Shown: piece after piece, positions 1 to 64,000 of the stretch
Position numbering within the stretch: the stretch's first letter is position 1
How the letters are laid out: each line of letters begins with the position of its first letter
Virus genome (UHGV): UHGV-1376088
Direction: 5' to 3' (one strand)
Length of the DNA: 64,000 nucleotides
Source of the DNA: a virus
Position numbers and translations under genes: made by a program
The notes under the pieces: generated by a model
What the model was told of the DNA's origin: nothing
What the model saw: the letters and a program-made list of their open reading frames with translations, nothing else
The model's database searches: none

Positions 1-216
1 TCCTCCAATTAGGTGGCTAGCATTAATTTATCTTTTAACATCTTATGATTGTTGAAGAAATAACACTTTATCGCACCTGCTAGCTGCCTATCCCCTATTG
101 TAAGATTGCCTCATAGAGTAGATTTTGTCTACACTATGGGGCTTTTGTTTTCGCTTTCTAAATAGAGCTGCGAACTATAGAACTTTAAATGGTTAATAAA
201 ATAAACGGAATATTTA

Positions 217-441
217 ATGAAAATTAAAATTTATGGCAAACCGTCTTGTCCTTATTGTGAAAAAGCCAAATCTTTAGCCTCCTCTTTTGGTGAATATGAA
301 TACGTTGATATTATTGCTGAAGGTATTAATAAAGAGAAATTGTCAGAGATTTGTGGCAAAGAGGTAAATCGAGTGCCTCAAATTTTTGTAAATGATATCT
401 TGGTTGGTGGCTATACAGAGTTTGCAGCCAAATATCAATAA
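217..441 (+). CDS. nrdC: glutaredoxin (NrdC-like, CPYC active site)
   Basis: 74 aa ORF. The N-terminal Y-G-K-P-S-C-P-Y-C motif and the C-terminal V-P-Q-I-F-V-N-D-I-L-V-G-G-Y are typical of glutaredoxin. Confidence 0.7.
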   Translation: MKIKIYGKPSCPYCEKAKSLASSFGEYEYVDIIAEGINKEKLSEICGKEVNRVPQIFVNDILVGGYTEFAAKYQ

Positions 442-623
442 ATCATATAGATTAATTACGGAGCATTTTAAATGAGCAAGCCTTGGATTAAAGATTGGAT
501 TTTAAGTAAGCAAGCTAAAAATCTTGGCACAGTATATAATAAGCCTACAGAAAGTAGTAAACGAATTGCGGCGGCACGTATTAAGCGCAGCATTGAACTT
601 AGATTCAAAGAGGAGGAAATCTA

Positions 624-1133
624 ATGTTTGCAGGAATGCATCTAAATATGATTGTCGCAATTGACAAAAAGACCGGCGGTATTGGATACAAAGGTAAATT
701 ACCTTGGCGCTGTCCTGACGATATGAGATTCTTCAGAGAGATGACTCTCGATAATATTTGTTTTTGTGGTTATAAAACATATAGAGCCATGCCGCCTTTA
801 AATAGAAGAACTGTTGTTCCGGTAAGTAGAGATGGTAGAGGAGTTTCTTTTACCATTGAAGATTTGGAATCTGATTTGGGATTTGCGAATGCATTTAATA
901 ATGGCAGATCAATGGGCGAACTATTCCTTATTGGCGGCGCGGAACTCTATTTAAAATTCCTAAAAGATGGCAAAGTGGATACAATCTACTTGTCAGAAAT
1001 AGAATTCAAAAATAAAGAATATGAGTATGATACATATCTCAAATATCCTTTTGATGAATTCGAAAAAGAAGAAATTCGTTCTATTTCAACGGACGATTAT
1101 GAACTGAAGATTTACAAATTAACCCTTAAATAA
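624..1133 (+). CDS. frd: dihydrofolate reductase
   Basis: M-I-V-A-I-D-K-K-T-G-G-I-G-Y-K-G-K-L-P-W and L-I-G-G-A-E-L-Y match DHFR signatures. A strong aggagg RBS lies upstream. The true start may be an internal Met near 651. Confidence 0.7.
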   Translation: MFAGMHLNMIVAIDKKTGGIGYKGKLPWRCPDDMRFFREMTLDNICFCGYKTYRAMPPLNRRTVVPVSRDGRGVSFTIEDLESDLGFANAFNNGRSMGELFLIGGAELYLKFLKDGKVDTIYLSEIEFKNKEYEYDTYLKYPFDEFEKEEIRSISTDDYELKIYKLTLK

Positions 1134-1143
1134 GGAGCCTGTT

Positions 1144-1752
1144 ATGTTGGCAAAACTTAAAGCTATTTTGATGTCATTTTTCCGCACTCAAACAAATGAA
1201 ATGATCTTCAATGATCCTGATCGTGCAAAAGAATATATCAACCAAAAGATTTCTGACGTAAGCAAAGCTATCAATCAGGCTTGTGTGAACCGGGCTTCTG
1301 TTCAGCAGTCTATTGAAGACCTCGGAAAAGAAATCGAAAATGAAGAGCCGAAAATTCAAAAAGAAGAAGAAGCTCTTCGTTCCAAAGCTGCTTCAGGAGA
1401 CTTGAATAAAGATGCCGCTTATCGTGTCTTTATGCGGAAACAAATTCTTGAAGAAAAGAAAAACTTGCTTTCAACTTACGTTGAGCAAGAATTGGACTTC
1501 GAACGACTTTGTTTCGATCTGAATTTGCAACGTGAAAAATTGCAAATGAAGAAAGGTGAAGTTGCATTGAATGTCTCTTTGGGCAAAACCTTTACTGTTG
1601 ATATCGAAGCTGATGAATTCCTTCGTGAAATTAAAATCAATACAAAAGGTAAGGCTGAAGCGGCTAAAATTATTTCCGGCAACAAGTCTGGCATCTCCGA
1701 TGCTAAATTCGATGATTTCTTTAAATCATTGAGCCCAGAAAATAAAGAATAA
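1144..1752 (+). CDS. PspA/IM30-like coiled-coil protein
   Basis: 202 aa, fully alpha-helical and charged with heptad repeats. The N-terminal pattern resembles the PspA/Vipp1 family. Only weakly supported. Confidence 0.3.
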   Translation: MLAKLKAILMSFFRTQTNEMIFNDPDRAKEYINQKISDVSKAINQACVNRASVQQSIEDLGKEIENEEPKIQKEEEALRSKAASGDLNKDAAYRVFMRKQILEEKKNLLSTYVEQELDFERLCFDLNLQREKLQMKKGEVALNVSLGKTFTVDIEADEFLREIKINTKGKAEAAKIISGNKSGISDAKFDDFFKSLSPENKE

Positions 1753-1784
1753 CTGGTATAGGCCCTAGAGTTAATCTAGGGCTA

Positions 1785-2003
1785 TTGTCTTATGGAGTAT
1801 ATATGAACTTTACTACATTTTATTATTTGGCAATTTTGATTGCTATTGCTGCTAAGTTGTTTGGATATCTGGCTGCTTCTTGGTTATGGATTATCGGGTT
1901 TGCCGTCCTGCCATTTTTCGTTGGGCTATTCTTAGTCTTTGTTGGAATTATTATGGCTGCTGTTTTTAATGTGAATTTATCCAATAACCGTTATCGCAGA
2001 TAA
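1785..2003 (+). CDS. small integral membrane protein
   Basis: 72 aa with two hydrophobic helices. Confidence 0.3.
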   Translation: MSYGVYMNFTTFYYLAILIAIAAKLFGYLAASWLWIIGFAVLPFFVGLFLVFVGIIMAAVFNVNLSNNRYRR

Positions 2004-2019
2004 TAGCAAGGAGAGCGGC

Positions 2020-2676
2020 ATGACTACATTCTTTATATATGAATTTAATAATAAATTTGAAATGTATCAAATGGGTCTTTCTAAATGGATTGATATTGTG
2101 AAGACCTCAACTAAGTACAAGTTCGTTTATTTGCTAGGTGCCGCTCTTTTGTGTTTGGCTATCTTTGCGCCTTGTTATATAGATATTGTCCCGGAATACG
2201 TTAAAGGCATAATTATACTTATTGAGCTTTTAGGTGCAATATTTGTTATTCCAACAATTTTGTCTGATGACAATATTATTGTGGATAATAGAGATTCAGA
2301 ACCTCAAAGAATAATAGAGTCTAAAACCCTTTATTTCTTAAAATATTGTGGACGTGTTACTGATGCTATGTCCTTGTTCGATATTTATTATGTTCAATGG
2401 GAAGATGGCGCCGGTATTATTATTGACACCAGCTATTATCTTATTAATGATTATAAGACCCTTAAGCCCATGAACATTGCCAAAGAGAAGAGAGATGTAA
2501 CACTAGTCGTAAGCGGCAATAAAGTCAGAGAAGAATATCCATTTAATATTGTGAATTCAGAACGAATTGTAGAAATCGTAAACGACTTAGGCATCATAGA
2601 TAAAATATTTGCAAGCTCTATAACAAAAGAAAAGATTGGTAGAAAATTACTTGAAAATATCATGAAGGGATATTGA
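2020..2676 (+). CDS. hypothetical membrane protein
   Basis: 218 aa with two predicted TM helices near the N-terminus. No motif recognised. Confidence 0.3.
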   Translation: MTTFFIYEFNNKFEMYQMGLSKWIDIVKTSTKYKFVYLLGAALLCLAIFAPCYIDIVPEYVKGIIILIELLGAIFVIPTILSDDNIIVDNRDSEPQRIIESKTLYFLKYCGRVTDAMSLFDIYYVQWEDGAGIIIDTSYYLINDYKTLKPMNIAKEKRDVTLVVSGNKVREEYPFNIVNSERIVEIVNDLGIIDKIFASSITKEKIGRKLLENIMKGY

Positions 2677-2677
2677 T

Positions 2678-3577
2678 ATGGACTTTATGAAGCTGCATAA
2701 ATATAATCCTAAGAAAGACTATTCGAGATGGTATTTACAGGAAAAAGTTGATGGAGTGTTCGCAGCCATTGATGTTAATACTGGTATTGCTTATAGTCGA
2801 ACTGGCAAACCTTTATTTATTCCTGAGGGCACAACATTAAGGTGCACCATGGATTATATTCGTATGTATTACTCAGTAAACAAGCAGCCGGCGAATACTT
2901 TTATTATTGCTGAAATTTTTTCTTTTGGTTTAACACTTGAACAGATGTCAGGATTGTTAAATCCGAATCGCAAAGAACCATGGGATAAAACTATCCTGAC
3001 AGATTGGTCCGTTTATGCACATGACTTTGTAACACTGGTTGATGGTGTTGATAATACACCTTATAGTGAACGCTACAACAAGATTATTCGTATGCCTCAG
3101 AATTGTGTGGACTTGCGCCGTGTGTATAACATTGTATTGGAAAATGCTAAAGAGGCAGCTGCTGCAAAAATCGAAGAAGAATTTAACGATCTTATGTTGT
3201 TAAATTGTGAAGGCATTGTACTTAAAGATCCAAATGGCATCTATCGTATGGGTAAACGCGTCAATACGCAGGTTAAACGTGTTCGTGAGCATCTTGAAGA
3301 TGTAAGAATCGAACAGGTTAAATACGGTACTGGTAAACGTAATGGACAAATAGGCTCAATGTACTGTAGGTCTATTGATAATCCTGAAATAGCTTTTTGG
3401 GCAGACTTCGGATTAAATTGGGATGACGCCAAAAGAATCGAATTGACCTCTAAATTCGAATTAGACAATAAGTCTCTTATTGGTACAATATGGACGGTTA
3501 AGGGATTGCAACAAAGTAGCACTGGTAAATCTATACGTTTGCCAAAATTAATGTATATGCGATTTGACAAGGAGTAG
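2678..3577 (+). CDS. ATP-dependent DNA ligase (small, Chlorella-virus/T7-like)
   Basis: Nucleotidyltransferase motif I K-V-D-G (QEKVDGVF) is present. Motif IV E-G-I-V-L-K-D and a basic motif V follow. The 299-aa size fits minimal ATP ligases. Confidence 0.6.
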   Translation: MDFMKLHKYNPKKDYSRWYLQEKVDGVFAAIDVNTGIAYSRTGKPLFIPEGTTLRCTMDYIRMYYSVNKQPANTFIIAEIFSFGLTLEQMSGLLNPNRKEPWDKTILTDWSVYAHDFVTLVDGVDNTPYSERYNKIIRMPQNCVDLRRVYNIVLENAKEAAAAKIEEEFNDLMLLNCEGIVLKDPNGIYRMGKRVNTQVKRVREHLEDVRIEQVKYGTGKRNGQIGSMYCRSIDNPEIAFWADFGLNWDDAKRIELTSKFELDNKSLIGTIWTVKGLQQSSTGKSIRLPKLMYMRFDKE

Positions 3578-3580
3578 ATT

Positions 3581-4201
3581 ATGGCGAATTTGTTTGTAGA
3601 TGCTAGTGGTAAAAAGCCGAAGTGCTACTGGGAAGGTTATTCCTGTCCAAAAGGTAAATGGTACAGCATTAAAACCGGCCCTGAACCCTTTTTTATATTC
3701 TTATTATTGTTTAAGCTTATAATTGGACTTTTGATATGGGCGCTTTTAGACGTAAGCTTATATATAATTGGCACTATTGTAATTATTGGTATGGCTGTCT
3801 CTTGTTTTACGTATCACCATAGGGAAAGTTATACAATTTTACAAAAGTCCAAAAGCCTTGATGATATCCTGATTGATGATTCTCCAATTTATATTACTGT
3901 TTCTAAGAGCCTAAGGGCTATTTGTTTTATTATACCAGAAAAGAAATATATGTTTTTCAGGACTATTGGATATGGCGATGACAGGATTAATGTCACCTCT
4001 TCTATGTGGTATGTATATAAAAATAAAGAACCATATGAGATCCGTAGTAGGTATTTTGAAGATCCTATTAAAGATCTAAAATCAAAATTGAACTATAATT
4101 GCAATTTGCATTCTGTTATTAATTTGAATAGTTCTCAATTAAGTAGAGATAAAGTTTTGAAATGTTTGCAAGATCTCTCTTTTTTTATTTTTAATAAATA
4201 G
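3581..4201 (+). CDS. hypothetical membrane protein
   Basis: 206 aa with two TM helices. No motif recognised. Confidence 0.3.
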   Translation: MANLFVDASGKKPKCYWEGYSCPKGKWYSIKTGPEPFFIFLLLFKLIIGLLIWALLDVSLYIIGTIVIIGMAVSCFTYHHRESYTILQKSKSLDDILIDDSPIYITVSKSLRAICFIIPEKKYMFFRTIGYGDDRINVTSSMWYVYKNKEPYEIRSRYFEDPIKDLKSKLNYNCNLHSVINLNSSQLSRDKVLKCLQDLSFFIFNK

Positions 4202-4209
4202 GAGCTAAT

Positions 4210-4800
4210 ATGGCTTATACTGACTTTTTCCATATTAAGAAAGATAAAGATGGTGTTGAGCTTCGTTTTCTTAAGACGTGTATAGATACCGTTGATTGCG
4301 TTATAAACAATAAAACTGCTTCAAGGGGCGATGAACCTGGTCACTATTATGATGATAGACATGATGAAGCTCCTACAATAGATAAGCATTTTAATATAGA
4401 GGATGGCGACGTTGTATATGTCTCTAAAGAGTATAGAAGAGATAAGTATCTGTCTGATCAAAAGCTGCTGGATAATGTATCGATCTTAATTATTATCGTT
4501 TATAAGCCTGGCAAAAGCGCGGAAGTGATTTACTCTTGCAACTATTCACATTCCTTTATATTTAAAAAGGTTGTGCCTGAAAAGTTTTGCCTTTATAAAA
4601 ACAGAGAAATGATTCCATTGGATGAGTCTATGTTTAAAGCCGATATTCCTCATATTGAAAATGCTAAACTGTATATGGACCTCTTGTATGGCCGTGTTTA
4701 TAGTGAAGGAATTTCCAGATATATGTGTGAATCGGTTTTAGAAAGAGCTGAAAAAATATATGATAAGCTTTTTCTGGAAATAAACGATAGCTGCATTTAA
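4210..4800 (+). CDS. hypothetical protein
   Basis: 196 aa ORF with RBS ggagc. No motif recognised. Confidence 0.3.
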   Translation: MAYTDFFHIKKDKDGVELRFLKTCIDTVDCVINNKTASRGDEPGHYYDDRHDEAPTIDKHFNIEDGDVVYVSKEYRRDKYLSDQKLLDNVSILIIIVYKPGKSAEVIYSCNYSHSFIFKKVVPEKFCLYKNREMIPLDESMFKADIPHIENAKLYMDLLYGRVYSEGISRYMCESVLERAEKIYDKLFLEINDSCI

Positions 4801-4828
4801 ATTGTTGTTATAATAAAAAGGAAAAGGA

Positions 4829-5050
4829 ATGACTCCAACGATTGTACTCCTGCTCAGTATTCCGATCTTTATATTGGCCTGCTTTATTATCCGTGTCAAA
4901 GATATTGATTTGCCAGGCCATGATAGAATAGATAATCTTCTCATTTTAATATTCCTATATGGAGTGTGTTTGATTTGGCCAATAAGTCTACCAGTAGTTA
5001 TTATTGGATTAGTTGGCTTAGTAATTACAGGGAAGCATAAAGATTTATGA
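4829..5050 (+). CDS. small membrane protein
   Basis: 73 aa with two TM helices. Confidence 0.3.
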   Translation: MTPTIVLLLSIPIFILACFIIRVKDIDLPGHDRIDNLLILIFLYGVCLIWPISLPVVIIGLVGLVITGKHKDL

Positions 5051-5203
5051 ATATCTATCGCGTATTAGCATTTCTTGCATATATCCTTGGAATTGGTTTT
5101 ACTGGAATCTGGGTATTTAATCATGCTCCATATCCATTTTTAGGGATTCTAATTGCATTTGCAATTCCTGTACTTGTCATTAAATTTATTAAGGATATAC
5201 CCA

Positions 5204-5989
5204 ATGATTAAAAAGCTTTTTATTGCATTGTTTGCTTTGGTATCAATCGCAGCATGCTCTCGAGTTGAACCAAATCAGGCAGGCGTCTTGATGGAAAATT
5301 ATGGACGCAATGGTAAATCAGACTTCACCATTGTTAGTGGCGTAATTTGGACGATTGCTCCCGGCACTGAATTGTATCAAGTTCCATTGTGGGAACAGCG
5401 TGGCAAGTTTGAAGAGGCCGTAACGCTGAAGGCATCAGACAATACGGATTTTGCCGCGACTCCTGTGTATACTTTCCGTGTTATGAAAGACCGCGCAGTC
5501 GATGTTGTGTTTGACAACAAACAGCTTGGCTATGGTTCTGAATTTATCCAGTCTTTACAGGACAATATTCTTGAGCCTAAAATCCTCGACCTCATGAAAG
5601 AGGAAAGCCGCAAATATACGACTGAAGAGCTAATGGCAAAAGGCGGAAGCTTGGCATTTGAACAAAAGGTCCAAGATGTTGTTAAATCAGAATTCAAAAA
5701 TCGTGGTTTAGAATTAATGACTTTTAGTTCACAATTGACATTCTCTAAATCTGTCACTGGGCGTATTGATAAACGAAATGAAGTTAATCAAAATATCGCT
5801 GTAATTGATCAACAGATTGAAGAGCAGAAGAAACGTTTGGAACTGGCACGTCTTGAAGCCGAAACTAATAAGCTGAAATCAGAAGGTATTACTGAGAAAC
5901 TTCTGCAACAACAGTTTATTGAAAAATGGGATGGTAAAACGCCTTTATACGGCACAACACCTGTTACATTATTTAAACAAACAAATTGA
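5204..5989 (+). CDS. SPFH/band-7 (prohibitin-like) domain lipoprotein
   Basis: Signal peptide ends in lipobox L-V-S-I-A-A-C. The segment A-G-V-L-M-E-N-Y-G-R-N through T-P-V-Y-T-F-R-V resembles an SPFH domain. A C-terminal coiled coil follows. Start chosen at the internal Met with an aagga RBS. Confidence 0.4.
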   Translation: MIKKLFIALFALVSIAACSRVEPNQAGVLMENYGRNGKSDFTIVSGVIWTIAPGTELYQVPLWEQRGKFEEAVTLKASDNTDFAATPVYTFRVMKDRAVDVVFDNKQLGYGSEFIQSLQDNILEPKILDLMKEESRKYTTEELMAKGGSLAFEQKVQDVVKSEFKNRGLELMTFSSQLTFSKSVTGRIDKRNEVNQNIAVIDQQIEEQKKRLELARLEAETNKLKSEGITEKLLQQQFIEKWDGKTPLYGTTPVTLFKQTN

Positions 5990-6000
5990 TGATAATAAGA

Positions 6001-6033
6001 CCGTCACGTTATATACGTGGCGGTTATTTTCTT
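6001..6033 (+). terminator. rho-independent terminator
   Basis: ccgtcacgt-tatata-cgtggcgg hairpin followed by ttattttctt. Confidence 0.5.
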
Positions 6034-6060
6034 ATATAAATTAGAATATCGGAGACATGT

Positions 6061-6645
6061 ATGAAATATGAAATTCATATAACAGTAGACTTGCCGTCTA
6101 AAGAAAAAATTAAAGAATTTGAAGACAAATGCAAAGAGCTCTATTGTAAGCCTTTGGTAATAGAATTGCCAAATGGAAATCATACTGTACAACCAATGCT
6201 GTCAAAAGTAATAGATTTTGACCTTATGGAAGATATGAAAATTTATGTAAGAGGATTGAATAATGCATTGAAAGATTCTGGCTTTAAAGTGTCCAGAAGT
6301 AAAATTGAAATTCCATTATTTGAATTTAATGCCTTAAGAGAAGACTACCCTCTATTTGAACATAAATATTTTGAATATCATACCAAGGTTAGATTCAGTG
6401 ATACCGATATCAAAGAGCTTGAGGATTACTGCAAGAGTAAGGATTCACATTTGTCTAGGAATTCTTTAAGAGGCGAAGAAAATGTTAGATTCGTAACAGT
6501 TAGAAGTTATTCTGATATTGATAATTTTCTTGGTAAGGTAGATTCTTTAATTAAGGATATGCCGGCTAAATTTAAAATTATTAAACATCAGTTTGAATGC
6601 TGCATCTTTGATAATAATATAGACTTAGATAAAGGATGGATTTGA
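6061..6645 (+). CDS. hypothetical protein
   Basis: 194 aa ORF with a gagac RBS-like site. No motif recognised. Confidence 0.3.
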   Translation: MKYEIHITVDLPSKEKIKEFEDKCKELYCKPLVIELPNGNHTVQPMLSKVIDFDLMEDMKIYVRGLNNALKDSGFKVSRSKIEIPLFEFNALREDYPLFEHKYFEYHTKVRFSDTDIKELEDYCKSKDSHLSRNSLRGEENVRFVTVRSYSDIDNFLGKVDSLIKDMPAKFKIIKHQFECCIFDNNIDLDKGWI

Positions 6646-6646
6646 T

Positions 6647-7105
6647 ATGCCTAAGCTTACAATTACAGTTGGCGTCTCTGCTTCTGGTAAAACAACCTGG
6701 GTAAAAAGTTTAGACGAAGTAGAATTTTTCAATACAGTAAATATCAATAAAGACGATATTAGGTTTAATATCATTAAGCCCGGCGCAAATTGGAAGACAT
6801 ATAATCCAAGGGGAAATGAAACGAAAGTTACCCAGCTCCAAGTTGCACTTGTAGAATCTGCTGTCTCATCTAGAGAAAATATTATTATTTCTGATACAAA
6901 TCTTAATCCAAAAGTTCGTAGCTTCTGGAAAGATTTTGCCCGTAAGAATTACTATGACTTTGAAATCAAAGAGTTCTCAATCTCTTTAGAAGAGGCGATT
7001 AAAAGAGACGCAAATAGAGAAAATAGCGTAGGCGAAGAAGCCATTAAGAAACAATATCAATTATGGCTCCATTATTTAGAAACCAAAGAATCTAAGGAAA
7101 TGTGA
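6647..7105 (+). CDS. P-loop kinase (polynucleotide/nucleotide kinase-like)
   Basis: Walker A G-V-S-A-S-G-K-T-T-W at the N-terminus of a 152-aa protein. A D-T-N motif sits downstream. Confidence 0.45.
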   Translation: MPKLTITVGVSASGKTTWVKSLDEVEFFNTVNINKDDIRFNIIKPGANWKTYNPRGNETKVTQLQVALVESAVSSRENIIISDTNLNPKVRSFWKDFARKNYYDFEIKEFSISLEEAIKRDANRENSVGEEAIKKQYQLWLHYLETKESKEM

Positions 7106-7106
7106 T

Positions 7107-8153
7107 ATGGGCGGAAACCTATTTAAAACAGAAAGAATGAGCAGACAGGAGCATCAAGAGGTCTGTTTATTTATTTCAGGAATTTTGAAAAATTTAAATT
7201 ATGCATTTCCTGCATCTTTCTTGGATAAAGAAGATTTTGGGGATGTAGATATTATTGTTAGCAGCACGGATGCTGCAAAATCTCTTTTCTATGAATCTGG
7301 ATGTGTAACTAAAATCGATGGAACTTCATTGCTTATTAATTGCAAAGGCAAGCCTGTCCAGGTTGACTTAATCGAAAGCTCCAATGTGCCATATTCAACT
7401 ATGTACTATTCATACGGAATGTTTGGTGCAATGGTTGGAAAACTTTTTAAATCTCAGGGATTCAAGCTGAGAGAAGACGGCCTATGTTATATTTATAACG
7501 GCAATGAAGTACTTGTTACTTCTGATTGGCAGCGGATTCTTTATGTAATTGGAATTCATAAATCTCAATTTTCAAGAGAAGAAGAGGCATTTCGGGCCAT
7601 TGTTAAGTCTTTGTTTTTTGCCAAAAGAATCTTTACTGATCTACCACAAAAGAAACTTGAAAAGGCAATGAAGCGCCCAATGTATTCTAGATTTCTTGAG
7701 TATATTAAAGACGCTCGTGATATTACTCCTACTACTGATATATTAAACCACTTTTATGCCGATAAAGATTTTATTCGCAGATTGCAATGTGAAGATATAA
7801 CAGCTAAGGCTAATTCTGCATTGAGCTCATTGATAAAGACACATTATCCTTATGAAGACTTTAAAGCAAGATGTCCAGATTTAACCCCAAGAGAAGTGGC
7901 TAGAGAGTACAATCTTCTCAAAGGATATCTTCGCTCAACACTTATGTCTTATTTTAATGATAGAAGTTCACAAATTCAAAGACCATTAAGTGATAGTCGA
8001 GAGCTTGATATGCATATTTTCTATTTTGGATATAAAGCTGACGGCGTTGATTTTAAATATTTACCACTTGATAATCTAATAAAATTTCAAGGCATTCAAC
8101 AATGTCGAGTTTACCAAGAGCGTTATATGAGCAACGAAGATAAGGATCAATAA
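7107..8153 (+). CDS. hypothetical protein, possible Pol-beta-type nucleotidyltransferase fold
   Basis: 348 aa. A G-D-V-D-I-I-V-S segment near residue 45 resembles the hG[GS]..DxD NTase motif. Weak. Confidence 0.25.
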   Translation: MGGNLFKTERMSRQEHQEVCLFISGILKNLNYAFPASFLDKEDFGDVDIIVSSTDAAKSLFYESGCVTKIDGTSLLINCKGKPVQVDLIESSNVPYSTMYYSYGMFGAMVGKLFKSQGFKLREDGLCYIYNGNEVLVTSDWQRILYVIGIHKSQFSREEEAFRAIVKSLFFAKRIFTDLPQKKLEKAMKRPMYSRFLEYIKDARDITPTTDILNHFYADKDFIRRLQCEDITAKANSALSSLIKTHYPYEDFKARCPDLTPREVAREYNLLKGYLRSTLMSYFNDRSSQIQRPLSDSRELDMHIFYFGYKADGVDFKYLPLDNLIKFQGIQQCRVYQERYMSNEDKDQ

Positions 8154-8154
8154 G

Positions 8155-8571
8155 ATGGCGAGACATAAACATGCAGATTTAATGAAGCAGTATGCTGAAG
8201 ACGCTTCAAAACATGAATTCCCATATATATTTTGGCAATGCAAGGTTATTGATAGATGGCATGATTTGACAAAGCATCCTGAATGGGATTACAACACAGA
8301 ATACCGTCGTAAACCATTGGAGCAAAACGAATTGATTAGTGTCAGTGTAAAATTTATGAAGCCATTGACTGCGTCTGATCTTGAATTTATGGATCCTGAC
8401 ACAACTGTTTATTATACTGGCTTTGGCCCTCGTGGCCGTTTTTATGCTGATAGCATGAAAATAAAAGATGTTAGCGAAAAATCAACATTCGTATATCATG
8501 CGACAGAATGGAATGCGATAGAACACATTAGGGCTTTAAATAAAGTTTATTTTGGAGAACAAAATGATTAG
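8155..8571 (+). CDS. hypothetical protein
   Basis: 138 aa ORF, tightly packed with its neighbours. Confidence 0.3.
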   Translation: MARHKHADLMKQYAEDASKHEFPYIFWQCKVIDRWHDLTKHPEWDYNTEYRRKPLEQNELISVSVKFMKPLTASDLEFMDPDTTVYYTGFGPRGRFYADSMKIKDVSEKSTFVYHATEWNAIEHIRALNKVYFGEQND

Positions 8572-8860
8572 TGCAAAAGAAGCATACGATATATCCTCAC
8601 CAAATTTGGACAAATATAAAGCATTCATCGAAAAACGTATTCGTGAAGCTGCAAATGTTGGTAAATTGAAAGTTGAAATTCGTGAAGATCCATATAGTAT
8701 GTGGTTGTATGACGAACAAAAATTGCCTAAACGAGACATGGATGGATTCAGAGTTGTAAAAGAATTGCGAGAATTAGGTTATAAAGTAAGTCAATATTAT
8801 AATAGTAGTTCGTATTTTGTTGATGTAGCTTTGGTTATCAGTTGGGATAAGGACAGCTAA
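8552..8860 (+). CDS. hypothetical protein
   Basis: 102 aa ORF overlapping the upstream gene by 20 nt. Confidence 0.3.
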   Translation: MENKMISAKEAYDISSPNLDKYKAFIEKRIREAANVGKLKVEIREDPYSMWLYDEQKLPKRDMDGFRVVKELRELGYKVSQYYNSSSYFVDVALVISWDKDS

Positions 8861-9727
8861 ATGAAACAGTATTTAGAATTAGTTAATGATGTTCTTGAAA
8901 ATGGGACACCTAAACCAAATCGTACGGAAATCCCTACACCATACACTGTATTTGGACGTCAGATTCGATTTGATTTGTCTGAAGGCCTACCAGTATTAAC
9001 AACTAAAAAGATGGCTATTAAAGCTTGTGTAGCCGAACTGCTATGGTTTATTGAAGGCGGCACAGATGAACGTAGGCTTGCTGAAATTCAATATGGTAAG
9101 GATCGGTCAAGATTGAAAGATAAACGAACCATTTGGTCTGATAACTATGAAGCATGGAGAGGCAAAAAAGTTAGTGAAGTTGATTATGGTTATCTTGGTT
9201 GCATTTATGGTGCTCAATGGAGAGAATTTGAAATCTCAGATTGGGGCGAGATTGCCGAATTCGATCAGTTAAAATGGCTGATTAATGAATTAAAGATAAA
9301 TCCAAATAGCCGGAAGATGATTATGCTTTCTTATAGTCCGGCGCAAATTGAAGACGCAGCACTGACAGCTTGTCATACACAAGTTCAATTCCAAGTACAA
9401 AATGGTAAATTGAATTGTATGTGGACACAAGCAAGTGTTGATTTATTTCTCGGTTTACCATTTAACATTATGTCCTACGCGATTTTGACCCATATGCTTG
9501 CCAAAGAAGCCGGCTTGGAAGTTGGCGAGCTTATTGGTTCATTGGGTGATGTGCATATCTATGAGAATGCTGTTGACAATTTAAAAGAACAATTGTCGCG
9601 CGAACCATTGCCATTACCCAAATTGTGGTTAAATCCTGAGAAAAATATTTTCTCTTACACTGTTGACGATGTGAAGCTAATTGACTATCAGAGTCATGAT
9701 GCACTTAAAGCGAAGATGGCCGTTTGA
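8861..9727 (+). CDS. thyA: thymidylate synthase
   Basis: 288 aa. The N-terminal Y-L-x-L-x-x-x-V-L-x-x-G and the R-x-I-W segment fit ThyA. The sequence A-A-L-T-A-C-H-T-Q-V-Q-F carries the catalytic Cys-His context. The C-terminal A-V is canonical. Confidence 0.85.
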   Translation: MKQYLELVNDVLENGTPKPNRTEIPTPYTVFGRQIRFDLSEGLPVLTTKKMAIKACVAELLWFIEGGTDERRLAEIQYGKDRSRLKDKRTIWSDNYEAWRGKKVSEVDYGYLGCIYGAQWREFEISDWGEIAEFDQLKWLINELKINPNSRKMIMLSYSPAQIEDAALTACHTQVQFQVQNGKLNCMWTQASVDLFLGLPFNIMSYAILTHMLAKEAGLEVGELIGSLGDVHIYENAVDNLKEQLSREPLPLPKLWLNPEKNIFSYTVDDVKLIDYQSHDALKAKMAV

Positions 9728-9728
9728 C

Positions 9729-10088
9729 ATGAACATAAGGGAATTCGCTAATTCTAATGGTCTTTCAACCAAAGATATATCTGACGGCTATCATACTTTT
9801 GGTGAGCTTTATGAGCATAGAAGAATATTGTTTTCAATTATATGTCATAACAATAGAGAATTGGCCTGGAAGTCATGGAAGCACAGTGATGGTACGATGT
9901 TTGACGATTCATTCATTGTTGGTATAGAAACGCCAGAAGGCCAATATACTTATCATTATAATTCAGAGTTTTGGAATGAGTTTGATGTAAAAGAACTTAA
10001 AAATGCTCCTGAATATGATGGCCATAAGCCAAAGGACATTAAGAGATTATTGTCCCTACCTTCAATTTTAGAAAAGGAAAAGAAATGA
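9729..10088 (+). CDS. hypothetical protein
   Basis: ORF-track frame 9681..10088. The likely start is ATG 9729, directly after the thyA stop. Confidence 0.3.
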   Translation: MNIREFANSNGLSTKDISDGYHTFGELYEHRRILFSIICHNNRELAWKSWKHSDGTMFDDSFIVGIETPEGQYTYHYNSEFWNEFDVKELKNAPEYDGHKPKDIKRLLSLPSILEKEKK

Positions 10089-10282
10089 AAAGTTTGATTT
10101 CAAAGCGCAAGGAAAAACCGGTATCTGTTAAGGCTCTTTCTATTAAAACCCTTAAGGAAATGTTGCCGAATTTGGCTCCTAAATATCGTATTAAAGCCGA
10201 AAAAGAATTGCGTCTTCGTGGTGTTGAAATTTAAAACAATCTAAGTGTTGCTAATTGAGTTTAGCCATTTATATTGAAAAAT

Positions 10283-10320
10283 AGCCGGCATATGTTTTCA
10301 TATGTCGGTTCTCTTTTATT
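10283..10320 (+). terminator. rho-independent terminator
   Basis: agccggcatatg-tttt-catatgtcgg hairpin then ttctcttttatt. Confidence 0.55.
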
Positions 10321-10352
10321 AAAATAAGAATAATAATAATAAGGACAAATTA

Positions 10353-11576
10353 ATGTCTTCTAAATACGATTTTGAGAAATTACTGACGGTTGCGACAACT
10401 GATGCGCAACGCGAAAAACTTGAAGCGATTATTGAAACTGGTAGCGTTCGTAAAGCTGCTAGAAAACTCGGTATTTCCACCGGCACAATTGGAAATGTAT
10501 TAACCTTTTTGAGTGAGAGACTAGCAAATAGTGTCGCAGTTGAGCAAAGAATTCCTGAAGATACAACTGACACCTCTGCTGTTCTCACTCTTCCTGTATC
10601 CAATGCAGAATCAGGGATTGTAGAAGAGCCAGCTAAATTATCTGTTGGCGACAGTACTTCAACCCTGTATGACTCTAAAGGCAATATTAAATTGCAATGG
10701 GTGAAGAAAGACGGCAAGAATAATGCTATTGCTGAAACAATCTATCGGGCTATGGAATCCTTTAAGGATATCATTCAGCCTGCACCATTTAATATGGCGC
10801 CAAGAGGCATTAGTGGCGAGGGGTTATTGGCTCAATATACAATCACAGATTACCATTTGGGTATGTTTGCATCTAAAGATGAATCTGGTCAAGAGTGGTC
10901 TACTAAAATTGCAACAGAAAAAATTTATCGTGTGATTGATTCTATGGTTGAAGCGACTCCTCATACTGAGCACGCGATTATTAATATTCTTGGCGATTTC
11001 CTTCATAGTGATTCACAGCTTGCTGTTACACCTGCTTCTCGACATATTCTTGATCAGGACTCCCGCTATTCTGATTTAATTTCTATTGCAGTTAGAATCA
11101 TTGCTTACTTTGTTCAACGTGCTCGCACTAAAGCAACGAATGTAACCTTGCTGATTGCACAGGGCAACCATGACCCTATTGGCTCTTTATGGCTGCAAGA
11201 GCTGTTTTCATATTATTTTGAAAACGATCAAAATATCGCCGTAATTAAAAGTTCTTATCCATTCTATGCAATTGAATTTGGCAAAACAATGCTTGCCTAT
11301 CATCATGGTGATAAAGTTCAATTTGCTAAAATGGCTGGCGTTATTCCATCCCTATTCCCTGAAATTTGGGGACGTACAAAATTCCGTTATGCACATATGG
11401 GCGATAAACATCATCGTCGTGTAGTTGAAAGCCTCGGCATTATTGTTGAACAACACCAAACCTTAATTCCAAATGACGCTTATAGTAGCTCTCACGGTTG
11501 GACATCAGAATCTGGTACTAATGTTATCATCTATTCTCGTGAAACCGGTGAATTAAGTAGAATGACTTTTAGATAA
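10353..11576 (+). CDS. HTH domain fused to calcineurin-like metallophosphoesterase
   Basis: N-terminal HTH V-R-K-A-A-R-K-L-G-I-S-T-G-T-I-G-N-V-L. Phosphoesterase motifs follow in order: D-Y-H-L-G, G-D-F-L-H-S-D, G-N-H-D, H-H-G-D and G-D-K-H-H. Confidence 0.5.
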   Translation: MSSKYDFEKLLTVATTDAQREKLEAIIETGSVRKAARKLGISTGTIGNVLTFLSERLANSVAVEQRIPEDTTDTSAVLTLPVSNAESGIVEEPAKLSVGDSTSTLYDSKGNIKLQWVKKDGKNNAIAETIYRAMESFKDIIQPAPFNMAPRGISGEGLLAQYTITDYHLGMFASKDESGQEWSTKIATEKIYRVIDSMVEATPHTEHAIINILGDFLHSDSQLAVTPASRHILDQDSRYSDLISIAVRIIAYFVQRARTKATNVTLLIAQGNHDPIGSLWLQELFSYYFENDQNIAVIKSSYPFYAIEFGKTMLAYHHGDKVQFAKMAGVIPSLFPEIWGRTKFRYAHMGDKHHRRVVESLGIIVEQHQTLIPNDAYSSSHGWTSESGTNVIIYSRETGELSRMTFR

Positions 11577-11587
11577 GGCAGACAAAT

Positions 11588-11785
11588 ATGGACGTACTAA
11601 CAACTCCTGAAGTCTATTGCTATGATGCCAAAGAAGTTCCACCTCCAAAAAACAAAGTGGTATGGGTTGTAAGTAAATTTGGAGTTGGCCGAAAAGACGT
11701 GTTCTGCGAAGGATTTGATGTCGCCTGGTATCCGCTTCCAAAAGTTCCATTGAGTGCAAAAATGCGTGGACTCGAAATGAGATAA
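11588..11785 (+). CDS. hypothetical small protein
   Basis: 65 aa ORF. Confidence 0.25.
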   Translation: MDVLTTPEVYCYDAKEVPPPKNKVVWVVSKFGVGRKDVFCEGFDVAWYPLPKVPLSAKMRGLEMR

Positions 11786-11907
11786 TATGCAATTTTAATT
11801 GCAGGGCAAAATAACAAAGATCTGCATCTTTTGTAGCATACCCATTTATGTTATCTTTGCCCATCTTTAATTTATCGCTTTAAAACAATATTAAACATTT
11901 AAAGGAT

Positions 11908-12396
11908 TTGATACTTATGAAAAAAAGACCAAATATGTGGGTTAAAGCGAACATTTCCTCTGGAAATACCTCTTTTATAAATAAAGTCTCTTACGGAAAT
12001 CCGGATCTATTTTTAAAAAAGATTTTGAAAATGAGATATGCAGACTTTAATTGGACAGATGGCGATCAACTTTTCCCGAATTGTATTAATGTAAGGAAGA
12101 TAGGAAATTCATTTAGAATTTTATTGCCATATGATCTAAATGGAAACCTATTTGATGATTCCATCATTGAGTTGATAAAGCTGAGATTTGATACAATCGA
12201 TTATTCTGAATTGACTAGTAATGGAAAGTCAAGGGTCAAATTTCTGTTTTTCGTTATAAAGAGTCTGCACGATTTTTTAAAACAGGGCAAAATTGATGAA
12301 GCCTTTAATTTATTCTCGATGATATTTGACAATTATGCGTATTGGCATAATATCGCGGAATCCGGCATGATTTCGTTAAATGAATATGGACAATAA
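11908..12396 (+). CDS. hypothetical protein
   Basis: 162 aa ORF. Confidence 0.3.
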   Translation: MILMKKRPNMWVKANISSGNTSFINKVSYGNPDLFLKKILKMRYADFNWTDGDQLFPNCINVRKIGNSFRILLPYDLNGNLFDDSIIELIKLRFDTIDYSELTSNGKSRVKFLFFVIKSLHDFLKQGKIDEAFNLFSMIFDNYAYWHNIAESGMISLNEYGQ

Positions 12397-12401
12397 AAAC
12401 A

Positions 12402-12830
12402 ATGAAGTTGTTAAATTTTAAAAGCAAAAATTCTTTGTTTACATTTATCTTTAAAGATCAAAGGGTCTTTAAAGTAGAGTCTCTTCTTTGGGACGATAGA
12501 TTTAAGACGATTGAAGTCAATTCTTTCGGTGCGAATTTGAATATACCCGAAATGATAAAGCCTTCTATTCCTGTCATAATGAATTTAGTTGGTGTAAAAA
12601 ATGGCCAGGAAATTATTCTCCATTCTATTAGATGTGATATTTTATTGACGGAGAACTTCGAAGTTAATACCTATGGTCTTACTGTTGCTATAAACAATAT
12701 GATGAATCTGGTTCAAAATGTCACCATGTATTCTTATATGTCAGGACGTAAGGTAAATGAAGATTCCTATTTTATAAAAATTGAATCTCCTGTTGATCTA
12801 TCAAATTGGATTCAATACAGACTTCATTGA
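12402..12830 (+). CDS. hypothetical protein
   Basis: 142 aa ORF. Confidence 0.3.
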   Translation: MKLLNFKSKNSLFTFIFKDQRVFKVESLLWDDRFKTIEVNSFGANLNIPEMIKPSIPVIMNLVGVKNGQEIILHSIRCDILLTENFEVNTYGLTVAINNMMNLVQNVTMYSYMSGRKVNEDSYFIKIESPVDLSNWIQYRLH

Positions 12831-13099
12831 AAGTAAGTAATATGAGTTACATTATTATTTTCGCAGCCATTGCCTTTATTCTTTATAAGACATATCAAAT
12901 GGCTCTTCTTCATGACGCCAAATTTGCCGTCGTTGATGAAGCTAAGGTGAGAAACATGATTGCCGATTTGCGATCTAGCATGGGCAGTGAAGATTTTGAA
13001 AACAAAACAAAAGTGTTTTTAAATGAACTGGAAGCTTCGATGCTCACTCACGAAGAGAGTGTGAAGCTAATAGTGAGAAAGAGAAGTAGTTCTCTTTAA
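12806..13099 (+). CDS. hypothetical membrane-anchored protein
   Basis: 97 aa with an N-terminal TM helix. Confidence 0.3.
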   Translation: MDSIQTSLKVSNMSYIIIFAAIAFILYKTYQMALLHDAKFAVVDEAKVRNMIADLRSSMGSEDFENKTKVFLNELEASMLTHEESVKLIVRKRSSSL

Positions 13100-13297
13100 A
13101 ATTTCATCCGGATGGCTAGGGAGCAAACTAAAGTAATCGCTTTAGAGGCTCTGTGTGTCTGGGTGACGTTAGAACCAAGGTTCTTGTATATCATGTGGGG
13201 CCCTTCCCCAGTAACGGTGTCTAGAATTCAACATCTAGTTATAGATAGACTTCGCTATAGACAACCGGCCTTCATCGGCAAATCTCCGAGGCTTTAA

Positions 13298-13624
13298 ATG
13301 GAAATTTACGATTATAACTTTGAACTCTTTTTTAATAAGAGTCACAATATATATCTAGAATATGGATATATAAAACGTTGCTCTGAGTTTATTTTATCTG
13401 AACTTGGTATGCAATGTGTAGGATATTCTGATTATGTTTTTGGTAACAGAACTATGTCTACAGGGGTTTTCTTGTTAAGCACAAGTCATTGGGCTTGGCA
13501 TACATTCCCTGAACACAAGAAGGTGTCCATATCTTTTAGCACATGTAAAGAAGAATTGGAAATTAAAGAATTTGGAAAACTTTTAAAAAAGGCGTTCGAT
13601 TGTTCTTTCGTAGTATTTAAATAA
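13298..13624 (+). CDS. hypothetical protein
   Basis: 108 aa ORF. Confidence 0.3.
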   Translation: MEIYDYNFELFFNKSHNIYLEYGYIKRCSEFILSELGMQCVGYSDYVFGNRTMSTGVFLLSTSHWAWHTFPEHKKVSISFSTCKEELEIKEFGKLLKKAFDCSFVVFK

Positions 13625-13661
13625 TGCCTTGTTTCGATAACTATAATAATAAAAGAAACAT

Positions 13662-14219
13662 ATGAAAAAACAAATTACACCCAAAAGAAAATCAGTATTA
13701 ATTGTATCAATGCTAAATGATCAGACAACAAATCCTTCTGGTCCTAAAGCAATTCCAAATGCTAATAAAAGTTTGGAAAAGTTACAAACAGCCTTTGCTT
13801 CAGGAAATATTAAACATGATGCCGTGATTGCAGTAGACTATTCTGGCAGTAAGAATAGCAAATGGAGCAGCGGTAAATTGATTCCGAATAGCAAAGTGAT
13901 TAAAGTAGAACTTCAATCTGACAATTGGTTTGGGAAAGAAAACCTTATGCACATTCCCGAGTCAACTGGTGAAGATACTACTGTTCAATACTTTGATAAT
14001 ATTGATTTTCTATTGCCGACACATGAATATGATTTAACCTTTGCTGGCATCGATTTCTTTGGAACAATGAGTGCTTCAATGAAAGAGTTGGCTAGTCGTG
14101 GTTATCGAATTCGCTATTATTCTGATTGCTCTCATTTTTATGGACGCAATCGTAAAGAAGAATTGGCTGAACTTGGAATCTATCGTCACTTCACCTCTTT
14201 TAAAAAGGAAAGTAAATAA
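13662..14219 (+). CDS. hypothetical protein
   Basis: 185 aa ORF. Confidence 0.3.
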   Translation: MKKQITPKRKSVLIVSMLNDQTTNPSGPKAIPNANKSLEKLQTAFASGNIKHDAVIAVDYSGSKNSKWSSGKLIPNSKVIKVELQSDNWFGKENLMHIPESTGEDTTVQYFDNIDFLLPTHEYDLTFAGIDFFGTMSASMKELASRGYRIRYYSDCSHFYGRNRKEELAELGIYRHFTSFKKESK

Positions 14220-14626
14220 TGGATATTCAAGTTACACTATGGGAAAATTCTTCTAATGGTTCTACATTAGCTCGTGGTTTTGTTAAAATTGGCGGATTCG
14301 TTCAGATTAATATTTCTATTTATTCTGGTCGAAATGGTCCATTTATTGCTTTCCCATCTTATAAAAAACAGGATGGAACATGGCAAGAAACTGCAGGTCC
14401 TGTAAGCAAAGAGTCCCGTGAAGCTATTACAGCGGCGGTATTGAATGCATACAATAAAGGTTCTGCGCCTGCTGGAGGAAACGGATATAACGTAGTTGAA
14501 CCTCCACGTACACAGTACCAAGGACAAGCAGCAGCCAGAAGCAATTATGACCCGAATGTAGGTAATGGTAACGGACAGCAACAAGCCAATCCGGATCATG
14601 CACCTATTGGCGGAATTCCTTTTTAA
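14219..14626 (+). CDS. SpoVG-like protein
   Basis: I-S-I-Y-S-G-R-N-G-P-F-I-A-F-P-S-Y-K-K-Q-D-G-T-W-Q-E-T-A-G-P-V-S-K-E-S-R-E-A-I-T-A-A-V-L-N-A-Y parallels the conserved SpoVG core (I-D-G-N-N-G-L-F-V-A-M-P-S-K-R through I-Q-D-A-V-L). A G/N/Q-rich C-terminal tail follows. Codon usage differs from flanking AT-rich genes. Confidence 0.5.
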   Translation: MDIQVTLWENSSNGSTLARGFVKIGGFVQINISIYSGRNGPFIAFPSYKKQDGTWQETAGPVSKESREAITAAVLNAYNKGSAPAGGNGYNVVEPPRTQYQGQAAARSNYDPNVGNGNGQQQANPDHAPIGGIPF

Positions 14627-14634
14627 GGTAAACT

Positions 14635-15108
14635 ATGTCTAATTATAATGTAGCAGAACAACCCTTGGAGTATGCAATTTATAAATCCAAGGCAGCGCTT
14701 CGTATGCGCTTAGTTAACCCTCGTATTAATAATTCTTCCGGAAGAGATATTCTGAATAAAGGTTTTGTTTATTTAGAAATTGCCCCTATAAAAGAAGGTT
14801 CTGGAAATCAAAAACAATACGAATGGGAAAATAAAAAAATCGGCGTAAAACTTGGGATGCCTGATTTGTCTCAGATTGTTTATTCCATGAAACGCGGACA
14901 AGAGGCCGAAATGTTTCACGAATTTGATGGTTCAACCAAAGTTATTAAATTAACTCGAACCACCGAAGGTAAGTCTCCTTATTTTATTTCGGTAACTCAA
15001 AACAATGGCGGTGTGAAATCCCAATATTCAATTCCTATCAGCGGACAAGAAGCTGAAGTGATTTTGAATTTGGTATCTTATGCTATTCCTAAAACCCTCA
15101 ATTGGTAA
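14635..15108 (+). CDS. hypothetical protein
   Basis: 157 aa ORF in the codon-usage-distinct cluster. Confidence 0.3.
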   Translation: MSNYNVAEQPLEYAIYKSKAALRMRLVNPRINNSSGRDILNKGFVYLEIAPIKEGSGNQKQYEWENKKIGVKLGMPDLSQIVYSMKRGQEAEMFHEFDGSTKVIKLTRTTEGKSPYFISVTQNNGGVKSQYSIPISGQEAEVILNLVSYAIPKTLNW

Positions 15109-15114
15109 AATATT

Positions 15115-15492
15115 ATGGCTCAAATCCAAATCGTAATTGCAGGCGAATCGACTACTGCCGAACAAATTGCTCAAGCTCTGTCTTCAGCATTTAGCACAGG
15201 TCTGGTTATTCCGAATGCTGCACAATCCGGTCCTCTGAGTGTGGATCAACTAACCCAAGCACTGGAACAAGATTCAAAAGAATTTGACGCAGAAGAAACT
15301 TTGCGTTATATCACCGGTGACACAGAAATGCACCCTGATGATGTTTCTGCTTTTGTATCAGGCGTTGATAATCGCCTGGTTTTCGAATCGTTGGAAAAAT
15401 TTAAAGTGTATGCCTCTACCAACCTGGTTAGTGGCGACAGTCTTATCATTTCCGATGTTAGTGGCCAAGTTGTAGCAACTTATCGTCGCTAA
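15115..15492 (+). CDS. hypothetical acidic protein
   Basis: 125 aa. Uses ctg/ggc/acc codons. Confidence 0.3.
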   Translation: MAQIQIVIAGESTTAEQIAQALSSAFSTGLVIPNAAQSGPLSVDQLTQALEQDSKEFDAEETLRYITGDTEMHPDDVSAFVSGVDNRLVFESLEKFKVYASTNLVSGDSLIISDVSGQVVATYRR

Positions 15493-15525
15493 AATTTTTA
15501 AACCTTATTACAGAAAGAAAAAACT

Positions 15526-15720
15526 ATGTCTCAAATTCGTGGCTATATTTACAACGGCGAAACCAAAACTCTGCCAAATGGCGGCACTACTACCGTTGAA
15601 AACATGTTGACTGCTTTGAAAACCAAATTTGTTGCCCTGCGCACCGACGGCTCATTCGACCATGTCGTAAACAGCGATGGCTATCTGGTTATCACAAACC
15701 GCACCGGCTCTAAAGCCTAA
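15526..15720 (+). CDS. ThiS/MoaD-like beta-grasp small protein (candidate ubiquitin-like)
   Basis: 64 aa. I-Y-N-G-E-T-K-T-L-P-N-G-G-T-T-T-V-E-N-M-L-T-A-L then V-N-S-D-G-Y-L-V-I mirrors the ThiS/MoaD pattern. It ends T-G-S-K-A rather than G-G. Confidence 0.3.
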   Translation: MSQIRGYIYNGETKTLPNGGTTTVENMLTALKTKFVALRTDGSFDHVVNSDGYLVITNRTGSKA

Positions 15721-15885
15721 GTAAGGTTTAAATTACAATTTGCTCTTATTGAACGCTTGATTGCGTAATATGGGTCAGTGGGGCCCAAATGATTATAGGA
15801 CTCCGTATTTTGCATTTATATGCAGCGGGGTCCATTTTTCTTTTTTGCCTTGATTGGCTGTTATATTTTTGTTGGAGAGATATAT

Positions 15886-16221
15886 ATGTCTTATGTTGAT
15901 GACGAGTTTTTAGCTATTCTTGGCAATGTGGAAAATACAGCAAAAGAAGCTAAAGACGAAATAGAAGCTGCTGGCGAAATGGGCGAAGATATTATTTTGA
16001 ACCTTCAAAATATCTTTGAACAAGGTGAAGATGTAGGCGTAGATGCCGAAGATTTAAAAATTATTATGGAAGCTCGTTCTACTGTCCATATTAAGCCAGA
16101 AATTATTGAACGTATTCTCAGAAATTTTAAACCCGAGTTTTGGACTAGATCTTCTGTAACTATTGATGTTGCTATGGAAGCCATTAAAAACTCTCAAAAT
16201 ATCCTGGACGATTATTATTAA
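15886..16221 (+). CDS. hypothetical acidic protein
   Basis: ORF-track frame 15820..16221. The likely start is ATG 15886 after a ggagag RBS. Confidence 0.3.
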   Translation: MSYVDDEFLAILGNVENTAKEAKDEIEAAGEMGEDIILNLQNIFEQGEDVGVDAEDLKIIMEARSTVHIKPEIIERILRNFKPEFWTRSSVTIDVAMEAIKNSQNILDDYY

Positions 16222-16236
16222 ATCGAAGGGATAAAT

Positions 16237-16815
16237 ATGATAATTGCTAACCAGGGCCAGGCTGTTATGAGAATCCTTTTTGCAAAGCTTGCAAATGAAT
16301 TGGGTTTAAAATACAAAATTCCAAAAAAGATTAAGCCTAGAAATTTTGATGTATTTTTTAAGAATCTGCGATTTAAGACTATAAATATTGGTCGTGATCC
16401 TTCAGGTAGATATTTTGTAGAAATAGATACCATGATTGATTTTAGAAAAACGGTTAGAGAGATTATTGATGATTATGGTTCTAGCCTATCGCTTTTATCA
16501 TATGATTGCAGTCTTATTCATGTCGCCGACAGGGGTCATTTTGTAGAAATATCTTTACCGAATAGGAATGCTGTTTTGTCTATATATGACCGAGATGTAA
16601 ATCAACTTGGGCAATTCAATAGAAGCTCTTATAATAGGGAAGATGGCGAGTATGGGATAAAAGGAATATTTAGCGAAAATGGTTCCTTATATATTCGCAA
16701 GTCTTTAATTGATGATATATACATATATTGTCGTTCCGCTGACTGTGTGCGGAGAGATCTTCTTGTTCTTCTTGATGGCAAAACTTTTGAATATATAGCA
16801 AGAAGAGGGCATTGA
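16237..16815 (+). CDS. hypothetical protein
   Basis: 192 aa ORF. Confidence 0.3.
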   Translation: MIIANQGQAVMRILFAKLANELGLKYKIPKKIKPRNFDVFFKNLRFKTINIGRDPSGRYFVEIDTMIDFRKTVREIIDDYGSSLSLLSYDCSLIHVADRGHFVEISLPNRNAVLSIYDRDVNQLGQFNRSSYNREDGEYGIKGIFSENGSLYIRKSLIDDIYIYCRSADCVRRDLLVLLDGKTFEYIARRGH

Positions 16816-16878
16816 TATTAATAAATATATCCTAATGATATTGAAATTAATATTTATTAAATATAAATGGAGTTTTAA

Positions 16879-17388
16879 ATGGATAGAAATAAAATATATC
16901 AGAGGATTATGTTATTAAAATTAATCGAAGGTTCTGGACTTAATACTCCATATGAGATGGACCTCGATCTAGTTGGCAATGCCTTTCTGGGCAAAGAGTA
17001 TAAAATTTTCTCAGATGATATAGATAATCTTGGAAGAGTTGTTATTGTGGGTACAATGAATCTTACCCCAACAGTGATACCTAAATCATTCAGTTCAAGA
17101 TTAAGAACATTCCTTTTCTTTTTCAGGAAAGAAAACGAATTGCATCTTGTGAGTATAAAAACGAGATACATAAATGCTATTACTTATAATTTTATGAAAG
17201 ATATCGGCGCTAAAAAGATATACTATACGACTGACGAAAGCGAAACAAGATTGGTGTCTAGCGACTTTAATGGTATAGAAAAGATCTATTATCATCCAGT
17301 ATCATCTATTCATAGAAGCGGCATTTCATATAAAAATGTTATGGATGATTTTAGCCTAAGGTGCTCCAGTTTGATAAATTTCTTATAA
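16879..17388 (+). CDS. hypothetical protein
   Basis: 169 aa ORF. Confidence 0.3.
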   Translation: MDRNKIYQRIMLLKLIEGSGLNTPYEMDLDLVGNAFLGKEYKIFSDDIDNLGRVVIVGTMNLTPTVIPKSFSSRLRTFLFFFRKENELHLVSIKTRYINAITYNFMKDIGAKKIYYTTDESETRLVSSDFNGIEKIYYHPVSSIHRSGISYKNVMDDFSLRCSSLINFL

Positions 17389-17389
17389 G

Positions 17390-18031
17390 GTGTCTTATAT
17401 GGATCTTATTAATTTGAATAAGCCCTTAAATAAATTGATCATATCTAAGATTTTATTAGATGGAAACTATAAGGCGGATATTTATAAATTTAAGGAAATC
17501 ATACCATATATTTATGCCATTCGTACTAACAATAGAGGGCAAATTTTTCTTGAATTCGTAACAGAAGTCGACATGGGATTTGATGTAATGGCTCGAGACA
17601 CTGGAAGGGCATTTATTAGTCGTTCCGTCTGGAATCTTTTATGTTATGGTGATTTAGGAAATTTTATAAATTTATCGTGTGAACTGTATAATGAAAATCA
17701 AAGATATCTTAGCTATCTTATGAGCCATCTGCCCAATCATTACAATGATATAATAGAGGTTCAATACCGAGAAGGGCAAAAATATTTTATTTATTACTTA
17801 GTTGAATTTATAGCCGGCTCGAAAGAAAATCTATATTCAAAAATTCATAATATAAGCTCCAATAAGATGGAAGCTTTTCGAACTATGCAAGGTGAAGTAT
17901 TTAATTCCCTTACATACAATATGAAGCGTAATGAAAAATACGATATGAAAATTTCAGGCAAGAGCTCGTATATAAGTCATATGGATGAATACACATTTTT
18001 CGAATTTTATGATAGATATCGAAACATTTAA
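17390..18031 (+). CDS. hypothetical protein
   Basis: 213 aa ORF immediately upstream of the E2-like gene. Confidence 0.3.
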   Translation: MSYMDLINLNKPLNKLIISKILLDGNYKADIYKFKEIIPYIYAIRTNNRGQIFLEFVTEVDMGFDVMARDTGRAFISRSVWNLLCYGDLGNFINLSCELYNENQRYLSYLMSHLPNHYNDIIEVQYREGQKYFIYYLVEFIAGSKENLYSKIHNISSNKMEAFRTMQGEVFNSLTYNMKRNEKYDMKISGKSSYISHMDEYTFFEFYDRYRNI

Positions 18032-18042
18032 AGGAAGTAAAT

Positions 18043-18762
18043 ATGCAAGGCAAAATTAATATTGAAGTTTTGAGTCAAGACAAAGCTATTATCCATGTTC
18101 AGGATCTGCAAGGTAAATGCACATCTAAAATGGTTACAACAAAAGCTGCCGCTGCGGCTCTGGCTGGCCCTAATGGTGAAGCTAAAGATTCTGGATTGAT
18201 CCCCCAAAACATTTTAAGAATTTGGGAGAATTCACAATACAAGGGCTATTTGATTTATCAGCCGTCTAGAATGTTTGGCATTAAATATGAAGGAAGGTCA
18301 TTGCGCCAAGTCAAACTTCCTGGAATTGTTATGAAAGCAGTTGTGAATTCAAGAGGGCAATTTATCGGCGATAGAAGCTCTATCTTTATTTGTAATGGCG
18401 ATGAAATCAAACCCGATACAAAACTTTGGCATTTACGAATGAACAATTATAGCTCCGGTTATGGTATTTGCTGGGGCGATAATAAGAATATTGCAAATTC
18501 GATTCTAGCTAGTGGAAACCTATTTGATATTGAGCAGCTCCCGCAATTATTCTTTGGATCAACATTTAACTCGGATTTGGATAATACATATATCTTTGAC
18601 AATTCCATGTTAAGAAGAATTAATGAAAATCCTTCAATTCCTAATCATAGAAATTTAACAGTTCAATTTTTTACATTGAAAGGGTTAGAGAATGAAGATT
18701 ATAATCTGGAATCCGAATTAATGACCGAATATGATGCGGTTCTTAGCGGCATTATGATGTAA
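18043..18762 (+). CDS. candidate E2/UBC-like conjugating enzyme
   Basis: 239 aa. W-H-L-R-M-N-N then G-Y-G-I-C-W-G resembles the HPN...G-x-I-C-L core of UBC-fold E2s. It lies directly upstream of the JAB and E1 genes. Confidence 0.35.
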   Translation: MQGKINIEVLSQDKAIIHVQDLQGKCTSKMVTTKAAAAALAGPNGEAKDSGLIPQNILRIWENSQYKGYLIYQPSRMFGIKYEGRSLRQVKLPGIVMKAVVNSRGQFIGDRSSIFICNGDEIKPDTKLWHLRMNNYSSGYGICWGDNKNIANSILASGNLFDIEQLPQLFFGSTFNSDLDNTYIFDNSMLRRINENPSIPNHRNLTVQFFTLKGLENEDYNLESELMTEYDAVLSGIMM

Positions 18763-18790
18763 ATTTGCGAAATAATTAAAGGAAAATATT

Positions 18791-20167
18791 ATGAGTTTGA
18801 GCGTTGCTGATCTGATGGGCGAAATGGATTTTCGTTTGCCGAAGGTTGTACAAAGCAAAGAAGAAGCAGAAGATGGCGATTCTATTGTAGCTGAAGACGG
18901 TATCTATAAATTGGTCCGCGCCATTATTGGTGACTTCTGGATTAAGGCAGAAAGCTTTAAGACTAAGATGGTTGGAATGCCGCAGCTGTCAGAAAGCTTT
19001 ACACAGTCATCTGAAATTCCTAAAATCCCAGGTGAATTGTTTTACGGTATTATCAGATTCTACCGTAAAATTTACGAAACAAATAAAAATGAAGTGATGG
19101 CCCAGATTTGGTGGGATAAAGAAGAGCGCAAATTCCTGGTTGAAGTTCCAGAACAAGAAGTTGCAGGTGCTTCTATTACTTATCAAAGAACCGGCGGATG
19201 GTATGATGATCCTAATAAGGTCCTTGTATTGACATCTCACTCACATCATACAATGGGTGCATTCTATTCATCCGTAGACAATTCAGATGAAAAAGGCAAA
19301 CATGGAATTTACTCATTTGTATTTGGCAATTTAGTAAATAAGCCTGACGGAACATTTACATATAAAACCGTTCAGCGCGTATGCTGTGCAGACGCATTAA
19401 TTCCATTACAGCTGGAAGATATTTTTGATTTTACCGAAGGTTGCGAATTTCTTTTCGAAATCCCAGAAGAGGATTACGCAAAAGTTAAAGCTAAAGTTTA
19501 TAACTATGGAGCTTATGCTAATTATGGCAAATCTAAATCAAAGGGGTTTCCTTACACGGGCGGCCAATCAACTCCCGCAAACGTCTCAAAAATCGAAGAC
19601 AACTATGAATTTTACTCAGGATATCTGGGTTATTCTTACGGGAGTTATGACAGCGCTTGGGATTCTGTGGATTATCCTAACAATGCTTCAACTGTAGGAT
19701 CAAGCGCTATAGAAAAACGATGGCAAACTGGTGCTGAAGCCACGGTTGACAGAGTTAAATATGGATATATTTCCTCTATACTGAGAGGAATGTCCAAGCC
19801 TGGCGATGAGCTCCTGTATAACTATTTTGAATTCAAAGAAATTGAATCTATTGTTTCTGATTTTGTAAATGCTGTAAGCCTGCCGGAAACACATCCGTAT
19901 TATATGTTCGCAGAGCTTCTGAACTCATTTATGTCTAATCTTTTGGAAGGTCTTTCAGATGTACAATATGGTGATCGTGAAGGGCTTAGCAAAATTGAAG
20001 ATCCATCAAAAGCATTTGCCGTTGTGATTGCATCTGCTATTAGTGGTGTGGAGGATTCTTTTAATAGTATGGCTTCTCCTAATAGCGCTGTTGACCTTAT
20101 GAAAGACCATAATTTGAGCTTTTTGTATCTACCAGAACGAATTGCCGCTTATTTAAAAGATTTTTAA
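18791..20167 (+). CDS. JAB/MPN+ (JAMM) metalloprotease domain protein
   Basis: An upstream Glu (E-V-P-E-Q-E) then S-H-S-H-H-T-M-G-A-F-Y-S-S-V-D gives an exact H-x-H-x7-S-x2-D JAMM motif. A long Y/G/S-rich low-complexity C-terminal region follows. Confidence 0.6.
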   Translation: MSLSVADLMGEMDFRLPKVVQSKEEAEDGDSIVAEDGIYKLVRAIIGDFWIKAESFKTKMVGMPQLSESFTQSSEIPKIPGELFYGIIRFYRKIYETNKNEVMAQIWWDKEERKFLVEVPEQEVAGASITYQRTGGWYDDPNKVLVLTSHSHHTMGAFYSSVDNSDEKGKHGIYSFVFGNLVNKPDGTFTYKTVQRVCCADALIPLQLEDIFDFTEGCEFLFEIPEEDYAKVKAKVYNYGAYANYGKSKSKGFPYTGGQSTPANVSKIEDNYEFYSGYLGYSYGSYDSAWDSVDYPNNASTVGSSAIEKRWQTGAEATVDRVKYGYISSILRGMSKPGDELLYNYFEFKEIESIVSDFVNAVSLPETHPYYMFAELLNSFMSNLLEGLSDVQYGDREGLSKIEDPSKAFAVVIASAISGVEDSFNSMASPNSAVDLMKDHNLSFLYLPERIAAYLKDF

Positions 20168-20179
20168 AGGAAATACCTT

Positions 20180-21082
20180 ATGCAAAATGCTGTACTTGGC
20201 AGAAAGAAAATTGAATTTATTTCAACTCAAGATGAAATCAATAAGCATCAGAAAGAAGTTGAAGATTACGAAATGACAAAATTAATGCAACGTCTTTCGT
20301 CCGCCGAAACTAATGCTCCTAAAAAGCCGCTTGACCGCATTGTTGTTGTTGGTTGTGGCGGAACTGGCTCTTGGTTAATTCCAAAACTTGCAAAAACCAT
20401 CAATGATATGAAGCGCAAGAAATTACTTGCTAATCATTTTTCTTTGATTCTTGTTGATGGCGACCAAATTGAACCTAAAAATTTGATTCGGCAGAACTTT
20501 GTTGAATCAGATATTGGTAAAAATAAAGCGGAAATCATGGCTCTTCGATATGGGGCAACGCTTAAAGATATTAATGTCCAATATATCGACAAGTATTTGA
20601 CCGATAAGTCAAGTTTTGACACTAATCACTTTTCCCATATCAATGTTTTGCAGAATATGATTTACGATGACAATTATTGTGTCATATTCAATCTTGTTGA
20701 TAACCAAAATGCAAGACGCGCGGTTCACTCATTACAGTTCTGCGGCTGGATTGTTGATATTGGTAATGAACTGGCACATGGCCAATTGTTTGCAACTCCA
20801 TATGGTTTGACTAGTGGCTTTATTGGATCATTAAGCTTCTTCACTATGTCTCCGGAAACGTTGACGGCAGATGAAGAAGTGAAAATTTATTCTTGCGCCG
20901 AAGCCGATGCGGATACAGAGCTGGAAGAACAGTTCTTGGTTGCCAACGATACAGCTGCTTTGGTTGGACATAACTGGCTATGCTCTTTAATGAGCGGTCC
21001 AGATGTAGTTCCTGCAAGAATTAATTTTACATGCTTGCCAATTCCGACCGTAGAAACAGTGTTGAAAACAATCCGGTTTTAA
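20180..21082 (+). CDS. E1-like ThiF/MoeB-family adenylyltransferase
   Basis: Rossmann I-V-V-V-G-C-G-G-T-G-S-W. D-G-D-Q-I-E-P-K-N-L-I-R-Q corresponds to D-x-D-x-V-x-x-S-N-L-x-R-Q. E-S-D-I-G-K-N-K-A-E and N-L-V-D-N-Q-N-A-R correspond to D-C-T-D-N-x-x-x-R. Confidence 0.7.
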   Translation: MQNAVLGRKKIEFISTQDEINKHQKEVEDYEMTKLMQRLSSAETNAPKKPLDRIVVVGCGGTGSWLIPKLAKTINDMKRKKLLANHFSLILVDGDQIEPKNLIRQNFVESDIGKNKAEIMALRYGATLKDINVQYIDKYLTDKSSFDTNHFSHINVLQNMIYDDNYCVIFNLVDNQNARRAVHSLQFCGWIVDIGNELAHGQLFATPYGLTSGFIGSLSFFTMSPETLTADEEVKIYSCAEADADTELEEQFLVANDTAALVGHNWLCSLMSGPDVVPARINFTCLPIPTVETVLKTIRF

Positions 21083-21089
21083 TGTATAT

Positions 21090-21124
21090 GGTCGACATTA
21101 AATATGTCGACCGTTCTTTACTTT
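21090..21124 (+). terminator. rho-independent terminator after the E1 gene
   Basis: ggtcgacat-taaat-atgtcgacc perfect 9-bp stem then gttctttacttt. Confidence 0.5.
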
Positions 21125-21137
21125 CAAGGAAGTTAAA

Positions 21138-22679
21138 ATGGAAGATAAAAATTTGTGTTTGAGCTTTTTAGCGCCTATGATGAATTTGTCTCAAACATTT
21201 TTAAATATTATCGAAAAAATTGAAAACGAAGAATGCTCTATTGACTCTTCGTTTCCTGAAAAGTTATTCAATAAGACGCCAAAAGAAGATGTTTTAAACG
21301 CGATTGAAACTCTCATTGATTATAATAATTTATTTTTGATTGACTTTGATGAGTATTCGAAAAAAGTAAAAACCTTATCAGATTTCGTTGGTAATTGTAA
21401 CAACACAATTCTTTTCAGAAACTTTAGAACTGATAAGGGTCGTGAAGTTTGCTATATCAATAAGCAGATCCCAGACATTTATTCAGATAGGATTAAAGAG
21501 ATCCATTCTAATATTAGACCCTTAATAGGCCGCCTAACTCCTAGACTGAATTTAATTAAAAATCAGAATTCTACAGATTCATATGTAGACATTAATTACG
21601 ATCAGATGGCCATCAAATCAGATATTTCTTCGTTCTTTCGCTCTGTAAGATTTGAAAATGTTATTAAATACCTCTCTAAGACTTTCCTTGTTAAAAATAT
21701 ACTTATGTATAGCAAAAGTCAAACTGAAAACAAAGAGCTTAGAGTATTTGAGCGAATTGAAATTGCTTTATGGGGATTTATTAGTTGTCTATTCCATAAT
21801 GGTATTATCCCTACTGGAGCTAGATATGCAAATGATTTAGCCGCCTGCTATTTGAATAATCTTGTTTTTAATACCTTTAGAAAGGACATGCTATATTCGA
21901 ATCGTGCAAGAATCTATGTATATGTAGATGACCTGCTCTTTCTCGGAGAGGAAGGCAATGTTAAAGAATTTTATGCGGAATTCGAAAAGGCTATCAATAA
22001 AGGCGGACTATATCTGAATTATAAGAAGACTCAATATTTTTATCCTAAAAATGGAATTCTTGAGTATTCTTCTTTGGGCAGAACTAGAAAATTTGACTTC
22101 ACAACTGGTTTTGTTTCTAAAGTTGATTCGAAAGCCCGCAAAAAATGTTTGGATATTATTAAAGAGCGCCGCGAATACGATGCCTCTGAGAAGGGTATCA
22201 TTAATTATGCATTATATATGAGGCATGGAGCCAATAAGATTGTCAATCCAGATATATTAATGCATTCTTATTTTAATGATAAATCCGAACTGTGGGATAA
22301 ACTTATAGCAGGTGAATTGAATCTGAAATTGAATAAGAGTATTTTTGATCCCACTAATCTGAAATATAAGGATATATGTATAATGTCAAAAGATATTGAT
22401 GTCGGTTTTCTTTCCGCTCATCAATTCCTTGACATTACAGATGCGATAGCAGAATTTGTAAAACTGTTTATCCTCGACAATCCTTTTGGTCTTAACCTAT
22501 ATGGAATTAATCTAACAGAATCCAATGAGGGTAATTATAATTTAATTCTGAATTTGGTAAGACAACGATCCAGAGGCACTGCGAATATAATCCCATGTCC
22601 TTTAATTTTCAGAAAAGATTTCCTAAACGGACTTTATGTAGAAGGCAAAGATGAAAGCGCTTTAAATGGATGGATATAA
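21138..22679 (+). CDS. reverse transcriptase (divergent; Abi/UG-like with C-terminal extension)
   Basis: RT motif A S-D-I-S-S-F-F-R-S-V. Motif B-like G-I-I-P-T-G-A-R-Y-A-N-D-L-A-A-C-Y-L. Motif C Y-V-Y-V-D-D-L-L-F-L-G. Motif D/E G-L-Y-L-N-Y-K-K-T-Q. About 230 aa follow the RT core. Confidence 0.6.
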   Translation: MEDKNLCLSFLAPMMNLSQTFLNIIEKIENEECSIDSSFPEKLFNKTPKEDVLNAIETLIDYNNLFLIDFDEYSKKVKTLSDFVGNCNNTILFRNFRTDKGREVCYINKQIPDIYSDRIKEIHSNIRPLIGRLTPRLNLIKNQNSTDSYVDINYDQMAIKSDISSFFRSVRFENVIKYLSKTFLVKNILMYSKSQTENKELRVFERIEIALWGFISCLFHNGIIPTGARYANDLAACYLNNLVFNTFRKDMLYSNRARIYVYVDDLLFLGEEGNVKEFYAEFEKAINKGGLYLNYKKTQYFYPKNGILEYSSLGRTRKFDFTTGFVSKVDSKARKKCLDIIKERREYDASEKGIINYALYMRHGANKIVNPDILMHSYFNDKSELWDKLIAGELNLKLNKSIFDPTNLKYKDICIMSKDIDVGFLSAHQFLDITDAIAEFVKLFILDNPFGLNLYGINLTESNEGNYNLILNLVRQRSRGTANIIPCPLIFRKDFLNGLYVEGKDESALNGWI

Positions 22680-22728
22680 TCTATTGAATTGCAGCTTTCA
22701 ATTAAATTATTAAAATAAGGATAATAAT

Positions 22729-23589
22729 ATGCATAATATGATTTATGTAGTGAGTAGACGTGTAACTTCTCAAGAGTCTGAAGCAATTAAACGTATTTTT
22801 TCTTTAGCCCATATTAGCCCAGAGTTTGTACGAATTATTGATATCGATTCTGAAGATCTGAATGTTTCTGGTAAATCTATTTTCCTATGCTTCAATGAGA
22901 CGTCCGGGAAAGTAACTATGCCGCTGTCTAAAGAACGAGGATATCCGGGATATGCATTTCTTAAAGACTTTACTGATGATGTACAAAAGGTTGCGGTTTG
23001 TATCTTATCAGAATCTATTTCCCATTATGCATTGCCACATTGCTTGGTATCTGATAAGGCTATGCTCTGGAATTGCGTCCAAAAGATTGCAGCTAAATTC
23101 TCCGAATGGTATCCGAGTTTAGTTCAACATAGTCAGCCTCAGCCTCAAGTCCAAGAGACTAAGCAAGTAGAGACCAAGCAGGAACCTGTTGATAATGTTA
23201 CCCATAAGGCGCCTGAGAATGTACAGGAACTCCCTAAAGAGGCTGAACCTGAGCAACCCTATGTCCGACCTGATAATGCTCCTACAGCATTCTCTGTAGT
23301 CCAGGAAACGGCAGATGGAACCGAAGTCTCATTTCAGGTTGACGAAATGATTGACCGTATGATTGACTCGATGAAGCTGAGCGACCCTGGATTAGGTAAA
23401 TCTTTAAAACTTATGGAATCTGTTGTGTTGGAATCCAACAGTGGTCAGCGGATTACAGTGTATCCTGGAAATATCGTTAAAGACCCAAGCGAAGGTGTAC
23501 ATATATCCTTTAAGGATGTTTGCTCATTAGTTAAGCTTGCATTAATTTCAGAGTCAGATAGAATTCGTTTTATTTTGAGAAGAGAGTAA
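22729..23589 (+). CDS. hypothetical protein with P/E/Q-rich linker
   Basis: 286 aa. Two domains separated by a Q-P-Q-P-Q-V-Q-E-T-K-Q linker. Confidence 0.3.
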   Translation: MHNMIYVVSRRVTSQESEAIKRIFSLAHISPEFVRIIDIDSEDLNVSGKSIFLCFNETSGKVTMPLSKERGYPGYAFLKDFTDDVQKVAVCILSESISHYALPHCLVSDKAMLWNCVQKIAAKFSEWYPSLVQHSQPQPQVQETKQVETKQEPVDNVTHKAPENVQELPKEAEPEQPYVRPDNAPTAFSVVQETADGTEVSFQVDEMIDRMIDSMKLSDPGLGKSLKLMESVVLESNSGQRITVYPGNIVKDPSEGVHISFKDVCSLVKLALISESDRIRFILRRE

Positions 23590-23590
23590 T

Positions 23591-23908
23591 ATGAAATACA
23601 AGAATCTAGAAGAAACAACAGAAAGCGAAGTTATGACCACTAGCGGGCCAGTCTTCAAAGAAAGATCAGATCCAGATAAGTTTAATGCTCCTATTTCTGA
23701 AGAAAGAGAAGATCCTGAACGGTCGGATGAAAAAATGATCGTAATTAAAGAAAAAGATGGTTCGATCTCTTTCTCTATTGACGATAATTGGGCCGCATAT
23801 GAAGTTATTGGCGCATTGGAAATGGTCAAGAGCACTGTTTTAAACAGAGTTAATCCACAGGCTCCAAGCATTATGGACAGAATCTTGATGAAATCTGGAA
23901 TCAAATAA
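23591..23908 (+). CDS. hypothetical acidic protein
   Basis: 105 aa. Confidence 0.3.
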   Translation: MKYKNLEETTESEVMTTSGPVFKERSDPDKFNAPISEEREDPERSDEKMIVIKEKDGSISFSIDDNWAAYEVIGALEMVKSTVLNRVNPQAPSIMDRILMKSGIK

Positions 23909-23948
23909 ATCTCATTTTTTATAATGAGCCATGTAAAGGATATTAAAT

Positions 23949-24497
23949 ATGGGACCCTATTTACTAAGACGCCTAATTTTATGTCTAATATCTCAAATGT
24001 CAGGAAAAGATTTTACATTTGATGAGGATAATTTTAGCTGGCGAATTAAAAATGAAATAGGGTCTTTCCTTGGCATGAACGAAATGGACGTAGTGGTAGA
24101 TAGAATAACATACGATTCTAGAAACATGAATATAGGTTTAAAGATTCCTGACTTCAAAATCTATAGGCATTCAAATGTTCCATCTAATATTATGAAAAGC
24201 TATTATTTTCTATATTTATGGTTAAAAGAGAATAATATGAACTTTGCTGAATGGAACAAATTAAATTTCAAAAATTTGGAAATGGTAAACTATATTCATG
24301 TTGATAAAAGCATGAAACATGATAGGGTTCATCCTGGTGAGTTTTTCTTACTTACGATGCCTTCTAGTCGTTTATACTTTCCTATTTATTTATTCTTTAA
24401 TAAAGACTTTTTGGAAATACTTCGTATATTGTACATCGATATTCATAACCAATGCGTTAGCGATTGTGACGATTTAGATTCATATCGATTAAATTAA
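23949..24497 (+). CDS. hypothetical protein
   Basis: 182 aa. Confidence 0.3.
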   Translation: MGPYLLRRLILCLISQMSGKDFTFDEDNFSWRIKNEIGSFLGMNEMDVVVDRITYDSRNMNIGLKIPDFKIYRHSNVPSNIMKSYYFLYLWLKENNMNFAEWNKLNFKNLEMVNYIHVDKSMKHDRVHPGEFFLLTMPSSRLYFPIYLFFNKDFLEILRILYIDIHNQCVSDCDDLDSYRLN

Positions 24498-24514
24498 AAC
24501 AGAAAGATATTAAC

Positions 24515-25276
24515 ATGTCCCCTTTGGAAAATGAAATTTTTTTGCGTGCAGCTGTTTCAAATGTTGCAGAATTGCGTAACACAAAAGTAAAATTTAAGGA
24601 TTTTACTATTGATAGTTATCGCAGATCTTTAAATACCCATCTCAGAAAACTCTTGCCAGGCACTACCGTAACATTTAATAATAATAGAATGAGAGTTGTT
24701 ATTCCTAATTTGAGGCTTTTCGATAAAGAGTATATGAATGAGGCTACAAATAGGGTTTCAGAAATTATCCGTGCTCCTTATTTAACCGGAGAAATAGATG
24801 TAAGATTTCATGCATTTTTTGCATATAATGCAAGCGAAATCATTTCGAAACTATTTAAGCTTCGTAATTATATGATTTCTAACAGCTATCTAGCTGACTC
24901 CGTAGATGGTATTGATGATTATGTTTTCGGTTCGTATTTGACCAATATAAGATATGAATTTGAAGAGGATGAAATCAAACCGCTAATGTCTACTGACAGA
25001 GAAGAGTATCATAAGTTTGTTAGATCTCTGGCATTTGAACATCCTGCAGGTCAACATATCAGTAATAACTATACCCCGATACTAACCAATCATAATACAT
25101 ATATTTATCATCATAGTGAAAATATGTTTTTGGTTAACTTGGCAACTACTGTGTTTGATCCTAATAGAAGATCTGGAAGATTCGTACTTTCAATTCCAAT
25201 TCAAGGGGTCCTTGATAAAAACTTTTTGACACTCCTTGCGGGTGTATTTGAAAGTTTAAATAATGATAACGGTTAA
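24515..25276 (+). CDS. hypothetical protein
   Basis: 253 aa. Confidence 0.3.
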   Translation: MSPLENEIFLRAAVSNVAELRNTKVKFKDFTIDSYRRSLNTHLRKLLPGTTVTFNNNRMRVVIPNLRLFDKEYMNEATNRVSEIIRAPYLTGEIDVRFHAFFAYNASEIISKLFKLRNYMISNSYLADSVDGIDDYVFGSYLTNIRYEFEEDEIKPLMSTDREEYHKFVRSLAFEHPAGQHISNNYTPILTNHNTYIYHHSENMFLVNLATTVFDPNRRSGRFVLSIPIQGVLDKNFLTLLAGVFESLNNDNG

Positions 25277-25278
25277 TT

Positions 25279-25854
25279 ATGAGCGTTTATTTTTGTGGTA
25301 TTGACTTATCTGTTACCAATACTGGATTAGCAGTTGTTGAGTACCTGGGTGATAGTAAATTTAATCTAATTGATATTAAGTCTATTACGCCCAATCCGAG
25401 GACAAAAGGTTTTAATAAGAAATTAGAATCTTTAGAATGTTTTATTTTTGCGACAGAGTCCTTTAGTTCAATTAAGGACTCTAAATTTTTTGTATTAGAA
25501 AACTATAGCTTTGGTTCACCAGGACGATTAACTGATCTTGCAGAATTGGCGGGATTGTATAAGGGACATATTATACGTGGACTTGGTAAAAGCTATGATG
25601 TAATTGCACCGCAAACAGTTAAAAAAATAATTACAGGCTCTGGAAGAGCCGATAAAAATGAGGTTCAAGAATCATTAAAAAATTTTGTTGTAAATATTGA
25701 GAATTTCACATTCAACAATTACGATGAATCTGATGCTGTTGCGGTTGCCGTGTCATACGGCTTGCAAATGGAAGAAATACAAAATGGAAATAAAGAAAAT
25801 AAAAAAGATATTAGCGAAGTTAAACAAAGTAATAGAAGAAGAAAGTCCAACTAA
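25279..25854 (+). CDS. RuvC-like Holliday junction resolvase
   Basis: The N-terminal C-G-I-D-L-S-V-T-N-T-G-L-A-V-V-E matches RuvC I-L-G-I-D-P-G-S-x-x-T-G-x-A-V. The C-terminal D-E-S-D-A-V-A-V-A-V-S-Y matches the RuvC D-A-A-D-A-L-A-I-A motif. Confidence 0.55.
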   Translation: MSVYFCGIDLSVTNTGLAVVEYLGDSKFNLIDIKSITPNPRTKGFNKKLESLECFIFATESFSSIKDSKFFVLENYSFGSPGRLTDLAELAGLYKGHIIRGLGKSYDVIAPQTVKKIITGSGRADKNEVQESLKNFVVNIENFTFNNYDESDAVAVAVSYGLQMEEIQNGNKENKKDISEVKQSNRRRKSN

Positions 25855-26077
25855 TGCCGAGTTTATTTTATCTGTTGCTAATTTGCTGCGAGTCTTTTCG
25901 CTTGCGCATATAGTATTAGATGCCAATATTCCTAAATTTAATTATAACGATAGCTTTGAAGTTGAAAAAATGTGTTTAACCTATCCGGATAATTTTGGAT
26001 TGCAACTTATGCTTCAGGTTCATGTTCTAATTAAAATGTCTGAACGTTTTTCCGATTCACCCGAAATAGAGAAATAA
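25784..26077 (+). CDS. hypothetical protein (overlaps resolvase 3' end)
   Basis: Internal Met of ORF 25697..26077. Overlaps the RuvC-like gene in another frame. Uncertain. Confidence 0.2.
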   Translation: MEIKKIKKILAKLNKVIEEESPTNAEFILSVANLLRVFSLAHIVLDANIPKFNYNDSFEVEKMCLTYPDNFGLQLMLQVHVLIKMSERFSDSPEIEK

Positions 26078-26078
26078 T

Positions 26079-26597
26079 ATGTCTGAAACTATTGAAACGT
26101 CCATGATTGGGTATCGCAATTATGATGAGTATGTTTCTTCTTTTATGGAAAATGTTCCATTTAGAGGAAAGTCTTTGACCGAATGGGAAAGGGAAGTTCA
26201 ACTTCCGATTGTTAATGAACATTCGGACACTGCTGATTTACGGGCTGCAAATGCAAGGTTTATAGAAATTCTTCGCATTGTTAACTCTAATTATGCTTAT
26301 GCAAAAGCGGCATACAAAACCTGTGAAGTTCATTATCAAGCTGCAATGCTGGCATCTAAAAAAGAAATTATGGAGCGTTTCGAAGCTCAAGAAGTTAAGC
26401 GCAGACCCAGCATTGAGGCATTGAACTCTATGGCTATGGAAGAATGCAAGACAAAATATATTGCAATGAATATAGCAGAATCATTTTTAGATTATTGGCA
26501 TATTCAAAATGAAAAAATTAAAATTTTCGATTCAAGACTTGGTGGTCTTGGATACTTGGTATCTCTAGAGGAGAGATACTCTACTAGAGGTCAATAA
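26079..26597 (+). CDS. hypothetical protein
   Basis: 172 aa. Confidence 0.3.
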   Translation: MSETIETSMIGYRNYDEYVSSFMENVPFRGKSLTEWEREVQLPIVNEHSDTADLRAANARFIEILRIVNSNYAYAKAAYKTCEVHYQAAMLASKKEIMERFEAQEVKRRPSIEALNSMAMEECKTKYIAMNIAESFLDYWHIQNEKIKIFDSRLGGLGYLVSLEERYSTRGQ

Positions 26598-26626
26598 TAA
26601 CTCTAATTTAAAAGGACAACGCAGAA

Positions 26627-27277
26627 GTGTCTAAAATAGAAATGAACGTTTCGCCCGACGTCAAAAGGGCAATGACTAACTTTAAGACTGCAATGAATAA
26701 GAAGTATGGAGAAGGTAGTGATATTTTTGCCAACGGGCAGTATCAGAATTTTGAGTCTATCTCTTCTGGTTCTGCCATTCTTGATGGTCTTCTTGGTAAT
26801 GGAGGATGGGTCAGGGGCCGTGTTCACGAAATCTTTGGCGCGTCCGGTTCTGGCAAATCCACTATTGTATCTTTGACTTGTGCAAATGCACGTCGACAAT
26901 ATCCGGATAAATACATTTTATATGTGGACGCCGAACAAGCGCAAAACCATGCCTATATGAAAAAATTGGGGCTTGATTGCGAGAACGATGAAGGTGTCGT
27001 ATTCCTCCAGATGCAGGAAGCTGAGAATGTCTTTGAAGTTATTGACGGTGCGGTTGCTACCGGCGCCTTTAGTTTGGTTGTCGTTGATAGTGTTCCAGCG
27101 TTAATGACTAAACGCGAATTGAATGGCGATTACGACAAAGAAACGATGGCCGAGAAAGCTCGCTTCCTGTCTAAAGCTTTGCCCAAGCTTTTGGAATCTT
27201 TGAAGAAAGCTAATACCACTATGATTTTTGTGAATCAGGTAAGGGACAAGATGGATATGTGGGGCGGAGTTACTACC
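26627..27277 (+). CDS. recA: RecA/UvsX-like recombinase, exon 1
   Basis: I-L-D-G-L-L-G-N-G-G-W-V-R-G-R-V-H-E-I-F-G-A-S-G-S-G-K-S-T (Walker A) and T-M-I-F-V-N-Q-V-R-D-K-M match RecA. Homology stops at T-T-P-G(N) and resumes in the next ORF. Confidence 0.7.
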
Positions 27278-27577
27278 CCTGGTAATAGTATCTATGGTTA
27301 CTATTTAGTAACTGTAGATTTCTGCCGTTCATAGTGGAAACATTATGAATCATGATAGCGGAATTAAGCGAGAAAATCCTCCCTCTTAGATAGGACAACT
27401 CGAACCGAAGGCTGGCCCTAACGGCCCAGTCAGGGGCAACGCATAGAAGCTGAAACTAATAATAGAATATAATGCTTCCACGAGGCCGCTACACCTAAGT
27501 CCTTTGGATATGGTGAAAAAGTATGCTGAACTGCATTGTAATGATGCAGAGGCAGAGATAAAAAGCTCTGCGATAAC
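27278..27577 (+). mobile_element. ORF-less group-I-like intron in recA (boundaries about 10 nt uncertain)
   Basis: About 300 nt interrupt RecA between T-T-P-G-N and A-I-P-F-Y-C-S-S-R-V. The sequence shares the core seen in the dnaE introns (the cacctaagt...atggtgaaaa...gataacaa motifs). It is GC-richer than flanking DNA. Confidence 0.55.
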
Positions 27578-28018
27578 AAAATGGGAAAAGCCATTCCGTT
27601 TTATTGCTCAAGTCGTGTTAAAGTAAATTCGACCCCGTCAATGCGAATTAAAAATTCAGCCGGCGATGGATTCATTGGTCAAACCGTGGACTTTACTATA
27701 ATTAAGAATAAAGTCGGTAGTCCTTTTGGTGTTGGTGAATCTAATCTTTATTTTGGTGTTGGTTTTAATAAAGTTGAAGAACTTATTGAAGCTGCTATTG
27801 CCAAAGATGTTTTTGAAAAGGGCGGAGCCTGGTACACATTACCTTATTGTACTGAAGATGGCGAAGTTTTAAAATTTCAAGGTAAAACTGGCCTTAAATC
27901 ATATTATGAAGCCAATCCTTCCGAATTAGATAAACTTCAAGAACTTGTTAACAATGCGGGACGTGATGATGAAATTCAAGTAGTTGGGGCGCCCGGTACA
28001 GTTGAGGATGGATATTAA
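27578..28018 (+). CDS. recA: RecA/UvsX-like recombinase, exon 2
   Basis: G-K-A-I-P-F-Y-C-S-S-R-V-K-V corresponds to RecA G-N-A-L-K-F-Y-A-S-V-R-L. V-G-S-P-F-G matches the RecA A-A-P-F-K region. Confidence 0.65.
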   Translation, partial: KMGKAIPFYCSSRVKVNSTPSMRIKNSAGDGFIGQTVDFTIIKNKVGSPFGVGESNLYFGVGFNKVEELIEAAIAKDVFEKGGAWYTLPYCTEDGEVLKFQGKTGLKSYYEANPSELDKLQELVNNAGRDDEIQVVGAPGTVEDGY

Positions 28019-28563
28019 TGTTTTTCTATCAAGTATGGATGATTGGTAATCTTATGATGTGTAAATTTGCAAAACTGTTTGGCATTAAAAGTCATACAGA
28101 AAAAGTTAAACAGTTTATGACTATTGCAGGCCAGACTGTAAACGAGAAGGCGACTATTCCGTCTTCTGCTGATTCTCTTCTTCGTGTCCAATTGACTCTC
28201 GAAGAAACAATTGAAATGGCCGAAGCTATCTTATCCGATGAGGCTAAGAATAATAATAATGCCAAAGAGGTTCTTGATACTCTAAATCTCGGATTGAAAA
28301 AGCTTAAAGATCTTTCTTTTGAATTGAAAGACAAGGATCTTAATGTTGATCTGGTTGGCGTCTATGATGCCATTGTTGATATCGACTACGTAAATACCGG
28401 CGCTGCTATTACATTTGGCCTGGACCTTGAATCTGGATTCAATGAGGTTCATGCCTCTAATATGTCTAAATTTGTTGATGGCAAAGCCGTCAAAAATGAA
28501 TTAGGTAAAGTCATTAAGGGTCCTAATTATTGGAAACCTGATTTGACCCAATATATTAAATAA
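28018..28563 (+). CDS. hypothetical protein
   Basis: 181 aa. Confidence 0.3.
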   Translation: MFFYQVWMIGNLMMCKFAKLFGIKSHTEKVKQFMTIAGQTVNEKATIPSSADSLLRVQLTLEETIEMAEAILSDEAKNNNNAKEVLDTLNLGLKKLKDLSFELKDKDLNVDLVGVYDAIVDIDYVNTGAAITFGLDLESGFNEVHASNMSKFVDGKAVKNELGKVIKGPNYWKPDLTQYIK

Positions 28564-28588
28564 CTGCTTAAGTAAGAAAGGACTATTA

Positions 28589-30346
28589 ATGGACTTTGTA
28601 TCCACTCCTGAAAATCCAAATGGTGATATTAAACCCGAAGATATCGGGAAGTATACGAATTTACATGCTCATAGCATTTATAGTCCTTTAGATGGCTTCG
28701 GTAAGCTTGAAGAATATTGCGAACGGGTAAAAGCTCTAGGGATGAAAGGCTTATGCCTTTCTGAACATGGCAATATGATTGGTCATCATGAACAGGCTAA
28801 GATTTGTGCTAAGCATGGCATTAAGCCTATTTTTGCTAATGAAGGGTATATGACTCTTCATGCCGGATCTATTAAAGAAAAGATAGAGGGTTATAAGGCG
28901 AACTATCATATTTTGCTTATTGCTATTAATGAGCAGGGTTATAGAAACCTTATGAAAGCTACATCTATTGCTTGGACACGTTATAAATATTATAAGCCAC
29001 GCTTTGATTTAGCACTTCTTGAAGAATGCAACGAGGGCCTGATTTGTACATCTGCTTGTCTTGGCGGACCAATTAATCAGTTATATTTAGATGGCCGACC
29101 TGAAGAGGCTGAACAGGTTGCGCTAAAGCTGAAAGAGATTTTCGGCGATAGATTTTATTTGGAAAAAACTTATACCGGCTTAGAAGAGCAAGATATTGCT
29201 AATAAGAATTTGGTTGAGATTTCTAAAAAGCATAATATACCTATGATTATTACTTGTGATAGTCATTATGTTTATCCTTGGCAATCTGATAGTCATGCAA
29301 AATTGGTTATGGTTAATACTGGCGGTCAAATCAATAAAGCGATTAAGGCTGCCGGCTTAACTGACTCTAGCAAAGAAGATGCTGACGTAGATAGCAACTC
29401 TATGTTCTATCAGCCTAGTCAGTATTATGTTAAACCACATCATGTATTGGTTGAAGAATATTATTCTAATCCTGAAGATGAAGAAGCCTTTGCCAATACT
29501 AATAAAATTGCAGATATGTGCAATGTGGTTTTACCTAAAAATGAAGACATCATTTTTCCTTCACCATATTCTGATCCCGATTCTGTTTTAAGAGGACGGG
29601 CAATGCAATGGTATTCGGAATACTCTAAAAAACTTTCTGATGAACAAAAAGCATTGTATTTAGATAGGCTGGAAGAAGAGCTGGATATGTATTCTAAAAT
29701 GGGCTTTAGTTCTTATCCTTTGGTGCTGCAAGAGATTCTTGATGAAGCCAAAGCGAAAGGCATTATGATTGGCCCTGGCCGAGGATGCCTATTTGAGGGA
29801 ACTAAAGTTCTAATTAATAGATCCGGATCCATATATTATTGTCCGATTGAATTTGTCAAAGTCGGCGATATGGTATGGACACATAATAGCAGATGGAAGT
29901 CTGTATATCATACCACTAAATATGTTGTAGACTATAGAGATATGGTTACTCTCGAGACAGAATATGGTATGATGCACCTCACAGAAGACCATAAAGTAAA
30001 AACAAAAAACCATGGATTTATCCCTGCTATTGAATTAGACGGACAAATACACACACTGGATAGAGGAACTTTATCCGATGAAATTCTGTCTAAAGTTGAA
30101 GATTATAAAACCGATTCAATCGAAAATTTTGAACTTTCTAGCTTCTATAATGAGGATGAACCTGTAAGGGTTTATGATCTTATGGTTGATGAAGATTGTT
30201 CTTTTAGAACTAATATCTGTATGGTGCACAATAGTGCCGCGGGGTCTTTACTCTCTTATGCATTAGGTATTACTGCTATTGACCCTATACCATATGGACT
30301 AATGTTCAGTCGTTATCTTAACGCCGGACGCGCAAAACTACCGGTT
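28589..30346 (+). CDS. dnaE: DNA polymerase III alpha (DnaE-type) exon 1, with PHP domain; contains mini-intein
   Basis: L-H-A-H-S-I-Y-S-P-L-D-G-F-G-K is the PHP N-terminus. G-P-G-R-G then intein then S-A-A-G-S-L-L-S-Y-A-L-G-I-T-A-I-D-P. F-S-R-Y-L-N-A-G-R ends the homology, which resumes at 37624. Confidence 0.75.
29786..30232 (+). mobile_element. mini-intein (149 aa) in DnaE at the GRG/SAAGS site
   Basis: Begins with Cys (C-L-F-E-G-T-K-V-L) and ends V-H-N, followed by Ser. The flanking exteins reconstitute the conserved G-R-G-S-A-A-G-S motif. Confidence 0.7.
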
Positions 30347-30403
30347 ATTGAAATTAAAGGCTACCCATTAAAAGAGTGGCTAACAACAGAAAGAAAATAA
30401 AAA

Positions 30404-30889
30404 ATGTCTTTACAATACCTTCAAAATGAATTGCTACCAAAATTAAATACTTCAACATTTGCATGCTATTCTGCTTATACCAACTTGTCGGTAAAAGAAA
30501 AGTATGAATTCATTAAAGAAGTAGTTAAATCCGGCTTTGATCATAATTGGATGTCCTTTATGGACACGTTAAATATTTCCTGTGATGAAGACGATTTGCT
30601 ATTAAGCTGTTTGCCAGAAGTAGTTAATCCGAGTGTTTATTTTACAGCTCGTAAAAATGGTAACATGAATTTAAATGAAATTACCAATATTTATGGACTA
30701 ACAGCCAGAATCCTTGAAATGGAAGACGGCGAAAAACGTTTAGATTCTCTTATTCTTAATGATAGGTTAAATGCAGGAATAGTGTGGCATGTACATCAAC
30801 CGGATTCCTTATTGGAATTAGCTGCGGTTTTATATTTTATGCTAGTGTCTAATGCTGCATATATACGAATTGAAGGTAGTAAAGGATAA
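30404..30889 (+). CDS. hypothetical protein (intron cargo)
   Basis: 161 aa. Confidence 0.3.
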   Translation: MSLQYLQNELLPKLNTSTFACYSAYTNLSVKEKYEFIKEVVKSGFDHNWMSFMDTLNISCDEDDLLLSCLPEVVNPSVYFTARKNGNMNLNEITNIYGLTARILEMEDGEKRLDSLILNDRLNAGIVWHVHQPDSLLELAAVLYFMLVSNAAYIRIEGSKG

Positions 30890-30954
30890 AATCTTATTGT
30901 AAAATATACTATACCTATAATGATATAGGTTGTTTTTTACAAGAAAGGATTTCT

Positions 30955-31167
30955 ATGCCAGAAACTAGTTCTCCTACAGGCTTTTCAGTTCCTCAATGGA
31001 CTAATGGCTCAGGACAGGAAGCTTTACCGTTTGGGAATGGTGTTTCTAGACGGGTAACTACAGATGATGATATCAGTGTACGTGACATTAACGACATTCG
31101 TCGTGTCATTGAAGCACTGATGATTCATACACATTCGCATCAAGACGTAGTTGGAGGTGGTTGCTAA
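30955..31167 (+). CDS. hypothetical protein (intron cargo)
   Basis: 70 aa. A promoter-like AT-rich element lies upstream at 30890..30954. Confidence 0.25.
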   Translation: MPETSSPTGFSVPQWTNGSGQEALPFGNGVSRRVTTDDDISVRDINDIRRVIEALMIHTHSHQDVVGGGC

Positions 31168-31766
31168 TGGCGATCAGCTTTTTTGAACTCAATAACACGA
31201 TGACGGTCGCCGAAGGCAATTATGATAAAGCGCTTGAAGTTCTAGAGGTTTCCGAAGTTGGATCCTTAGAAAGAGCAGAAAAGATTTTTTATTTTGCCTC
31301 CAACATTGAAGATGATGAATATTCTCTTTATGCTTATAATGCTCTTAAAGAGGTTATCGATAAAGAGCTTGAATTTATTGATGTTGAGTCTGAACAATAT
31401 CCGCTTCTGAGATTCTCTCAATTTTATTGTGAGAAATATGCATTGCCAAGAAATGATAAAGATTTGGCTGCGCTTGACCTTAGAGGTTTGCGAGAGTTTG
31501 TAGATCATTTGTATAAATGTTACGTTGCACTTGACGGAATTCAAGAGTCTGATTTTAAATATCTTAAATACCAATTCGCATTCGATTATGAGACAGATTG
31601 GTTATGGGCGTATATAAAAGATATTTACGAAAAGATTAAATCGTATAAAACCCGATTTGGTTATAATGATTATATTATGGGATTCTTTGATGTGGATGAT
31701 TCTGCTCGTAAAGCAATTCCATCTCAGATTCAAGCTTATTTTAGAGACAATCCGGTGAAAGATTAA
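31161..31766 (+). CDS. hypothetical acidic protein (intron cargo)
   Basis: 201 aa. Confidence 0.3.
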   Translation: MLMAISFFELNNTMTVAEGNYDKALEVLEVSEVGSLERAEKIFYFASNIEDDEYSLYAYNALKEVIDKELEFIDVESEQYPLLRFSQFYCEKYALPRNDKDLAALDLRGLREFVDHLYKCYVALDGIQESDFKYLKYQFAFDYETDWLWAYIKDIYEKIKSYKTRFGYNDYIMGFFDVDDSARKAIPSQIQAYFRDNPVKD

Positions 31767-31767
31767 A

Positions 31768-32883
31768 ATGTATATTCTTAGTATTGTATTCAGTAATCAT
31801 TGTGATTTGGATTGTTCTTATTGCTGCATACAGTCTAAGAATATGTCTCCTGTATTGGCGAATTTAGAACAGATTAAAGATTTCATTAGAAAATATGCAA
31901 AGACAGGATCCATTGTTGAATTTTATGGAGGTGAACCTACCCTTCATAAAAAAGAGCTATTTGATATCATCAATTTCTGTAGCTCTCTTGATATGGACAT
32001 TGGCACTAGGCTATATACTAATGGATTATTTGCTAACTGGACAGAGGAAGAGATTCTTTCTCTGTCTTACATTTTAGATGAAGTTCTCATTTCTCTTGAT
32101 GGATCTACATTTGAAGAGAATAAACAGCGCTTTGAAAATCAGGCCCAGTTTGATGCTGTCCTGAATAATATTAAAACAATGCGAAAATCTGAGGATTTGA
32201 ACATTACTTTAAGTTCTGTTTTATATGGTCGATCCAAATTTGAGAATATGTTCTCTAATTACAAATTCTTTTCGGCGCTTGGTGTTGATACCTTTAGCTA
32301 TGAGCCGGTCACTATATATAGGACAGACAAAGCTGTTATTATCCCTAGGGATTTCTTTGGTGCTTTATTTAAGGGCATTATGGAAATTTCTAGGGACATT
32401 TTTATTTCCGGAAAAGAGCGATCTTTGTTTGTAGCAAAAGAACTGTTAGCTGCTTCTTGGTATCATCAGGGAGACAAGGATTTATGTTCTAAGAACGTAA
32501 GAGCCATTTCTCCGCGCGGCAATATTTATATGTGTCGTGATCATGCAGCTAATGAAGAAGAGATGTTTTATTCTCCTAAAGTTATTCAGTTCTTTAATAA
32601 GAATAACCTGAAGTCAGATAATGAATCATTCCCACTAGTGGAAGAAAACGAAAAAGACTTAACGCATTGTCCTGTTAAAAATATACAATACAGACAAGCT
32701 GGTGTTGAAAAGGATCTATACTGGTTATCTGATTCGTGGCAAGATTTTGTAGTAAAACCTATGTATTCTACGATTCTTGCTGTAAACTCTCAGGCCGATA
32801 ATCTGTCTGAAATAATTGATTATTTTTATCCTAAAGTTGATGAGTTATTAAAAATAGCTATTAGTCAGGAAGGAATTAAATGA
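31768..32883 (+). CDS. radical SAM enzyme with extra C-terminal Cys (SPASM/anSME-like or activase-like)
   Basis: C-D-L-D-C-S-Y-C is the C-x3-C-x2-C cluster. F-Y-G-G-E-P-T-L-H is the SAM-binding GGE motif. Further cysteines near residues 245-300. Confidence 0.55.
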   Translation: MYILSIVFSNHCDLDCSYCCIQSKNMSPVLANLEQIKDFIRKYAKTGSIVEFYGGEPTLHKKELFDIINFCSSLDMDIGTRLYTNGLFANWTEEEILSLSYILDEVLISLDGSTFEENKQRFENQAQFDAVLNNIKTMRKSEDLNITLSSVLYGRSKFENMFSNYKFFSALGVDTFSYEPVTIYRTDKAVIIPRDFFGALFKGIMEISRDIFISGKERSLFVAKELLAASWYHQGDKDLCSKNVRAISPRGNIYMCRDHAANEEEMFYSPKVIQFFNKNNLKSDNESFPLVEENEKDLTHCPVKNIQYRQAGVEKDLYWLSDSWQDFVVKPMYSTILAVNSQADNLSEIIDYFYPKVDELLKIAISQEGIK

Positions 32884-33158
32884 AGTTGGAAGATATTAAA
32901 GTCGGCCAAATTGTTAAAGATAAGTTTGACAATGAATATATTGTCAAGGAAATTATTGAAGATGACTCAATGCCGGTTAAATTGAAATGTACTAAATTTT
33001 TGAAACCAATTAATGTTCAAAAAATTGGTGACATATATTTTAAGGAGGCTGGCATAAGTTTTTGGATTTATAAATCTGGAAAAGATGCACGAGTATGCGG
33101 CTGTGATGTTGATTGTATTACCGTTGAATCTCTCAAACTGAAAGGTGAATCAAAATGA
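32880..33158 (+). CDS. small protein, paralog A
   Basis: 92 aa. The N-terminal about 60 aa (M-K-L-E-D-I-K-V-G-Q-I-V-K-D-K-F-D-N-E-Y) are homologous to the N-terminus of the next ORF. Confidence 0.35.
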   Translation: MKLEDIKVGQIVKDKFDNEYIVKEIIEDDSMPVKLKCTKFLKPINVQKIGDIYFKEAGISFWIYKSGKDARVCGCDVDCITVESLKLKGESK

Positions 33159-33796
33159 AACTTGAAAATGTCAAAGTCGGTATGCTTCTTAAGGACAAAT
33201 TCGGCAACGAATATGAAGTTATTGAAATTAATAGAAATGACGACTTTCAACCTGTTCGAGTAAAATGTGTTAAATTTGTAAAAAGAGTTTGCTTCAAAAC
33301 TGAACGCGATGTCATTTATCGCGCCGGGTCTATGGCATGGCTATTAAAAGACCATTCACATGTATTGTCCATTGATGATGACTATGGAAGATTTATAAAG
33401 GAAACCTTTTATCCAGATCTTTCTGATGCAATGTTTAATGAAGCGGTATCTGTCAAATTAAGTATTTCTAATTACAATTATCGCAATTTTGTGCTCGGAA
33501 CTCAGGAAGCAATCAGCAGAATTGAAATCACACTAAGAGATTTGAGTCTTGCTGAAAACTTTTTGCATAGAGGTAATGTCAGCCTATATGATACTGTGTT
33601 TGATCAGGCTTATACTCCATATGAGGTATTGGCATTTACGGACGACAAAGTTTGCTTAAGGGTTAAGACGAGATTCCGTAACACTGACAATAAGACTAAA
33701 TACATGGAGTCTATGGCATGGATACCATTTTATGATGGTAAAAGTCCAGACAGTGATGATGTTACCACAAAAGATTTCATGATTATGAAAGGTTAA
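33155..33796 (+). CDS. protein with N-terminal domain paralogous to the preceding ORF
   Basis: 213 aa beginning M-K-L-E-N-V-K-V-G-M-L-L-K-D-K-F-G-N-E-Y. Confidence 0.35.
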   Translation: MKLENVKVGMLLKDKFGNEYEVIEINRNDDFQPVRVKCVKFVKRVCFKTERDVIYRAGSMAWLLKDHSHVLSIDDDYGRFIKETFYPDLSDAMFNEAVSVKLSISNYNYRNFVLGTQEAISRIEITLRDLSLAENFLHRGNVSLYDTVFDQAYTPYEVLAFTDDKVCLRVKTRFRNTDNKTKYMESMAWIPFYDGKSPDSDDVTTKDFMIMKG

Positions 33797-33800
33797 TTGA

Positions 33801-34394
33801 ATGGTTTTAGTGCGAAAAGCAACAGAGGCAGACTTTGAATGGCTCGTAGAGTGCTCAAATAAAGATTGGGTTATTAACGATTACAGCGGAACCTTTAGGG
33901 ACTGGCTAAAAAGCTTTGGTGTTGCAGACGAAGAATTGGATAAATGTTATAACTTTGATTGGTTTAAAAAATACATTTATCCAAAAGCTCCTCAGGATTT
34001 ATATATAGTAAATAACGGACAAAAGGACGTTGGATTTTTCTGTCAAGATTTGGATCAAACAAATTCAATTATTGGCGGAACCGTATTCTTACATCCTCGT
34101 TCATGTAAAATGTCTATCCTTAAAGCTATTAAGGCTATCTGTATTCGGGCTTGTTTAATCCAAGATGAATTCGATGCGTGTGAGGTAAATACATGGACTC
34201 CACTTATCGTTTCTACTGCCCAATCCGTTGTTCCTTGCTTAAAAGAGAGCATGATCGCTGAAGAGTACCGAATTCTTTACGGTGAAACAAGAAACTTCCC
34301 AACAAAGGAAGATATTATTAAAAAATATAACGTTACAGATATCGATAAGGATAACTGTTTTGTTTTTGATGAGGTAAGAAGACATGGAGCTTGA
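33801..34394 (+). CDS. hypothetical Cys-rich protein (intron cargo)
   Basis: 197 aa. Confidence 0.3.
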   Translation: MVLVRKATEADFEWLVECSNKDWVINDYSGTFRDWLKSFGVADEELDKCYNFDWFKKYIYPKAPQDLYIVNNGQKDVGFFCQDLDQTNSIIGGTVFLHPRSCKMSILKAIKAICIRACLIQDEFDACEVNTWTPLIVSTAQSVVPCLKESMIAEEYRILYGETRNFPTKEDIIKKYNVTDIDKDNCFVFDEVRRHGA

Positions 34395-35058
34395 ATTTAA
34401 AAAGGGTCCGGGCGGATCTTTCGGTTACTATATTGACGGTATGATCCAATGGGCTACTGGTCGCGATTATTTTAAATATCCACGAATGTTCCATAAGGTC
34501 TATCAAAGAATGTTCCCTGACAATAAGGCGCCAGAAGAATGGAACAATATCCTTGTTATTGGCGGCGGCGATTTTCAATTAATCAGTGAATGCACATTCC
34601 TGTCATATGATAACCGTATAACAATCGTAGATCCTAGTATCACAGAATACTTTACCAAGTTTAAACCTCATCACACTGCCGCCAATGGCCAATTTAAAAA
34701 GCAATATGCCGCTATGACTGGTAAAGCATTCCTAAATATTGTAGAAAAAGATATCCAAACCTTTTTGTCAGAACATAATGAACAATCTGAAACTTATGAT
34801 TTGATTGTCTGTGATTTGACAGACGAACTTGCTTTTGATCCTACGAATATTTATTCGACTCAAGTTTATGATAAACTTCTTCGTCCTGGCGGCATTATGA
34901 TTGGATACGGCGGACTTTCTACTAAAAGCTTCTTTGAAGAATTTCCACTATTGGCTATGGATATCACTGAGCTCCATGTTATTGCAGAAAAATTCCAAAG
35001 CTGGAATGGCGACACTGGAGTATTTTATGGTTTAGCAAAAGCTGGCCTGTACGAATGA
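34384..35058 (+). CDS. spermidine-synthase-like / class I SAM-dependent methyltransferase fold protein
   Basis: N-I-L-V-I-G-G-G-D-F-Q-L-I-S-E matches SpdS (V-L-I-I-G-G-G-D-G-G). L-I-V-C-D-L-T-D-E through F-D-P matches the SpdS D-x-x-D-P motif. Confidence 0.45.
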   Translation: MELEFKKGPGGSFGYYIDGMIQWATGRDYFKYPRMFHKVYQRMFPDNKAPEEWNNILVIGGGDFQLISECTFLSYDNRITIVDPSITEYFTKFKPHHTAANGQFKKQYAAMTGKAFLNIVEKDIQTFLSEHNEQSETYDLIVCDLTDELAFDPTNIYSTQVYDKLLRPGGIMIGYGGLSTKSFFEEFPLLAMDITELHVIAEKFQSWNGDTGVFYGLAKAGLYE

Positions 35059-35582
35059 TTATAACCGAACTGGTCTCCTCTTCTAGAAATAGACTATGGA
35101 GGAGATTTAATGAACGCTTTTTATACTCTGCGAAATTCGAAGATTTCATTGGCATAAAATGTAAACCAATTGCAGATATTATTTTTCAAGAATATGAAAA
35201 GCCTTATTTAGATCCTTCTTTATTTATATCTTTTGTTGTTCTTGGTGAAAATTTTTTAGATCATAATTTTGATTTTGTAGTCCGTTCTACTTGTATTCCT
35301 CCTGAGTATTTTTACATCGTTCCAGTTATAGATTCTAAATTATTTATAAACGATAAATACATAGAATTAAAGGAGGGTGAACTTATTCGGATAAAAAGAG
35401 GCTCAAAAATTCAGTCTGCGAATTGTATTAATATAGTCTCAATCATAGAGGCTGTGCCTGGAATCTCAAAATTATCTAGGATTCACGAAGTAAAAAATAA
35501 AGAAGAAGAGGTCGTATATATAACATACGATGAAATGATAAAGGAATTAGAAAATGAAAGACTCACCAATATACATGCTTAG
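35055..35582 (+). CDS. hypothetical protein (intron cargo)
   Basis: 175 aa. Confidence 0.3.
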   Translation: MIITELVSSSRNRLWRRFNERFLYSAKFEDFIGIKCKPIADIIFQEYEKPYLDPSLFISFVVLGENFLDHNFDFVVRSTCIPPEYFYIVPVIDSKLFINDKYIELKEGELIRIKRGSKIQSANCINIVSIIEAVPGISKLSRIHEVKNKEEEVVYITYDEMIKELENERLTNIHA

Positions 35583-36621
35583 AAGTGTGTATGCAGATAT
35601 TAAATATTCTGATCTCGGTAAATATGGGTACTTTGGAAATGTAAATGAGAAGCCTGGGGATTTTGGAATGAAGATCGCCCAAGAGCTTGCTGAAGGCTAT
35701 GAAGTCTGCGAAGAGGGTCTGAATGCCCTATGTGGAATTTGGATTCCTGGAAAATCCGGAGAACTCAAAGGTCATCCTTATGGTTATGAACCTCCAGGCA
35801 CTGTAAGTTTTCTGATTCCTTTATTTCAATCTTCTTTAAAATACAACGGCAAGCATTACGAATCAAAAGCTACTGAGCTTTGTTTTGAAATTAATCGTAA
35901 TACCGATTTTGAACATATCGGCGGCGCTGGTATTTATGCTTTTATTGTCGCTTGTCCTCCTGATAGAAGCTATAACTCAGGTTTCTTTAAACCAAATATG
36001 AGCTATACAGAAGTTATTGAAGGTAGCTTTATTTATACTGATAGTTGTGACTCTGGTCATGTTCGTGTTCCTGATTTTAAACTGTTCAAAAATCCAGGAC
36101 TTCTAGATTCTATTGTTGAGTCCATTGGTATGTATCCTAACAGTATGGATAAACTCTCCGGAGTTTGGAATACAAACTTCCTATATGCAGCAGGATTAGT
36201 TAATCCTAAAACACATAGAACGCCACTTTCTCATCTGACCATGGTCGGATTCGAAATGCAAATTGAACAATACAATGCGTCAAACGATTATATTGTTGCC
36301 GGTGTTGAGGTTGAAGAATTTGAAGATTGTGTGGTTTCTGAGCATACAGATACTATAAACTTTGACACTAGACGCATTCGTTTATTTGTTCCAGTTGGTG
36401 AAGTTCAAGATGGAAGCTACGTTAAGTTTGGCGAAAAGATAATACCTCTCGTATCGGCCGAGCCAATTGCTTTTGATTGCACCAAGCCCCATTCTGCTGA
36501 AATTAAAGGAAAGATGAAAGCTTTAATTGTAGATTTATTGCCAAAAGAATCGAATATTGAAGACAGAGTCGCTTATATTGTTCAGCCATTGATGTATTAT
36601 ATGAGCAAAGAAAATGGATAA
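35554..36621 (+). CDS. hypothetical protein (intron cargo)
   Basis: 355 aa. Confidence 0.3.
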   Translation: MKDSPIYMLRSVYADIKYSDLGKYGYFGNVNEKPGDFGMKIAQELAEGYEVCEEGLNALCGIWIPGKSGELKGHPYGYEPPGTVSFLIPLFQSSLKYNGKHYESKATELCFEINRNTDFEHIGGAGIYAFIVACPPDRSYNSGFFKPNMSYTEVIEGSFIYTDSCDSGHVRVPDFKLFKNPGLLDSIVESIGMYPNSMDKLSGVWNTNFLYAAGLVNPKTHRTPLSHLTMVGFEMQIEQYNASNDYIVAGVEVEEFEDCVVSEHTDTINFDTRRIRLFVPVGEVQDGSYVKFGEKIIPLVSAEPIAFDCTKPHSAEIKGKMKALIVDLLPKESNIEDRVAYIVQPLMYYMSKENG

Positions 36622-37114
36622 ATATGTCATAGACTGTTCTAGTCCTAGGCGAAAAACGCGAAATAGAATTAGAAGGTTTGAAAAATCTATTCTTATGCTG
36701 GAAGGATTGAGGTATTTTGCATTTCCTAAAGATTTGGCCAATATAGAAAAAAGAATTCAACAATATAAAGATAAGATCCGAGAAAAGGAACTTAGATATG
36801 GCGATTTTTTACACCTTTGCGGCATTAAAAAAGATATTAGCGAAACCCAAAGGAAGATACACTTTAATAAAATCCAATTTAGAGAGCTTAATGAAAAAAT
36901 TAACTCTATAAACAGCTATATCGAAAGTGCTATAAATCCCTTTGATTTTGATTATATCGAATTGAGAATTATCAAATCGAAAAAGGAAATGCAACGCCTT
37001 AAGGATTTGCGAATTGCTCTTGGAAAAGAACAATATGGTCTAAAGAAAAGGCTCAAAGAGGGTTATCGTTCTTTAGCAAATCTCCATAATGATACAGGTA
37101 AAGAAAATGGCTGA
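36614..37114 (+). CDS. hypothetical basic coiled-coil protein (intron cargo)
   Basis: 166 aa, K/R-rich. Confidence 0.3.
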   Translation: MDKYVIDCSSPRRKTRNRIRRFEKSILMLEGLRYFAFPKDLANIEKRIQQYKDKIREKELRYGDFLHLCGIKKDISETQRKIHFNKIQFRELNEKINSINSYIESAINPFDFDYIELRIIKSKKEMQRLKDLRIALGKEQYGLKKRLKEGYRSLANLHNDTGKENG

Positions 37115-37370
37115 ATATAAAACATTAAGAGAATTAGTTTTATCCTTTTCTGACACCGATTGGTTTAAAGAACATAGAGCAAATATTATGTTTGAATTAA
37201 ACCATTGTGAACTTCATCATATTGATTCCTATTATTTGAATTTATACAATGCAGGCGTTAAAGGTATAGAGGAAAATGAAGCTAATTCTTCTATTGCATA
37301 TTTACTCGGAATTGTAACAACCCCGCCAAATGGTAAAGTTCATACTGTTGGCGGAGGTTTCCCGGATTAA
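37089..37370 (+). CDS. hypothetical protein (intron cargo)
   Basis: 93 aa. Confidence 0.25.
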   Translation: MIQVKKMAEYKTLRELVLSFSDTDWFKEHRANIMFELNHCELHHIDSYYLNLYNAGVKGIEENEANSSIAYLLGIVTTPPNGKVHTVGGGFPD

Positions 37371-37623
37371 AGAAATAGTCCCTTTGTTAAGAAATTGACA
37401 ACAGAAAACTCTGTGAAAACGGTGGAACTCTCTAGAAGACAATGCCGTGCGAAAGTTTGCGAAAGCGAAAGACGTGTAACGACTATTATGTAGGGCCAAG
37501 TGGTTCGAAGCGCAGAGCACCTAAATCCTTATGGACATGGTGATGAGATAGTCTGGTCTCTATGGCGACATAGAGCTGGTTTTGTACCGGGTATAGATTA
37601 ACGACCTATACTGAACATAAACG

Positions 37624-38456
37624 ATTGATTCCGATGTAGAAAAAGAAAGACGCGCTGAAGTATTTGAAATGCTTAAAGATAAGTATGGAGAAGGATTTGC
37701 GCATCTTGGTACACTAACCTATACTGGCGGCAAAAAGGCATTTAAAGATGCTGCACGTATTCATGGTATGGGTTTTGATAAAGCAAATAAGATATCGTCC
37801 ATGATGCCTGAAATTGGATGTCCTCCACTTGACGTATTACTCAAAGAAGACGATGAAATCAAGGCATTGTATGACTCAGACCCCGAAGTAAAAGAGGTCT
37901 GGGACGATGCAATTAAGCTCAGTGACTGTTTATCCAGTCAAGGGGTTCATGCATGTGGAGTTGCATTGTCTGATCGTCCACTATGGGAAGATGTTCCACT
38001 TTGGGATAGCAAAGGCGTTCCTGTTATTCAGTGGGAAGGTAATAAAATTGAAGAAACGTCAAATGTTGTAAAATTAGATGTGCTTGGGTTAAAAACGCTT
38101 ACAGTTCTTAACTTTGCAAGAGAGCTAATTAGAAAGCGTCATGGTATTGACATTGACTGGTATAATTTACCAATGGACAATGAAGCGGCATATAAAGTTC
38201 TTTGGAACGAAAGAAACTATGGCATATTTCAATTTGAAGAAGCTGGTATGTCTGGATTCGTTAATGCTTGTAAGCCTAAAACTATTCATGATATTGCAGT
38301 AATTGTATCAACTTACAGGCCTGGGCCGTTAAACATTCCCGGATTGGTACAACGAATTATAGGAAAGATTTCTGGAGAACTTCCTCCAACGAAATTTAGA
38401 TTTCCTAAGTATGACCACATCTTTAGTAGTGCACATAACGAATTGATTTTTCAGGA
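37624..38456 (+). CDS. dnaE: DnaE exon 2
   Basis: I-D-S-D-V (catalytic Asp pair) E-K-E-R-R-A-E-V-F-E-M-L-K-D-K-Y-G-E-G-F-A-H-L-G-T-L-T-Y aligns with E. coli [33 protein letters not shown]. It ends at I-F-Q-E (E. coli I-L-Y-Q-E-Q). Confidence 0.65.
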
Positions 38457-39534
38457 AGGTTCGAATGGCCTTTGTCAAAGGTAACAAATTACAACAGAAA
38501 TATAGCGATGAGCTTATAAATAAAATAATCGAAGAATATCTTGGTGGCCTTACTGCCGTTGAGCTTGGCAAGAAATATAGTATTAAACCTGGAACCATAA
38601 ATTACCATCTAAGAAAAAGAGGGTTAAGCAGAGGGTCAGGCAAGCCTAGCTCGATAGCAAATAAGGATTACTTTGAAACTATAGATACAGAAGAAAAAGC
38701 ATATTTCCTCGGCTTTCTTATGGCTGATGGATGCATAAGCTCTTCTCATGTAAACTATCATATAAAATTAGTGCTTCAAGAAAAAGATGCAGACGTGATA
38801 AAAGCATTCTTATTAGCTATTGGAAGCAGTAATTCTATTACGAAAGTTATAAAGAATAACCATATTGGCTACTCTGTATCCTTAAGTTGCAAAAAGATGT
38901 TTTACGATTTAGTTAATCATGGGTTTTTGGAGCATAAATCTGGGAATGAAATTATTCCGAATACTATTCCAGATGAGCTTATTCGTCATTTTATTAGAGG
39001 TTATTTTGATGGCGACGGATGTGCATCCAAAGAAGGAAGAATAAGCATCGTAGGCGGAATAAAGATCCTTGAAGATATAGCCAAACACGCGATGATTGAC
39101 GATTATAGTATTTATGAGTTTAAAAATACTTCTGTTGTACGCGATTTGAGATACTCTAAATTAAGAAGCTCCAAATTGTTTTATAATTATCTTTACAAAG
39201 ATGCCAATATCTTTTTATATAGAAAGTGGATTAGACTTTTCAATGTCCACGGCCCTATATAAAAGAGGGACGTTTAAAGTGGAAACACTTTTTATTATGA
39301 CTGGCCAATATCGGTGGAGGGATTTTGCTTTTATCCTAATACCGAGATAACTCCGTATTTAAATGATGCGGAGCATCGTAGAGCATAGAATCTGAAACTC
39401 CAATGGAGAATATAATGATTCCACGAGTGGCCGGCACCTAAGTTGATTTTCAATATGGTGAAAATGTATGCCGAACTATATCGAGAGCAAAAGTAGATAT
39501 AGAGCCAAAGGATAAAAAGCCTTTGGGATAACAA
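38457..39534 (+). mobile_element. group-I-like intron containing a LAGLIDADG homing endonuclease ORF
   Basis: The intervening sequence sits between the exon 2 end and the exon 3 start. The 3' 270 nt (39263..39534) carry the shared intron core. Confidence 0.6.
38465..39262 (+). CDS. LAGLIDADG homing endonuclease (double motif)
   Basis: Two motifs, Y-F-L-G-F-L-M-A-D-G-C-I-S and F-I-R-G-Y-F-D-G-D-G-C-A-S. An N-terminal HTH-like segment is present. Confidence 0.75.
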   Translation: MAFVKGNKLQQKYSDELINKIIEEYLGGLTAVELGKKYSIKPGTINYHLRKRGLSRGSGKPSSIANKDYFETIDTEEKAYFLGFLMADGCISSSHVNYHIKLVLQEKDADVIKAFLLAIGSSNSITKVIKNNHIGYSVSLSCKKMFYDLVNHGFLEHKSGNEIIPNTIPDELIRHFIRGYFDGDGCASKEGRISIVGGIKILEDIAKHAMIDDYSIYEFKNTSVVRDLRYSKLRSSKLFYNYLYKDANIFLYRKWIRLFNVHGPI

Positions 39535-39612
39535 ATTGTCCTCCGTCTATCAAAAGAGATGTGCGGCTTCTCTGATATTAAAGCTGATGTTCTGAGAAAG
39601 GCTGTAGGTAAG
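39535..39612 (+). CDS. dnaE: DnaE exon 3 (micro-exon, about 26 aa)
   Basis: V-L-R-L-S-K-E-M-C-G-F-S-D-I-K-A-D-V-L-R-K-A-V-G-K aligns with E. coli [21 protein letters not shown]. Confidence 0.6.
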
Positions 39613-39852
39613 TTAATTGCCCCTTGTTTTAGTAATAAGACAATGTGCATCGAGCAAAATCGGTGAAGGCTGAGATGCTAATACCGAGGTAAGTTTGCAG
39701 GAACTGTAAACCACCGTAGAGCGTAGAGATTGAAAAGATATAATATCTCCAAGAGTGTTCGACATCCTAATGGGATGAAAATGTACGCCGAACTTATGCA
39801 AATATGAAGCATAAGAACTATCGGATAAAAAGCCGATAGGTTAACATAATTG
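39613..39852 (+). mobile_element. ORF-less group-I-like intron
   Basis: About 240 nt. Shares the aatcggtgaagg...aataccgaggtaagt...gtagagcgtag...atgtacgccgaact...ggataaaaagcc motifs with the other introns. Confidence 0.55.
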
Positions 39853-39984
39853 AAAAAAGATGCAGCCAAACTAGCATCACTCAGAGAAGACTTCATCAAT
39901 GGTGCAGTAGCCAATGGTGAAGATAAAAAAGAAGTAGCGCAATTCTGGGAAGAGCTCCTAGAGTTTGCGAGGTATGCATTTAAC
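39853..39984 (+). CDS. dnaE: DnaE exon 4 (about 44 aa)
   Basis: K-K-D-A-A-K-L-A-S-L-R-E-D-F-I-N-G-A-V-A-N-G-E-D-K-K-E-V-A-Q-F-W-E-E-L-L-E-F-A-R-Y-A-F-N aligns with E. coli K-K-P-E-E-M-A-K-Q-R-S-V-F-A-E-G-A-E-K-N-G-I through V-E-K-F-A-G-Y-G-F-N. The ORF-track TTG start is an artefact. Confidence 0.6.
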
Positions 39985-40263
39985 GCTTTGATTTATAAGA
40001 GAAAATCTGAGGCGTCTAGTATAGCAATATATTAGATTATCAGTGGGCAAAATCGGTGAAAGGATTTACCTTGTATTCCCAATACCGAGATAAGTTTAAG
40101 GTTAACATCTTAAACTATTGTAGAGCATAGGCGGTGAAACTCGTTAGAGAATATAATCCGCCCAAGAGTGTCCGCCTTCCCTATGGGAAGAAAATATATG
40201 CCGAACTATGGAGAGTGTAAAGTATCCATAGAACTAGAGGATAAAAAACCTCTAGGATAACAA
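39985..40263 (+). mobile_element. ORF-less group-I-like intron
   Basis: About 280 nt. Same core motifs, and the same ...ggataacaaTTG 3' end as the intron before exon 3. Confidence 0.55.
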
Positions 40264-41541
40264 TTGTCGCATGCGTACTCCTATGGTCATCTAACCTACT
40301 ATACTGCATGGCTTAAAGCCAATTATCCGGAAGAGTTTTATTGTTCTATTATTACTTGTGAAACTGATCCTCCAATGAAGAAGACTTATATGGAGGATGC
40401 TGTATCTAAGGGTATTAATATCTTGCCGCCGGATTTAAATGAATCTGTAGGTACTTTTGGTCTTAACCGTAATAATGATATCATTTACGGTTTGTCCGGC
40501 ATTCGTGGTATTGGTGATGGCGCCGTTAGCAAATTAATTGAACTTAGACCTTATAGTAGCTTTGGCGATTTTCTTCTTAGAACTTATCTTTTAACTACTA
40601 ATATTAATAAGAAGGTTTGTGATAGTTTAATTCTTTCCGGCGCGGTTGATTCTTTTGGATATAAACGAAGTGTTTTGATTCGCTCGTATTCGAAATTTAT
40701 TCTTGATTTTGACCCTAGAGGAACACTAAAAAAAGAATGCAGGGCAGCAAAAGGTTTAACGCCCGAAGCTGAAGAGAGAATTAAAGAGTTCTGCAAAATG
40801 GAACACAAATATTTTGTTGACCCATTGTTTAAAGAATTCACACTTCTTGAAATCTTAGAGGCAGAAAAAGAGCTTATTGGTGTGTATATCTCTGGAAACC
40901 CTATGGATGTTATAGCCAAAGATGTTAAAGAGATGCACCATGATTCTGTTTTTATTGAGAATCAAGTTGCCGAAACTGGCGTTTATCATGGTTCAACTAT
41001 ATGTCAGGTTTCTAAGGTTAGAGCTATCACAACTAAAACCGGTAAACCTATGGCTTTTATTGAGGCTAAAGATATAAATGGTAGAGATTATGGTTTTACG
41101 GCGTTTTCAAATGTCTATGAACATAATAAAGATCTATTTGTGGTAGGAAAATATTTACAATGTTTTATCACTGCCAAGCCTAGCTATAGGGGTACCGGTA
41201 TTGACTGTGTTATCAATTCTGTCTTAGATTTAACAGCCGATAATTCTGGATCGAATGAAGAGGCTGCATCAGTCTTTGAGGAAATTACCATCAATTTAAC
41301 TGGAATTCCTTCTCCGATTAAATTTAGAACTATCCTTAATAAAATTAGGGATAATAAGTCTGATGATGACAACAATACAAAAGTGTTTATAACCATGACT
41401 GATTTTGAACCAGAAGTTAGCCCTGGCGTCAAAATTAATAAAACAACTATACGGTTTGGTCCATTCTATATCAAGACTGCGGATATTGACGTTGTTAGAG
41501 ATTTTAATGGACTTAGAGATGTAACAATCTCTACAAGATAA
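40264..41541 (+). CDS. dnaE: DnaE exon 5 (C-terminal region)
   Basis: S-H-A-Y-S-Y-G-H-L-T-Y-Y-T-A-W-L-K-A-N-Y-P-E-E-F aligns with E. coli [24 protein letters not shown]. The G-I-N-I-L-P-P-D-L-N and G-L-S-G-I-R-G-I-G segments also match. Confidence 0.7.
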   Translation: MSHAYSYGHLTYYTAWLKANYPEEFYCSIITCETDPPMKKTYMEDAVSKGINILPPDLNESVGTFGLNRNNDIIYGLSGIRGIGDGAVSKLIELRPYSSFGDFLLRTYLLTTNINKKVCDSLILSGAVDSFGYKRSVLIRSYSKFILDFDPRGTLKKECRAAKGLTPEAEERIKEFCKMEHKYFVDPLFKEFTLLEILEAEKELIGVYISGNPMDVIAKDVKEMHHDSVFIENQVAETGVYHGSTICQVSKVRAITTKTGKPMAFIEAKDINGRDYGFTAFSNVYEHNKDLFVVGKYLQCFITAKPSYRGTGIDCVINSVLDLTADNSGSNEEAASVFEEITINLTGIPSPIKFRTILNKIRDNKSDDDNNTKVFITMTDFEPEVSPGVKINKTTIRFGPFYIKTADIDVVRDFNGLRDVTISTR

Positions 41542-41544
41542 TAT

Positions 41545-41577
41545 GTCGGGTCGGAAACGGCCCGGCTATTTTTATTT
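41545..41577 (+). terminator. rho-independent terminator after dnaE
   Basis: gtcggg...cccggc GC stem followed by tatttttattt. Confidence 0.5.
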
Positions 41578-41599
41578 ATAATAATAACGGAAAAAGAAA

Positions 41600-41962
41600 A
41601 TGTCTGAACACCCACTTTCTTCTGTCACAAAATTCCATATTGCAAATTGTTTACGAGTTGTAACTAATGAACAGCCCGGTCGGTTTATGACTGACAGGCT
41701 TCATGTAAAAATTAATCTTTATTTTAACAATACAGATGGTATTCGAAATGGATTTTTAAGACTGGTTGCAGAAGAACCTGCTGCAAATACTGTACATAAT
41801 ATTACTTATTGCTTTAAAGAACGCCATGTTAAGGAGAGCGTCTTAAAAGAGGGTGAGTTTAAATTAACACCAGACGCAATTGAATTGGTCGCCAATAAAT
41901 GGTTTTACGAATTTCAGGAAGCGGCCCGGAGAGCAAATAATGATAAAACAATTCTTCATTGA
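41600..41962 (+). CDS. hypothetical protein
   Basis: 120 aa. Confidence 0.3.
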   Translation: MSEHPLSSVTKFHIANCLRVVTNEQPGRFMTDRLHVKINLYFNNTDGIRNGFLRLVAEEPAANTVHNITYCFKERHVKESVLKEGEFKLTPDAIELVANKWFYEFQEAARRANNDKTILH

Positions 41963-42344
41963 TAGTCTTGAAAATATTAATATAAAGACGACCTTTTTCC
42001 CTGAAGATAAAGTGGATTTTAACGGCATTCCTCTTGACGGAGATGCTATTCCGGCAAAGGGAGTAAATCTCCATGTCTCTATTAAAAAGTCTATTCTTCT
42101 AGCATGTATTAATGCTATGGCAAATAATAAAAATGCTATCTATGAGTTAACACCTTATGCTGATGTTTCTCTTAGTGAAATAGGTGAACCAATAGGCGTA
42201 ATGATCCGTAGAGATGAAGACATGATGATTCGTCTTTATTATAAATGTCGGATCGAAGAGGATGGTATTGCGTATGAACACTTTTTCGATATGCGTCCAT
42301 ATATGCCAATGGACCTAATTCATTTTATTACTGAGTTTAAATAA
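41940..42344 (+). CDS. hypothetical protein
   Basis: Internal Met of ORF 41880..42344. Overlaps the upstream gene end. Confidence 0.3.
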   Translation: MIKQFFIDSLENINIKTTFFPEDKVDFNGIPLDGDAIPAKGVNLHVSIKKSILLACINAMANNKNAIYELTPYADVSLSEIGEPIGVMIRRDEDMMIRLYYKCRIEEDGIAYEHFFDMRPYMPMDLIHFITEFK

Positions 42345-43282
42345 TGAAATTTTTTAAAAGAATCGAAGATAATATACTGGCGCCTCCACCATTAAAGGGC
42401 AGTAGGTTAAAAACGCTTTATCCATCGTCTGCTTCATGTCGTGATATTGATGATCCAACTAAAATTCATGGCGGCTGTTTAAGAGCAACGTGGTACAGAT
42501 TGGCCGGATATTCGGAATCTGACCCGTCTGGAGCGTATAGTCAATACATCTTCGCCGCAGGTAAAATGTGGGAGGAATGGATTATTGAGCAATGTAAGCT
42601 CGGTGGATTCTTTTTGATGAATAATCTAAAATTCTCCATCCCAGAATATTATCTATCCGGCGAAATAGATATTGCCATTAAGGATCCAGATACCGGTGAG
42701 GTTATTATTGTAGAGTCTAAAACTTATAGCTCTGCTAATTATAGCGCTAAGGCCGAATATGCCGGCATTGGTGGAAGAGTTCCTATGCCTAAGCATCAAA
42801 ATGTAATGCAGGCTGCTTTGTATTTGCATTACTTTAGTGCACCGGAAAGGGGCGGTATCAATAGAGTTCTATTAACCTATTTTGATAGAGCCTGTGGCGG
42901 ACCTGAAAACAATAGGGAATTCTGGGTAACCTTAAGACCAGATGGCGGTAAAACATATATCCATATCGACACTGAAGATATCAAAGGTGTTCATCACTCC
43001 TATGATATGCCTGGAATTACACTAGAGGGTGTATTTGAACGATATGAAGAGCAGATTAATTCAGCTCGTGATTATAAAGATATGCCACCACCGCCCGACT
43101 ATGAGCATGTTTATTCTAAAGAGAAGGTAATTAAGCTTTGGAATGAAGGCGAAATAGCAAAAACTAAATATGAGAAATGGACGAAAAATCCAAATGCCAA
43201 TCCTATCGGTGATTGGCAATGTGCATATTGCAACTATAAGACTATTTGTAAACAACAAAAAGAAGAACAAGGATATACATAA
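42344..43282 (+). CDS. PD-(D/E)XK nuclease with C-terminal Cys cluster (Cas4/RecB-like)
   Basis: G-E-I-D-I-A-I-K-D then V-I-I-V-E-S-K-T gives the D...E-x-K core. C-terminal W-Q-C-A-Y-C-N-Y-K-T-I-C plus an N-terminal Cys suggest an Fe-S cluster. Confidence 0.45.
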   Translation: MKFFKRIEDNILAPPPLKGSRLKTLYPSSASCRDIDDPTKIHGGCLRATWYRLAGYSESDPSGAYSQYIFAAGKMWEEWIIEQCKLGGFFLMNNLKFSIPEYYLSGEIDIAIKDPDTGEVIIVESKTYSSANYSAKAEYAGIGGRVPMPKHQNVMQAALYLHYFSAPERGGINRVLLTYFDRACGGPENNREFWVTLRPDGGKTYIHIDTEDIKGVHHSYDMPGITLEGVFERYEEQINSARDYKDMPPPPDYEHVYSKEKVIKLWNEGEIAKTKYEKWTKNPNANPIGDWQCAYCNYKTICKQQKEEQGYT

Positions 43283-43677
43283 TGTCTGAACAACAAACAC
43301 AAGAAGTACCACAAATCGAAGTTAAAGATTTTTCTGAAGCATCTAAGCGCTTCACAGAAGTTTATTTTGCACTTGGAGCTTTCCAAAGTACTCTTGGTCG
43401 CGCGAGCCAAGCATTCGCAGAACAAGATGGGAAGTGGATGTCCAATTTCTTAATTTGCGAAGCAATCCTATCTATTCTTGAAGGCAAGAAATTGATTACA
43501 CGCGAGGAATTTGAAGAAGAAATGACTCGCCTTGGACAAGAATTAAAAGCACATCGTGATCGTCTTGAACAAGAAGCTGAGCAATCGGCTGCAGAGGCCG
43601 CAGAAAAACTTGCAGATTCCGCTGAAGCTGCAGTAAAAGCAGCAGAAGAAAAAGTGGCGAAGAAAAAAGCTAAATAA
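43282..43677 (+). CDS. hypothetical acidic coiled-coil protein
   Basis: 131 aa. E/A-rich C-terminus. Confidence 0.3.
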   Translation: MSEQQTQEVPQIEVKDFSEASKRFTEVYFALGAFQSTLGRASQAFAEQDGKWMSNFLICEAILSILEGKKLITREEFEEEMTRLGQELKAHRDRLEQEAEQSAAEAAEKLADSAEAAVKAAEEKVAKKKAK

Positions 43678-43698
43678 TAATAATTATAAAGGCGAGAT

Positions 43699-46224
43699 AT
43701 GTCTTACAGAAAAATAAGTGATTTTGAAAGTCAGCTTGACAGTATTCGAATGTTCTTACCTGCGTATTTACATGAGCATGGCCTTAATGTTGAAAACGGT
43801 AAGAAGATTTGTTGTCTAAATCCTGATCATAATGATCATCATCCTTCTATGTCAATGTTTATGGCAGAACAGGGTTATCCTCTAGTGAAATGCATGAGCT
43901 GTGGCTCAACTATGGATATATTCAATGCGGCACATGTACTAGAAGACAAACCTATGTCTGGTCCGGGATTTGTTGACAACACTGTTGCATATCTTGCTGA
44001 CAAATACGGTATTGAGCTTGTATATAGAAAATTATCTGAAGATGAAATATATGAGCTAAATATGTATCAGGCCTATGAGGCCACTTCAAATTATATTGTC
44101 TCTCAAACCGATTTAAATGATAAGCAGTTAGGAGAGATGGAGAAGCGTGGATTCAGTCGTGAATTCATGAAAAAGTATCGAATCGGCGTATGTAATGATG
44201 TCGTGGATTTAAGAAAATACCTAAATAATCTTGGATTTAAAAATACATTTATTGATGAAATTGATTTATGTAATCCAATGCTATTTAATCCTTCTAATTT
44301 TATTTATACCATTTGTGATGAATTTGGAAGACCGGTCGGCTTTCAGGCACGAAATCTTAATTATGATGGAGTGGTGAATGAAGACGGTAAGCTTATCAAT
44401 GGTCCTAAATTTATCGGGACTAAAAATGGTGTAAAGAAAAACATCTACAAGAAGAATGAAAGACTTTATCTATTGGATAAAGCGAAAAAGACAACTGATT
44501 CTATTTTCGTAGTAGAAGGTAATTCCGATGCATTAAGTTTGCATAACCATGGAATGACAAATGCCGTAGGTATTTGTGGGTTAGATTTTTCTGAAGCACA
44601 CTTAAATACATTGCGCCGTAATGGGTTGTATAATGTTACTATATGCTTAGACAATGATGAGGCTGGTAGACAAAAAGCAATAGACATGCTTGACAAGGTT
44701 GTCGCCAAAACTCATGATATAAAATTTTCATTTGTATTTCTACCTGATGAATATGTAGATGGCGTTAGGGTTAAAATAGACCCTGATGAATTTGTCCGCA
44801 AGTATGGAATCGAGAAGTTTAAAGAGATTCCAAGGGTTTCATCTTTCTCGTGGAGACTGTCCTTATTTGAAGATGAGGATATGGATCCTGCAGATATCTG
44901 TGAAAAAATGGTTCCAATTATAACTAGTGAACCTAGTTCTATTAGAAGAGAAAAGATGATTTCCGAATTGTCTATATTCACTGGTTACAGCGATAGGGTC
45001 ATTCGCGATGAGGTGAATAAATCCGAAAGAGAAAAAACTCGCAGAAGCGAAGACTCTAAAAGGGCAATTGTAGACAAGCTGATCAAAGATTTGAGTAATG
45101 ACTCGGGGAATCAATCTGAACTTTTACTCAGTGAAGCACTGTCTAATATAGGACAGATTAACCAAATGAATAGCACAGATATTATGGACACATCTGCTCG
45201 TGTTAATAATATTTTAGGAATCAAGGAATACCAAGAAGATCCGTCCAGTGGTAAATATACAGATTGGGGCGGGGATATGCCAATACTGTCTGCAACTACA
45301 GATGGCGATATTCAAGAGAAGGTTGTTTTCATTGGTGGTTCCTCTAACTCCGGTAAAACCTCATGGCAAGTTAATTTGTCTTGGCGCATAGTAGAAAATA
45401 ATCCACATGCAATGGTAATCTTTCTTTCTATTGATGATAGTGCAAAAGAGTTATTGCCAAGATTTATTTCTTATGATGCAGCAAAAAGAGCAAAAGACAA
45501 TGGCAATATGGATATTTTTAATGCTATTAATATTAATAAGTTCGCGAAACCAGAGCTTTATAAAGGTAGCAGAGAATACCCTATGATCTTAGAAGAGCGG
45601 GAGGTGTTTTTCCGTAAATTCTTAAGTTATGCCAGAGAAGATAGATTCATTATTTATGATAGTGTTGATGGCCGTTCCTTAGCCTTTATTAGGACATTAA
45701 TGTCTAATTATAGAGATAAGTATCCCGGTAGACATATCTATTTCTTTATAGACAATTTCCATTTGATTCAAGTCCCAACTGAAAAATCTGGACGAGAAAA
45801 ATTCCAACATATTTCACATGAATTAAAAGCATATTCTGTGGAGTTTGGGCTTACTGTTGTTTCTACTGTAGAATATACAAAAATGCCAGCAGATGTTCGT
45901 CCACACAATAATAACATTGCTGAGTCCAACAGCCTTGTGTATGATAGCAACTTGATTATGCATGGTTGGAATGAGCTACACGGCTTGCGAGAAAAAGCGG
46001 TAGCTTATCATATCGACTATAGCGAAGAGGATGAGGTTCATCGTAAGAAACCTCTTGTTATTTGGAGCATCGGTAAGAATAAGGTTGCATCTTTTAAAGG
46101 TGACATTCCAACTAGATTCTGGCCGGAGAAAGCTTATTTTGAAGAAATGGCGCCGCGTGAATTCGAGGCTTTAATTGCGCAAAATACAGCTATTGCTCAA
46201 GACGGTTTTAATCAAAATGTTTAA
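43699..46224 (+). CDS. DNA primase-helicase (T7 gp4-like)
   Basis: Zinc finger C-C-L-N-P-D-H-N-D-H-H-P-S through C-M-S-C-G. TOPRIM segments V-V-E-G-N-S-D-A-L-S-L and I-C-L-D-N-D-E-A-G-R. C-terminal Walker A G-G-S-S-N-S-G-K-T-S-W and a DnaB-like helicase region. Confidence 0.8.
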   Translation: MSYRKISDFESQLDSIRMFLPAYLHEHGLNVENGKKICCLNPDHNDHHPSMSMFMAEQGYPLVKCMSCGSTMDIFNAAHVLEDKPMSGPGFVDNTVAYLADKYGIELVYRKLSEDEIYELNMYQAYEATSNYIVSQTDLNDKQLGEMEKRGFSREFMKKYRIGVCNDVVDLRKYLNNLGFKNTFIDEIDLCNPMLFNPSNFIYTICDEFGRPVGFQARNLNYDGVVNEDGKLINGPKFIGTKNGVKKNIYKKNERLYLLDKAKKTTDSIFVVEGNSDALSLHNHGMTNAVGICGLDFSEAHLNTLRRNGLYNVTICLDNDEAGRQKAIDMLDKVVAKTHDIKFSFVFLPDEYVDGVRVKIDPDEFVRKYGIEKFKEIPRVSSFSWRLSLFEDEDMDPADICEKMVPIITSEPSSIRREKMISELSIFTGYSDRVIRDEVNKSEREKTRRSEDSKRAIVDKLIKDLSNDSGNQSELLLSEALSNIGQINQMNSTDIMDTSARVNNILGIKEYQEDPSSGKYTDWGGDMPILSATTDGDIQEKVVFIGGSSNSGKTSWQVNLSWRIVENNPHAMVIFLSIDDSAKELLPRFISYDAAKRAKDNGNMDIFNAININKFAKPELYKGSREYPMILEEREVFFRKFLSYAREDRFIIYDSVDGRSLAFIRTLMSNYRDKYPGRHIYFFIDNFHLIQVPTEKSGREKFQHISHELKAYSVEFGLTVVSTVEYTKMPADVRPHNNNIAESNSLVYDSNLIMHGWNELHGLREKAVAYHIDYSEEDEVHRKKPLVIWSIGKNKVASFKGDIPTRFWPEKAYFEEMAPREFEALIAQNTAIAQDGFNQNV

Positions 46225-47086
46225 TAATGAAATAGAGGAACTGGTTTTAACTGAGAGGGTAGAGATACCCTCTTGGGATAAAAGGACTAGGGCTGATGCT
46301 CCTTATATGGAGCTCAATGCAAATATGTTTAAATTGTATACTCAGTGTAGGTATAAGATTAATGCTCCCGACACTATTTATCGTAATTTAAACCAAATAA
46401 TTTGCTTTGAGGGATTGTCATCAGAAGATGAAAACCTTGGAATAAAAGAGCGTGCATCTTTAGCTTTATATGAAGCTATTAAGATCTATATGTCAGACTT
46501 AAATGGGCCTAGCAATGCGCCTATTCTTTACTTTGAACGTAAGATTAAGAAAATACTTACCAATGAGGATGAGAATATAGAGTCTTATAAGGCGTCTTTG
46601 CGCAGGTTCCTCACCGAAATTTTAGATAGAATTTCTGATAGGGTCTATAATTCCAAAGGGGCAATCAATGATGAACTTATATTCTGGTCTTATGGCAGAA
46701 AGCCGCGAAAAACATTTCATACATTTATAGATCTTATCCTGTTGATGGAAGATGGGATTGAAGTATTTCTATTGACCCCTTTCCATCAGGATAATAATCC
46801 TATGTATGCTTATAATAATTCAAGAGCCATGGCTGTAATTAAGCATATAGAAGATATGGGTATTAAGGTTAAAACCATACATGAAATTAGAGTTCCATTT
46901 GGTTGGACTCCCAATTCAAATACTGGTGTAACCAAAAGGCCCGATTTTTCAAACAATCCCTTGAAAAATATTGCTATTAAATTTATGAATTCTGATTCTA
47001 CTTCCGGAGGAAATCCCGGGAAATGCTCTGCTTGCCTTAATCATAGCCATTGTGGGATACAAAAAATGATACCTGATAATTTCTAA
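46217..47086 (+). CDS. hypothetical protein
   Basis: Start at an internal Met overlapping the primase stop (ORF-track 46175..47086). Confidence 0.3.
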   Translation: MFNNEIEELVLTERVEIPSWDKRTRADAPYMELNANMFKLYTQCRYKINAPDTIYRNLNQIICFEGLSSEDENLGIKERASLALYEAIKIYMSDLNGPSNAPILYFERKIKKILTNEDENIESYKASLRRFLTEILDRISDRVYNSKGAINDELIFWSYGRKPRKTFHTFIDLILLMEDGIEVFLLTPFHQDNNPMYAYNNSRAMAVIKHIEDMGIKVKTIHEIRVPFGWTPNSNTGVTKRPDFSNNPLKNIAIKFMNSDSTSGGNPGKCSACLNHSHCGIQKMIPDNF

Positions 47087-47096
47087 GGATTAAGAT

Positions 47097-47435
47097 ATGA
47101 CAGTTCGGCCCACCAAAAATAAAAAGAGAAAAGTTAAACTTGCTTTGGATGAAAAAGATTTTTCATTTGCACACTTAAAGTTAATCGGAGTTGGATTTAC
47201 CGCAGGAATTTTTCCAATGGTACTAATGAAGGTTGGCGGAGAGATTGCATTTATTCCATGGCCACTAATACTAATGGCCCCGGTTATGTTCATATTGGGG
47301 ATTTTAGCACTAGTAACTTTTCTCCTTCTTGTTGAACAGACATATATACTGATTAGATGTAAAGTAAAAAAAGATTGTTCAGAAAAGGATTCAGATGAAG
47401 ATTGTACACATGGCCCCGGAGAGGATGGGGTTTAA
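47097..47435 (+). CDS. membrane protein
   Basis: 112 aa with two TM helices. Confidence 0.3.
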   Translation: MTVRPTKNKKRKVKLALDEKDFSFAHLKLIGVGFTAGIFPMVLMKVGGEIAFIPWPLILMAPVMFILGILALVTFLLLVEQTYILIRCKVKKDCSEKDSDEDCTHGPGEDGV

Positions 47436-47724
47436 TGTAGAAGGTAGTCTTGATCATCAAGTCGTTGTAGCTGTTCTCGAAGACGATGGGATCGAAGTCG
47501 CTTTAATCGTAGATAAAGTGTATAACGCCTGCTATATTAATGAGCTAATAGATAAAAATGCTATTTGGAAATTTTCTGTCCATAATTTTAAACGAGTCGA
47601 CGACGACAAAGCCTTTGAGGCTTACCGAAAATTCTTTTATGATAACGGACTTGGAAGTATTCTCGATGGAATTGCAAATAGTCAATTAAACTCAATTCAG
47701 GGCATTGGCTATGTCAATGGATAA
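47395..47724 (+). CDS. hypothetical protein
   Basis: 109 aa. Confidence 0.25.
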   Translation: MKIVHMAPERMGFNVEGSLDHQVVVAVLEDDGIEVALIVDKVYNACYINELIDKNAIWKFSVHNFKRVDDDKAFEAYRKFFYDNGLGSILDGIANSQLNSIQGIGYVNG

Positions 47725-48193
47725 TAGAGGCTCGGAAGAGCAGCGTATTATCTATAAGTACCTTTGTCAGCTTTACCCTACTTGCAATGTCATATACGAA
47801 GCCTGCCTTCCAGACGGGACGAGATATGACTGTTTCGTCAAAGAAATGGGAATAGTTATTGAGCTCGATGGAAAACAACATGTTGAATTTATTGAACATT
47901 TTCACAAAGATGCCAATGGGTTTAGATGGCAGCAGTTTAAGGATAAAAAGAAGGATAGAAAAGCAGAAGAGTCTGGAATTAAGCTTATCCGAATATTGCA
48001 ATCTGAATGCCCTAAAAGCAAGGAAGAGCTAAAGGCCATTATAGACTCTGTGCCTTATCCTGATATTGAATATGATTTTAACTCTATAATGAAGGAATCC
48101 GAAAAGCCGATACTAAAAAAGGCAAGAGAGATTAGGGCAAAGCGTTATAGAGAGCAAAAACAAAAAAGTGTGGTTGATCGCAATGCTACATAA
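47705..48193 (+). CDS. hypothetical protein, possible DUF559/Vsr-like endonuclease fold
   Basis: Y-E-A-C-L-P-D-G-T-R-Y-D-C-F-V through G-I-V-I-E-L-D-G-K-Q-H resembles restriction-endonuclease-like D...E-x-D/K cores. Weak. Confidence 0.25.
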   Translation: MAMSMDNRGSEEQRIIYKYLCQLYPTCNVIYEACLPDGTRYDCFVKEMGIVIELDGKQHVEFIEHFHKDANGFRWQQFKDKKKDRKAEESGIKLIRILQSECPKSKEELKAIIDSVPYPDIEYDFNSIMKESEKPILKKAREIRAKRYREQKQKSVVDRNAT

Positions 48194-49041
48194 AAATAAA
48201 AATAATTGCGACATTGGATTAAGCTCCACCAGTATTTTTGATTTAAAAGTATACTGCATGATAATTTTCCTTTAACCCGGGCCGACCAGGGAAGAGTCGG
48301 CAAACAGCTCTAGGGTTGTTATAAAGGCTAAACATTTTCTGGTAGAAAATGTGCGCAAGGCTAGCGCCTTGCCGGCGACGGCGCCGGGCCCAGGAGATCT
48401 GGTCCCGTTGCCACGGAAGCTTGCCTTCCGATCTTTGTCATCCGAGGATGAATATACTTAGATTTTAAATATACGCTTATGGTATATTTAATTAAATGCA
48501 TTTTAAAGTGCCTTTAAAATGAAGGGTCCCTGTGGCTTGTTGTCAGTGAAGAACTGGCAGAATGATTCTAGGTGTTCCTATCTTAGATGAATCGAGGTTC
48601 ATTAATAATAATCATATTATTTCTTCCAAATAATATGAGAAGACCTGTGGTCTTCTCTGATGAGCTGAGCTGCAGTATGCACCTCCGCTCAACGAAAGTT
48701 TACCTTTCGACCTTTAAATGGATTCAGGTTCATTAATATCAATTTGCATTATTTATGCTAAATAATGCTCCCGCAACCTAGACCGCTTCGCGATCTATGG
48801 CCGGTTGCGTCGGATTTATCCGGGAACATGCTTCCCGGCCTTTAAATACATTAAAGTTTCTGAGAGTCAAGGCTCGTTATATCAGTGGTCTTAAATTTAT
48901 TCTAAATTTAAGAATTAAGCAATTATTTTATCACCTCCTTCCCGGCGGCCGGAGGTGAACGGTCTAATTCTAGACCGTCCTTTACGAACTATAGTTCGTT
49001 TTAGATGTTCCTATTACAATAATTACAGAAGGAATAGTAGT
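48194..49041. promoter_or_regulatory. about 850-bp noncoding region densely packed with perfect hairpins and repeated CTTTAAAT / AGGTTCATTAATA motifs
   Basis: At least 12 perfect 6-10 bp inverted repeats. Examples are gagaagacc-tgt-ggtcttctc, ccgggaa-catgc-ttcccgg, acggtcta-attc-tagaccgt and acgaacta/tagttcgt. Two 55-nt direct repeats each end in a 10-bp AT hairpin. No ORF with an RBS. Confidence 0.5.
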
Positions 49042-51066
49042 ATGACAGGCACAGTATTTGGGAATGAATTATTTCCCAAAACCTTATTCTTGGACCGCAG
49101 CCAGGGCGCTACGGTCCAGCGCTTTGATAATCCTAGATATAAAGTTATCTTGGATTTATTTACAATGCAGCTTGAGAAAATCTGGAGACCAGAAGAAATT
49201 GATATGACTAATGATAGAATCAATTTCCCTTTATTGACGAAAGCTGAAGAGCACATTGTTATTTCTAATATCAAGCGTCAAATTTTGTTAGACTCAATTA
49301 TGGGTAGGGCACCTACGGCTGTTTTTAATCCTGCAGTTGCAGACCCTAGTCTTGAATGTGTTATTCAGACATGGTCTTTATTTGAATGTTTGGCCGAAGG
49401 CACCGAGGTTCTTACTGATAAAGGATGGCTCGATATTAAAGATGTAACTATGGAAACTATGGTTGCACAATATCGTTCTACCAATCGAGGACTTTATTGG
49501 ACTCACCCTGAAAAAGTTCATGTTTACGATAAAGACGAAGAGCTTATTCGATTTAAATCTACTGATGGCTCTTTTGAGCAATTCGTGACAAGTGCCCATA
49601 GAATGCCATTTTTCAATGAGAACTTATTTGGCTTTGAAGAAGCAGAATTTTTTAATCCAAATGAATATATAAGAATCCCATTGACTGGTACTTCTTTTGA
49701 AGATGAAGAATTTAGTGACGAATTTGATCCTCTGACTTTAGCAAAAATTTGTGCAACAACCCTTGGTTATTATTTAAAAACTCAAGAAGGTATCCCTGAC
49801 GAAATTCATTTCTATGGAAGAAATAAATATGCGGCGAATTTGTTGTCAAATTTGGCACAGCCGACATATGTACTCGATGACCGTATTGAGTTTGAATTAG
49901 AAGGAACAATTGAAGATGTCTATCATAATCGCCTTACTGATATACTCCCTCTTTCTTCGATGACCTACTTGAAGGGCTATCAGCTTCTTGGTGTAATCAA
50001 GAATATGGTAGAAGCATCTGGAAGTAAAAATCTTTGGGTTGAACGGAAAGAAATCATTGATGATATCCAGGCATTGTTATTCATGGCCGGCATCCATTCC
50101 ACATACAAAGAAGAGGATGGCGGATATATCCTTCTTATTAGAGATGAAGATAGTATCTCTGGTGGTATTGTTGAAAAAACCCACGAGAAATATACTGGTA
50201 AAGTTTATTGCCTGACTGTCCCAACTGGTGCATTTGTTGTTCGATATAATGGTATTCCATCTGTAACGGGAAATTGTTTGCATTCATTCTCCTATACACA
50301 TATTATCCAACAGTCCTTTGTGAATCCAAAAGAGACATTGGATACTGTTATGGATATTCAAGAGATTGTCCAATGCAAGGATAGTATTTGTAAATATTAT
50401 GATGACGCTATTCAAAAGGTTCAAGATTATTATGAAGGTAGATGTGAGCGTATTGACGCTGTAAGATCCTTATGGCTTGCCTTACATACTGCAAATGCGT
50501 TGGAGTCTATTCGATTCCAGGTTTCCTTTGCATGTAGCTTTATCTTTGGACAAATGGGGAAATTGCCAGGACTTGCACGTATTATCAAGCTCATCAACAG
50601 GGACGAGAACATTCATGTTGCAATTACAAATAATCTTCTAAGCATTCTTCCTGTTGACGATATTGATTTTCTTATTGTGTCTGAAGAGGAAGATGTTAAG
50701 CGGGCCGTTGAAGGGATCTGGCGAGATGCTATTATGGAAGAACTCGACTGGTGTAAATACCTGTTTAAAGAGGGCGAGATCTTTGCATTTAATCAGTCTA
50801 TCCTTGAAGAGTATTTGCGCTATCTTGCTACATCAAGACTCAAAAAATATGGTCTGCCTCCATTAGAAGAATTATGTAATTTGCCTTCTGCTACTAAAAA
50901 TCCTATTCCTTGGGTTACTGCCTGGAATGGGGAAGAGAAAGAGCAGGTTGCTCCGCAAGAAGCGGAAAAAACAGATTATGAGCGCGGCATTATTGATAAA
51001 TCTCAAACAAACTATGGAGAGATTCTATCTGCGTTTAACAAATTTAGTGGGGAGAAAAGTCAATGA
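49042..51066 (+). CDS. nrdB: ribonucleotide reductase small subunit NrdB, interrupted by an intein
   Basis: True start is ATG 49042 after an aggaa RBS. The track start 48955 reads through the hairpins. Extein total is 379 aa with NrdB-like helices. Confidence 0.7.
   Translation: MTGTVFGNELFPKTLFLDRSQGATVQRFDNPRYKVILDLFTMQLEKIWRPEEIDMTNDRINFPLLTKAEEHIVISNIKRQILLDSIMGRAPTAVFNPAVADPSLECVIQTWSLFECLAEGTEVLTDKGWLDIKDVTMETMVAQYRSTNRGLYWTHPEKVHVYDKDEELIRFKSTDGSFEQFVTSAHRMPFFNENLFGFEEAEFFNPNEYIRIPLTGTSFEDEEFSDEFDPLTLAKICATTLGYYLKTQEGIPDEIHFYGRNKYAANLLSNLAQPTYVLDDRIEFELEGTIEDVYHNRLTDILPLSSMTYLKGYQLLGVIKNMVEASGSKNLWVERKEIIDDIQALLFMAGIHSTYKEEDGGYILLIRDEDSISGGIVEKTHEKYTGKVYCLTVPTGAFVVRYNGIPSVTGNCLHSFSYTHIIQQSFVNPKETLDTVMDIQEIVQCKDSICKYYDDAIQKVQDYYEGRCERIDAVRSLWLALHTANALESIRFQVSFACSFIFGQMGKLPGLARIIKLINRDENIHVAITNNLLSILPVDDIDFLIVSEEEDVKRAVEGIWRDAIMEELDWCKYLFKEGEIFAFNQSILEEYLRYLATSRLKKYGLPPLEELCNLPSATKNPIPWVTAWNGEEKEQVAPQEAEKTDYERGIIDKSQTNYGEILSAFNKFSGEKSQ
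49387..50274 (+). mobile_element. intein (296 aa) in NrdB
   Basis: Starts C-L-A-E-G-T-E-V-L-T-D-K-G-W. Block F/G V-Y-C-L-T-V-P-T-G-A-F-V-V-R-Y-N-G-I-P-S-V-T-G-N is followed by Cys. The penultimate His is replaced by Gly. A central region may hold a degenerate endonuclease. Confidence 0.6.
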
Positions 51067-51377
51067 AAATTTTGATTTATTCTAAATCCAATTGTCCACA
51101 ATGTACTCAAGCCACCTCTATTCTTGAGGGTCTTGGTACAAAATATATTGATAAGCACAAACGGTTTTATTTCGAAAAAACCTATGTCGACGCCGGCAAG
51201 GCTGAAATGGACGAAATGAAAAAACGATTTGAAGAAATGGGAAAACCAGAACCTCGTTCTGTCCCGCAAATCTTCATTGATCGTGACGATACAGGTTCTT
51301 ATGAACATGTTGAGTTTAAAGATCTTCGTGCTAAAATTATGGAACTGATCAAACATTTAAATCAACAGGACGCATAA
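51063..51377 (+). CDS. nrdH: NrdH-like glutaredoxin/thioredoxin-fold redoxin
   Basis: M-K-I-L-I-Y-S-K-S-N-C-P-Q-C active site. Lies between nrdB and nrdA. Confidence 0.6.
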   Translation: MKILIYSKSNCPQCTQATSILEGLGTKYIDKHKRFYFEKTYVDAGKAEMDEMKKRFEEMGKPEPRSVPQIFIDRDDTGSYEHVEFKDLRAKIMELIKHLNQQDA

Positions 51378-51378
51378 T

Positions 51379-53709
51379 ATGAGTTTCAACGTTACTAAAC
51401 GTAATGGTGACGTTGTCTCTTATAATCCTGAACGTATTAATTCTTTTCTTGGATTTGTATGTGAAGGGTTGGATAACGTTTCTGTTTCTGAGATTGCTGT
51501 TAATAGCAATATTATGTTTTATGACGGCATCACAACTGAAGAGATCAATGGGGCATTATTGACCAGTGCTAATAATTTGATTGATGAAGAGCATCCTGAT
51601 TACGCTATTGTGGCCGGCCGTATTCTTCTTTGTAATATGCGTAAATATGTTTATGGTGATTTCGAACCCAAACATTTACTTGATATAATCAAAAAGAATA
51701 CAGAGCTCGGAGTGTATGACAAGATTATTCTTGAAAAATACTCTGAGGATGAAATAGAGTGGCTAAATAAACAAATCGATCACAATAGAGATATGATGTA
51801 TTCTATCTCGGGCGCGGTCGAATGGGAAGCTAAATATCTGGCCAAGAATGCTAAAACCAAAGAGTATTACGAAACCCCACAGATTTCGTATATGGTTGCA
51901 GCTATGATGTACTTTATCAATGATGGTGGCGATGCCTATACCGATCGTCTGAGTTTTGTTAAAGAGCATTATGACAACATGTCTCTTGGTCGTGTTAATG
52001 TCCCTACTCCTCATATTGCCAATTTAAGAAAACCTACTCGTAGTTTTAGCTCTTGTGTATTAATTGAGTCCGATGATTCTATTGATTCTATTGGTGAAGC
52101 TGCAACTGCTGCTCGTAAATATGCAACACTGGGCGCCGGCCTTGGTATTGGTTCATCCAAGCTAAGAGAGCGCAATGCAGCAATCAGAAATGGTGCTGCT
52201 GTAAATAGTGGGGCACTTTATCATGCTAAATCCATTGAGTATAGCGCGTTGTCATGCAGTCAGGGCGGAATTCGCAAGGGCTCATTGACGTTTAACTGGT
52301 GGGGATTGCATCCAGACATTGAAGAAATTCTTCTTTATAAAAACAATATGAAGAAGGATTCTGAGTCTATGAAGCACTCTGACCATTCTATTTTCTTGAA
52401 CGGCTTTATATTGAAAGCAGCAGCAGAGAATAGAGATATTGGCTTATTCTCTCCACACATCTCTAAAGAGGTTTATGATGCTTTTTATTCTAGTCATTCT
52501 GATTCTTATTTTTGTGATGCTTACACCAGAGCAATAAATAAGGGTGAATCTGTAGGTACTATTAATGCTAGACATTTGATGGACCTATTGGTGGAAGAAA
52601 GATTTGGGACTGGTCGTGTTTATGTAGGGTTTGCGGATAATATTAACCGTCATTCTATGTATAATACAGATAAATATCCTGTTAAGCAGAGCAACCTCTG
52701 CCAAGAAATTGTTCTTCCAACTCAAGGACTTACCCGCATTTATGACCCTGTAAGTAAAACATATAAACAGGAAGGCTTAATTGCCTTATGTAATTTGAGC
52801 GGTATTAATTTTGGCGCTTTTGATAAGCCCGAAGATTTAAAGCGTGTAGCCTATGTAACTATGCGTGCTGTTGATAATTTATTGGATTTCCAAGAGCATC
52901 CTTTCCCGGCTGCCGAGGAGCACAATAGATTGTTTAGGCCTATTGGTATCGGTATTACTGGTCTAGCCTATTGGATGGCTAAGAATGATAAGAAATATTC
53001 CAATTGCTATGAACTATTAGATGAATGGATGCAGCATTTTTCTCATGCTGTTATTAGTGCTTCTGTTGCTCTTGCTGAGGAACGTGGTGCTTGTGATGCA
53101 TTCAAAGATACTAGATGGGCGGAAGGTAAACTTCCAAAAGATATGACTACGCCAATGTATGACTCTTTATTTGATTATGAAGAGAAATTAGATTGGACAA
53201 GTCTCCGTGCTAGAATTGCTAAGCATGGTGTTAGAAATGCTTCTATGATGGCTATGTTCCCTGCTGAGACTAGTGCTAAAATCTCTGGTTCTGGTACTAC
53301 TAATGGTATTGAACCAATACGGGAATTGATCATTTCTAAGGGCGGCAAGAATAGACAGGCTAAATTTGTAGTTCCTGAATTGGCCCGTCTTAAAGATAAA
53401 TATGACCGCATCTGGGATCATACGTCTAATGAAGCACTAATTAAAACTTATGCTATTATTCAGAGATATACCGATCAGGCTATTTCTGTTAATACATATT
53501 ACAATAAACAAAATTATCCTAATAATAAAGTTCCCGCGTCCGTTGTGTCTTGGGATATTTATCTCCACTATCTATTGGGAGGTAAGACCATGTACTATAA
53601 TAATAACTATGATGGTCAATCTTCTGAGATAATGGAAGGAAATACTGTTGAAATTCAGGATGATTCTAATATAGATGATGAAGACGATTGTGTAGCGTGT
53701 AAACTATAA
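51379..53709 (+). CDS. nrdA: ribonucleotide reductase large subunit NrdA (class Ia)
   Basis: 776 aa. N-terminal ATP-cone V-T-K-R-N-G-D-V-V-S-Y-N-P-E-R-I. Catalytic-region motifs N-L-C-Q-E-I and A-L-C-N-L-S. C-terminal Cys pair C-V-A-C-K. Confidence 0.8.
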   Translation: MSFNVTKRNGDVVSYNPERINSFLGFVCEGLDNVSVSEIAVNSNIMFYDGITTEEINGALLTSANNLIDEEHPDYAIVAGRILLCNMRKYVYGDFEPKHLLDIIKKNTELGVYDKIILEKYSEDEIEWLNKQIDHNRDMMYSISGAVEWEAKYLAKNAKTKEYYETPQISYMVAAMMYFINDGGDAYTDRLSFVKEHYDNMSLGRVNVPTPHIANLRKPTRSFSSCVLIESDDSIDSIGEAATAARKYATLGAGLGIGSSKLRERNAAIRNGAAVNSGALYHAKSIEYSALSCSQGGIRKGSLTFNWWGLHPDIEEILLYKNNMKKDSESMKHSDHSIFLNGFILKAAAENRDIGLFSPHISKEVYDAFYSSHSDSYFCDAYTRAINKGESVGTINARHLMDLLVEERFGTGRVYVGFADNINRHSMYNTDKYPVKQSNLCQEIVLPTQGLTRIYDPVSKTYKQEGLIALCNLSGINFGAFDKPEDLKRVAYVTMRAVDNLLDFQEHPFPAAEEHNRLFRPIGIGITGLAYWMAKNDKKYSNCYELLDEWMQHFSHAVISASVALAEERGACDAFKDTRWAEGKLPKDMTTPMYDSLFDYEEKLDWTSLRARIAKHGVRNASMMAMFPAETSAKISGSGTTNGIEPIRELIISKGGKNRQAKFVVPELARLKDKYDRIWDHTSNEALIKTYAIIQRYTDQAISVNTYYNKQNYPNNKVPASVVSWDIYLHYLLGGKTMYYNNNYDGQSSEIMEGNTVEIQDDSNIDDEDDCVACKL

Positions 53710-54083
53710 TGATTCGTAATATTTCGGAAGGCGATATCGCCAAAATCCTAGCAGCGCATCGTGCTGCTGAAAGAAGTAAAGCTATTGATGGACTGGGCTA
53801 TTTGCGTTCGGTCAAAGATGATGAACCAGTAGAGATTATTCCAACTCAGGTTTTTAAAGACGTAGAGTGTTCCTCTGGTAATGACAATGAGCAAAAAGAT
53901 TTTGAAAACTTTTTAAAACTCATTGGTGCAATTACCTTGGCAGGTATTCTCGATGAGGCGGAAAATAAAAATAAAGGGCCAGACATTTCTGTTTTGGAAC
54001 TTCATCAGGCGAAACTTGATGCTTATGAATCTAAGCGCAAGGCTTCTGAATTAATTCAATTGCTAAACGGTCTTATCGGATAG
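53709..54083 (+). CDS. hypothetical protein
   Basis: 124 aa. Confidence 0.3.
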   Translation: MIRNISEGDIAKILAAHRAAERSKAIDGLGYLRSVKDDEPVEIIPTQVFKDVECSSGNDNEQKDFENFLKLIGAITLAGILDEAENKNKGPDISVLELHQAKLDAYESKRKASELIQLLNGLIG

Positions 54084-54106
54084 ATAGTTTTTATACGGCT
54101 ACATTA

Positions 54107-54313
54107 TTGCTAAGGGTTAACATGCTAGTAAGATGCAAATATAAAATAGAAGAAGGGGAAATACCTCCTTTGGATCATTGCGCTGCTATGTTTAATGAAG
54201 AACAACAAGATGCAATACGTTCTGCTTTCGGAACTATTAATGTAGATATCGAAGTAGATGACACATGGGGATTCTGCAAGATTGTAGCCGTAGAAGGACA
54301 CCCTATTAAATAA
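54107..54313 (+). CDS. hypothetical small protein
   Basis: 68 aa. Confidence 0.25.
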   Translation: MLRVNMLVRCKYKIEEGEIPPLDHCAAMFNEEQQDAIRSAFGTINVDIEVDDTWGFCKIVAVEGHPIK

Positions 54314-54322
54314 GGACAAATA

Positions 54323-54748
54323 ATGGATAAAAAAGAATTACTGAAAAATTTGTCAAAAGAAGCAGATGGCGATATTGTCTTCAGAACCGAGGCCCTAAAA
54401 GTTATTTTAAATGATCCAAAGCGCCTTAACTCTGATGCCATTGAAACTTTGAAACATATGATTCGTTCTAATGGTATTCAGTTTAGCAGGCCAGAGGTTA
54501 TGAACGATAACCGAGTAGCGCTTCGTGAACTTAATGCATATATTGCTGAAAGAATTGGGTACTGCTATATTTTTGAACCCAATCAGTCCGACCATCGTGT
54601 CTATGATTCTGTTGTCCAATTCTGTAATTTGATAACAGAAGAAAATTTTCAGAATTTGCAATTTTATGCTATGGCAAATTTTCGTATACAACTTATTGAC
54701 ATTTTCGACTTGAAAGAAAAAATTTCTGCCAAGTTGGATAAGGTATAA
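54323..54748 (+). CDS. hypothetical protein
   Basis: 141 aa. Confidence 0.3.
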   Translation: MDKKELLKNLSKEADGDIVFRTEALKVILNDPKRLNSDAIETLKHMIRSNGIQFSRPEVMNDNRVALRELNAYIAERIGYCYIFEPNQSDHRVYDSVVQFCNLITEENFQNLQFYAMANFRIQLIDIFDLKEKISAKLDKV

Positions 54749-54753
54749 TAATA

Positions 54754-55317
54754 ATGAAGAGACCGTTTTTATTGGGCTTCGCAGGTAAAGCCCACAGTGG
54801 TAAAGATTTTTCAGCTGACTATATTGTTCAAAACTATCCCAATCTAAAAATCGCAAAGGTGGCTTTTGCAGATGCGGTCAGAGATATGGTTAGACCCATT
54901 TTTGATGTTGATGATATTTATCGTCGTGGCAGCAAAGAAGACCCAATAGACGGTTTTGGAGTTTCTTTAAGAGAGATTCTTCAAAGCCTAGGTACAGATT
55001 GGGGCAGAAATATGATTTCTGAAGACATCTGGGTTAAAGTTCTAGACAAAAGAATATCAGAACGTTATTCTGATTTTGATATTGTTATTGTTTCTGATAT
55101 TAGATTTAGCAATGAACGAGACTATATTATTGATAATGGTGGTCTTGTTATAAATATTTTAAGCTCTAGTGATAAGCATAAAAAATCTAAGTTCTCAGAA
55201 CATATGTCGGAATGGGGAATCGAGGATACTCCTGGAGTTATCGATTTAGAAAATGATTTTTCTGATCGCTATCTATCTTCTCTTAAAGAAATTTTTGATT
55301 CTATGGTATCTGTATGA
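54754..55317 (+). CDS. deoxynucleoside monophosphate kinase (T4 gp1-like)
   Basis: L-L-G-F-A-G-K-A-H-S-G-K-D-F-S-A-D-Y-I matches T4 gp1 I-F-L-S-G-V-K-R-S-G-K-D-T-T-A-D-F-I. L-Q-S-L-G-T-D-W-G-R matches gp1 M-Q-A-L-G-T-D-L. Confidence 0.65.
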   Translation: MKRPFLLGFAGKAHSGKDFSADYIVQNYPNLKIAKVAFADAVRDMVRPIFDVDDIYRRGSKEDPIDGFGVSLREILQSLGTDWGRNMISEDIWVKVLDKRISERYSDFDIVIVSDIRFSNERDYIIDNGGLVINILSSSDKHKKSKFSEHMSEWGIEDTPGVIDLENDFSDRYLSSLKEIFDSMVSV

Positions 55318-55565
55318 ACGCAGTTTATATAGACGCCGAAGATGGCGCCTTTTTCGATACAATAGAAGAGGCACTTTTGAGTTGTTGCCACATCTGTGGA
55401 ACTCCTCTTGAATGGGATTTGAAGTTGGCCTGGAATGATTCTGCAGATTTGAATTTCATAACTGGTTATGATAGATGCTGTGGATACGAATTTCGCATTG
55501 AGCCCGTCCTCTCAGCCCAAACTGATTTAGAAGGTTATAGGATTCGCCTTTCAAAATTGGCATAG
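55314..55565 (+). CDS. small Cys-rich (zinc-ribbon-like) protein
   Basis: 83 aa with C-C-H-I-C-G and C-C-G-Y pairs. Confidence 0.3.
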   Translation: MNAVYIDAEDGAFFDTIEEALLSCCHICGTPLEWDLKLAWNDSADLNFITGYDRCCGYEFRIEPVLSAQTDLEGYRIRLSKLA

Positions 55566-55767
55566 AAAGATATAAGTAAAGCAATCCTTGGTAATATTTT
55601 ATGTTGTCACTCTCTAAGTTTCTTGGAATCTTAGCATTCCAAAGTATGCTTATTTTGGCCAAAAGAATTGTCAACTTTGCATTGGATTTACTTACTCGTA
55701 AAGAGAAAACCTTTCAACGCAATTATGGCAAAAATCCTATGGGGTCATTACTTAGTTTTATGAAATT

Positions 55768-56493
55768 ATGAGCAATGTAGCGATTAATAGTACATATGAT
55801 GGTCAGATCCCATATATTACTGATTGGTCTGCATATTATAGAGCTCAGCGTCAATTTGAAAATAAAAGACGGAAGCGCCATAAGACTAGAATAGCCAGGA
55901 TTAAAAAGGGCCTAGATAAGCCCATTGGAGATGAACTGGTTTTTAAGTCCTCATTAATTAATGAGCTGTCTGATTTTACAGAAGAAGAATTAAAGATGGG
56001 GCTTAAAAATAGTCTGAAGATCAATCGAATGATGTCGAGACTGACAAGATCATATCTTGTTTTCGATAAGGTCTTCAAAAAAGAATGGAAAGGCTCTTAT
56101 AAATTAATAAGGGATGACATTCTATTTAGATTTGAATTAAGGATACATTTTAAATTAAACGCCAAATATTGGTCTATACTTGAAGACAATTGGCCTTTAC
56201 TTTGGAATAATGCCTTAAACAAATTTATGACTTGGTCTTTACCAAAGTACAACCATGATGCAAAATTTAAATTCAGCACATTCTTTATCAATCAATTTCC
56301 AGATTGTTTAGAATATGAATTTAGAGATTTTCTTAGAAGAGGGCCAGTGTATGACTCTCTTATATGGAGGCAGGAAACCATAGGCTTCGATGATGTGCCA
56401 GATGTGATATCATATGGAATAGATGACTGCATGTATGATCCGGCTTTGCCGCTTGCTGCAGAATTTATTAATAAATTTCACATTTGGGATTAA
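55768..56493 (+). CDS. hypothetical protein
   Basis: 241 aa. Confidence 0.3.
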   Translation: MSNVAINSTYDGQIPYITDWSAYYRAQRQFENKRRKRHKTRIARIKKGLDKPIGDELVFKSSLINELSDFTEEELKMGLKNSLKINRMMSRLTRSYLVFDKVFKKEWKGSYKLIRDDILFRFELRIHFKLNAKYWSILEDNWPLLWNNALNKFMTWSLPKYNHDAKFKFSTFFINQFPDCLEYEFRDFLRRGPVYDSLIWRQETIGFDDVPDVISYGIDDCMYDPALPLAAEFINKFHIWD

Positions 56494-56520
56494 TTCCCTT
56501 ACATTATAAGGAAAAAGTCT

Positions 56521-57237
56521 ATGAATATTTTTGATATTATTGGGGGACTACTGAATCAAGGTAGCAATAAAGCCCCCGAAGTTAAAGTTCCATACAGATT
56601 GGAAGAAGATTCCTTTGAAGAAGTAAATAATGAGGTGCCTTTAAACGCTCAAAATCCTATCAAGGAGAGCGTTACTCTTGCTCCTGAACCAATCCCTCCA
56701 GTAGGTGTTAAAACTCAATCTGAGAGCGGATATAAGCCATTGCCGGGCGGTTTCAAATGTCAGCCATTGAAGCATGGGTTAAATGTTCTAAGAACTGCGA
56801 AATTGTCCTCTGTTCGGTCGGCTGGATTTGGTATGGTTCGCAATGGAGGAACAAGACCTCATCAGGGCGTGGATTTAGCTGTGCCTAATAATTATCGTTG
56901 TTATGCGGTTGATGATGGCATAGTTTCATTTGTAAAAACTTCTGATGATAATGGCTACGGAAGAATGCTTATCATTAAACTTGATGGTGGCTTATTTGTA
57001 GCTTATGCCCATCTTAAAGACATTCTTGTAAAGGAAGGTCAAAGAGTTAAGGCTGGAGACGTTGTGGCGTTAACTGGTTCTTCTGGCAATGCTAGAACAA
57101 TGCGAGATATGCCGGGCGGCTCCCATTTGCATTTTGAAGTTAGAACTTCTCAACACCCTGGCAAAGGCCTTGCCGGCCGTATTGACCCTTTAAAATACTT
57201 TACTCCTGATACCTATAATAAATCTTTGTATCAATAA
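56521..57237 (+). CDS. M23 (LytM-like) peptidase, endolysin candidate
   Basis: R-P-H-Q-G-V-D-L-A is the H-x-x-x-D motif. G-S-H-L-H-F-E-V is the H-x-H motif. The N-terminal about 100 aa may be a linker or binding region. Confidence 0.6.
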   Translation: MNIFDIIGGLLNQGSNKAPEVKVPYRLEEDSFEEVNNEVPLNAQNPIKESVTLAPEPIPPVGVKTQSESGYKPLPGGFKCQPLKHGLNVLRTAKLSSVRSAGFGMVRNGGTRPHQGVDLAVPNNYRCYAVDDGIVSFVKTSDDNGYGRMLIIKLDGGLFVAYAHLKDILVKEGQRVKAGDVVALTGSSGNARTMRDMPGGSHLHFEVRTSQHPGKGLAGRIDPLKYFTPDTYNKSLYQ

Positions 57238-57243
57238 AAATAA

Positions 57244-57277
57244 CCCCGACACCTAACCGGTGCCGGGGTTTGTTTTT
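57244..57277. terminator. bidirectional terminator between convergent + and - blocks
   Basis: ccccgacacc-taacc-ggtgccgggg hairpin flanked by T-runs on both strands. Confidence 0.6.
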
Positions 57278-57279
57278 GC

Positions 57280-57807
57280 CTAATCATTAAGTAGATTTTC
57301 TACCTGTTTTACAACAGTAGGGGACAGGTCAAAAGTTCCGGATTTATCTTTTGATTTTTCGGAACCTTTAGTCTCTTGACGTAACTTAATATCTTTTACA
57401 ATTAGAGATAGAGACTCTTTAACTGGATACACTGCTGCATCCAGTTCTGAATATCCAACCTTGTCATATAAAAGCTTTTCTAAGTTATTCTGTCTTTCTA
57501 TGATATTGGTTAATATAACTATGATATCTTTTAAGGATGAGGATTTTATTCTCTCACCAAACACTGCCCGTTCTACTTTCTGCAAAGCTTCTAGGTCTGG
57601 AACTTCATATTCTAGATCCAATTTGAAGCCTACTGGTAACTCAGGTGTAATCATTACAAGGACGGTGCCCGAATTTGAATCCAAGCTACCGTCTACTTCT
57701 TGTACTTGATAGATATCATTAGTAGATCTAACTGACCCGCGTTTTGCTTTTGCAGGTATCTCATAGACAGATTCGCCAGTACCTGTGATGGTAATGGTTT
57801 CTATCAT
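57280..57807 (-). CDS. hypothetical protein (first gene of - strand block)
   Basis: 175 aa. Confidence 0.3.
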   Translation of the reverse strand: MIETITITGTGESVYEIPAKAKRGSVRSTNDIYQVQEVDGSLDSNSGTVLVMITPELPVGFKLDLEYEVPDLEALQKVERAVFGERIKSSSLKDIIVILTNIIERQNNLEKLLYDKVGYSELDAAVYPVKESLSLIVKDIKLRQETKGSEKSKDKSGTFDLSPTVVKQVENLLND

Positions 57808-57810
57808 GGA

Positions 57811-58008
57811 TTATTGTCCTTTAGATTCTAATTCTTCTACTTGTGATTTCTTCACATCAATGAGGAATTCTGCATCTTGGAGGTCGTCCATTAGTGCCAT
57901 TGCGCCGCCCTGGTTTTCATTTGCCAGCATCTCTTGGATATTATCCTGAAGATTTCGACAATGACGTTTCAGGTCTTCTATTTGCTGAAGTAATAGATCT
58001 TTTTCCAT
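57811..58008 (-). CDS. small coiled-coil protein
   Basis: 65 aa, acidic and helical. Confidence 0.3.
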   Translation of the reverse strand: MEKDLLLQQIEDLKRHCRNLQDNIQEMLANENQGGAMALMDDLQDAEFLIDVKKSQVEELESKGQ

Positions 58009-58017
58009 TAATAGTCC

Positions 58018-61000
58018 TTACTCTTCAATTCCATATTTAGTCATGAGTGCTTTAGCTCTTTCTTCAACTTTGGAGATATTGCCTTCTACAAATTCAACTC
58101 CTGAGCCAACTGCTACTAGACGTATAGTGTTGGCATGTTGGTTTGCACCAAATCTAATTTTGTTGAATTCTACGTCAGATTTAATCGGTAATGTGATGAC
58201 ATACCATTTATCGTATTCATAGACTTTGCTAGGGTCAATACCTTTGCCATTGATCTTAACATCTGGGTAATGACGAACTTTGAAGCCGTTTTCCTCATTA
58301 GTTGTAATCAATGCAGGAGCGATGATATTGGCATCTTTCAGCCCAATGATTGAGAATGCAGAGCCGTTAGATCCACCTTTAGATTGTCTAAATGGAACGA
58401 TTATAGCTTTAGATTTGCCAGATTCAGATACAAAGCCTTCTGTTTCTAAGTATCTAAATCCTTTGCCATCAGAGTAGGCTGTGATCATTGACTTGTGACC
58501 ATCAAACTCTTTTACTGCGCCGGCCCAATCAACTGGATCTCCTGCCTTAGTAGAAGAGTTCAGGCTTTTTAGTTTCAGATTTCCAGCTTCTGCTGTTTCT
58601 GCTGCGCCCTCTAGAGAACTAAAGTCGAAGGTTGTTACAACAGGCTCACCTTGATCTTCTGGAGCTGGAGTTGGAACTGCAGGTACAGCTGGCTCTGGCG
58701 TTACCGGAGCGGGGCTCTCATTGCCTGACGGAGGATTTCCTTCACCTGGTGTTGGAGCTACTGGTTGTCCTGGTGTTTCCTCTGGTTTTGCAACAGGAGG
58801 TACTGGCGTGCCAGTATTTTCAGTGCTAGGTGGAGTTGGAGCTGCGTTTTGGTTAGATGCAAGTTTTTTCTCTAGCTCTGTAATCTTAGCTGTTAATTTG
58901 GAAATTTCTTCCATATTAATAACTGACTGATAGTATGTTGGTACATAGCTTTTATGTACACTACCATTGCTATTTTTACCAGTCCAAGGGGTTAGGCTTT
59001 GTTTCAGCTGGTCGTATTCATAGTTACCAATTACTTCACATGTCTCTAAGTTACCACCATAGAATCCAAGACTTTGGATACCGTCTCGATATTTCATAGT
59101 GTTTGACACGTATGGGTCACCAAATGGAAGTCTTCCTTTTTCTACACTTGTATATGGTGTTACGTCAGTGTAGTTAAATGCAAGGCTAGATCCTTTTAGT
59201 CTACCAACTAGGATTTGACGAGCAAAGTTTCCCTCTGGAGAGTTTTGTACCCAGTTTTTGGAGATAACGCATCCAAGCATTTCACCGTAATGTGGTTCAG
59301 AACCTACTAGCATACCGTATGTTGCAGTATTAACAAATGCAGTTGCTTCTGCTCCTGAACCGCCACCGCCTTCAAATCGGATAGTAGGTGGTTCTGAGAA
59401 TCGGCTTCCCATACGGTCTAGTTTTAGGTTTATAACTTTGCCATCTTTTATTTGTGCTGTTACTTTAGCACCGAATGCTTCTGGGCCACCGCCCTCTACA
59501 ATTACTTTTGGAGGAGTAGTGTATCCTGAACCAGGGTTTGTAATGGTCAATGCAGAGATATATCTTTGTCCCCAGAATTCACCGAATGGAAGTGCAAATG
59601 TGAATTGGTTGTTTTCGATCAAGTAGTGGTTATGGCCAAAGTTACATTGCAAGCCGCGCGGAGCATATACGACATTATCTGCCCATACTTGGTGACAACG
59701 CAACCACCATTTTTTACCGTCGCGTCTAAATTTAACACCTCTTGCACCATTAATAGGATGCAATCCGTACTGACCAGACAGGATTGTATTTCCTCTTACT
59801 TCGATATTACTATCTTGGTAATAGAAGGAATGTGGGTCTGGAATATCTTTGCTACCTGGAGTGTCGCTAATAAGTTTACCTGCAAATAGCTCTTCGATTA
59901 CTGTTGATACACCGTAATATTGAGCTTCGCCTTTGTTATTAATAATACGAACATTGTTACCGGTGTGGATATCCATTACCTTACGCATACCTCTACCAAA
60001 TACGTTGTCATGGATAAAGATGTTATCCATAGGCAGATAGCGAGATGTACATTGTTGATAGCCTGGATCCAGAGATGTGCCGCCACCGATACCGCGTGTA
60101 TGCTCTAGGTGTGCATCTGGGTGACCTACTACTGAGTCTGGAGCATAAATGCCAGTAAGTTCAAAACCTGAAGCACGAATACATTCGATACCGCAGGTGT
60201 AGTTATGAGTGAAGTATCCACCTGTAATTTTTGTATTAGTAGCAACAATACCTGCTCTGAATGCAGCTTCAGAATCTCGAGCATCAACCGCTTCGCCTGA
60301 TGGTGTGCCATATAGGCCGCAGTTAATTGCTCCACCTGTTAATCCTCGAACATCGAAGTCTCTAATAACAGTATTACGAGTTCCGAATAAACGCCATCCA
60401 TATGCACGGCTACCATGTTGACCGCCGCGCCATGTTCCCCATTTTTTAGAGGTTGTACCATCATCTTGTGGGAATGCAGATTCACCCTGAGCATTGAAGT
60501 ATCCACCAGCACTACGGAAACGTAATGAAGCTCCGTCTCTCAGCAGTTGCATGATTTTTTCTTCATTGAAGCCTTCTGGCTGCTCAATGTCTTGCGCTTC
60601 ATAACCGTTGTTCATGTATCCTGCTAGGTCATGACGCTGGGTAGTTGTATTAAAGCCTGCTTCAGCTGTACCTTTATCACCCATGCCTGTACCGATGTGA
60701 GGATTTTCTTTTGTCCATCCATCAATAGGTGGGAATAACATTTTATCTAGGTCCGCGCCTTTTTTATAGCTAAACTCTTGATATGCACGAGACAGGATTG
60801 TACCACCGTGAATAATCTCATTGTCAACTGAATCGCCGCAAAGATGGAATGCATCTTGGCCTGCTTCTTCGATTATAAACTTAGCAAGTTTGAAGTCGAA
60901 TTTATTGCCGACTGATTTGTAGAATGAGACACATGGTTGTTGGCCGTGAACAACTAATGTCATTGGGTCATTACGGTTGCGTCTAATTGATCGGTTGTCT

Positions 61001-61905
61001 GCACCGTAGTATTCGGGCTTGTAACCTTTGTTTTTGGTAAAAGGGAATACGCCGCCGCGAGAAGAAATGTAGCAATTAGAAGGAAGTTTATCATACCATT
61101 CTTGAATCAAACGAACGATTTGTTTCGCATCTTCTTTTCCCTCGGCCTTCTTATCTAGAGGCTCGTAGTATCGTGACGTTACTTTCTTGCGAAGCTCTTC
61201 TGTTAACGCATCTTCGATGTAGAAGATATTAGCCTCTAATGCTAAGCGTAAAGGAGATTTTAATTTTTCTCCACCTGAAGATTGCTCAATTTGCTTGTTA
61301 AGAATTTTTTCACTGACATTTTCTGAACCTAAGGCTTTGCTCACTTCAGTTTCGACTGTACTTGGTGTTACTACTTTTACACCAGTATTCTTGTCGTTAA
61401 CCTTAATGTCACCCTCATCGCCGACAGTGATATCTACTTTAGGTTGAACAATAGACTCTTTTGCCTCTTTTGCTTTTTCTAAGGCTTCTTGTGCAGTTGA
61501 TTTTGCAGTTGCAACATCTTGAGCCATTTCGCCAGTTTTCCTAGTTACCTCTTGAGTAACTTGCTCACCTACGACTCTTTCTGCAGCCTGTGCTGCTGCT
61601 TGCGTAGCGGCCTGAGTCGCAGCTTGAGTAGCTGCTTGTGTTGCAGCTTCGGTTGCCGCAGTTTTCACTTCCTCTTTGGTTGCCTGGGCTTCTTGTTTGA
61701 TTTGAGCAATGGCTTGTTCTGCTTCTGTTACTTTACCGCTGACAGTATTAGCAGTCTGAATAGCTTCTGCTGCCTTTTTCTCTGACTGGGTTTGAGACTC
61801 TTTTACTTTATCTAAGGTCTCTTTGATTGTGCTTTGAGCAGCCTTATTGGCAGCAATTTTCTGGGCCATTAAAAGGGTTACTGCATCTAAATTTGGAGTT
61901 GTCAT
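58018..61905 (-). CDS. tail fibre / tailspike protein (1295 aa)
   Basis: N-terminal coiled coil with A-T-Q-A repeats. A central region suggestive of a right-handed beta-helix, G/N-rich. A Pro-rich T-P-x-P linker precedes the C-terminal domain. Confidence 0.5.
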   Translation of the reverse strand: MTTPNLDAVTLLMAQKIAANKAAQSTIKETLDKVKESQTQSEKKAAEAIQTANTVSGKVTEAEQAIAQIKQEAQATKEEVKTAATEAATQAATQAATQAATQAAAQAAERVVGEQVTQEVTRKTGEMAQDVATAKSTAQEALEKAKEAKESIVQPKVDITVGDEGDIKVNDKNTGVKVVTPSTVETEVSKALGSENVSEKILNKQIEQSSGGEKLKSPLRLALEANIFYIEDALTEELRKKVTSRYYEPLDKKAEGKEDAKQIVRLIQEWYDKLPSNCYISSRGGVFPFTKNKGYKPEYYGADNRSIRRNRNDPMTLVVHGQQPCVSFYKSVGNKFDFKLAKFIIEEAGQDAFHLCGDSVDNEIIHGGTILSRAYQEFSYKKGADLDKMLFPPIDGWTKENPHIGTGMGDKGTAEAGFNTTTQRHDLAGYMNNGYEAQDIEQPEGFNEEKIMQLLRDGASLRFRSAGGYFNAQGESAFPQDDGTTSKKWGTWRGGQHGSRAYGWRLFGTRNTVIRDFDVRGLTGGAINCGLYGTPSGEAVDARDSEAAFRAGIVATNTKITGGYFTHNYTCGIECIRASGFELTGIYAPDSVVGHPDAHLEHTRGIGGGTSLDPGYQQCTSRYLPMDNIFIHDNVFGRGMRKVMDIHTGNNVRIINNKGEAQYYGVSTVIEELFAGKLISDTPGSKDIPDPHSFYYQDSNIEVRGNTILSGQYGLHPINGARGVKFRRDGKKWWLRCHQVWADNVVYAPRGLQCNFGHNHYLIENNQFTFALPFGEFWGQRYISALTITNPGSGYTTPPKVIVEGGGPEAFGAKVTAQIKDGKVINLKLDRMGSRFSEPPTIRFEGGGGSGAEATAFVNTATYGMLVGSEPHYGEMLGCVISKNWVQNSPEGNFARQILVGRLKGSSLAFNYTDVTPYTSVEKGRLPFGDPYVSNTMKYRDGIQSLGFYGGNLETCEVIGNYEYDQLKQSLTPWTGKNSNGSVHKSYVPTYYQSVINMEEISKLTAKITELEKKLASNQNAAPTPPSTENTGTPVPPVAKPEETPGQPVAPTPGEGNPPSGNESPAPVTPEPAVPAVPTPAPEDQGEPVVTTFDFSSLEGAAETAEAGNLKLKSLNSSTKAGDPVDWAGAVKEFDGHKSMITAYSDGKGFRYLETEGFVSESGKSKAIIVPFRQSKGGSNGSAFSIIGLKDANIIAPALITTNEENGFKVRHYPDVKINGKGIDPSKVYEYDKWYVITLPIKSDVEFNKIRFGANQHANTIRLVAVGSGVEFVEGNISKVEERAKALMTKYGIEE

Positions 61906-61914
61906 ATTGGCCTC

Positions 61915-62298
61915 TTAAGCTAGGATTTTTTCTATTTCGTTTTTGGTGCTATTACTAATATCTACGATTTTTGTAACAGTAACCTTTTCTATGATTTTTT
62001 CTTTTCCATCAGGAGTTACTTCTGTTTTAACTTCTGTTGATGTAGAAGAATCAATGGTGGGTCCGTCCAATTTAATATTCCCGTTTCCTGAACCAATATA
62101 TGAATTACTACCGTCTGAAGTTTCTCCTGATAGCACTTCTATTCTGTTTTCGTTTTTAAGACGATTAAGTGTATTATTTACAGAACGAATTGTGCTTGGG
62201 TTGTCAGGAATGTTTATTTCAGTTGGTTCGTCTTTGATTGTCTTTCCTTCGAATGTAATGTAATCATTCTTTCGAAGTTTTCTAACTACCCATTTCAT
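61915..62298 (-). CDS. small protein, paralog of the next ORF (M-K-W-V-V-R/K-K...Y-I-T-F-E-G)
   Basis: 127 aa. Shares an N-terminal about 60 aa domain with the 62318..62683 ORF. Confidence 0.35.
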   Translation of the reverse strand: MKWVVRKLRKNDYITFEGKTIKDEPTEINIPDNPSTIRSVNNTLNRLKNENRIEVLSGETSDGSNSYIGSGNGNIKLDGPTIDSSTSTEVKTEVTPDGKEKIIEKVTVTKIVDISNSTKNEIEKILA

Positions 62299-62317
62299 AT
62301 TATGACGTTACCTTTGC

Positions 62318-62683
62318 TTATAATTGATCGCTTGGATTAACGGTTTTTGGGCCATCCTCTTCGCCTCTATTTTCTTCTCTGGCTGCTGGAGGTGGTTCTA
62401 CCGGAGCTGGCTCTACTGGTACTGCTGGTGATGCCGGTTTAGGTTTAGCCAGTTCCTGTCTTTCATCTCTTTTGGCATAGACAGTTGTAACTTTTTCTGG
62501 GACATCGCCAGATACAATTTCGATACGTTTTTCACGTTTCAATCTTGATAAAGTGTTTTTTACCGCGCGAATTGCCGAACCATTGTCATCGCTAACTTCA
62601 ATTTCTGTATCGGTTGTTCCGATATTCACACCTTCAAATGTAATATATTCGTTTGGATAAACTTTTTTAACTACCCACTTCAT
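62318..62683 (-). CDS. small protein, paralog, with Pro-rich C-terminus
   Basis: 121 aa. Confidence 0.35.
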   Translation of the reverse strand: MKWVVKKVYPNEYITFEGVNIGTTDTEIEVSDDNGSAIRAVKNTLSRLKREKRIEIVSGDVPEKVTTVYAKRDERQELAKPKPASPAVPVEPAPVEPPPAAREENRGEEDGPKTVNPSDQL

Positions 62684-62949
62684 TTACTTGCCTCTTTATT
62701 GTAACCTTCAATTAAGTTTACTAGGTATTGTTTCTCAAGTCTGCAATTATGAACTTTCTCAATAAGCGATAATGAATGTTCGATTAATGCTCTCGATGTA
62801 GTTCCTTGTAGCTCTTGTATTTCCTCTTCACATTGTCCGTGCCTTACTTCTTCTGCTATTTGTATTTGTTGTGCTTTTTTAGGTTTTTGTGCAAAGGTAG
62901 AACATGCGCTCATGGATAATACTATCAGAGCTGTTAATAGCTTTTTCAT
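62680..62949 (-). CDS. o-spanin-like outer-membrane lipoprotein
   Basis: Signal peptide with lipobox L-S-M-S-A-C. 89 aa. Overlaps the upstream i-spanin-like gene by 4 nt. Confidence 0.45.
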   Translation of the reverse strand: MKKLLTALIVLSMSACSTFAQKPKKAQQIQIAEEVRHGQCEEEIQELQGTTSRALIEHSLSLIEKVHNCRLEKQYLVNLIEGYNKEASK

Positions 62950-63305
62950 TTTTTCAGCCTTTTGTTATATTCATTTTTGAAGTCTTCAGAAACACATTCT
63001 TTGTCAACTATAAGAGATCTAATTTCAGCGTTATTGTCTGATAACATATCTCTTAGCCCTTTTCGGCCTTCTCTAAATTGGGTTAGCATCGTTCCCTCTA
63101 CTTCCCTGATTCTATTTGCAAGGTCAACTGATGTTTTAAGATACATAGCTTCGGCATCAGTTCGCCCGCGCTGATATTGGCTTTGCCCATATTGATATGC
63201 TAGAGCAATACTAAGCCCAAAGATAAAGACAGCAGGAAGAACTTTTACCCATAAAGGCATAGCATCTTTTACATATTCAATAACGCTTTCTTTACTCAAT
63301 TTCAT
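62946..63305 (-). CDS. i-spanin-like type II membrane protein
   Basis: N-terminal TM helix L-W-V-K-V-L-P-A-V-F-I-F-G-L-S-I-A-L-A-Y then a charged periplasmic coiled coil. Confidence 0.45.
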   Translation of the reverse strand: MKLSKESVIEYVKDAMPLWVKVLPAVFIFGLSIALAYQYGQSQYQRGRTDAEAMYLKTSVDLANRIREVEGTMLTQFREGRKGLRDMLSDNNAEIRSLIVDKECVSEDFKNEYNKRLKK

Positions 63306-63317
63306 TTTTATTCCCCT

Positions 63318-63869
63318 TTAAGATCCTGGCAAGACAGTAGGCCAAGGTTCACTAGTCAGATACAAAATAGGACTTACCCTAATATCCCCAATATCTCTAT
63401 CAGTAGGTACTGGGTCAGTAAATTGGAAACGTAGCATATTAGCATCTCCGGGTCCACCTAAATACCAAGTTCCATAAGGCGTACCTTTATCGTTGTAGAT
63501 GCCGCCAATCATACTAAATTCTGATCTAAACCCTTCCGGTATTCCACGCAAACCCAAAATAAAAACGTTCCGCTCCCTATCTGATGGCTGGATAGAATAC
63601 CCTGGCCCACCACGTCGCACGATACCGAACCAACCCCACGACAAACCACCGAATTGATACATAACAGTATCGTTTTTTCTGCGTACTTTTAGATATGACG
63701 CGCCCAGTTTTGAAGCAATAGTCAGCGTTCGCCAGCCAGTATCGCCAGTCAAGACTTCCCAACCTTGGTTATTATCTCCTGTTCGTTTTATCCACTTCAA
63801 AGCGCCGTTTGTAGCAGCAGTATCAACATAAGTCGTTCCAACTGGTGCAACTACTTTACCGTTCGGCAT
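63318..63869 (-). CDS. hypothetical G/W-rich protein
   Basis: 183 aa. The - strand frame remains open toward the window end. Confidence 0.3.
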   Translation of the reverse strand: MPNGKVVAPVGTTYVDTAATNGALKWIKRTGDNNQGWEVLTGDTGWRTLTIASKLGASYLKVRRKNDTVMYQFGGLSWGWFGIVRRGGPGYSIQPSDRERNVFILGLRGIPEGFRSEFSMIGGIYNDKGTPYGTWYLGGPGDANMLRFQFTDPVPTDRDIGDIRVSPILYLTSEPWPTVLPGS

Positions 63870-64000
63870 GCCTTGACCGTGGATTTCATACTCATTGGCA
63901 GGTGCGTTTGTCGCCGGTTGACTTGGAAGCGTAACGCTTCCGCCACCGTCTGATAGAGTAAGAACATTTTCAGATAATGTTAGCTTTTGCGGAATGCCTA

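What the first reader, a model, noticed from the sequence alone, without database searches (positions are those of the whole stretch)
48194..49041. 850-bp noncoding region upstream of nrdB made of more than 12 perfect hairpins with recurring CTTTAAAT and AGGTTCATTAATA motifs
Nearly the whole region can be parsed into stable stem-loops. Examples are gagaagacc/ggtcttctc, ccgggaa/ttcccgg, cacctcc...ggaggtg, acggtcta/tagaccgt and acgaacta/tagttcgt. It also contains two 55-nt direct repeats, each ending in a perfect 10-bp AT-rich hairpin (catattattt/aaataatatg and gcattattta/taaataatgc). Several hairpins are followed by ctttaaat. This is far larger and more structured than a simple promoter or terminator gap. 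It could be an sRNA cluster, an RNA-processing or attenuation array, a replication origin, or degenerate tRNA-like or intron remnants. The ORF-track N-terminal extension of nrdB (48955..49041) lies inside it and is spurious.
Basis: seen in the sequence. Interest (0 to 1): 0.6.

Follow-up and report, generated by a model that had tools for sequence, protein, structure and literature searches.

The report
Tandem hairpin-module RNA array before nrdB
The 850-base gap in front of the ribonucleotide-reductase genes of this uncultured ~180 kb phage is a real, conserved, sense-strand array of about five repeated hairpin modules that matches no described RNA family, most likely a regulatory leader for the reductase operon, though its function is untested.

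Summary
Region 48194-49041 is noncoding and is the most structured 848-nt stretch of the window. It contains every perfect hairpin of 10 bp or more found in the 64 kb.

It is not a random pile of hairpins. It is a tandem array of about five 105-185-nt modules with a fixed grammar. Each module has:
- S: a 5-bp hairpin with a YNAG tetraloop that looks like a ribosome-binding site.
- An A/U-rich stretch resembling TAATAT.
- A: a perfect AT-rich hairpin.
- G: variable GC-rich hairpins.
- T: a terminator-like hairpin (CGGAAG-n5-CTTCCG) followed by R-YCUU.

An invariant 28-nt hairpin element (K, 48276-48303) precedes the array. A conserved hairpin that sequesters the nrdB ribosome-binding site follows it.

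The gap is syntenic in all 24 relatives in which both flanking genes were found. Its length ranges from 384 to 902 nt, and modules are shuffled between relatives. Stems are kept by compensatory changes. G-U pairs and a junction covariance model place the element on the + strand, and only at this locus.

Rfam, ARAGORN, GC skew, a TIGR-Tas check and a CRISPR-type comparison gave no family assignment. My best reading is a cis-acting attenuator, insulator and stabiliser leader for nrdB-grx-nrdA (about 0.4). A cluster of processed small RNAs is the main rival.

The parts
48194..49041 (+). Whole noncoding hairpin-module array between the homing-endonuclease-like ORF and nrdB.
   Evidence: No conserved ORF. 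RNA fold z = -10.7 against shuffles. Most structured 848-nt window in the 64 kb. Syntenic in all 24 relatives in which both flanking genes were found.
48215..48228 (+). Hairpin just after the stop codon: UGGA-UUAAGC-UCCA.
   Evidence: The loop UUAAGC is conserved. The stem changes from UGGA/UCCA to GAGG/CCUC in L006 and L007 (alignment).
48257..48265 (+). Conserved CATGATAAT (P), which resembles a -10 promoter box. It lies 10 nt upstream of K.
   Evidence: Conserved position and sequence (CATGATAAT, CATGATGAT or CATAATGAA) in all relatives of the 88-98% NrdA-identity clade. The scan calls TTGATT-16-GATAAT a 9/12 promoter-like site, but the -35 part is not conserved. Promoter function is an inference.
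48276..48303 (+). K element: CCCGGG-GCCGAC-CAGGG(N)AGA-GUCGGC-AA. It is a 6-bp hairpin with a 9-nt loop.
   Evidence: The flanks and stem are invariant. Only 1-2 loop bases vary across all 19 relatives of the 88-98% clade, while the rest of the gap diverges. It is absent from the 62% clade.
48303..48320 (+). S1: small hairpin with a CUAG tetraloop, followed by TATAAAG.
   Evidence: Orthologues covary (ACAAUU/GAUUGU, ACGAUU/GGUCGU, CGAAU/AUUCG).
48332..48352 (+). A1: perfect 9-bp AT-rich hairpin.
   Evidence: A compensatory U-A to C-G change is seen in L067 and L068.
48355..48412 (+). G1: two GC-rich hairpins (48355-48373 and 48374-48412).
   Evidence: MFE and centroid folds. Coordinated substitutions on both arms in L067 and L068.
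48414..48461 (+). Junction 1. It contains the T1 hairpin CGGAAG-CUUGC-CUUCCG, then A-UCUUUG, then S2 (48438-48451, CGAG loop), then AATATAC.
   Evidence: Covariance model R1 gives 53.7 bits, E = 8e-9. The scan flags it as terminator-like. Covariation is shown.
48465..48521 (+). A2 and A2': two perfect 10-bp AT-rich hairpins (48465-48491 and 48499-48521).
   Evidence: The A2 stem covaries, and its loop GCUUWKG is conserved in relatives.
48521..48582 (+). Long irregular hairpin rich in G-U pairs. Its 3' arm carries the conserved GAUGAUUCU and a copy of the nrdB leader motif GUUCCUAU.
   Evidence: RNAalifold consensus with compensatory pairs on the + strand only. Direct repeat D5 links it to 48999-49014. 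On its own it is thermodynamically unremarkable, z = -1.0.
48570..48611 (+). Junction 2, a variant without a T hairpin. It has YCUUAGA, then S3 (48586-48603, CGAG loop), then TAATAATAAT.
   Evidence: R1 hit at E = 2e-4, and this copy was not in the training set. Also.
48612..48692 (+). Body of unit 3: A3 (perfect 11-bp hairpin, 48612-48638), a 9-bp hairpin (48637-48657) and a branched GC hairpin (48662-48692).
48693..48742 (+). Junction 3. It contains T2 (CGAAAG-UUUAC-CUUUCG), then A-CCUUUAAAU, then S4 (48717-48734, UCAG loop), then TAATATC.
   Evidence: R1 gives 65.3 bits, E = 3e-11. The S4 stem shows compensatory changes in L067 and L068.
48746..48815 (+). Body of unit 4: A4 (perfect 10-bp hairpin, 48746-48768) and a branched GC hairpin (48769-48815).
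   Evidence: Compensatory changes are seen in L068 and L075. The orthologous A4 stem changes A-U to U-A in L001-L003.
48820..48875 (+). Junction 4. It contains T3 (CCGGGAA-CAUGC-UUCCCGG), then CCUUUAAAU, then an extra 6-bp hairpin (48840-48856), then S5 (48864-48875, CAAG loop), then TTATATC.
   Evidence: R1 hit at 48821-48866, E = 0.009, not in the training set. Also. T3 shows a compensatory G-C to A-U change in L067, L068 and L075.
48889..48958 (+). Body of unit 5: A5 (perfect 11-bp hairpin, 48889-48913) and the hairpin UCACCUCC...GGAGGUGA (48931-48958).
   Evidence: A5 changes A-U to G-C in L001 and L002.
48959..48999 (+). T4 hairpin (48959-48978), then CCUUUAC, then a 6-bp hairpin (48984-48999).
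   Evidence: Both stems are replaced by different but still complementary sequences in L001, L002 and L006.
49000..49041 (+). Conserved nrdB leader UUUAGAUGUUCCUAUUACAAUAAUUACAGAAGGAAUAGUAGU. UGUUCCU (49006-49012) can pair with the ribosome-binding site AGGAAUA (49030-49036).
   Evidence: Nearly invariant in the 93-98% clade. The pairing is predicted in the window and in most relatives folded. L008 folds into a different stem next to the ribosome-binding site. A CCUU-based geometry for L008 is my own hand reading. Because the leader is invariant there is no covariation test; occlusion of the ribosome-binding site is an inference.

Best explanation
The gap is transcribed on the + strand together with its flanking genes. 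It acts in cis as a modular, hairpin-saturated leader, or 'punctuation stack', for the nrdB-glutaredoxin-nrdA operon.

It was built by tandem duplication of this phage's ordinary intercistronic signal. That signal is a short GC hairpin, then YCUUU, then a ribosome-binding-site-like sequence held in a small hairpin. In the array, stable hairpins take the place of ORFs.

The proposed mechanism has four steps, all inferred:
1. The T hairpins followed by R-YCUU(U) act as weak intrinsic terminators or 3'-end stabilisers. A series of two to five of them attenuates or insulates transcription entering the reductase operon. Changing the number of modules would tune the level of read-through.
2. The invariant K hairpin at the 5' end is the one sequence-specific recognition element. 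It may be a nut/put-like site for a phage or host factor that lets RNA polymerase read through, or a processing signal.
3. Near-complete base pairing, plus the S hairpins that resemble 5' stabilisers, protects a long untranslated RNA from Rho and from exonucleases.
4. The final conserved hairpin occludes the nrdB ribosome-binding site and so gates translation.

What is shown: the structures, their conservation, the strand, the modularity and the confinement to this locus. What is inferred: termination, antitermination, processing and translational control.
For: The structure is real and under selection:
- Fold z = -10.7 against shuffles, and the region is the most structured 848-nt window of the genome.
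- In the S hairpin, 75 of 75 cells are paired and all 5 pairs show double changes; 0 of 500 shuffles match this.
- Compensatory double substitutions occur in A, G, T and S stems between genomes that are otherwise nearly identical.
- RNAalifold finds 21 pairs with double changes.

The active strand is the sense strand:
- The alifold consensus energy is -35.7 kcal/mol on the + strand against -19.4 on the - strand.
- S stems contain 14 G-U cells and no A-C cells.
- Hairpins followed by YCTT occur 6 times on the + strand and 0 times on the - strand.
- All 57 R1 hits other than one - strand chance hit (E = 0.63) are on the + strand.

The array is modular:
- Repeat spacings are 128-132 nt.
- The same junction recurs 2-5 times per genome.
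- By my hand parse, the 62% clade, which has no primary-sequence similarity in the gap, follows the same S-A-G-T grammar.

The cis reading is favoured over independent genes:
- The same hairpin + YCUUUAC + ribosome-binding-site-in-hairpin arrangement sits in the 55-nt spacer before gene 21138. There is no room for a promoter there, so that hairpin must be intercistronic.
- Real translation-start regions at 13298 and at nrdB also pair a CCU/UCCU stretch with the ribosome-binding site.
- The S3 region is a partial duplicate of the nrdB leader (D5).
- The variable hairpin bodies have no conserved single-stranded 'seed' and no complement of 13 nt or more elsewhere in the window.
- The order is promoter-like box, then invariant K hairpin, then several terminator-like hairpins, then the operon.
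- The array always lies immediately upstream of nrdB.
Against: - No expression data exist, so terminator, antiterminator and processing activity are all untested.
- The T hairpins are short (5-8 bp) and have poor U-tracts of 3-5 U. That is weaker than this phage's other terminator-like sites.
- K is invariant, so it gives no covariation support. It is also absent from the 62% clade.
- The -35 part of the putative promoter is not conserved.
- -10-like hexamers (TAATAT, TATACT, TATAAA) sit 5-7 nt before each A hairpin. This fits independent small-RNA promoters equally well.
- The junction motif is confined to this locus, so it is not simply the genome's general punctuation signal.
- The long perfect stems show no G-U over A-C excess (11 against 7, p = 0.48). 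For those stems a DNA-level or mutational origin cannot be excluded.
- Why a leader would need about 20 hairpins is not explained.
Confidence: 0.4

Rival explanations
1. The region is a cluster of about five independent or co-processed small noncoding RNAs of ~100-130 nt. Each would start at the perfect AT-rich hairpin, which caps the 5' end, and finish at the T hairpin plus CCUUU. These RNAs would act in trans as protein decoys or sponges, for example against a host RNase, an RNA-binding regulator or a defence sensor. This would be comparable to T4's stable RNAs C and D, or to viral hairpin decoy RNAs.
For: - A -10-like hexamer lies 5-7 nt upstream of every A hairpin (sequence). The A, G and T elements together form a compact ~100-nt unit made entirely of hairpins.
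- Junctions are conserved while bodies evolve fast and are shuffled between strains. That is what an arms-race target would look like.
- A/U-rich single-stranded linkers flank S, and these are typical sites for endonuclease cleavage.
- The junction is unique to this locus.
Against: - There is no usable -35 box, and the spacing is inconsistent (12-18 nt) if CTTTAAA or TTGTCA is taken as the -35 (hand analysis of the sequences).
- S sits where a promoter spacer would be, yet it covaries as RNA, so it must be transcribed from further upstream.
- The bodies share no conserved sequence or loop motif that a protein could recognise.
- The terminators are weak.
- There are no expression data.
Confidence: 0.27
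2. The array is a largely neutral by-product. It would come from tandem duplication of the nrdB regulatory junction, plus quasi-palindrome or template-switch mutation and double-strand-break repair next to a homing-endonuclease-like gene. These processes generate perfect short-loop palindromes and keep correcting them. The spacer would be tolerated rather than functional.
For: - The upstream ORF matches homing-endonuclease families (phrog_559, phrog_9084, phrog_3339), and the genome is full of introns and homing-endonuclease genes.
- The long stems are perfectly Watson-Crick, with no G-U excess over A-C.
- Length polymorphism (384-902 nt) and mosaicism between near-identical genomes.
- Individual sub-elements are thermodynamically unremarkable.
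Against: - By my hand parse, the grammar persists across clades that share only ~62% protein identity and no nucleotide similarity in the gap.
- K and the nrdB leader are invariant.
- The S hairpins and the irregular hairpin use G-U pairs on the + strand only. Mutational palindrome correction does not predict that.
- The rest of this genome is tightly packed, so a neutral 850-nt spacer would be expected to be lost.
Confidence: 0.15
3. The region is a DNA-level element, such as a replication origin, a single-strand priming signal, or a recombination or packaging site. It would work through extruded hairpins or cruciforms.
For: - The palindromes are perfect, AT-rich and have 3-5-nt loops.
- The - strand folds as well as the + strand when the region is taken as a whole.
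- The region lies ~2 kb downstream of the primase-helicase gene, inside the replication and nucleotide-metabolism module.
Against: - Neither GC skew nor AT skew changes at the locus. The skew follows gene orientation and flips only at ~57 kb.
- There are no iterons, meaning no repeated binding sequence; each palindrome is different.
- Strand asymmetry is strong: junctions, YCTT tails and G-U pairs are all + only.
- Stems covary rather than conserve sequence, which argues against protein operators.
Confidence: 0.08
4. The region is an array of RNA guides, either a TIGR-Tas stem-loop array or a CRISPR-like or anti-CRISPR repeat array.
For: - It is a tandem array in a phage with conserved junctions and variable, consistently palindromic segments. 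This superficially matches the 'stem-loop arrays' described for TIGR-Tas (PMC12045711).
- Weak box-C/D-like strings such as CUGAUGAG and GAUGAUUCU are present, and there is a chance-level Rfam hit to a C/D snoRNA.
Against: - The hairpin loops are 3-7 nt. There is no room for the two 8-12-nt spacers flanked by C/D motifs that define TIGR units.
- Pfam and PHROGs searches named no Nop/Tas family and no Cas effector family among the neighbours. The 42344-43282 ORF does match Cas4-domain exonuclease families. Several small ORFs had no hit, and no fold comparison was done.
- The variable parts are self-complementary and match nothing else in the window.
- Units are 105-185 nt, not ~36-70 nt.
Confidence: 0.03

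Closest known systems
PeSL cassettes (promoter-early stem-loop 'mobile regulatory cassettes') of T4-type phages (Arbiol et al. 2010; recalled from my own knowledge, not retrieved here)
   Same: Both are short repeated intergenic cassettes that combine a stem-loop with promoter-like A/T-rich boxes. Both are involved in modular shuffling between related phage genomes. The junctions here (T hairpin, CTTTAAA/TTGTCA and TAATAT-like boxes) are repeated, and modules are rearranged between strains.
   Different: PeSLs are dispersed between small ORFs throughout hyperplastic regions. Here the junction occurs only at one locus, in tandem, with no ORFs between copies. The -35/-10 spacing is not promoter-like. 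The segment between the boxes is a covarying RNA hairpin.
Processive antitermination leaders (lambda nut/N, HK022 put RNA, Bacillus EAR; from established knowledge)
   Same: The order is the same: a promoter-proximal conserved RNA hairpin element (K), then several terminator-like hairpins, then a long operon. K is the only sequence-invariant element in the array.
   Different: K has no sequence or structural similarity to boxB, put or EAR, and Rfam finds nothing. The boxA-like CCUUUAA is too variable to count. No N, Q or LoaP-like gene was identified. Terminator function is untested. Known systems have genes, not hairpin stacks, between their terminators.
TIGR-Tas stem-loop arrays (Faure et al. 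2025, PMC12045711)
   Same: Both are phage-borne tandem arrays in which palindromic stems vary in sequence but are always maintained, with short conserved motifs and variable linkers.
   Different: There are no large loops with dual spacers and no conserved C/D motif pairs. The family searches named no Tas (Nop-domain) protein nearby. The units are much longer.
REP/BIME clusters of enterobacterial operons (from established knowledge)
   Same: Both are clusters of extragenic palindromes inside polycistronic units. REP/BIME clusters are thought to stabilise upstream mRNA and to attenuate transcription.
   Different: REPs share a consensus sequence, alternate in orientation and are dispersed genome-wide. 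Here every palindrome is different, all elements are co-oriented, and the array is unique to one locus.
CsrB/RsmZ-type sponge RNAs and Bacillus 'Stab-SD' 5' stabilisers (from established knowledge)
   Same: Both show repeated small hairpins that present ribosome-binding-site-like AGG or GAGG in or next to the loop, without a downstream ORF.
   Different: The loops here are YNAG followed by G, not the ANGGA motif that CsrA needs. There are only about 5 copies. No link to CsrA or to the ribosome has been shown.

Membership tests
Any Rfam 15 family (riboswitch, ribozyme, sRNA, GOLLD/ROOL, T-box and others) | A covariance-model match at or near the family's gathering score. | tested here: not met
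   No hit in the gap at gathering thresholds. At E<=10 there are only chance-level hits, the best being NsiR8 at 19.8 bits against a gathering score of 61.
tRNA / tmRNA / tRNA-like remnants | A cloverleaf detectable by ARAGORN, or T-arm/acceptor geometry. | tested here: not met
   ARAGORN finds 0 genes in the whole window. GGTTCA in the motif is the 3' arm of the 5-bp S hairpin, not a T-loop.
Group I intron or intron remnant | A match to the P3-P9 core (RF00028), or similarity to this genome's own introns. | tested here: not met
   RF00028 hits 37358-37575 (67 bits) and weakly 39600-39809, but nothing in the gap. The four-copy mini-intron consensus shows no evident similarity to the gap by eye; no direct comparison was run.
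Hammerhead ribozyme (because of CUGAUGAG at 48657-48664) | The CUGANGA...GAAA core with three stems and a non-G residue at position H17. | tested here: not met
   Hand threading on the sequence shows that stem III cannot form and that H17 would be G. There is no Rfam hit.
TIGR-Tas array (dual-repeat or stem-loop type) | An adjacent Tas protein carrying a Nop domain. | tested here: not met
   Pfam and PHROGs scans of neighbours within about +/-6 kb, and of the larger ORFs in the window, name no Nop/Tas family. The 109-, 112- and 124-aa ORFs had no hit and are too short for a Nop domain. The 303-aa ORF (46175-47086) also had no hit; my reading of it as Cas4-like rests only on a C-terminal CX2CX5C motif. 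No fold comparison was made, and the whole ~185 kb genome was not available.
TIGR-Tas array (dual-repeat or stem-loop type) | Units that carry two 8-12-nt spacers, each flanked by conserved box C/D motifs, inside the hairpin (PMC12045711). | tested here: not met
   The hairpin loops are 3-7 nt, and larger enclosed segments are themselves hairpins. No recurrent C/D motif pair is present.
CRISPR array or phage solitary repeat (RNA anti-CRISPR) | Near-identical 25-40-nt repeats separated by unique spacers of 30-40 nt; for anti-CRISPR RNAs, similarity to a host CRISPR repeat. | tested here: not met
   The repeats found are imperfect ~50-nt junctions at 128-132-nt spacing. The 'spacers' are self-complementary. 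The host and its CRISPR repeats are unknown, so mimicry of a host repeat could not be tested.
Intrinsic (factor-independent) terminators | A GC-rich stem followed directly by a U-tract, on the transcribed strand. | tested here: inconclusive
   Four hairpins followed by R-YCUU(U) lie on the + strand, and one of them passes the terminator scan. However the stems are only 6-8 bp and the tails have only 3-5 U. That is weaker than the other terminator-like sites of this phage.
Sigma-70/sigma-A promoters (one per unit) | -35 and -10 hexamers separated by 16-18 bp. | tested here: inconclusive
   -10-like hexamers recur 5-7 nt before each A hairpin. Candidate -35 boxes lie at 12-18 bp and are poorly conserved. 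The count of promoter-like sites in the region is not above the shuffle expectation (8 against 6.6).
lambda-type nut / HK022 put antitermination site | boxA plus boxB (or the put two-stem fold), and a cognate antiterminator protein. | not testable with these tools
   Only the architectural analogy holds (K hairpin upstream of terminator-like hairpins). No sequence similarity or partner protein was identified.
Replication origin | A strand-compositional switch, iterons or DnaA boxes, and an AT-rich unwinding element. | tested here: not met
   There is no skew inflection and no repeated binding motif. All signals are strand-asymmetric in the way expected of RNA.
PeSL-type mobile regulatory cassette | Multiple dispersed copies between ORFs across the genome. 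| tested here: not met
   The R1 junction model finds copies only in this gap across 401 kb of window and relatives. The pattern CGGAAGN5CTTCCGRYCTT hits each ~180 kb relative only at this locus.

The most novel reading that the evidence does not exclude
This could be a new class of phage noncoding RNA array. A leader element (K) would be followed by tandem units whose ~50-nt junctions are conserved and whose all-hairpin 'bodies' evolve and recombine rapidly. The transcript would be cut at the A/U-rich linkers into stable ~100-130-nt hairpin RNAs. These would act in trans as decoys or sponges for a host factor such as an RNase, an RNA-binding regulator or an RNA-sensing defence system. The fast turnover of bodies and the variation in copy number would reflect an arms race. 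Logically the array would resemble CRISPR or TIGR arrays, with conserved repeats and variable inserts, but it would carry structure rather than guide sequence.
Probability: 0.2. Interest if true: 0.8.

Novelty: new variant of a known kind. Interest (0 to 1): 0.55.

Why it matters
Large uncultured phages of the human microbiome carry long noncoding regions that are almost never examined. This one is a clear case of an 850-nt RNA element that is conserved in grammar but not in sequence. It evolves by module duplication, shuffling and compensatory substitution, and it sits at the entry to the nucleotide-synthesis operon.

If it is a multi-terminator leader with a dedicated recognition hairpin (K), it offers a compact and tunable system for studying temporal gene control in phages that have no cultured host. 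It would also be a candidate new antitermination or processing signal.

If the units are instead processed decoy RNAs, it would be a new kind of phage RNA array.

Practically, the covariance model and the S-A-G-T grammar give a way to find such arrays elsewhere. The finding also corrects the nrdB start codon.

Tried and rejected
- Rfam at gathering thresholds and at E<=10: nothing credible.
- ARAGORN: no tRNA or tmRNA.
- blastn of the region against 50,697 phage records: no match. NrdA and the primase-helicase have only distant isolate relatives, at most 41% and 27% identity, so no annotated relative or host could be used.
- The exact-protein lookup for the upstream ORF returned nothing.
- The K-element pattern in IMG/VR returned only contigs of the same clade. 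In 185,579 bacterial and archaeal genomes it returned 19 hits, all in high-GC bacteria, in apparently coding-dense DNA with no shared flanks. I treat these as chance matches with no host clue.
- The T-hairpin pattern in IMG/VR gave multiple hits only at this locus of the same phages, and single, presumably chance hits elsewhere.
- A strand test based on G-T versus A-C mismatches in the long stems was inconclusive, 11 against 7. The strand was settled instead by alifold on both strands, by the S-hairpin G-U pairs and by the covariance model.
- The alternative helix RCCU:AGGY is only weakly supported: 6 of 15 sequences are unpaired at the informative position. I dropped it in favour of the S hairpin.
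- Hammerhead reading of CUGAUGAG: rejected by hand threading.
- Small ORFs in the gap (48587-48736 and others) are not conserved; L001 has an immediate stop.
- Antisense targets: no complement or repeat of 13 nt or more elsewhere in the window, apart from one 13-mer on the same strand.
- TIGR-Tas: considered after a literature hit and rejected on loop size and the lack of any Tas-family match.
- The 303-aa neighbour had no PDB, Pfam or PHROG match and only homologues within the clade. I ran no further search on it, because its CX2CX5C motif suggests a Cas4-like nuclease. That is my inference only.
- Origin of replication: no skew signal.
Full report
**Context.** The window comes from an uncultured phage with a genome of about 180 kb.
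- Contigs of 171-189 kb in IMG/VR and ENA carry the same genes. Some IMG/VR contig identifiers begin 7000000, a numbering I recall as Human Microbiome Project samples.
- No isolate phage is close. NrdA is at most 41% identical to any isolate, and blastn of the region finds nothing.
- Positions 600-57,200 are tightly packed with + strand genes for replication and nucleotide metabolism. These include a ligase, thymidylate synthase, an SbcD-like exonuclease, a UvsX-like recombinase, a much-fragmented PolIII-alpha-like polymerase, a Cas4-like nuclease and a primase-helicase. After the finding come nrdB (apparently carrying an intein), glutaredoxin, nrdA and a dNMP kinase.
- The finding lies between a 162-aa ORF related to homing-endonuclease families (phrog_559, phrog_9084, phrog_3339) and nrdB.

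- The sequence is as described.
- The gap holds 15 perfect hairpins with stems of 6 bp or more, and 8 with stems of 8 bp or more.
- Across the whole 64 kb there are only 24 perfect hairpins of 8 bp or more. Every one of 10 bp or more lies in this gap.
- The 848-nt RNA folds with z = -10.7 on the + strand and -12.9 on the - strand against shuffles.
- A fairer control uses native 848-nt windows of the same genome, corrected for GC. The region is still the extreme, at z about -3.3 to -3.6, with the next best locus at -2.1.
- At 200 nt it ranks first but is not an outlier. Two sub-elements folded alone are unremarkable.
- So the signal is the uninterrupted density of perfect stems, not any one exceptional fold.
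- The nrdB N-terminal extension is spurious, because the upstream frame carries stop codons in most relatives. The true start is the ATG at 49042, preceded by AAGGAA.

**Anatomy.**
- Direct repeats at 128-132-nt spacing show that the region is a tandem array. Reading the folds of the window and its relatives side by side gives a consistent grammar.
- After the stop codon comes a small hairpin with the conserved loop UUAAGC. Next is a conserved CATGATAAT box (48257-48265). Next is K (48276-48303), which reads CCCGGG-GCCGAC-CAGGG(N)AGA-GUCGGC-AA.
- About five units follow. Each unit has these parts:
  - S: a 4-7-bp hairpin (5 bp in the model) with a YNAG tetraloop. Its loop and 3' arm read like a ribosome-binding site (GAGG, AAGG or CAGG followed by U).
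  - An A/U-rich stretch resembling a -10 box (TAATAT, TATACT or TATAAA).
  - A: a perfect 9-11-bp AT-rich hairpin, 5-7 nt further on.
  - G: one or two variable GC-rich hairpins.
  - T: a hairpin of the type CGGAAG-n5-CUUCCG followed by R-YCUU(U).
CTTTAAAT is the tail after T. AGGTTCATTAATA is the 3' half of S plus the A/U box.
- The array ends with T4, one more hairpin, and a ~40-nt leader that is nearly invariant in the 93-98% clade. In this leader UGUUCCU can pair with the nrdB ribosome-binding site.
- Unit 2 also contains a partial duplicate of that leader (repeat D5).

**Comparative evidence.**
- Nineteen IMG/VR loci and twelve metagenome loci were fetched. In the 24 where both flanking genes were found, the ORF-gap-nrdB order is kept.
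- The gap is 577-902 nt in the clade with 88-98% NrdA identity, and 384-395 nt in a clade with ~62% identity.
- The gap diverges much faster than its flanks. It is only patchily alignable, and modules appear in a different order in L001.
- By my hand parse, the S-A-G-T grammar persists even in the 62% clade, where no nucleotide similarity remains.
- K stands out. Its flanks and stem are identical in all 19 relatives of the 88-98% clade, and only 1-2 loop bases vary.
- Stems are maintained by compensation.
  - In an alignment of 15 junctions, the S hairpin is paired in 75 of 75 cells. All five of its pairs show double changes, and 0 of 500 shuffles reach this.
  - RNAalifold on an orthologous 200-nt block finds 21 pairs with double changes.
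  - Genomes otherwise almost identical to the window (L067, L068, L075) differ by coordinated two-arm substitutions in A1, G1, S4, G4 and T3. They also show a mosaic pattern that indicates recombination between array variants.

**Which strand, and RNA or DNA?**
- The long perfect stems carry no strand information (G-T 11 against A-C 7). The whole region therefore folds equally well on both strands.
- Four independent lines point to the + strand, which is the sense strand for the flanking genes:
  - The alifold consensus is -35.7 kcal/mol (covariation term -5.2) on the + strand, against -19.4 (-0.2) on the - strand.
  - S stems contain 14 G-U cells and no A-C cells.
  - Hairpins followed by YCTT occur 6 times on the + strand and 0 times on the - strand in the window. 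Four of the six are here.
  - A covariance model of the junction (R1: T, linker and S) finds 57 + strand hits at E<=1, all inside this gap, across 401 kb of window and relatives. These include window copies at 48570-48611 and 48821-48866 that were not used to train the model. The single - strand hit has E = 0.63.
- The element is therefore read as + strand RNA and is confined to this one locus. It is not a genome-wide punctuation mark.

**What it is not.**
- It matches no Rfam family and contains no tRNA.
- It does not resemble this genome's own group I introns.
- It is not a hammerhead, despite CUGAUGAG (hand threading).
- It does not code for protein. The small ORFs are not conserved.
- It shows no origin-like skew change.
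- It has no antisense match of 13 nt or more elsewhere in the window.
- A literature search turned up TIGR-Tas systems. Their 'stem-loop arrays' in phages also have variable but always palindromic stems (PMC12045711).
  - Those units carry two 8-12-nt spacers flanked by C/D motifs inside the hairpin, and they sit next to a Nop-domain Tas protein.
  - Here the loops are 3-7 nt, and the family searches of the neighbours named no Nop or Tas family.
  - I therefore reject membership of TIGR-Tas.
- The K pattern in bacterial genomes gave only chance hits in high-GC DNA that looks coding.

**Most likely mechanism (confidence about 0.4).**
- The array is a cis-acting leader for nrdB-grx-nrdA. It was assembled by tandem duplication of the phage's own intercistronic signal.
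- The key clue is that the same arrangement occurs before ordinary genes. At 21088-21137, a GC hairpin ending in ...CCGT is followed by TCTTTAC and a ribosome-binding site held in a small CAAG-loop hairpin, and then by the ATG. This 55-nt spacer has no room for a promoter.
- The start regions of gene 13298 and of nrdB likewise pair a CCU/UCCU stretch with the ribosome-binding site.
- The S modules therefore look like translation-start regions without an ORF, and the T modules look like intercistronic hairpins.
- In series, the weak T terminators would attenuate or insulate transcription entering the reductase operon. The number of units (two to five) would set the level.
- K is the only sequence-invariant element. 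It lies just after a conserved -10-like box and before the first T. That is the position expected for a recognition site for a read-through or processing factor, by architectural analogy with nut, put and EAR leaders.
- Saturating the RNA with hairpins would protect 850 nt of untranslated RNA from Rho and from exonucleases. The last hairpin would gate nrdB translation.
- All of these functional steps are inferred. None is shown.

**Rival explanations.**
- A cluster of about five small RNAs of ~100-130 nt is nearly as good (0.27).
  - For it: -10-like boxes sit 5-7 nt before each A hairpin, and fast-evolving bodies between conserved junctions fit a decoy in an arms race.
  - Against it: no usable -35 boxes, and S, which would lie inside the 'promoter', covaries as RNA.
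- A neutral origin cannot be dismissed (0.15). It would involve duplication plus quasi-palindrome correction next to a homing-endonuclease gene.
  - For it: the stems are perfectly Watson-Crick.
  - Against it: the grammar persists across clades, K and the leader are invariant, and G-U pairs occur on the + strand only.
- A DNA-level role (0.08) and a guide-RNA array (0.03) are poorly supported.

**Verdict.**
- The feature is real, conserved and strand-specific. It matches no described family, but its parts are ordinary: terminator-like hairpins, hairpins resembling ribosome-binding sites, and a leader hairpin.
- I class it as a new variant of a known kind, namely phage intergenic regulatory hairpin cassettes or leaders, and not as categorically new.
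- There is about a 20% chance that it is a new class of processed RNA array.
- Interest is 0.55. Transcript-end mapping would settle the question.

Noticed in passing
window 27335-27580, 39290-39545, 39625-39860, 40035-40270: Four related intervening sequences of ~230-250 nt share conserved blocks (AATACCGAG, GTAGAGCATAG, GAATATAAT, GAAAATGTATGCCGAACT, GGATAAAAAGCC, GATAACAA). Three of them interrupt short coding-looking pieces of a PolIII-alpha-like gene between 39.2 and 40.3 kb. One follows the UvsX-like ORF. One copy gives a weak Rfam group I intron hit (21 bits, E = 0.008). They look like a family of compact group-I-like introns that falls below Rfam's gathering score.
   Followed up: partly
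window 28589-41541: The PolIII-alpha-like DNA polymerase (phrog_405) is split into at least three separate ORFs (28589-30400, 37669-38484, 40264-41541). Between them are a canonical Rfam group I intron (37358-37575, 67 bits), an endonuclease ORF (38465-39262, phrog_4645) and the mini-introns above. This is an unusually fragmented essential gene.
   Followed up: partly
window 49042-51066 (nrdB); relatives L004-L006, L008, L009, L014, L015, L018: The ORF call for nrdB is 703 aa, or 674 aa from the true ATG, which is about twice the usual size. Its mid-region starts CLAEGTEVLT, which is intein-like. In several relatives the nrdA match spans ~3.19-3.32 kb instead of 2.33 kb, which indicates a polymorphic insertion (intein or intron) in nrdA.
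   Followed up: no
L016 6416-6665; L019 4669-5569; L076; L077: The homing-endonuclease-like ORF upstream of the array is itself interrupted after residue 56 by insertions of ~250-900 bp in some relatives.
   Followed up: no
window 13171-13215 (within the 198-nt gap 13100-13297): A single S-like module lies outside the array: the hairpin AGAAC-CAAG-GUUCU, then TGTATATC, then a GC hairpin (TGGGGCCCTTCCCCA). It sits ~85 nt upstream of gene 13298. That gene's ribosome-binding site (GAGG) can pair with an upstream GCCU. The R1 junction model did not score this site.
   Followed up: partly
window 21088-21137: An 11-bp hairpin ending in ...CCGT is followed by TCTTTAC and a small CAAG-loop hairpin that contains the ribosome-binding site of gene 21138. 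This has the same layout as a T+S junction of the array, but here it serves a real gene.
   Followed up: partly
window 46175-47086: This 303-aa ORF probably starts at the internal Met, giving ~289 aa. It has no Pfam, PHROG or PDB sequence match and only homologues within the clade. Its C-terminal CSACLNHSHC (CX2CX5C) motif resembles the Fe-S motif of Cas4/RecB-family nucleases. A second Cas4-domain ORF lies at 42344-43282.
   Followed up: partly
window 48931-48958: The left arm of the G5 hairpin (AUCACCUCCUU) copies the anti-Shine-Dalgarno 3' end of 16S rRNA, and the right arm is a perfect GGAGGUGA. This is not conserved: relatives have GCAUCC...GGAUGC in its place. It is probably coincidental.
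   Followed up: partly
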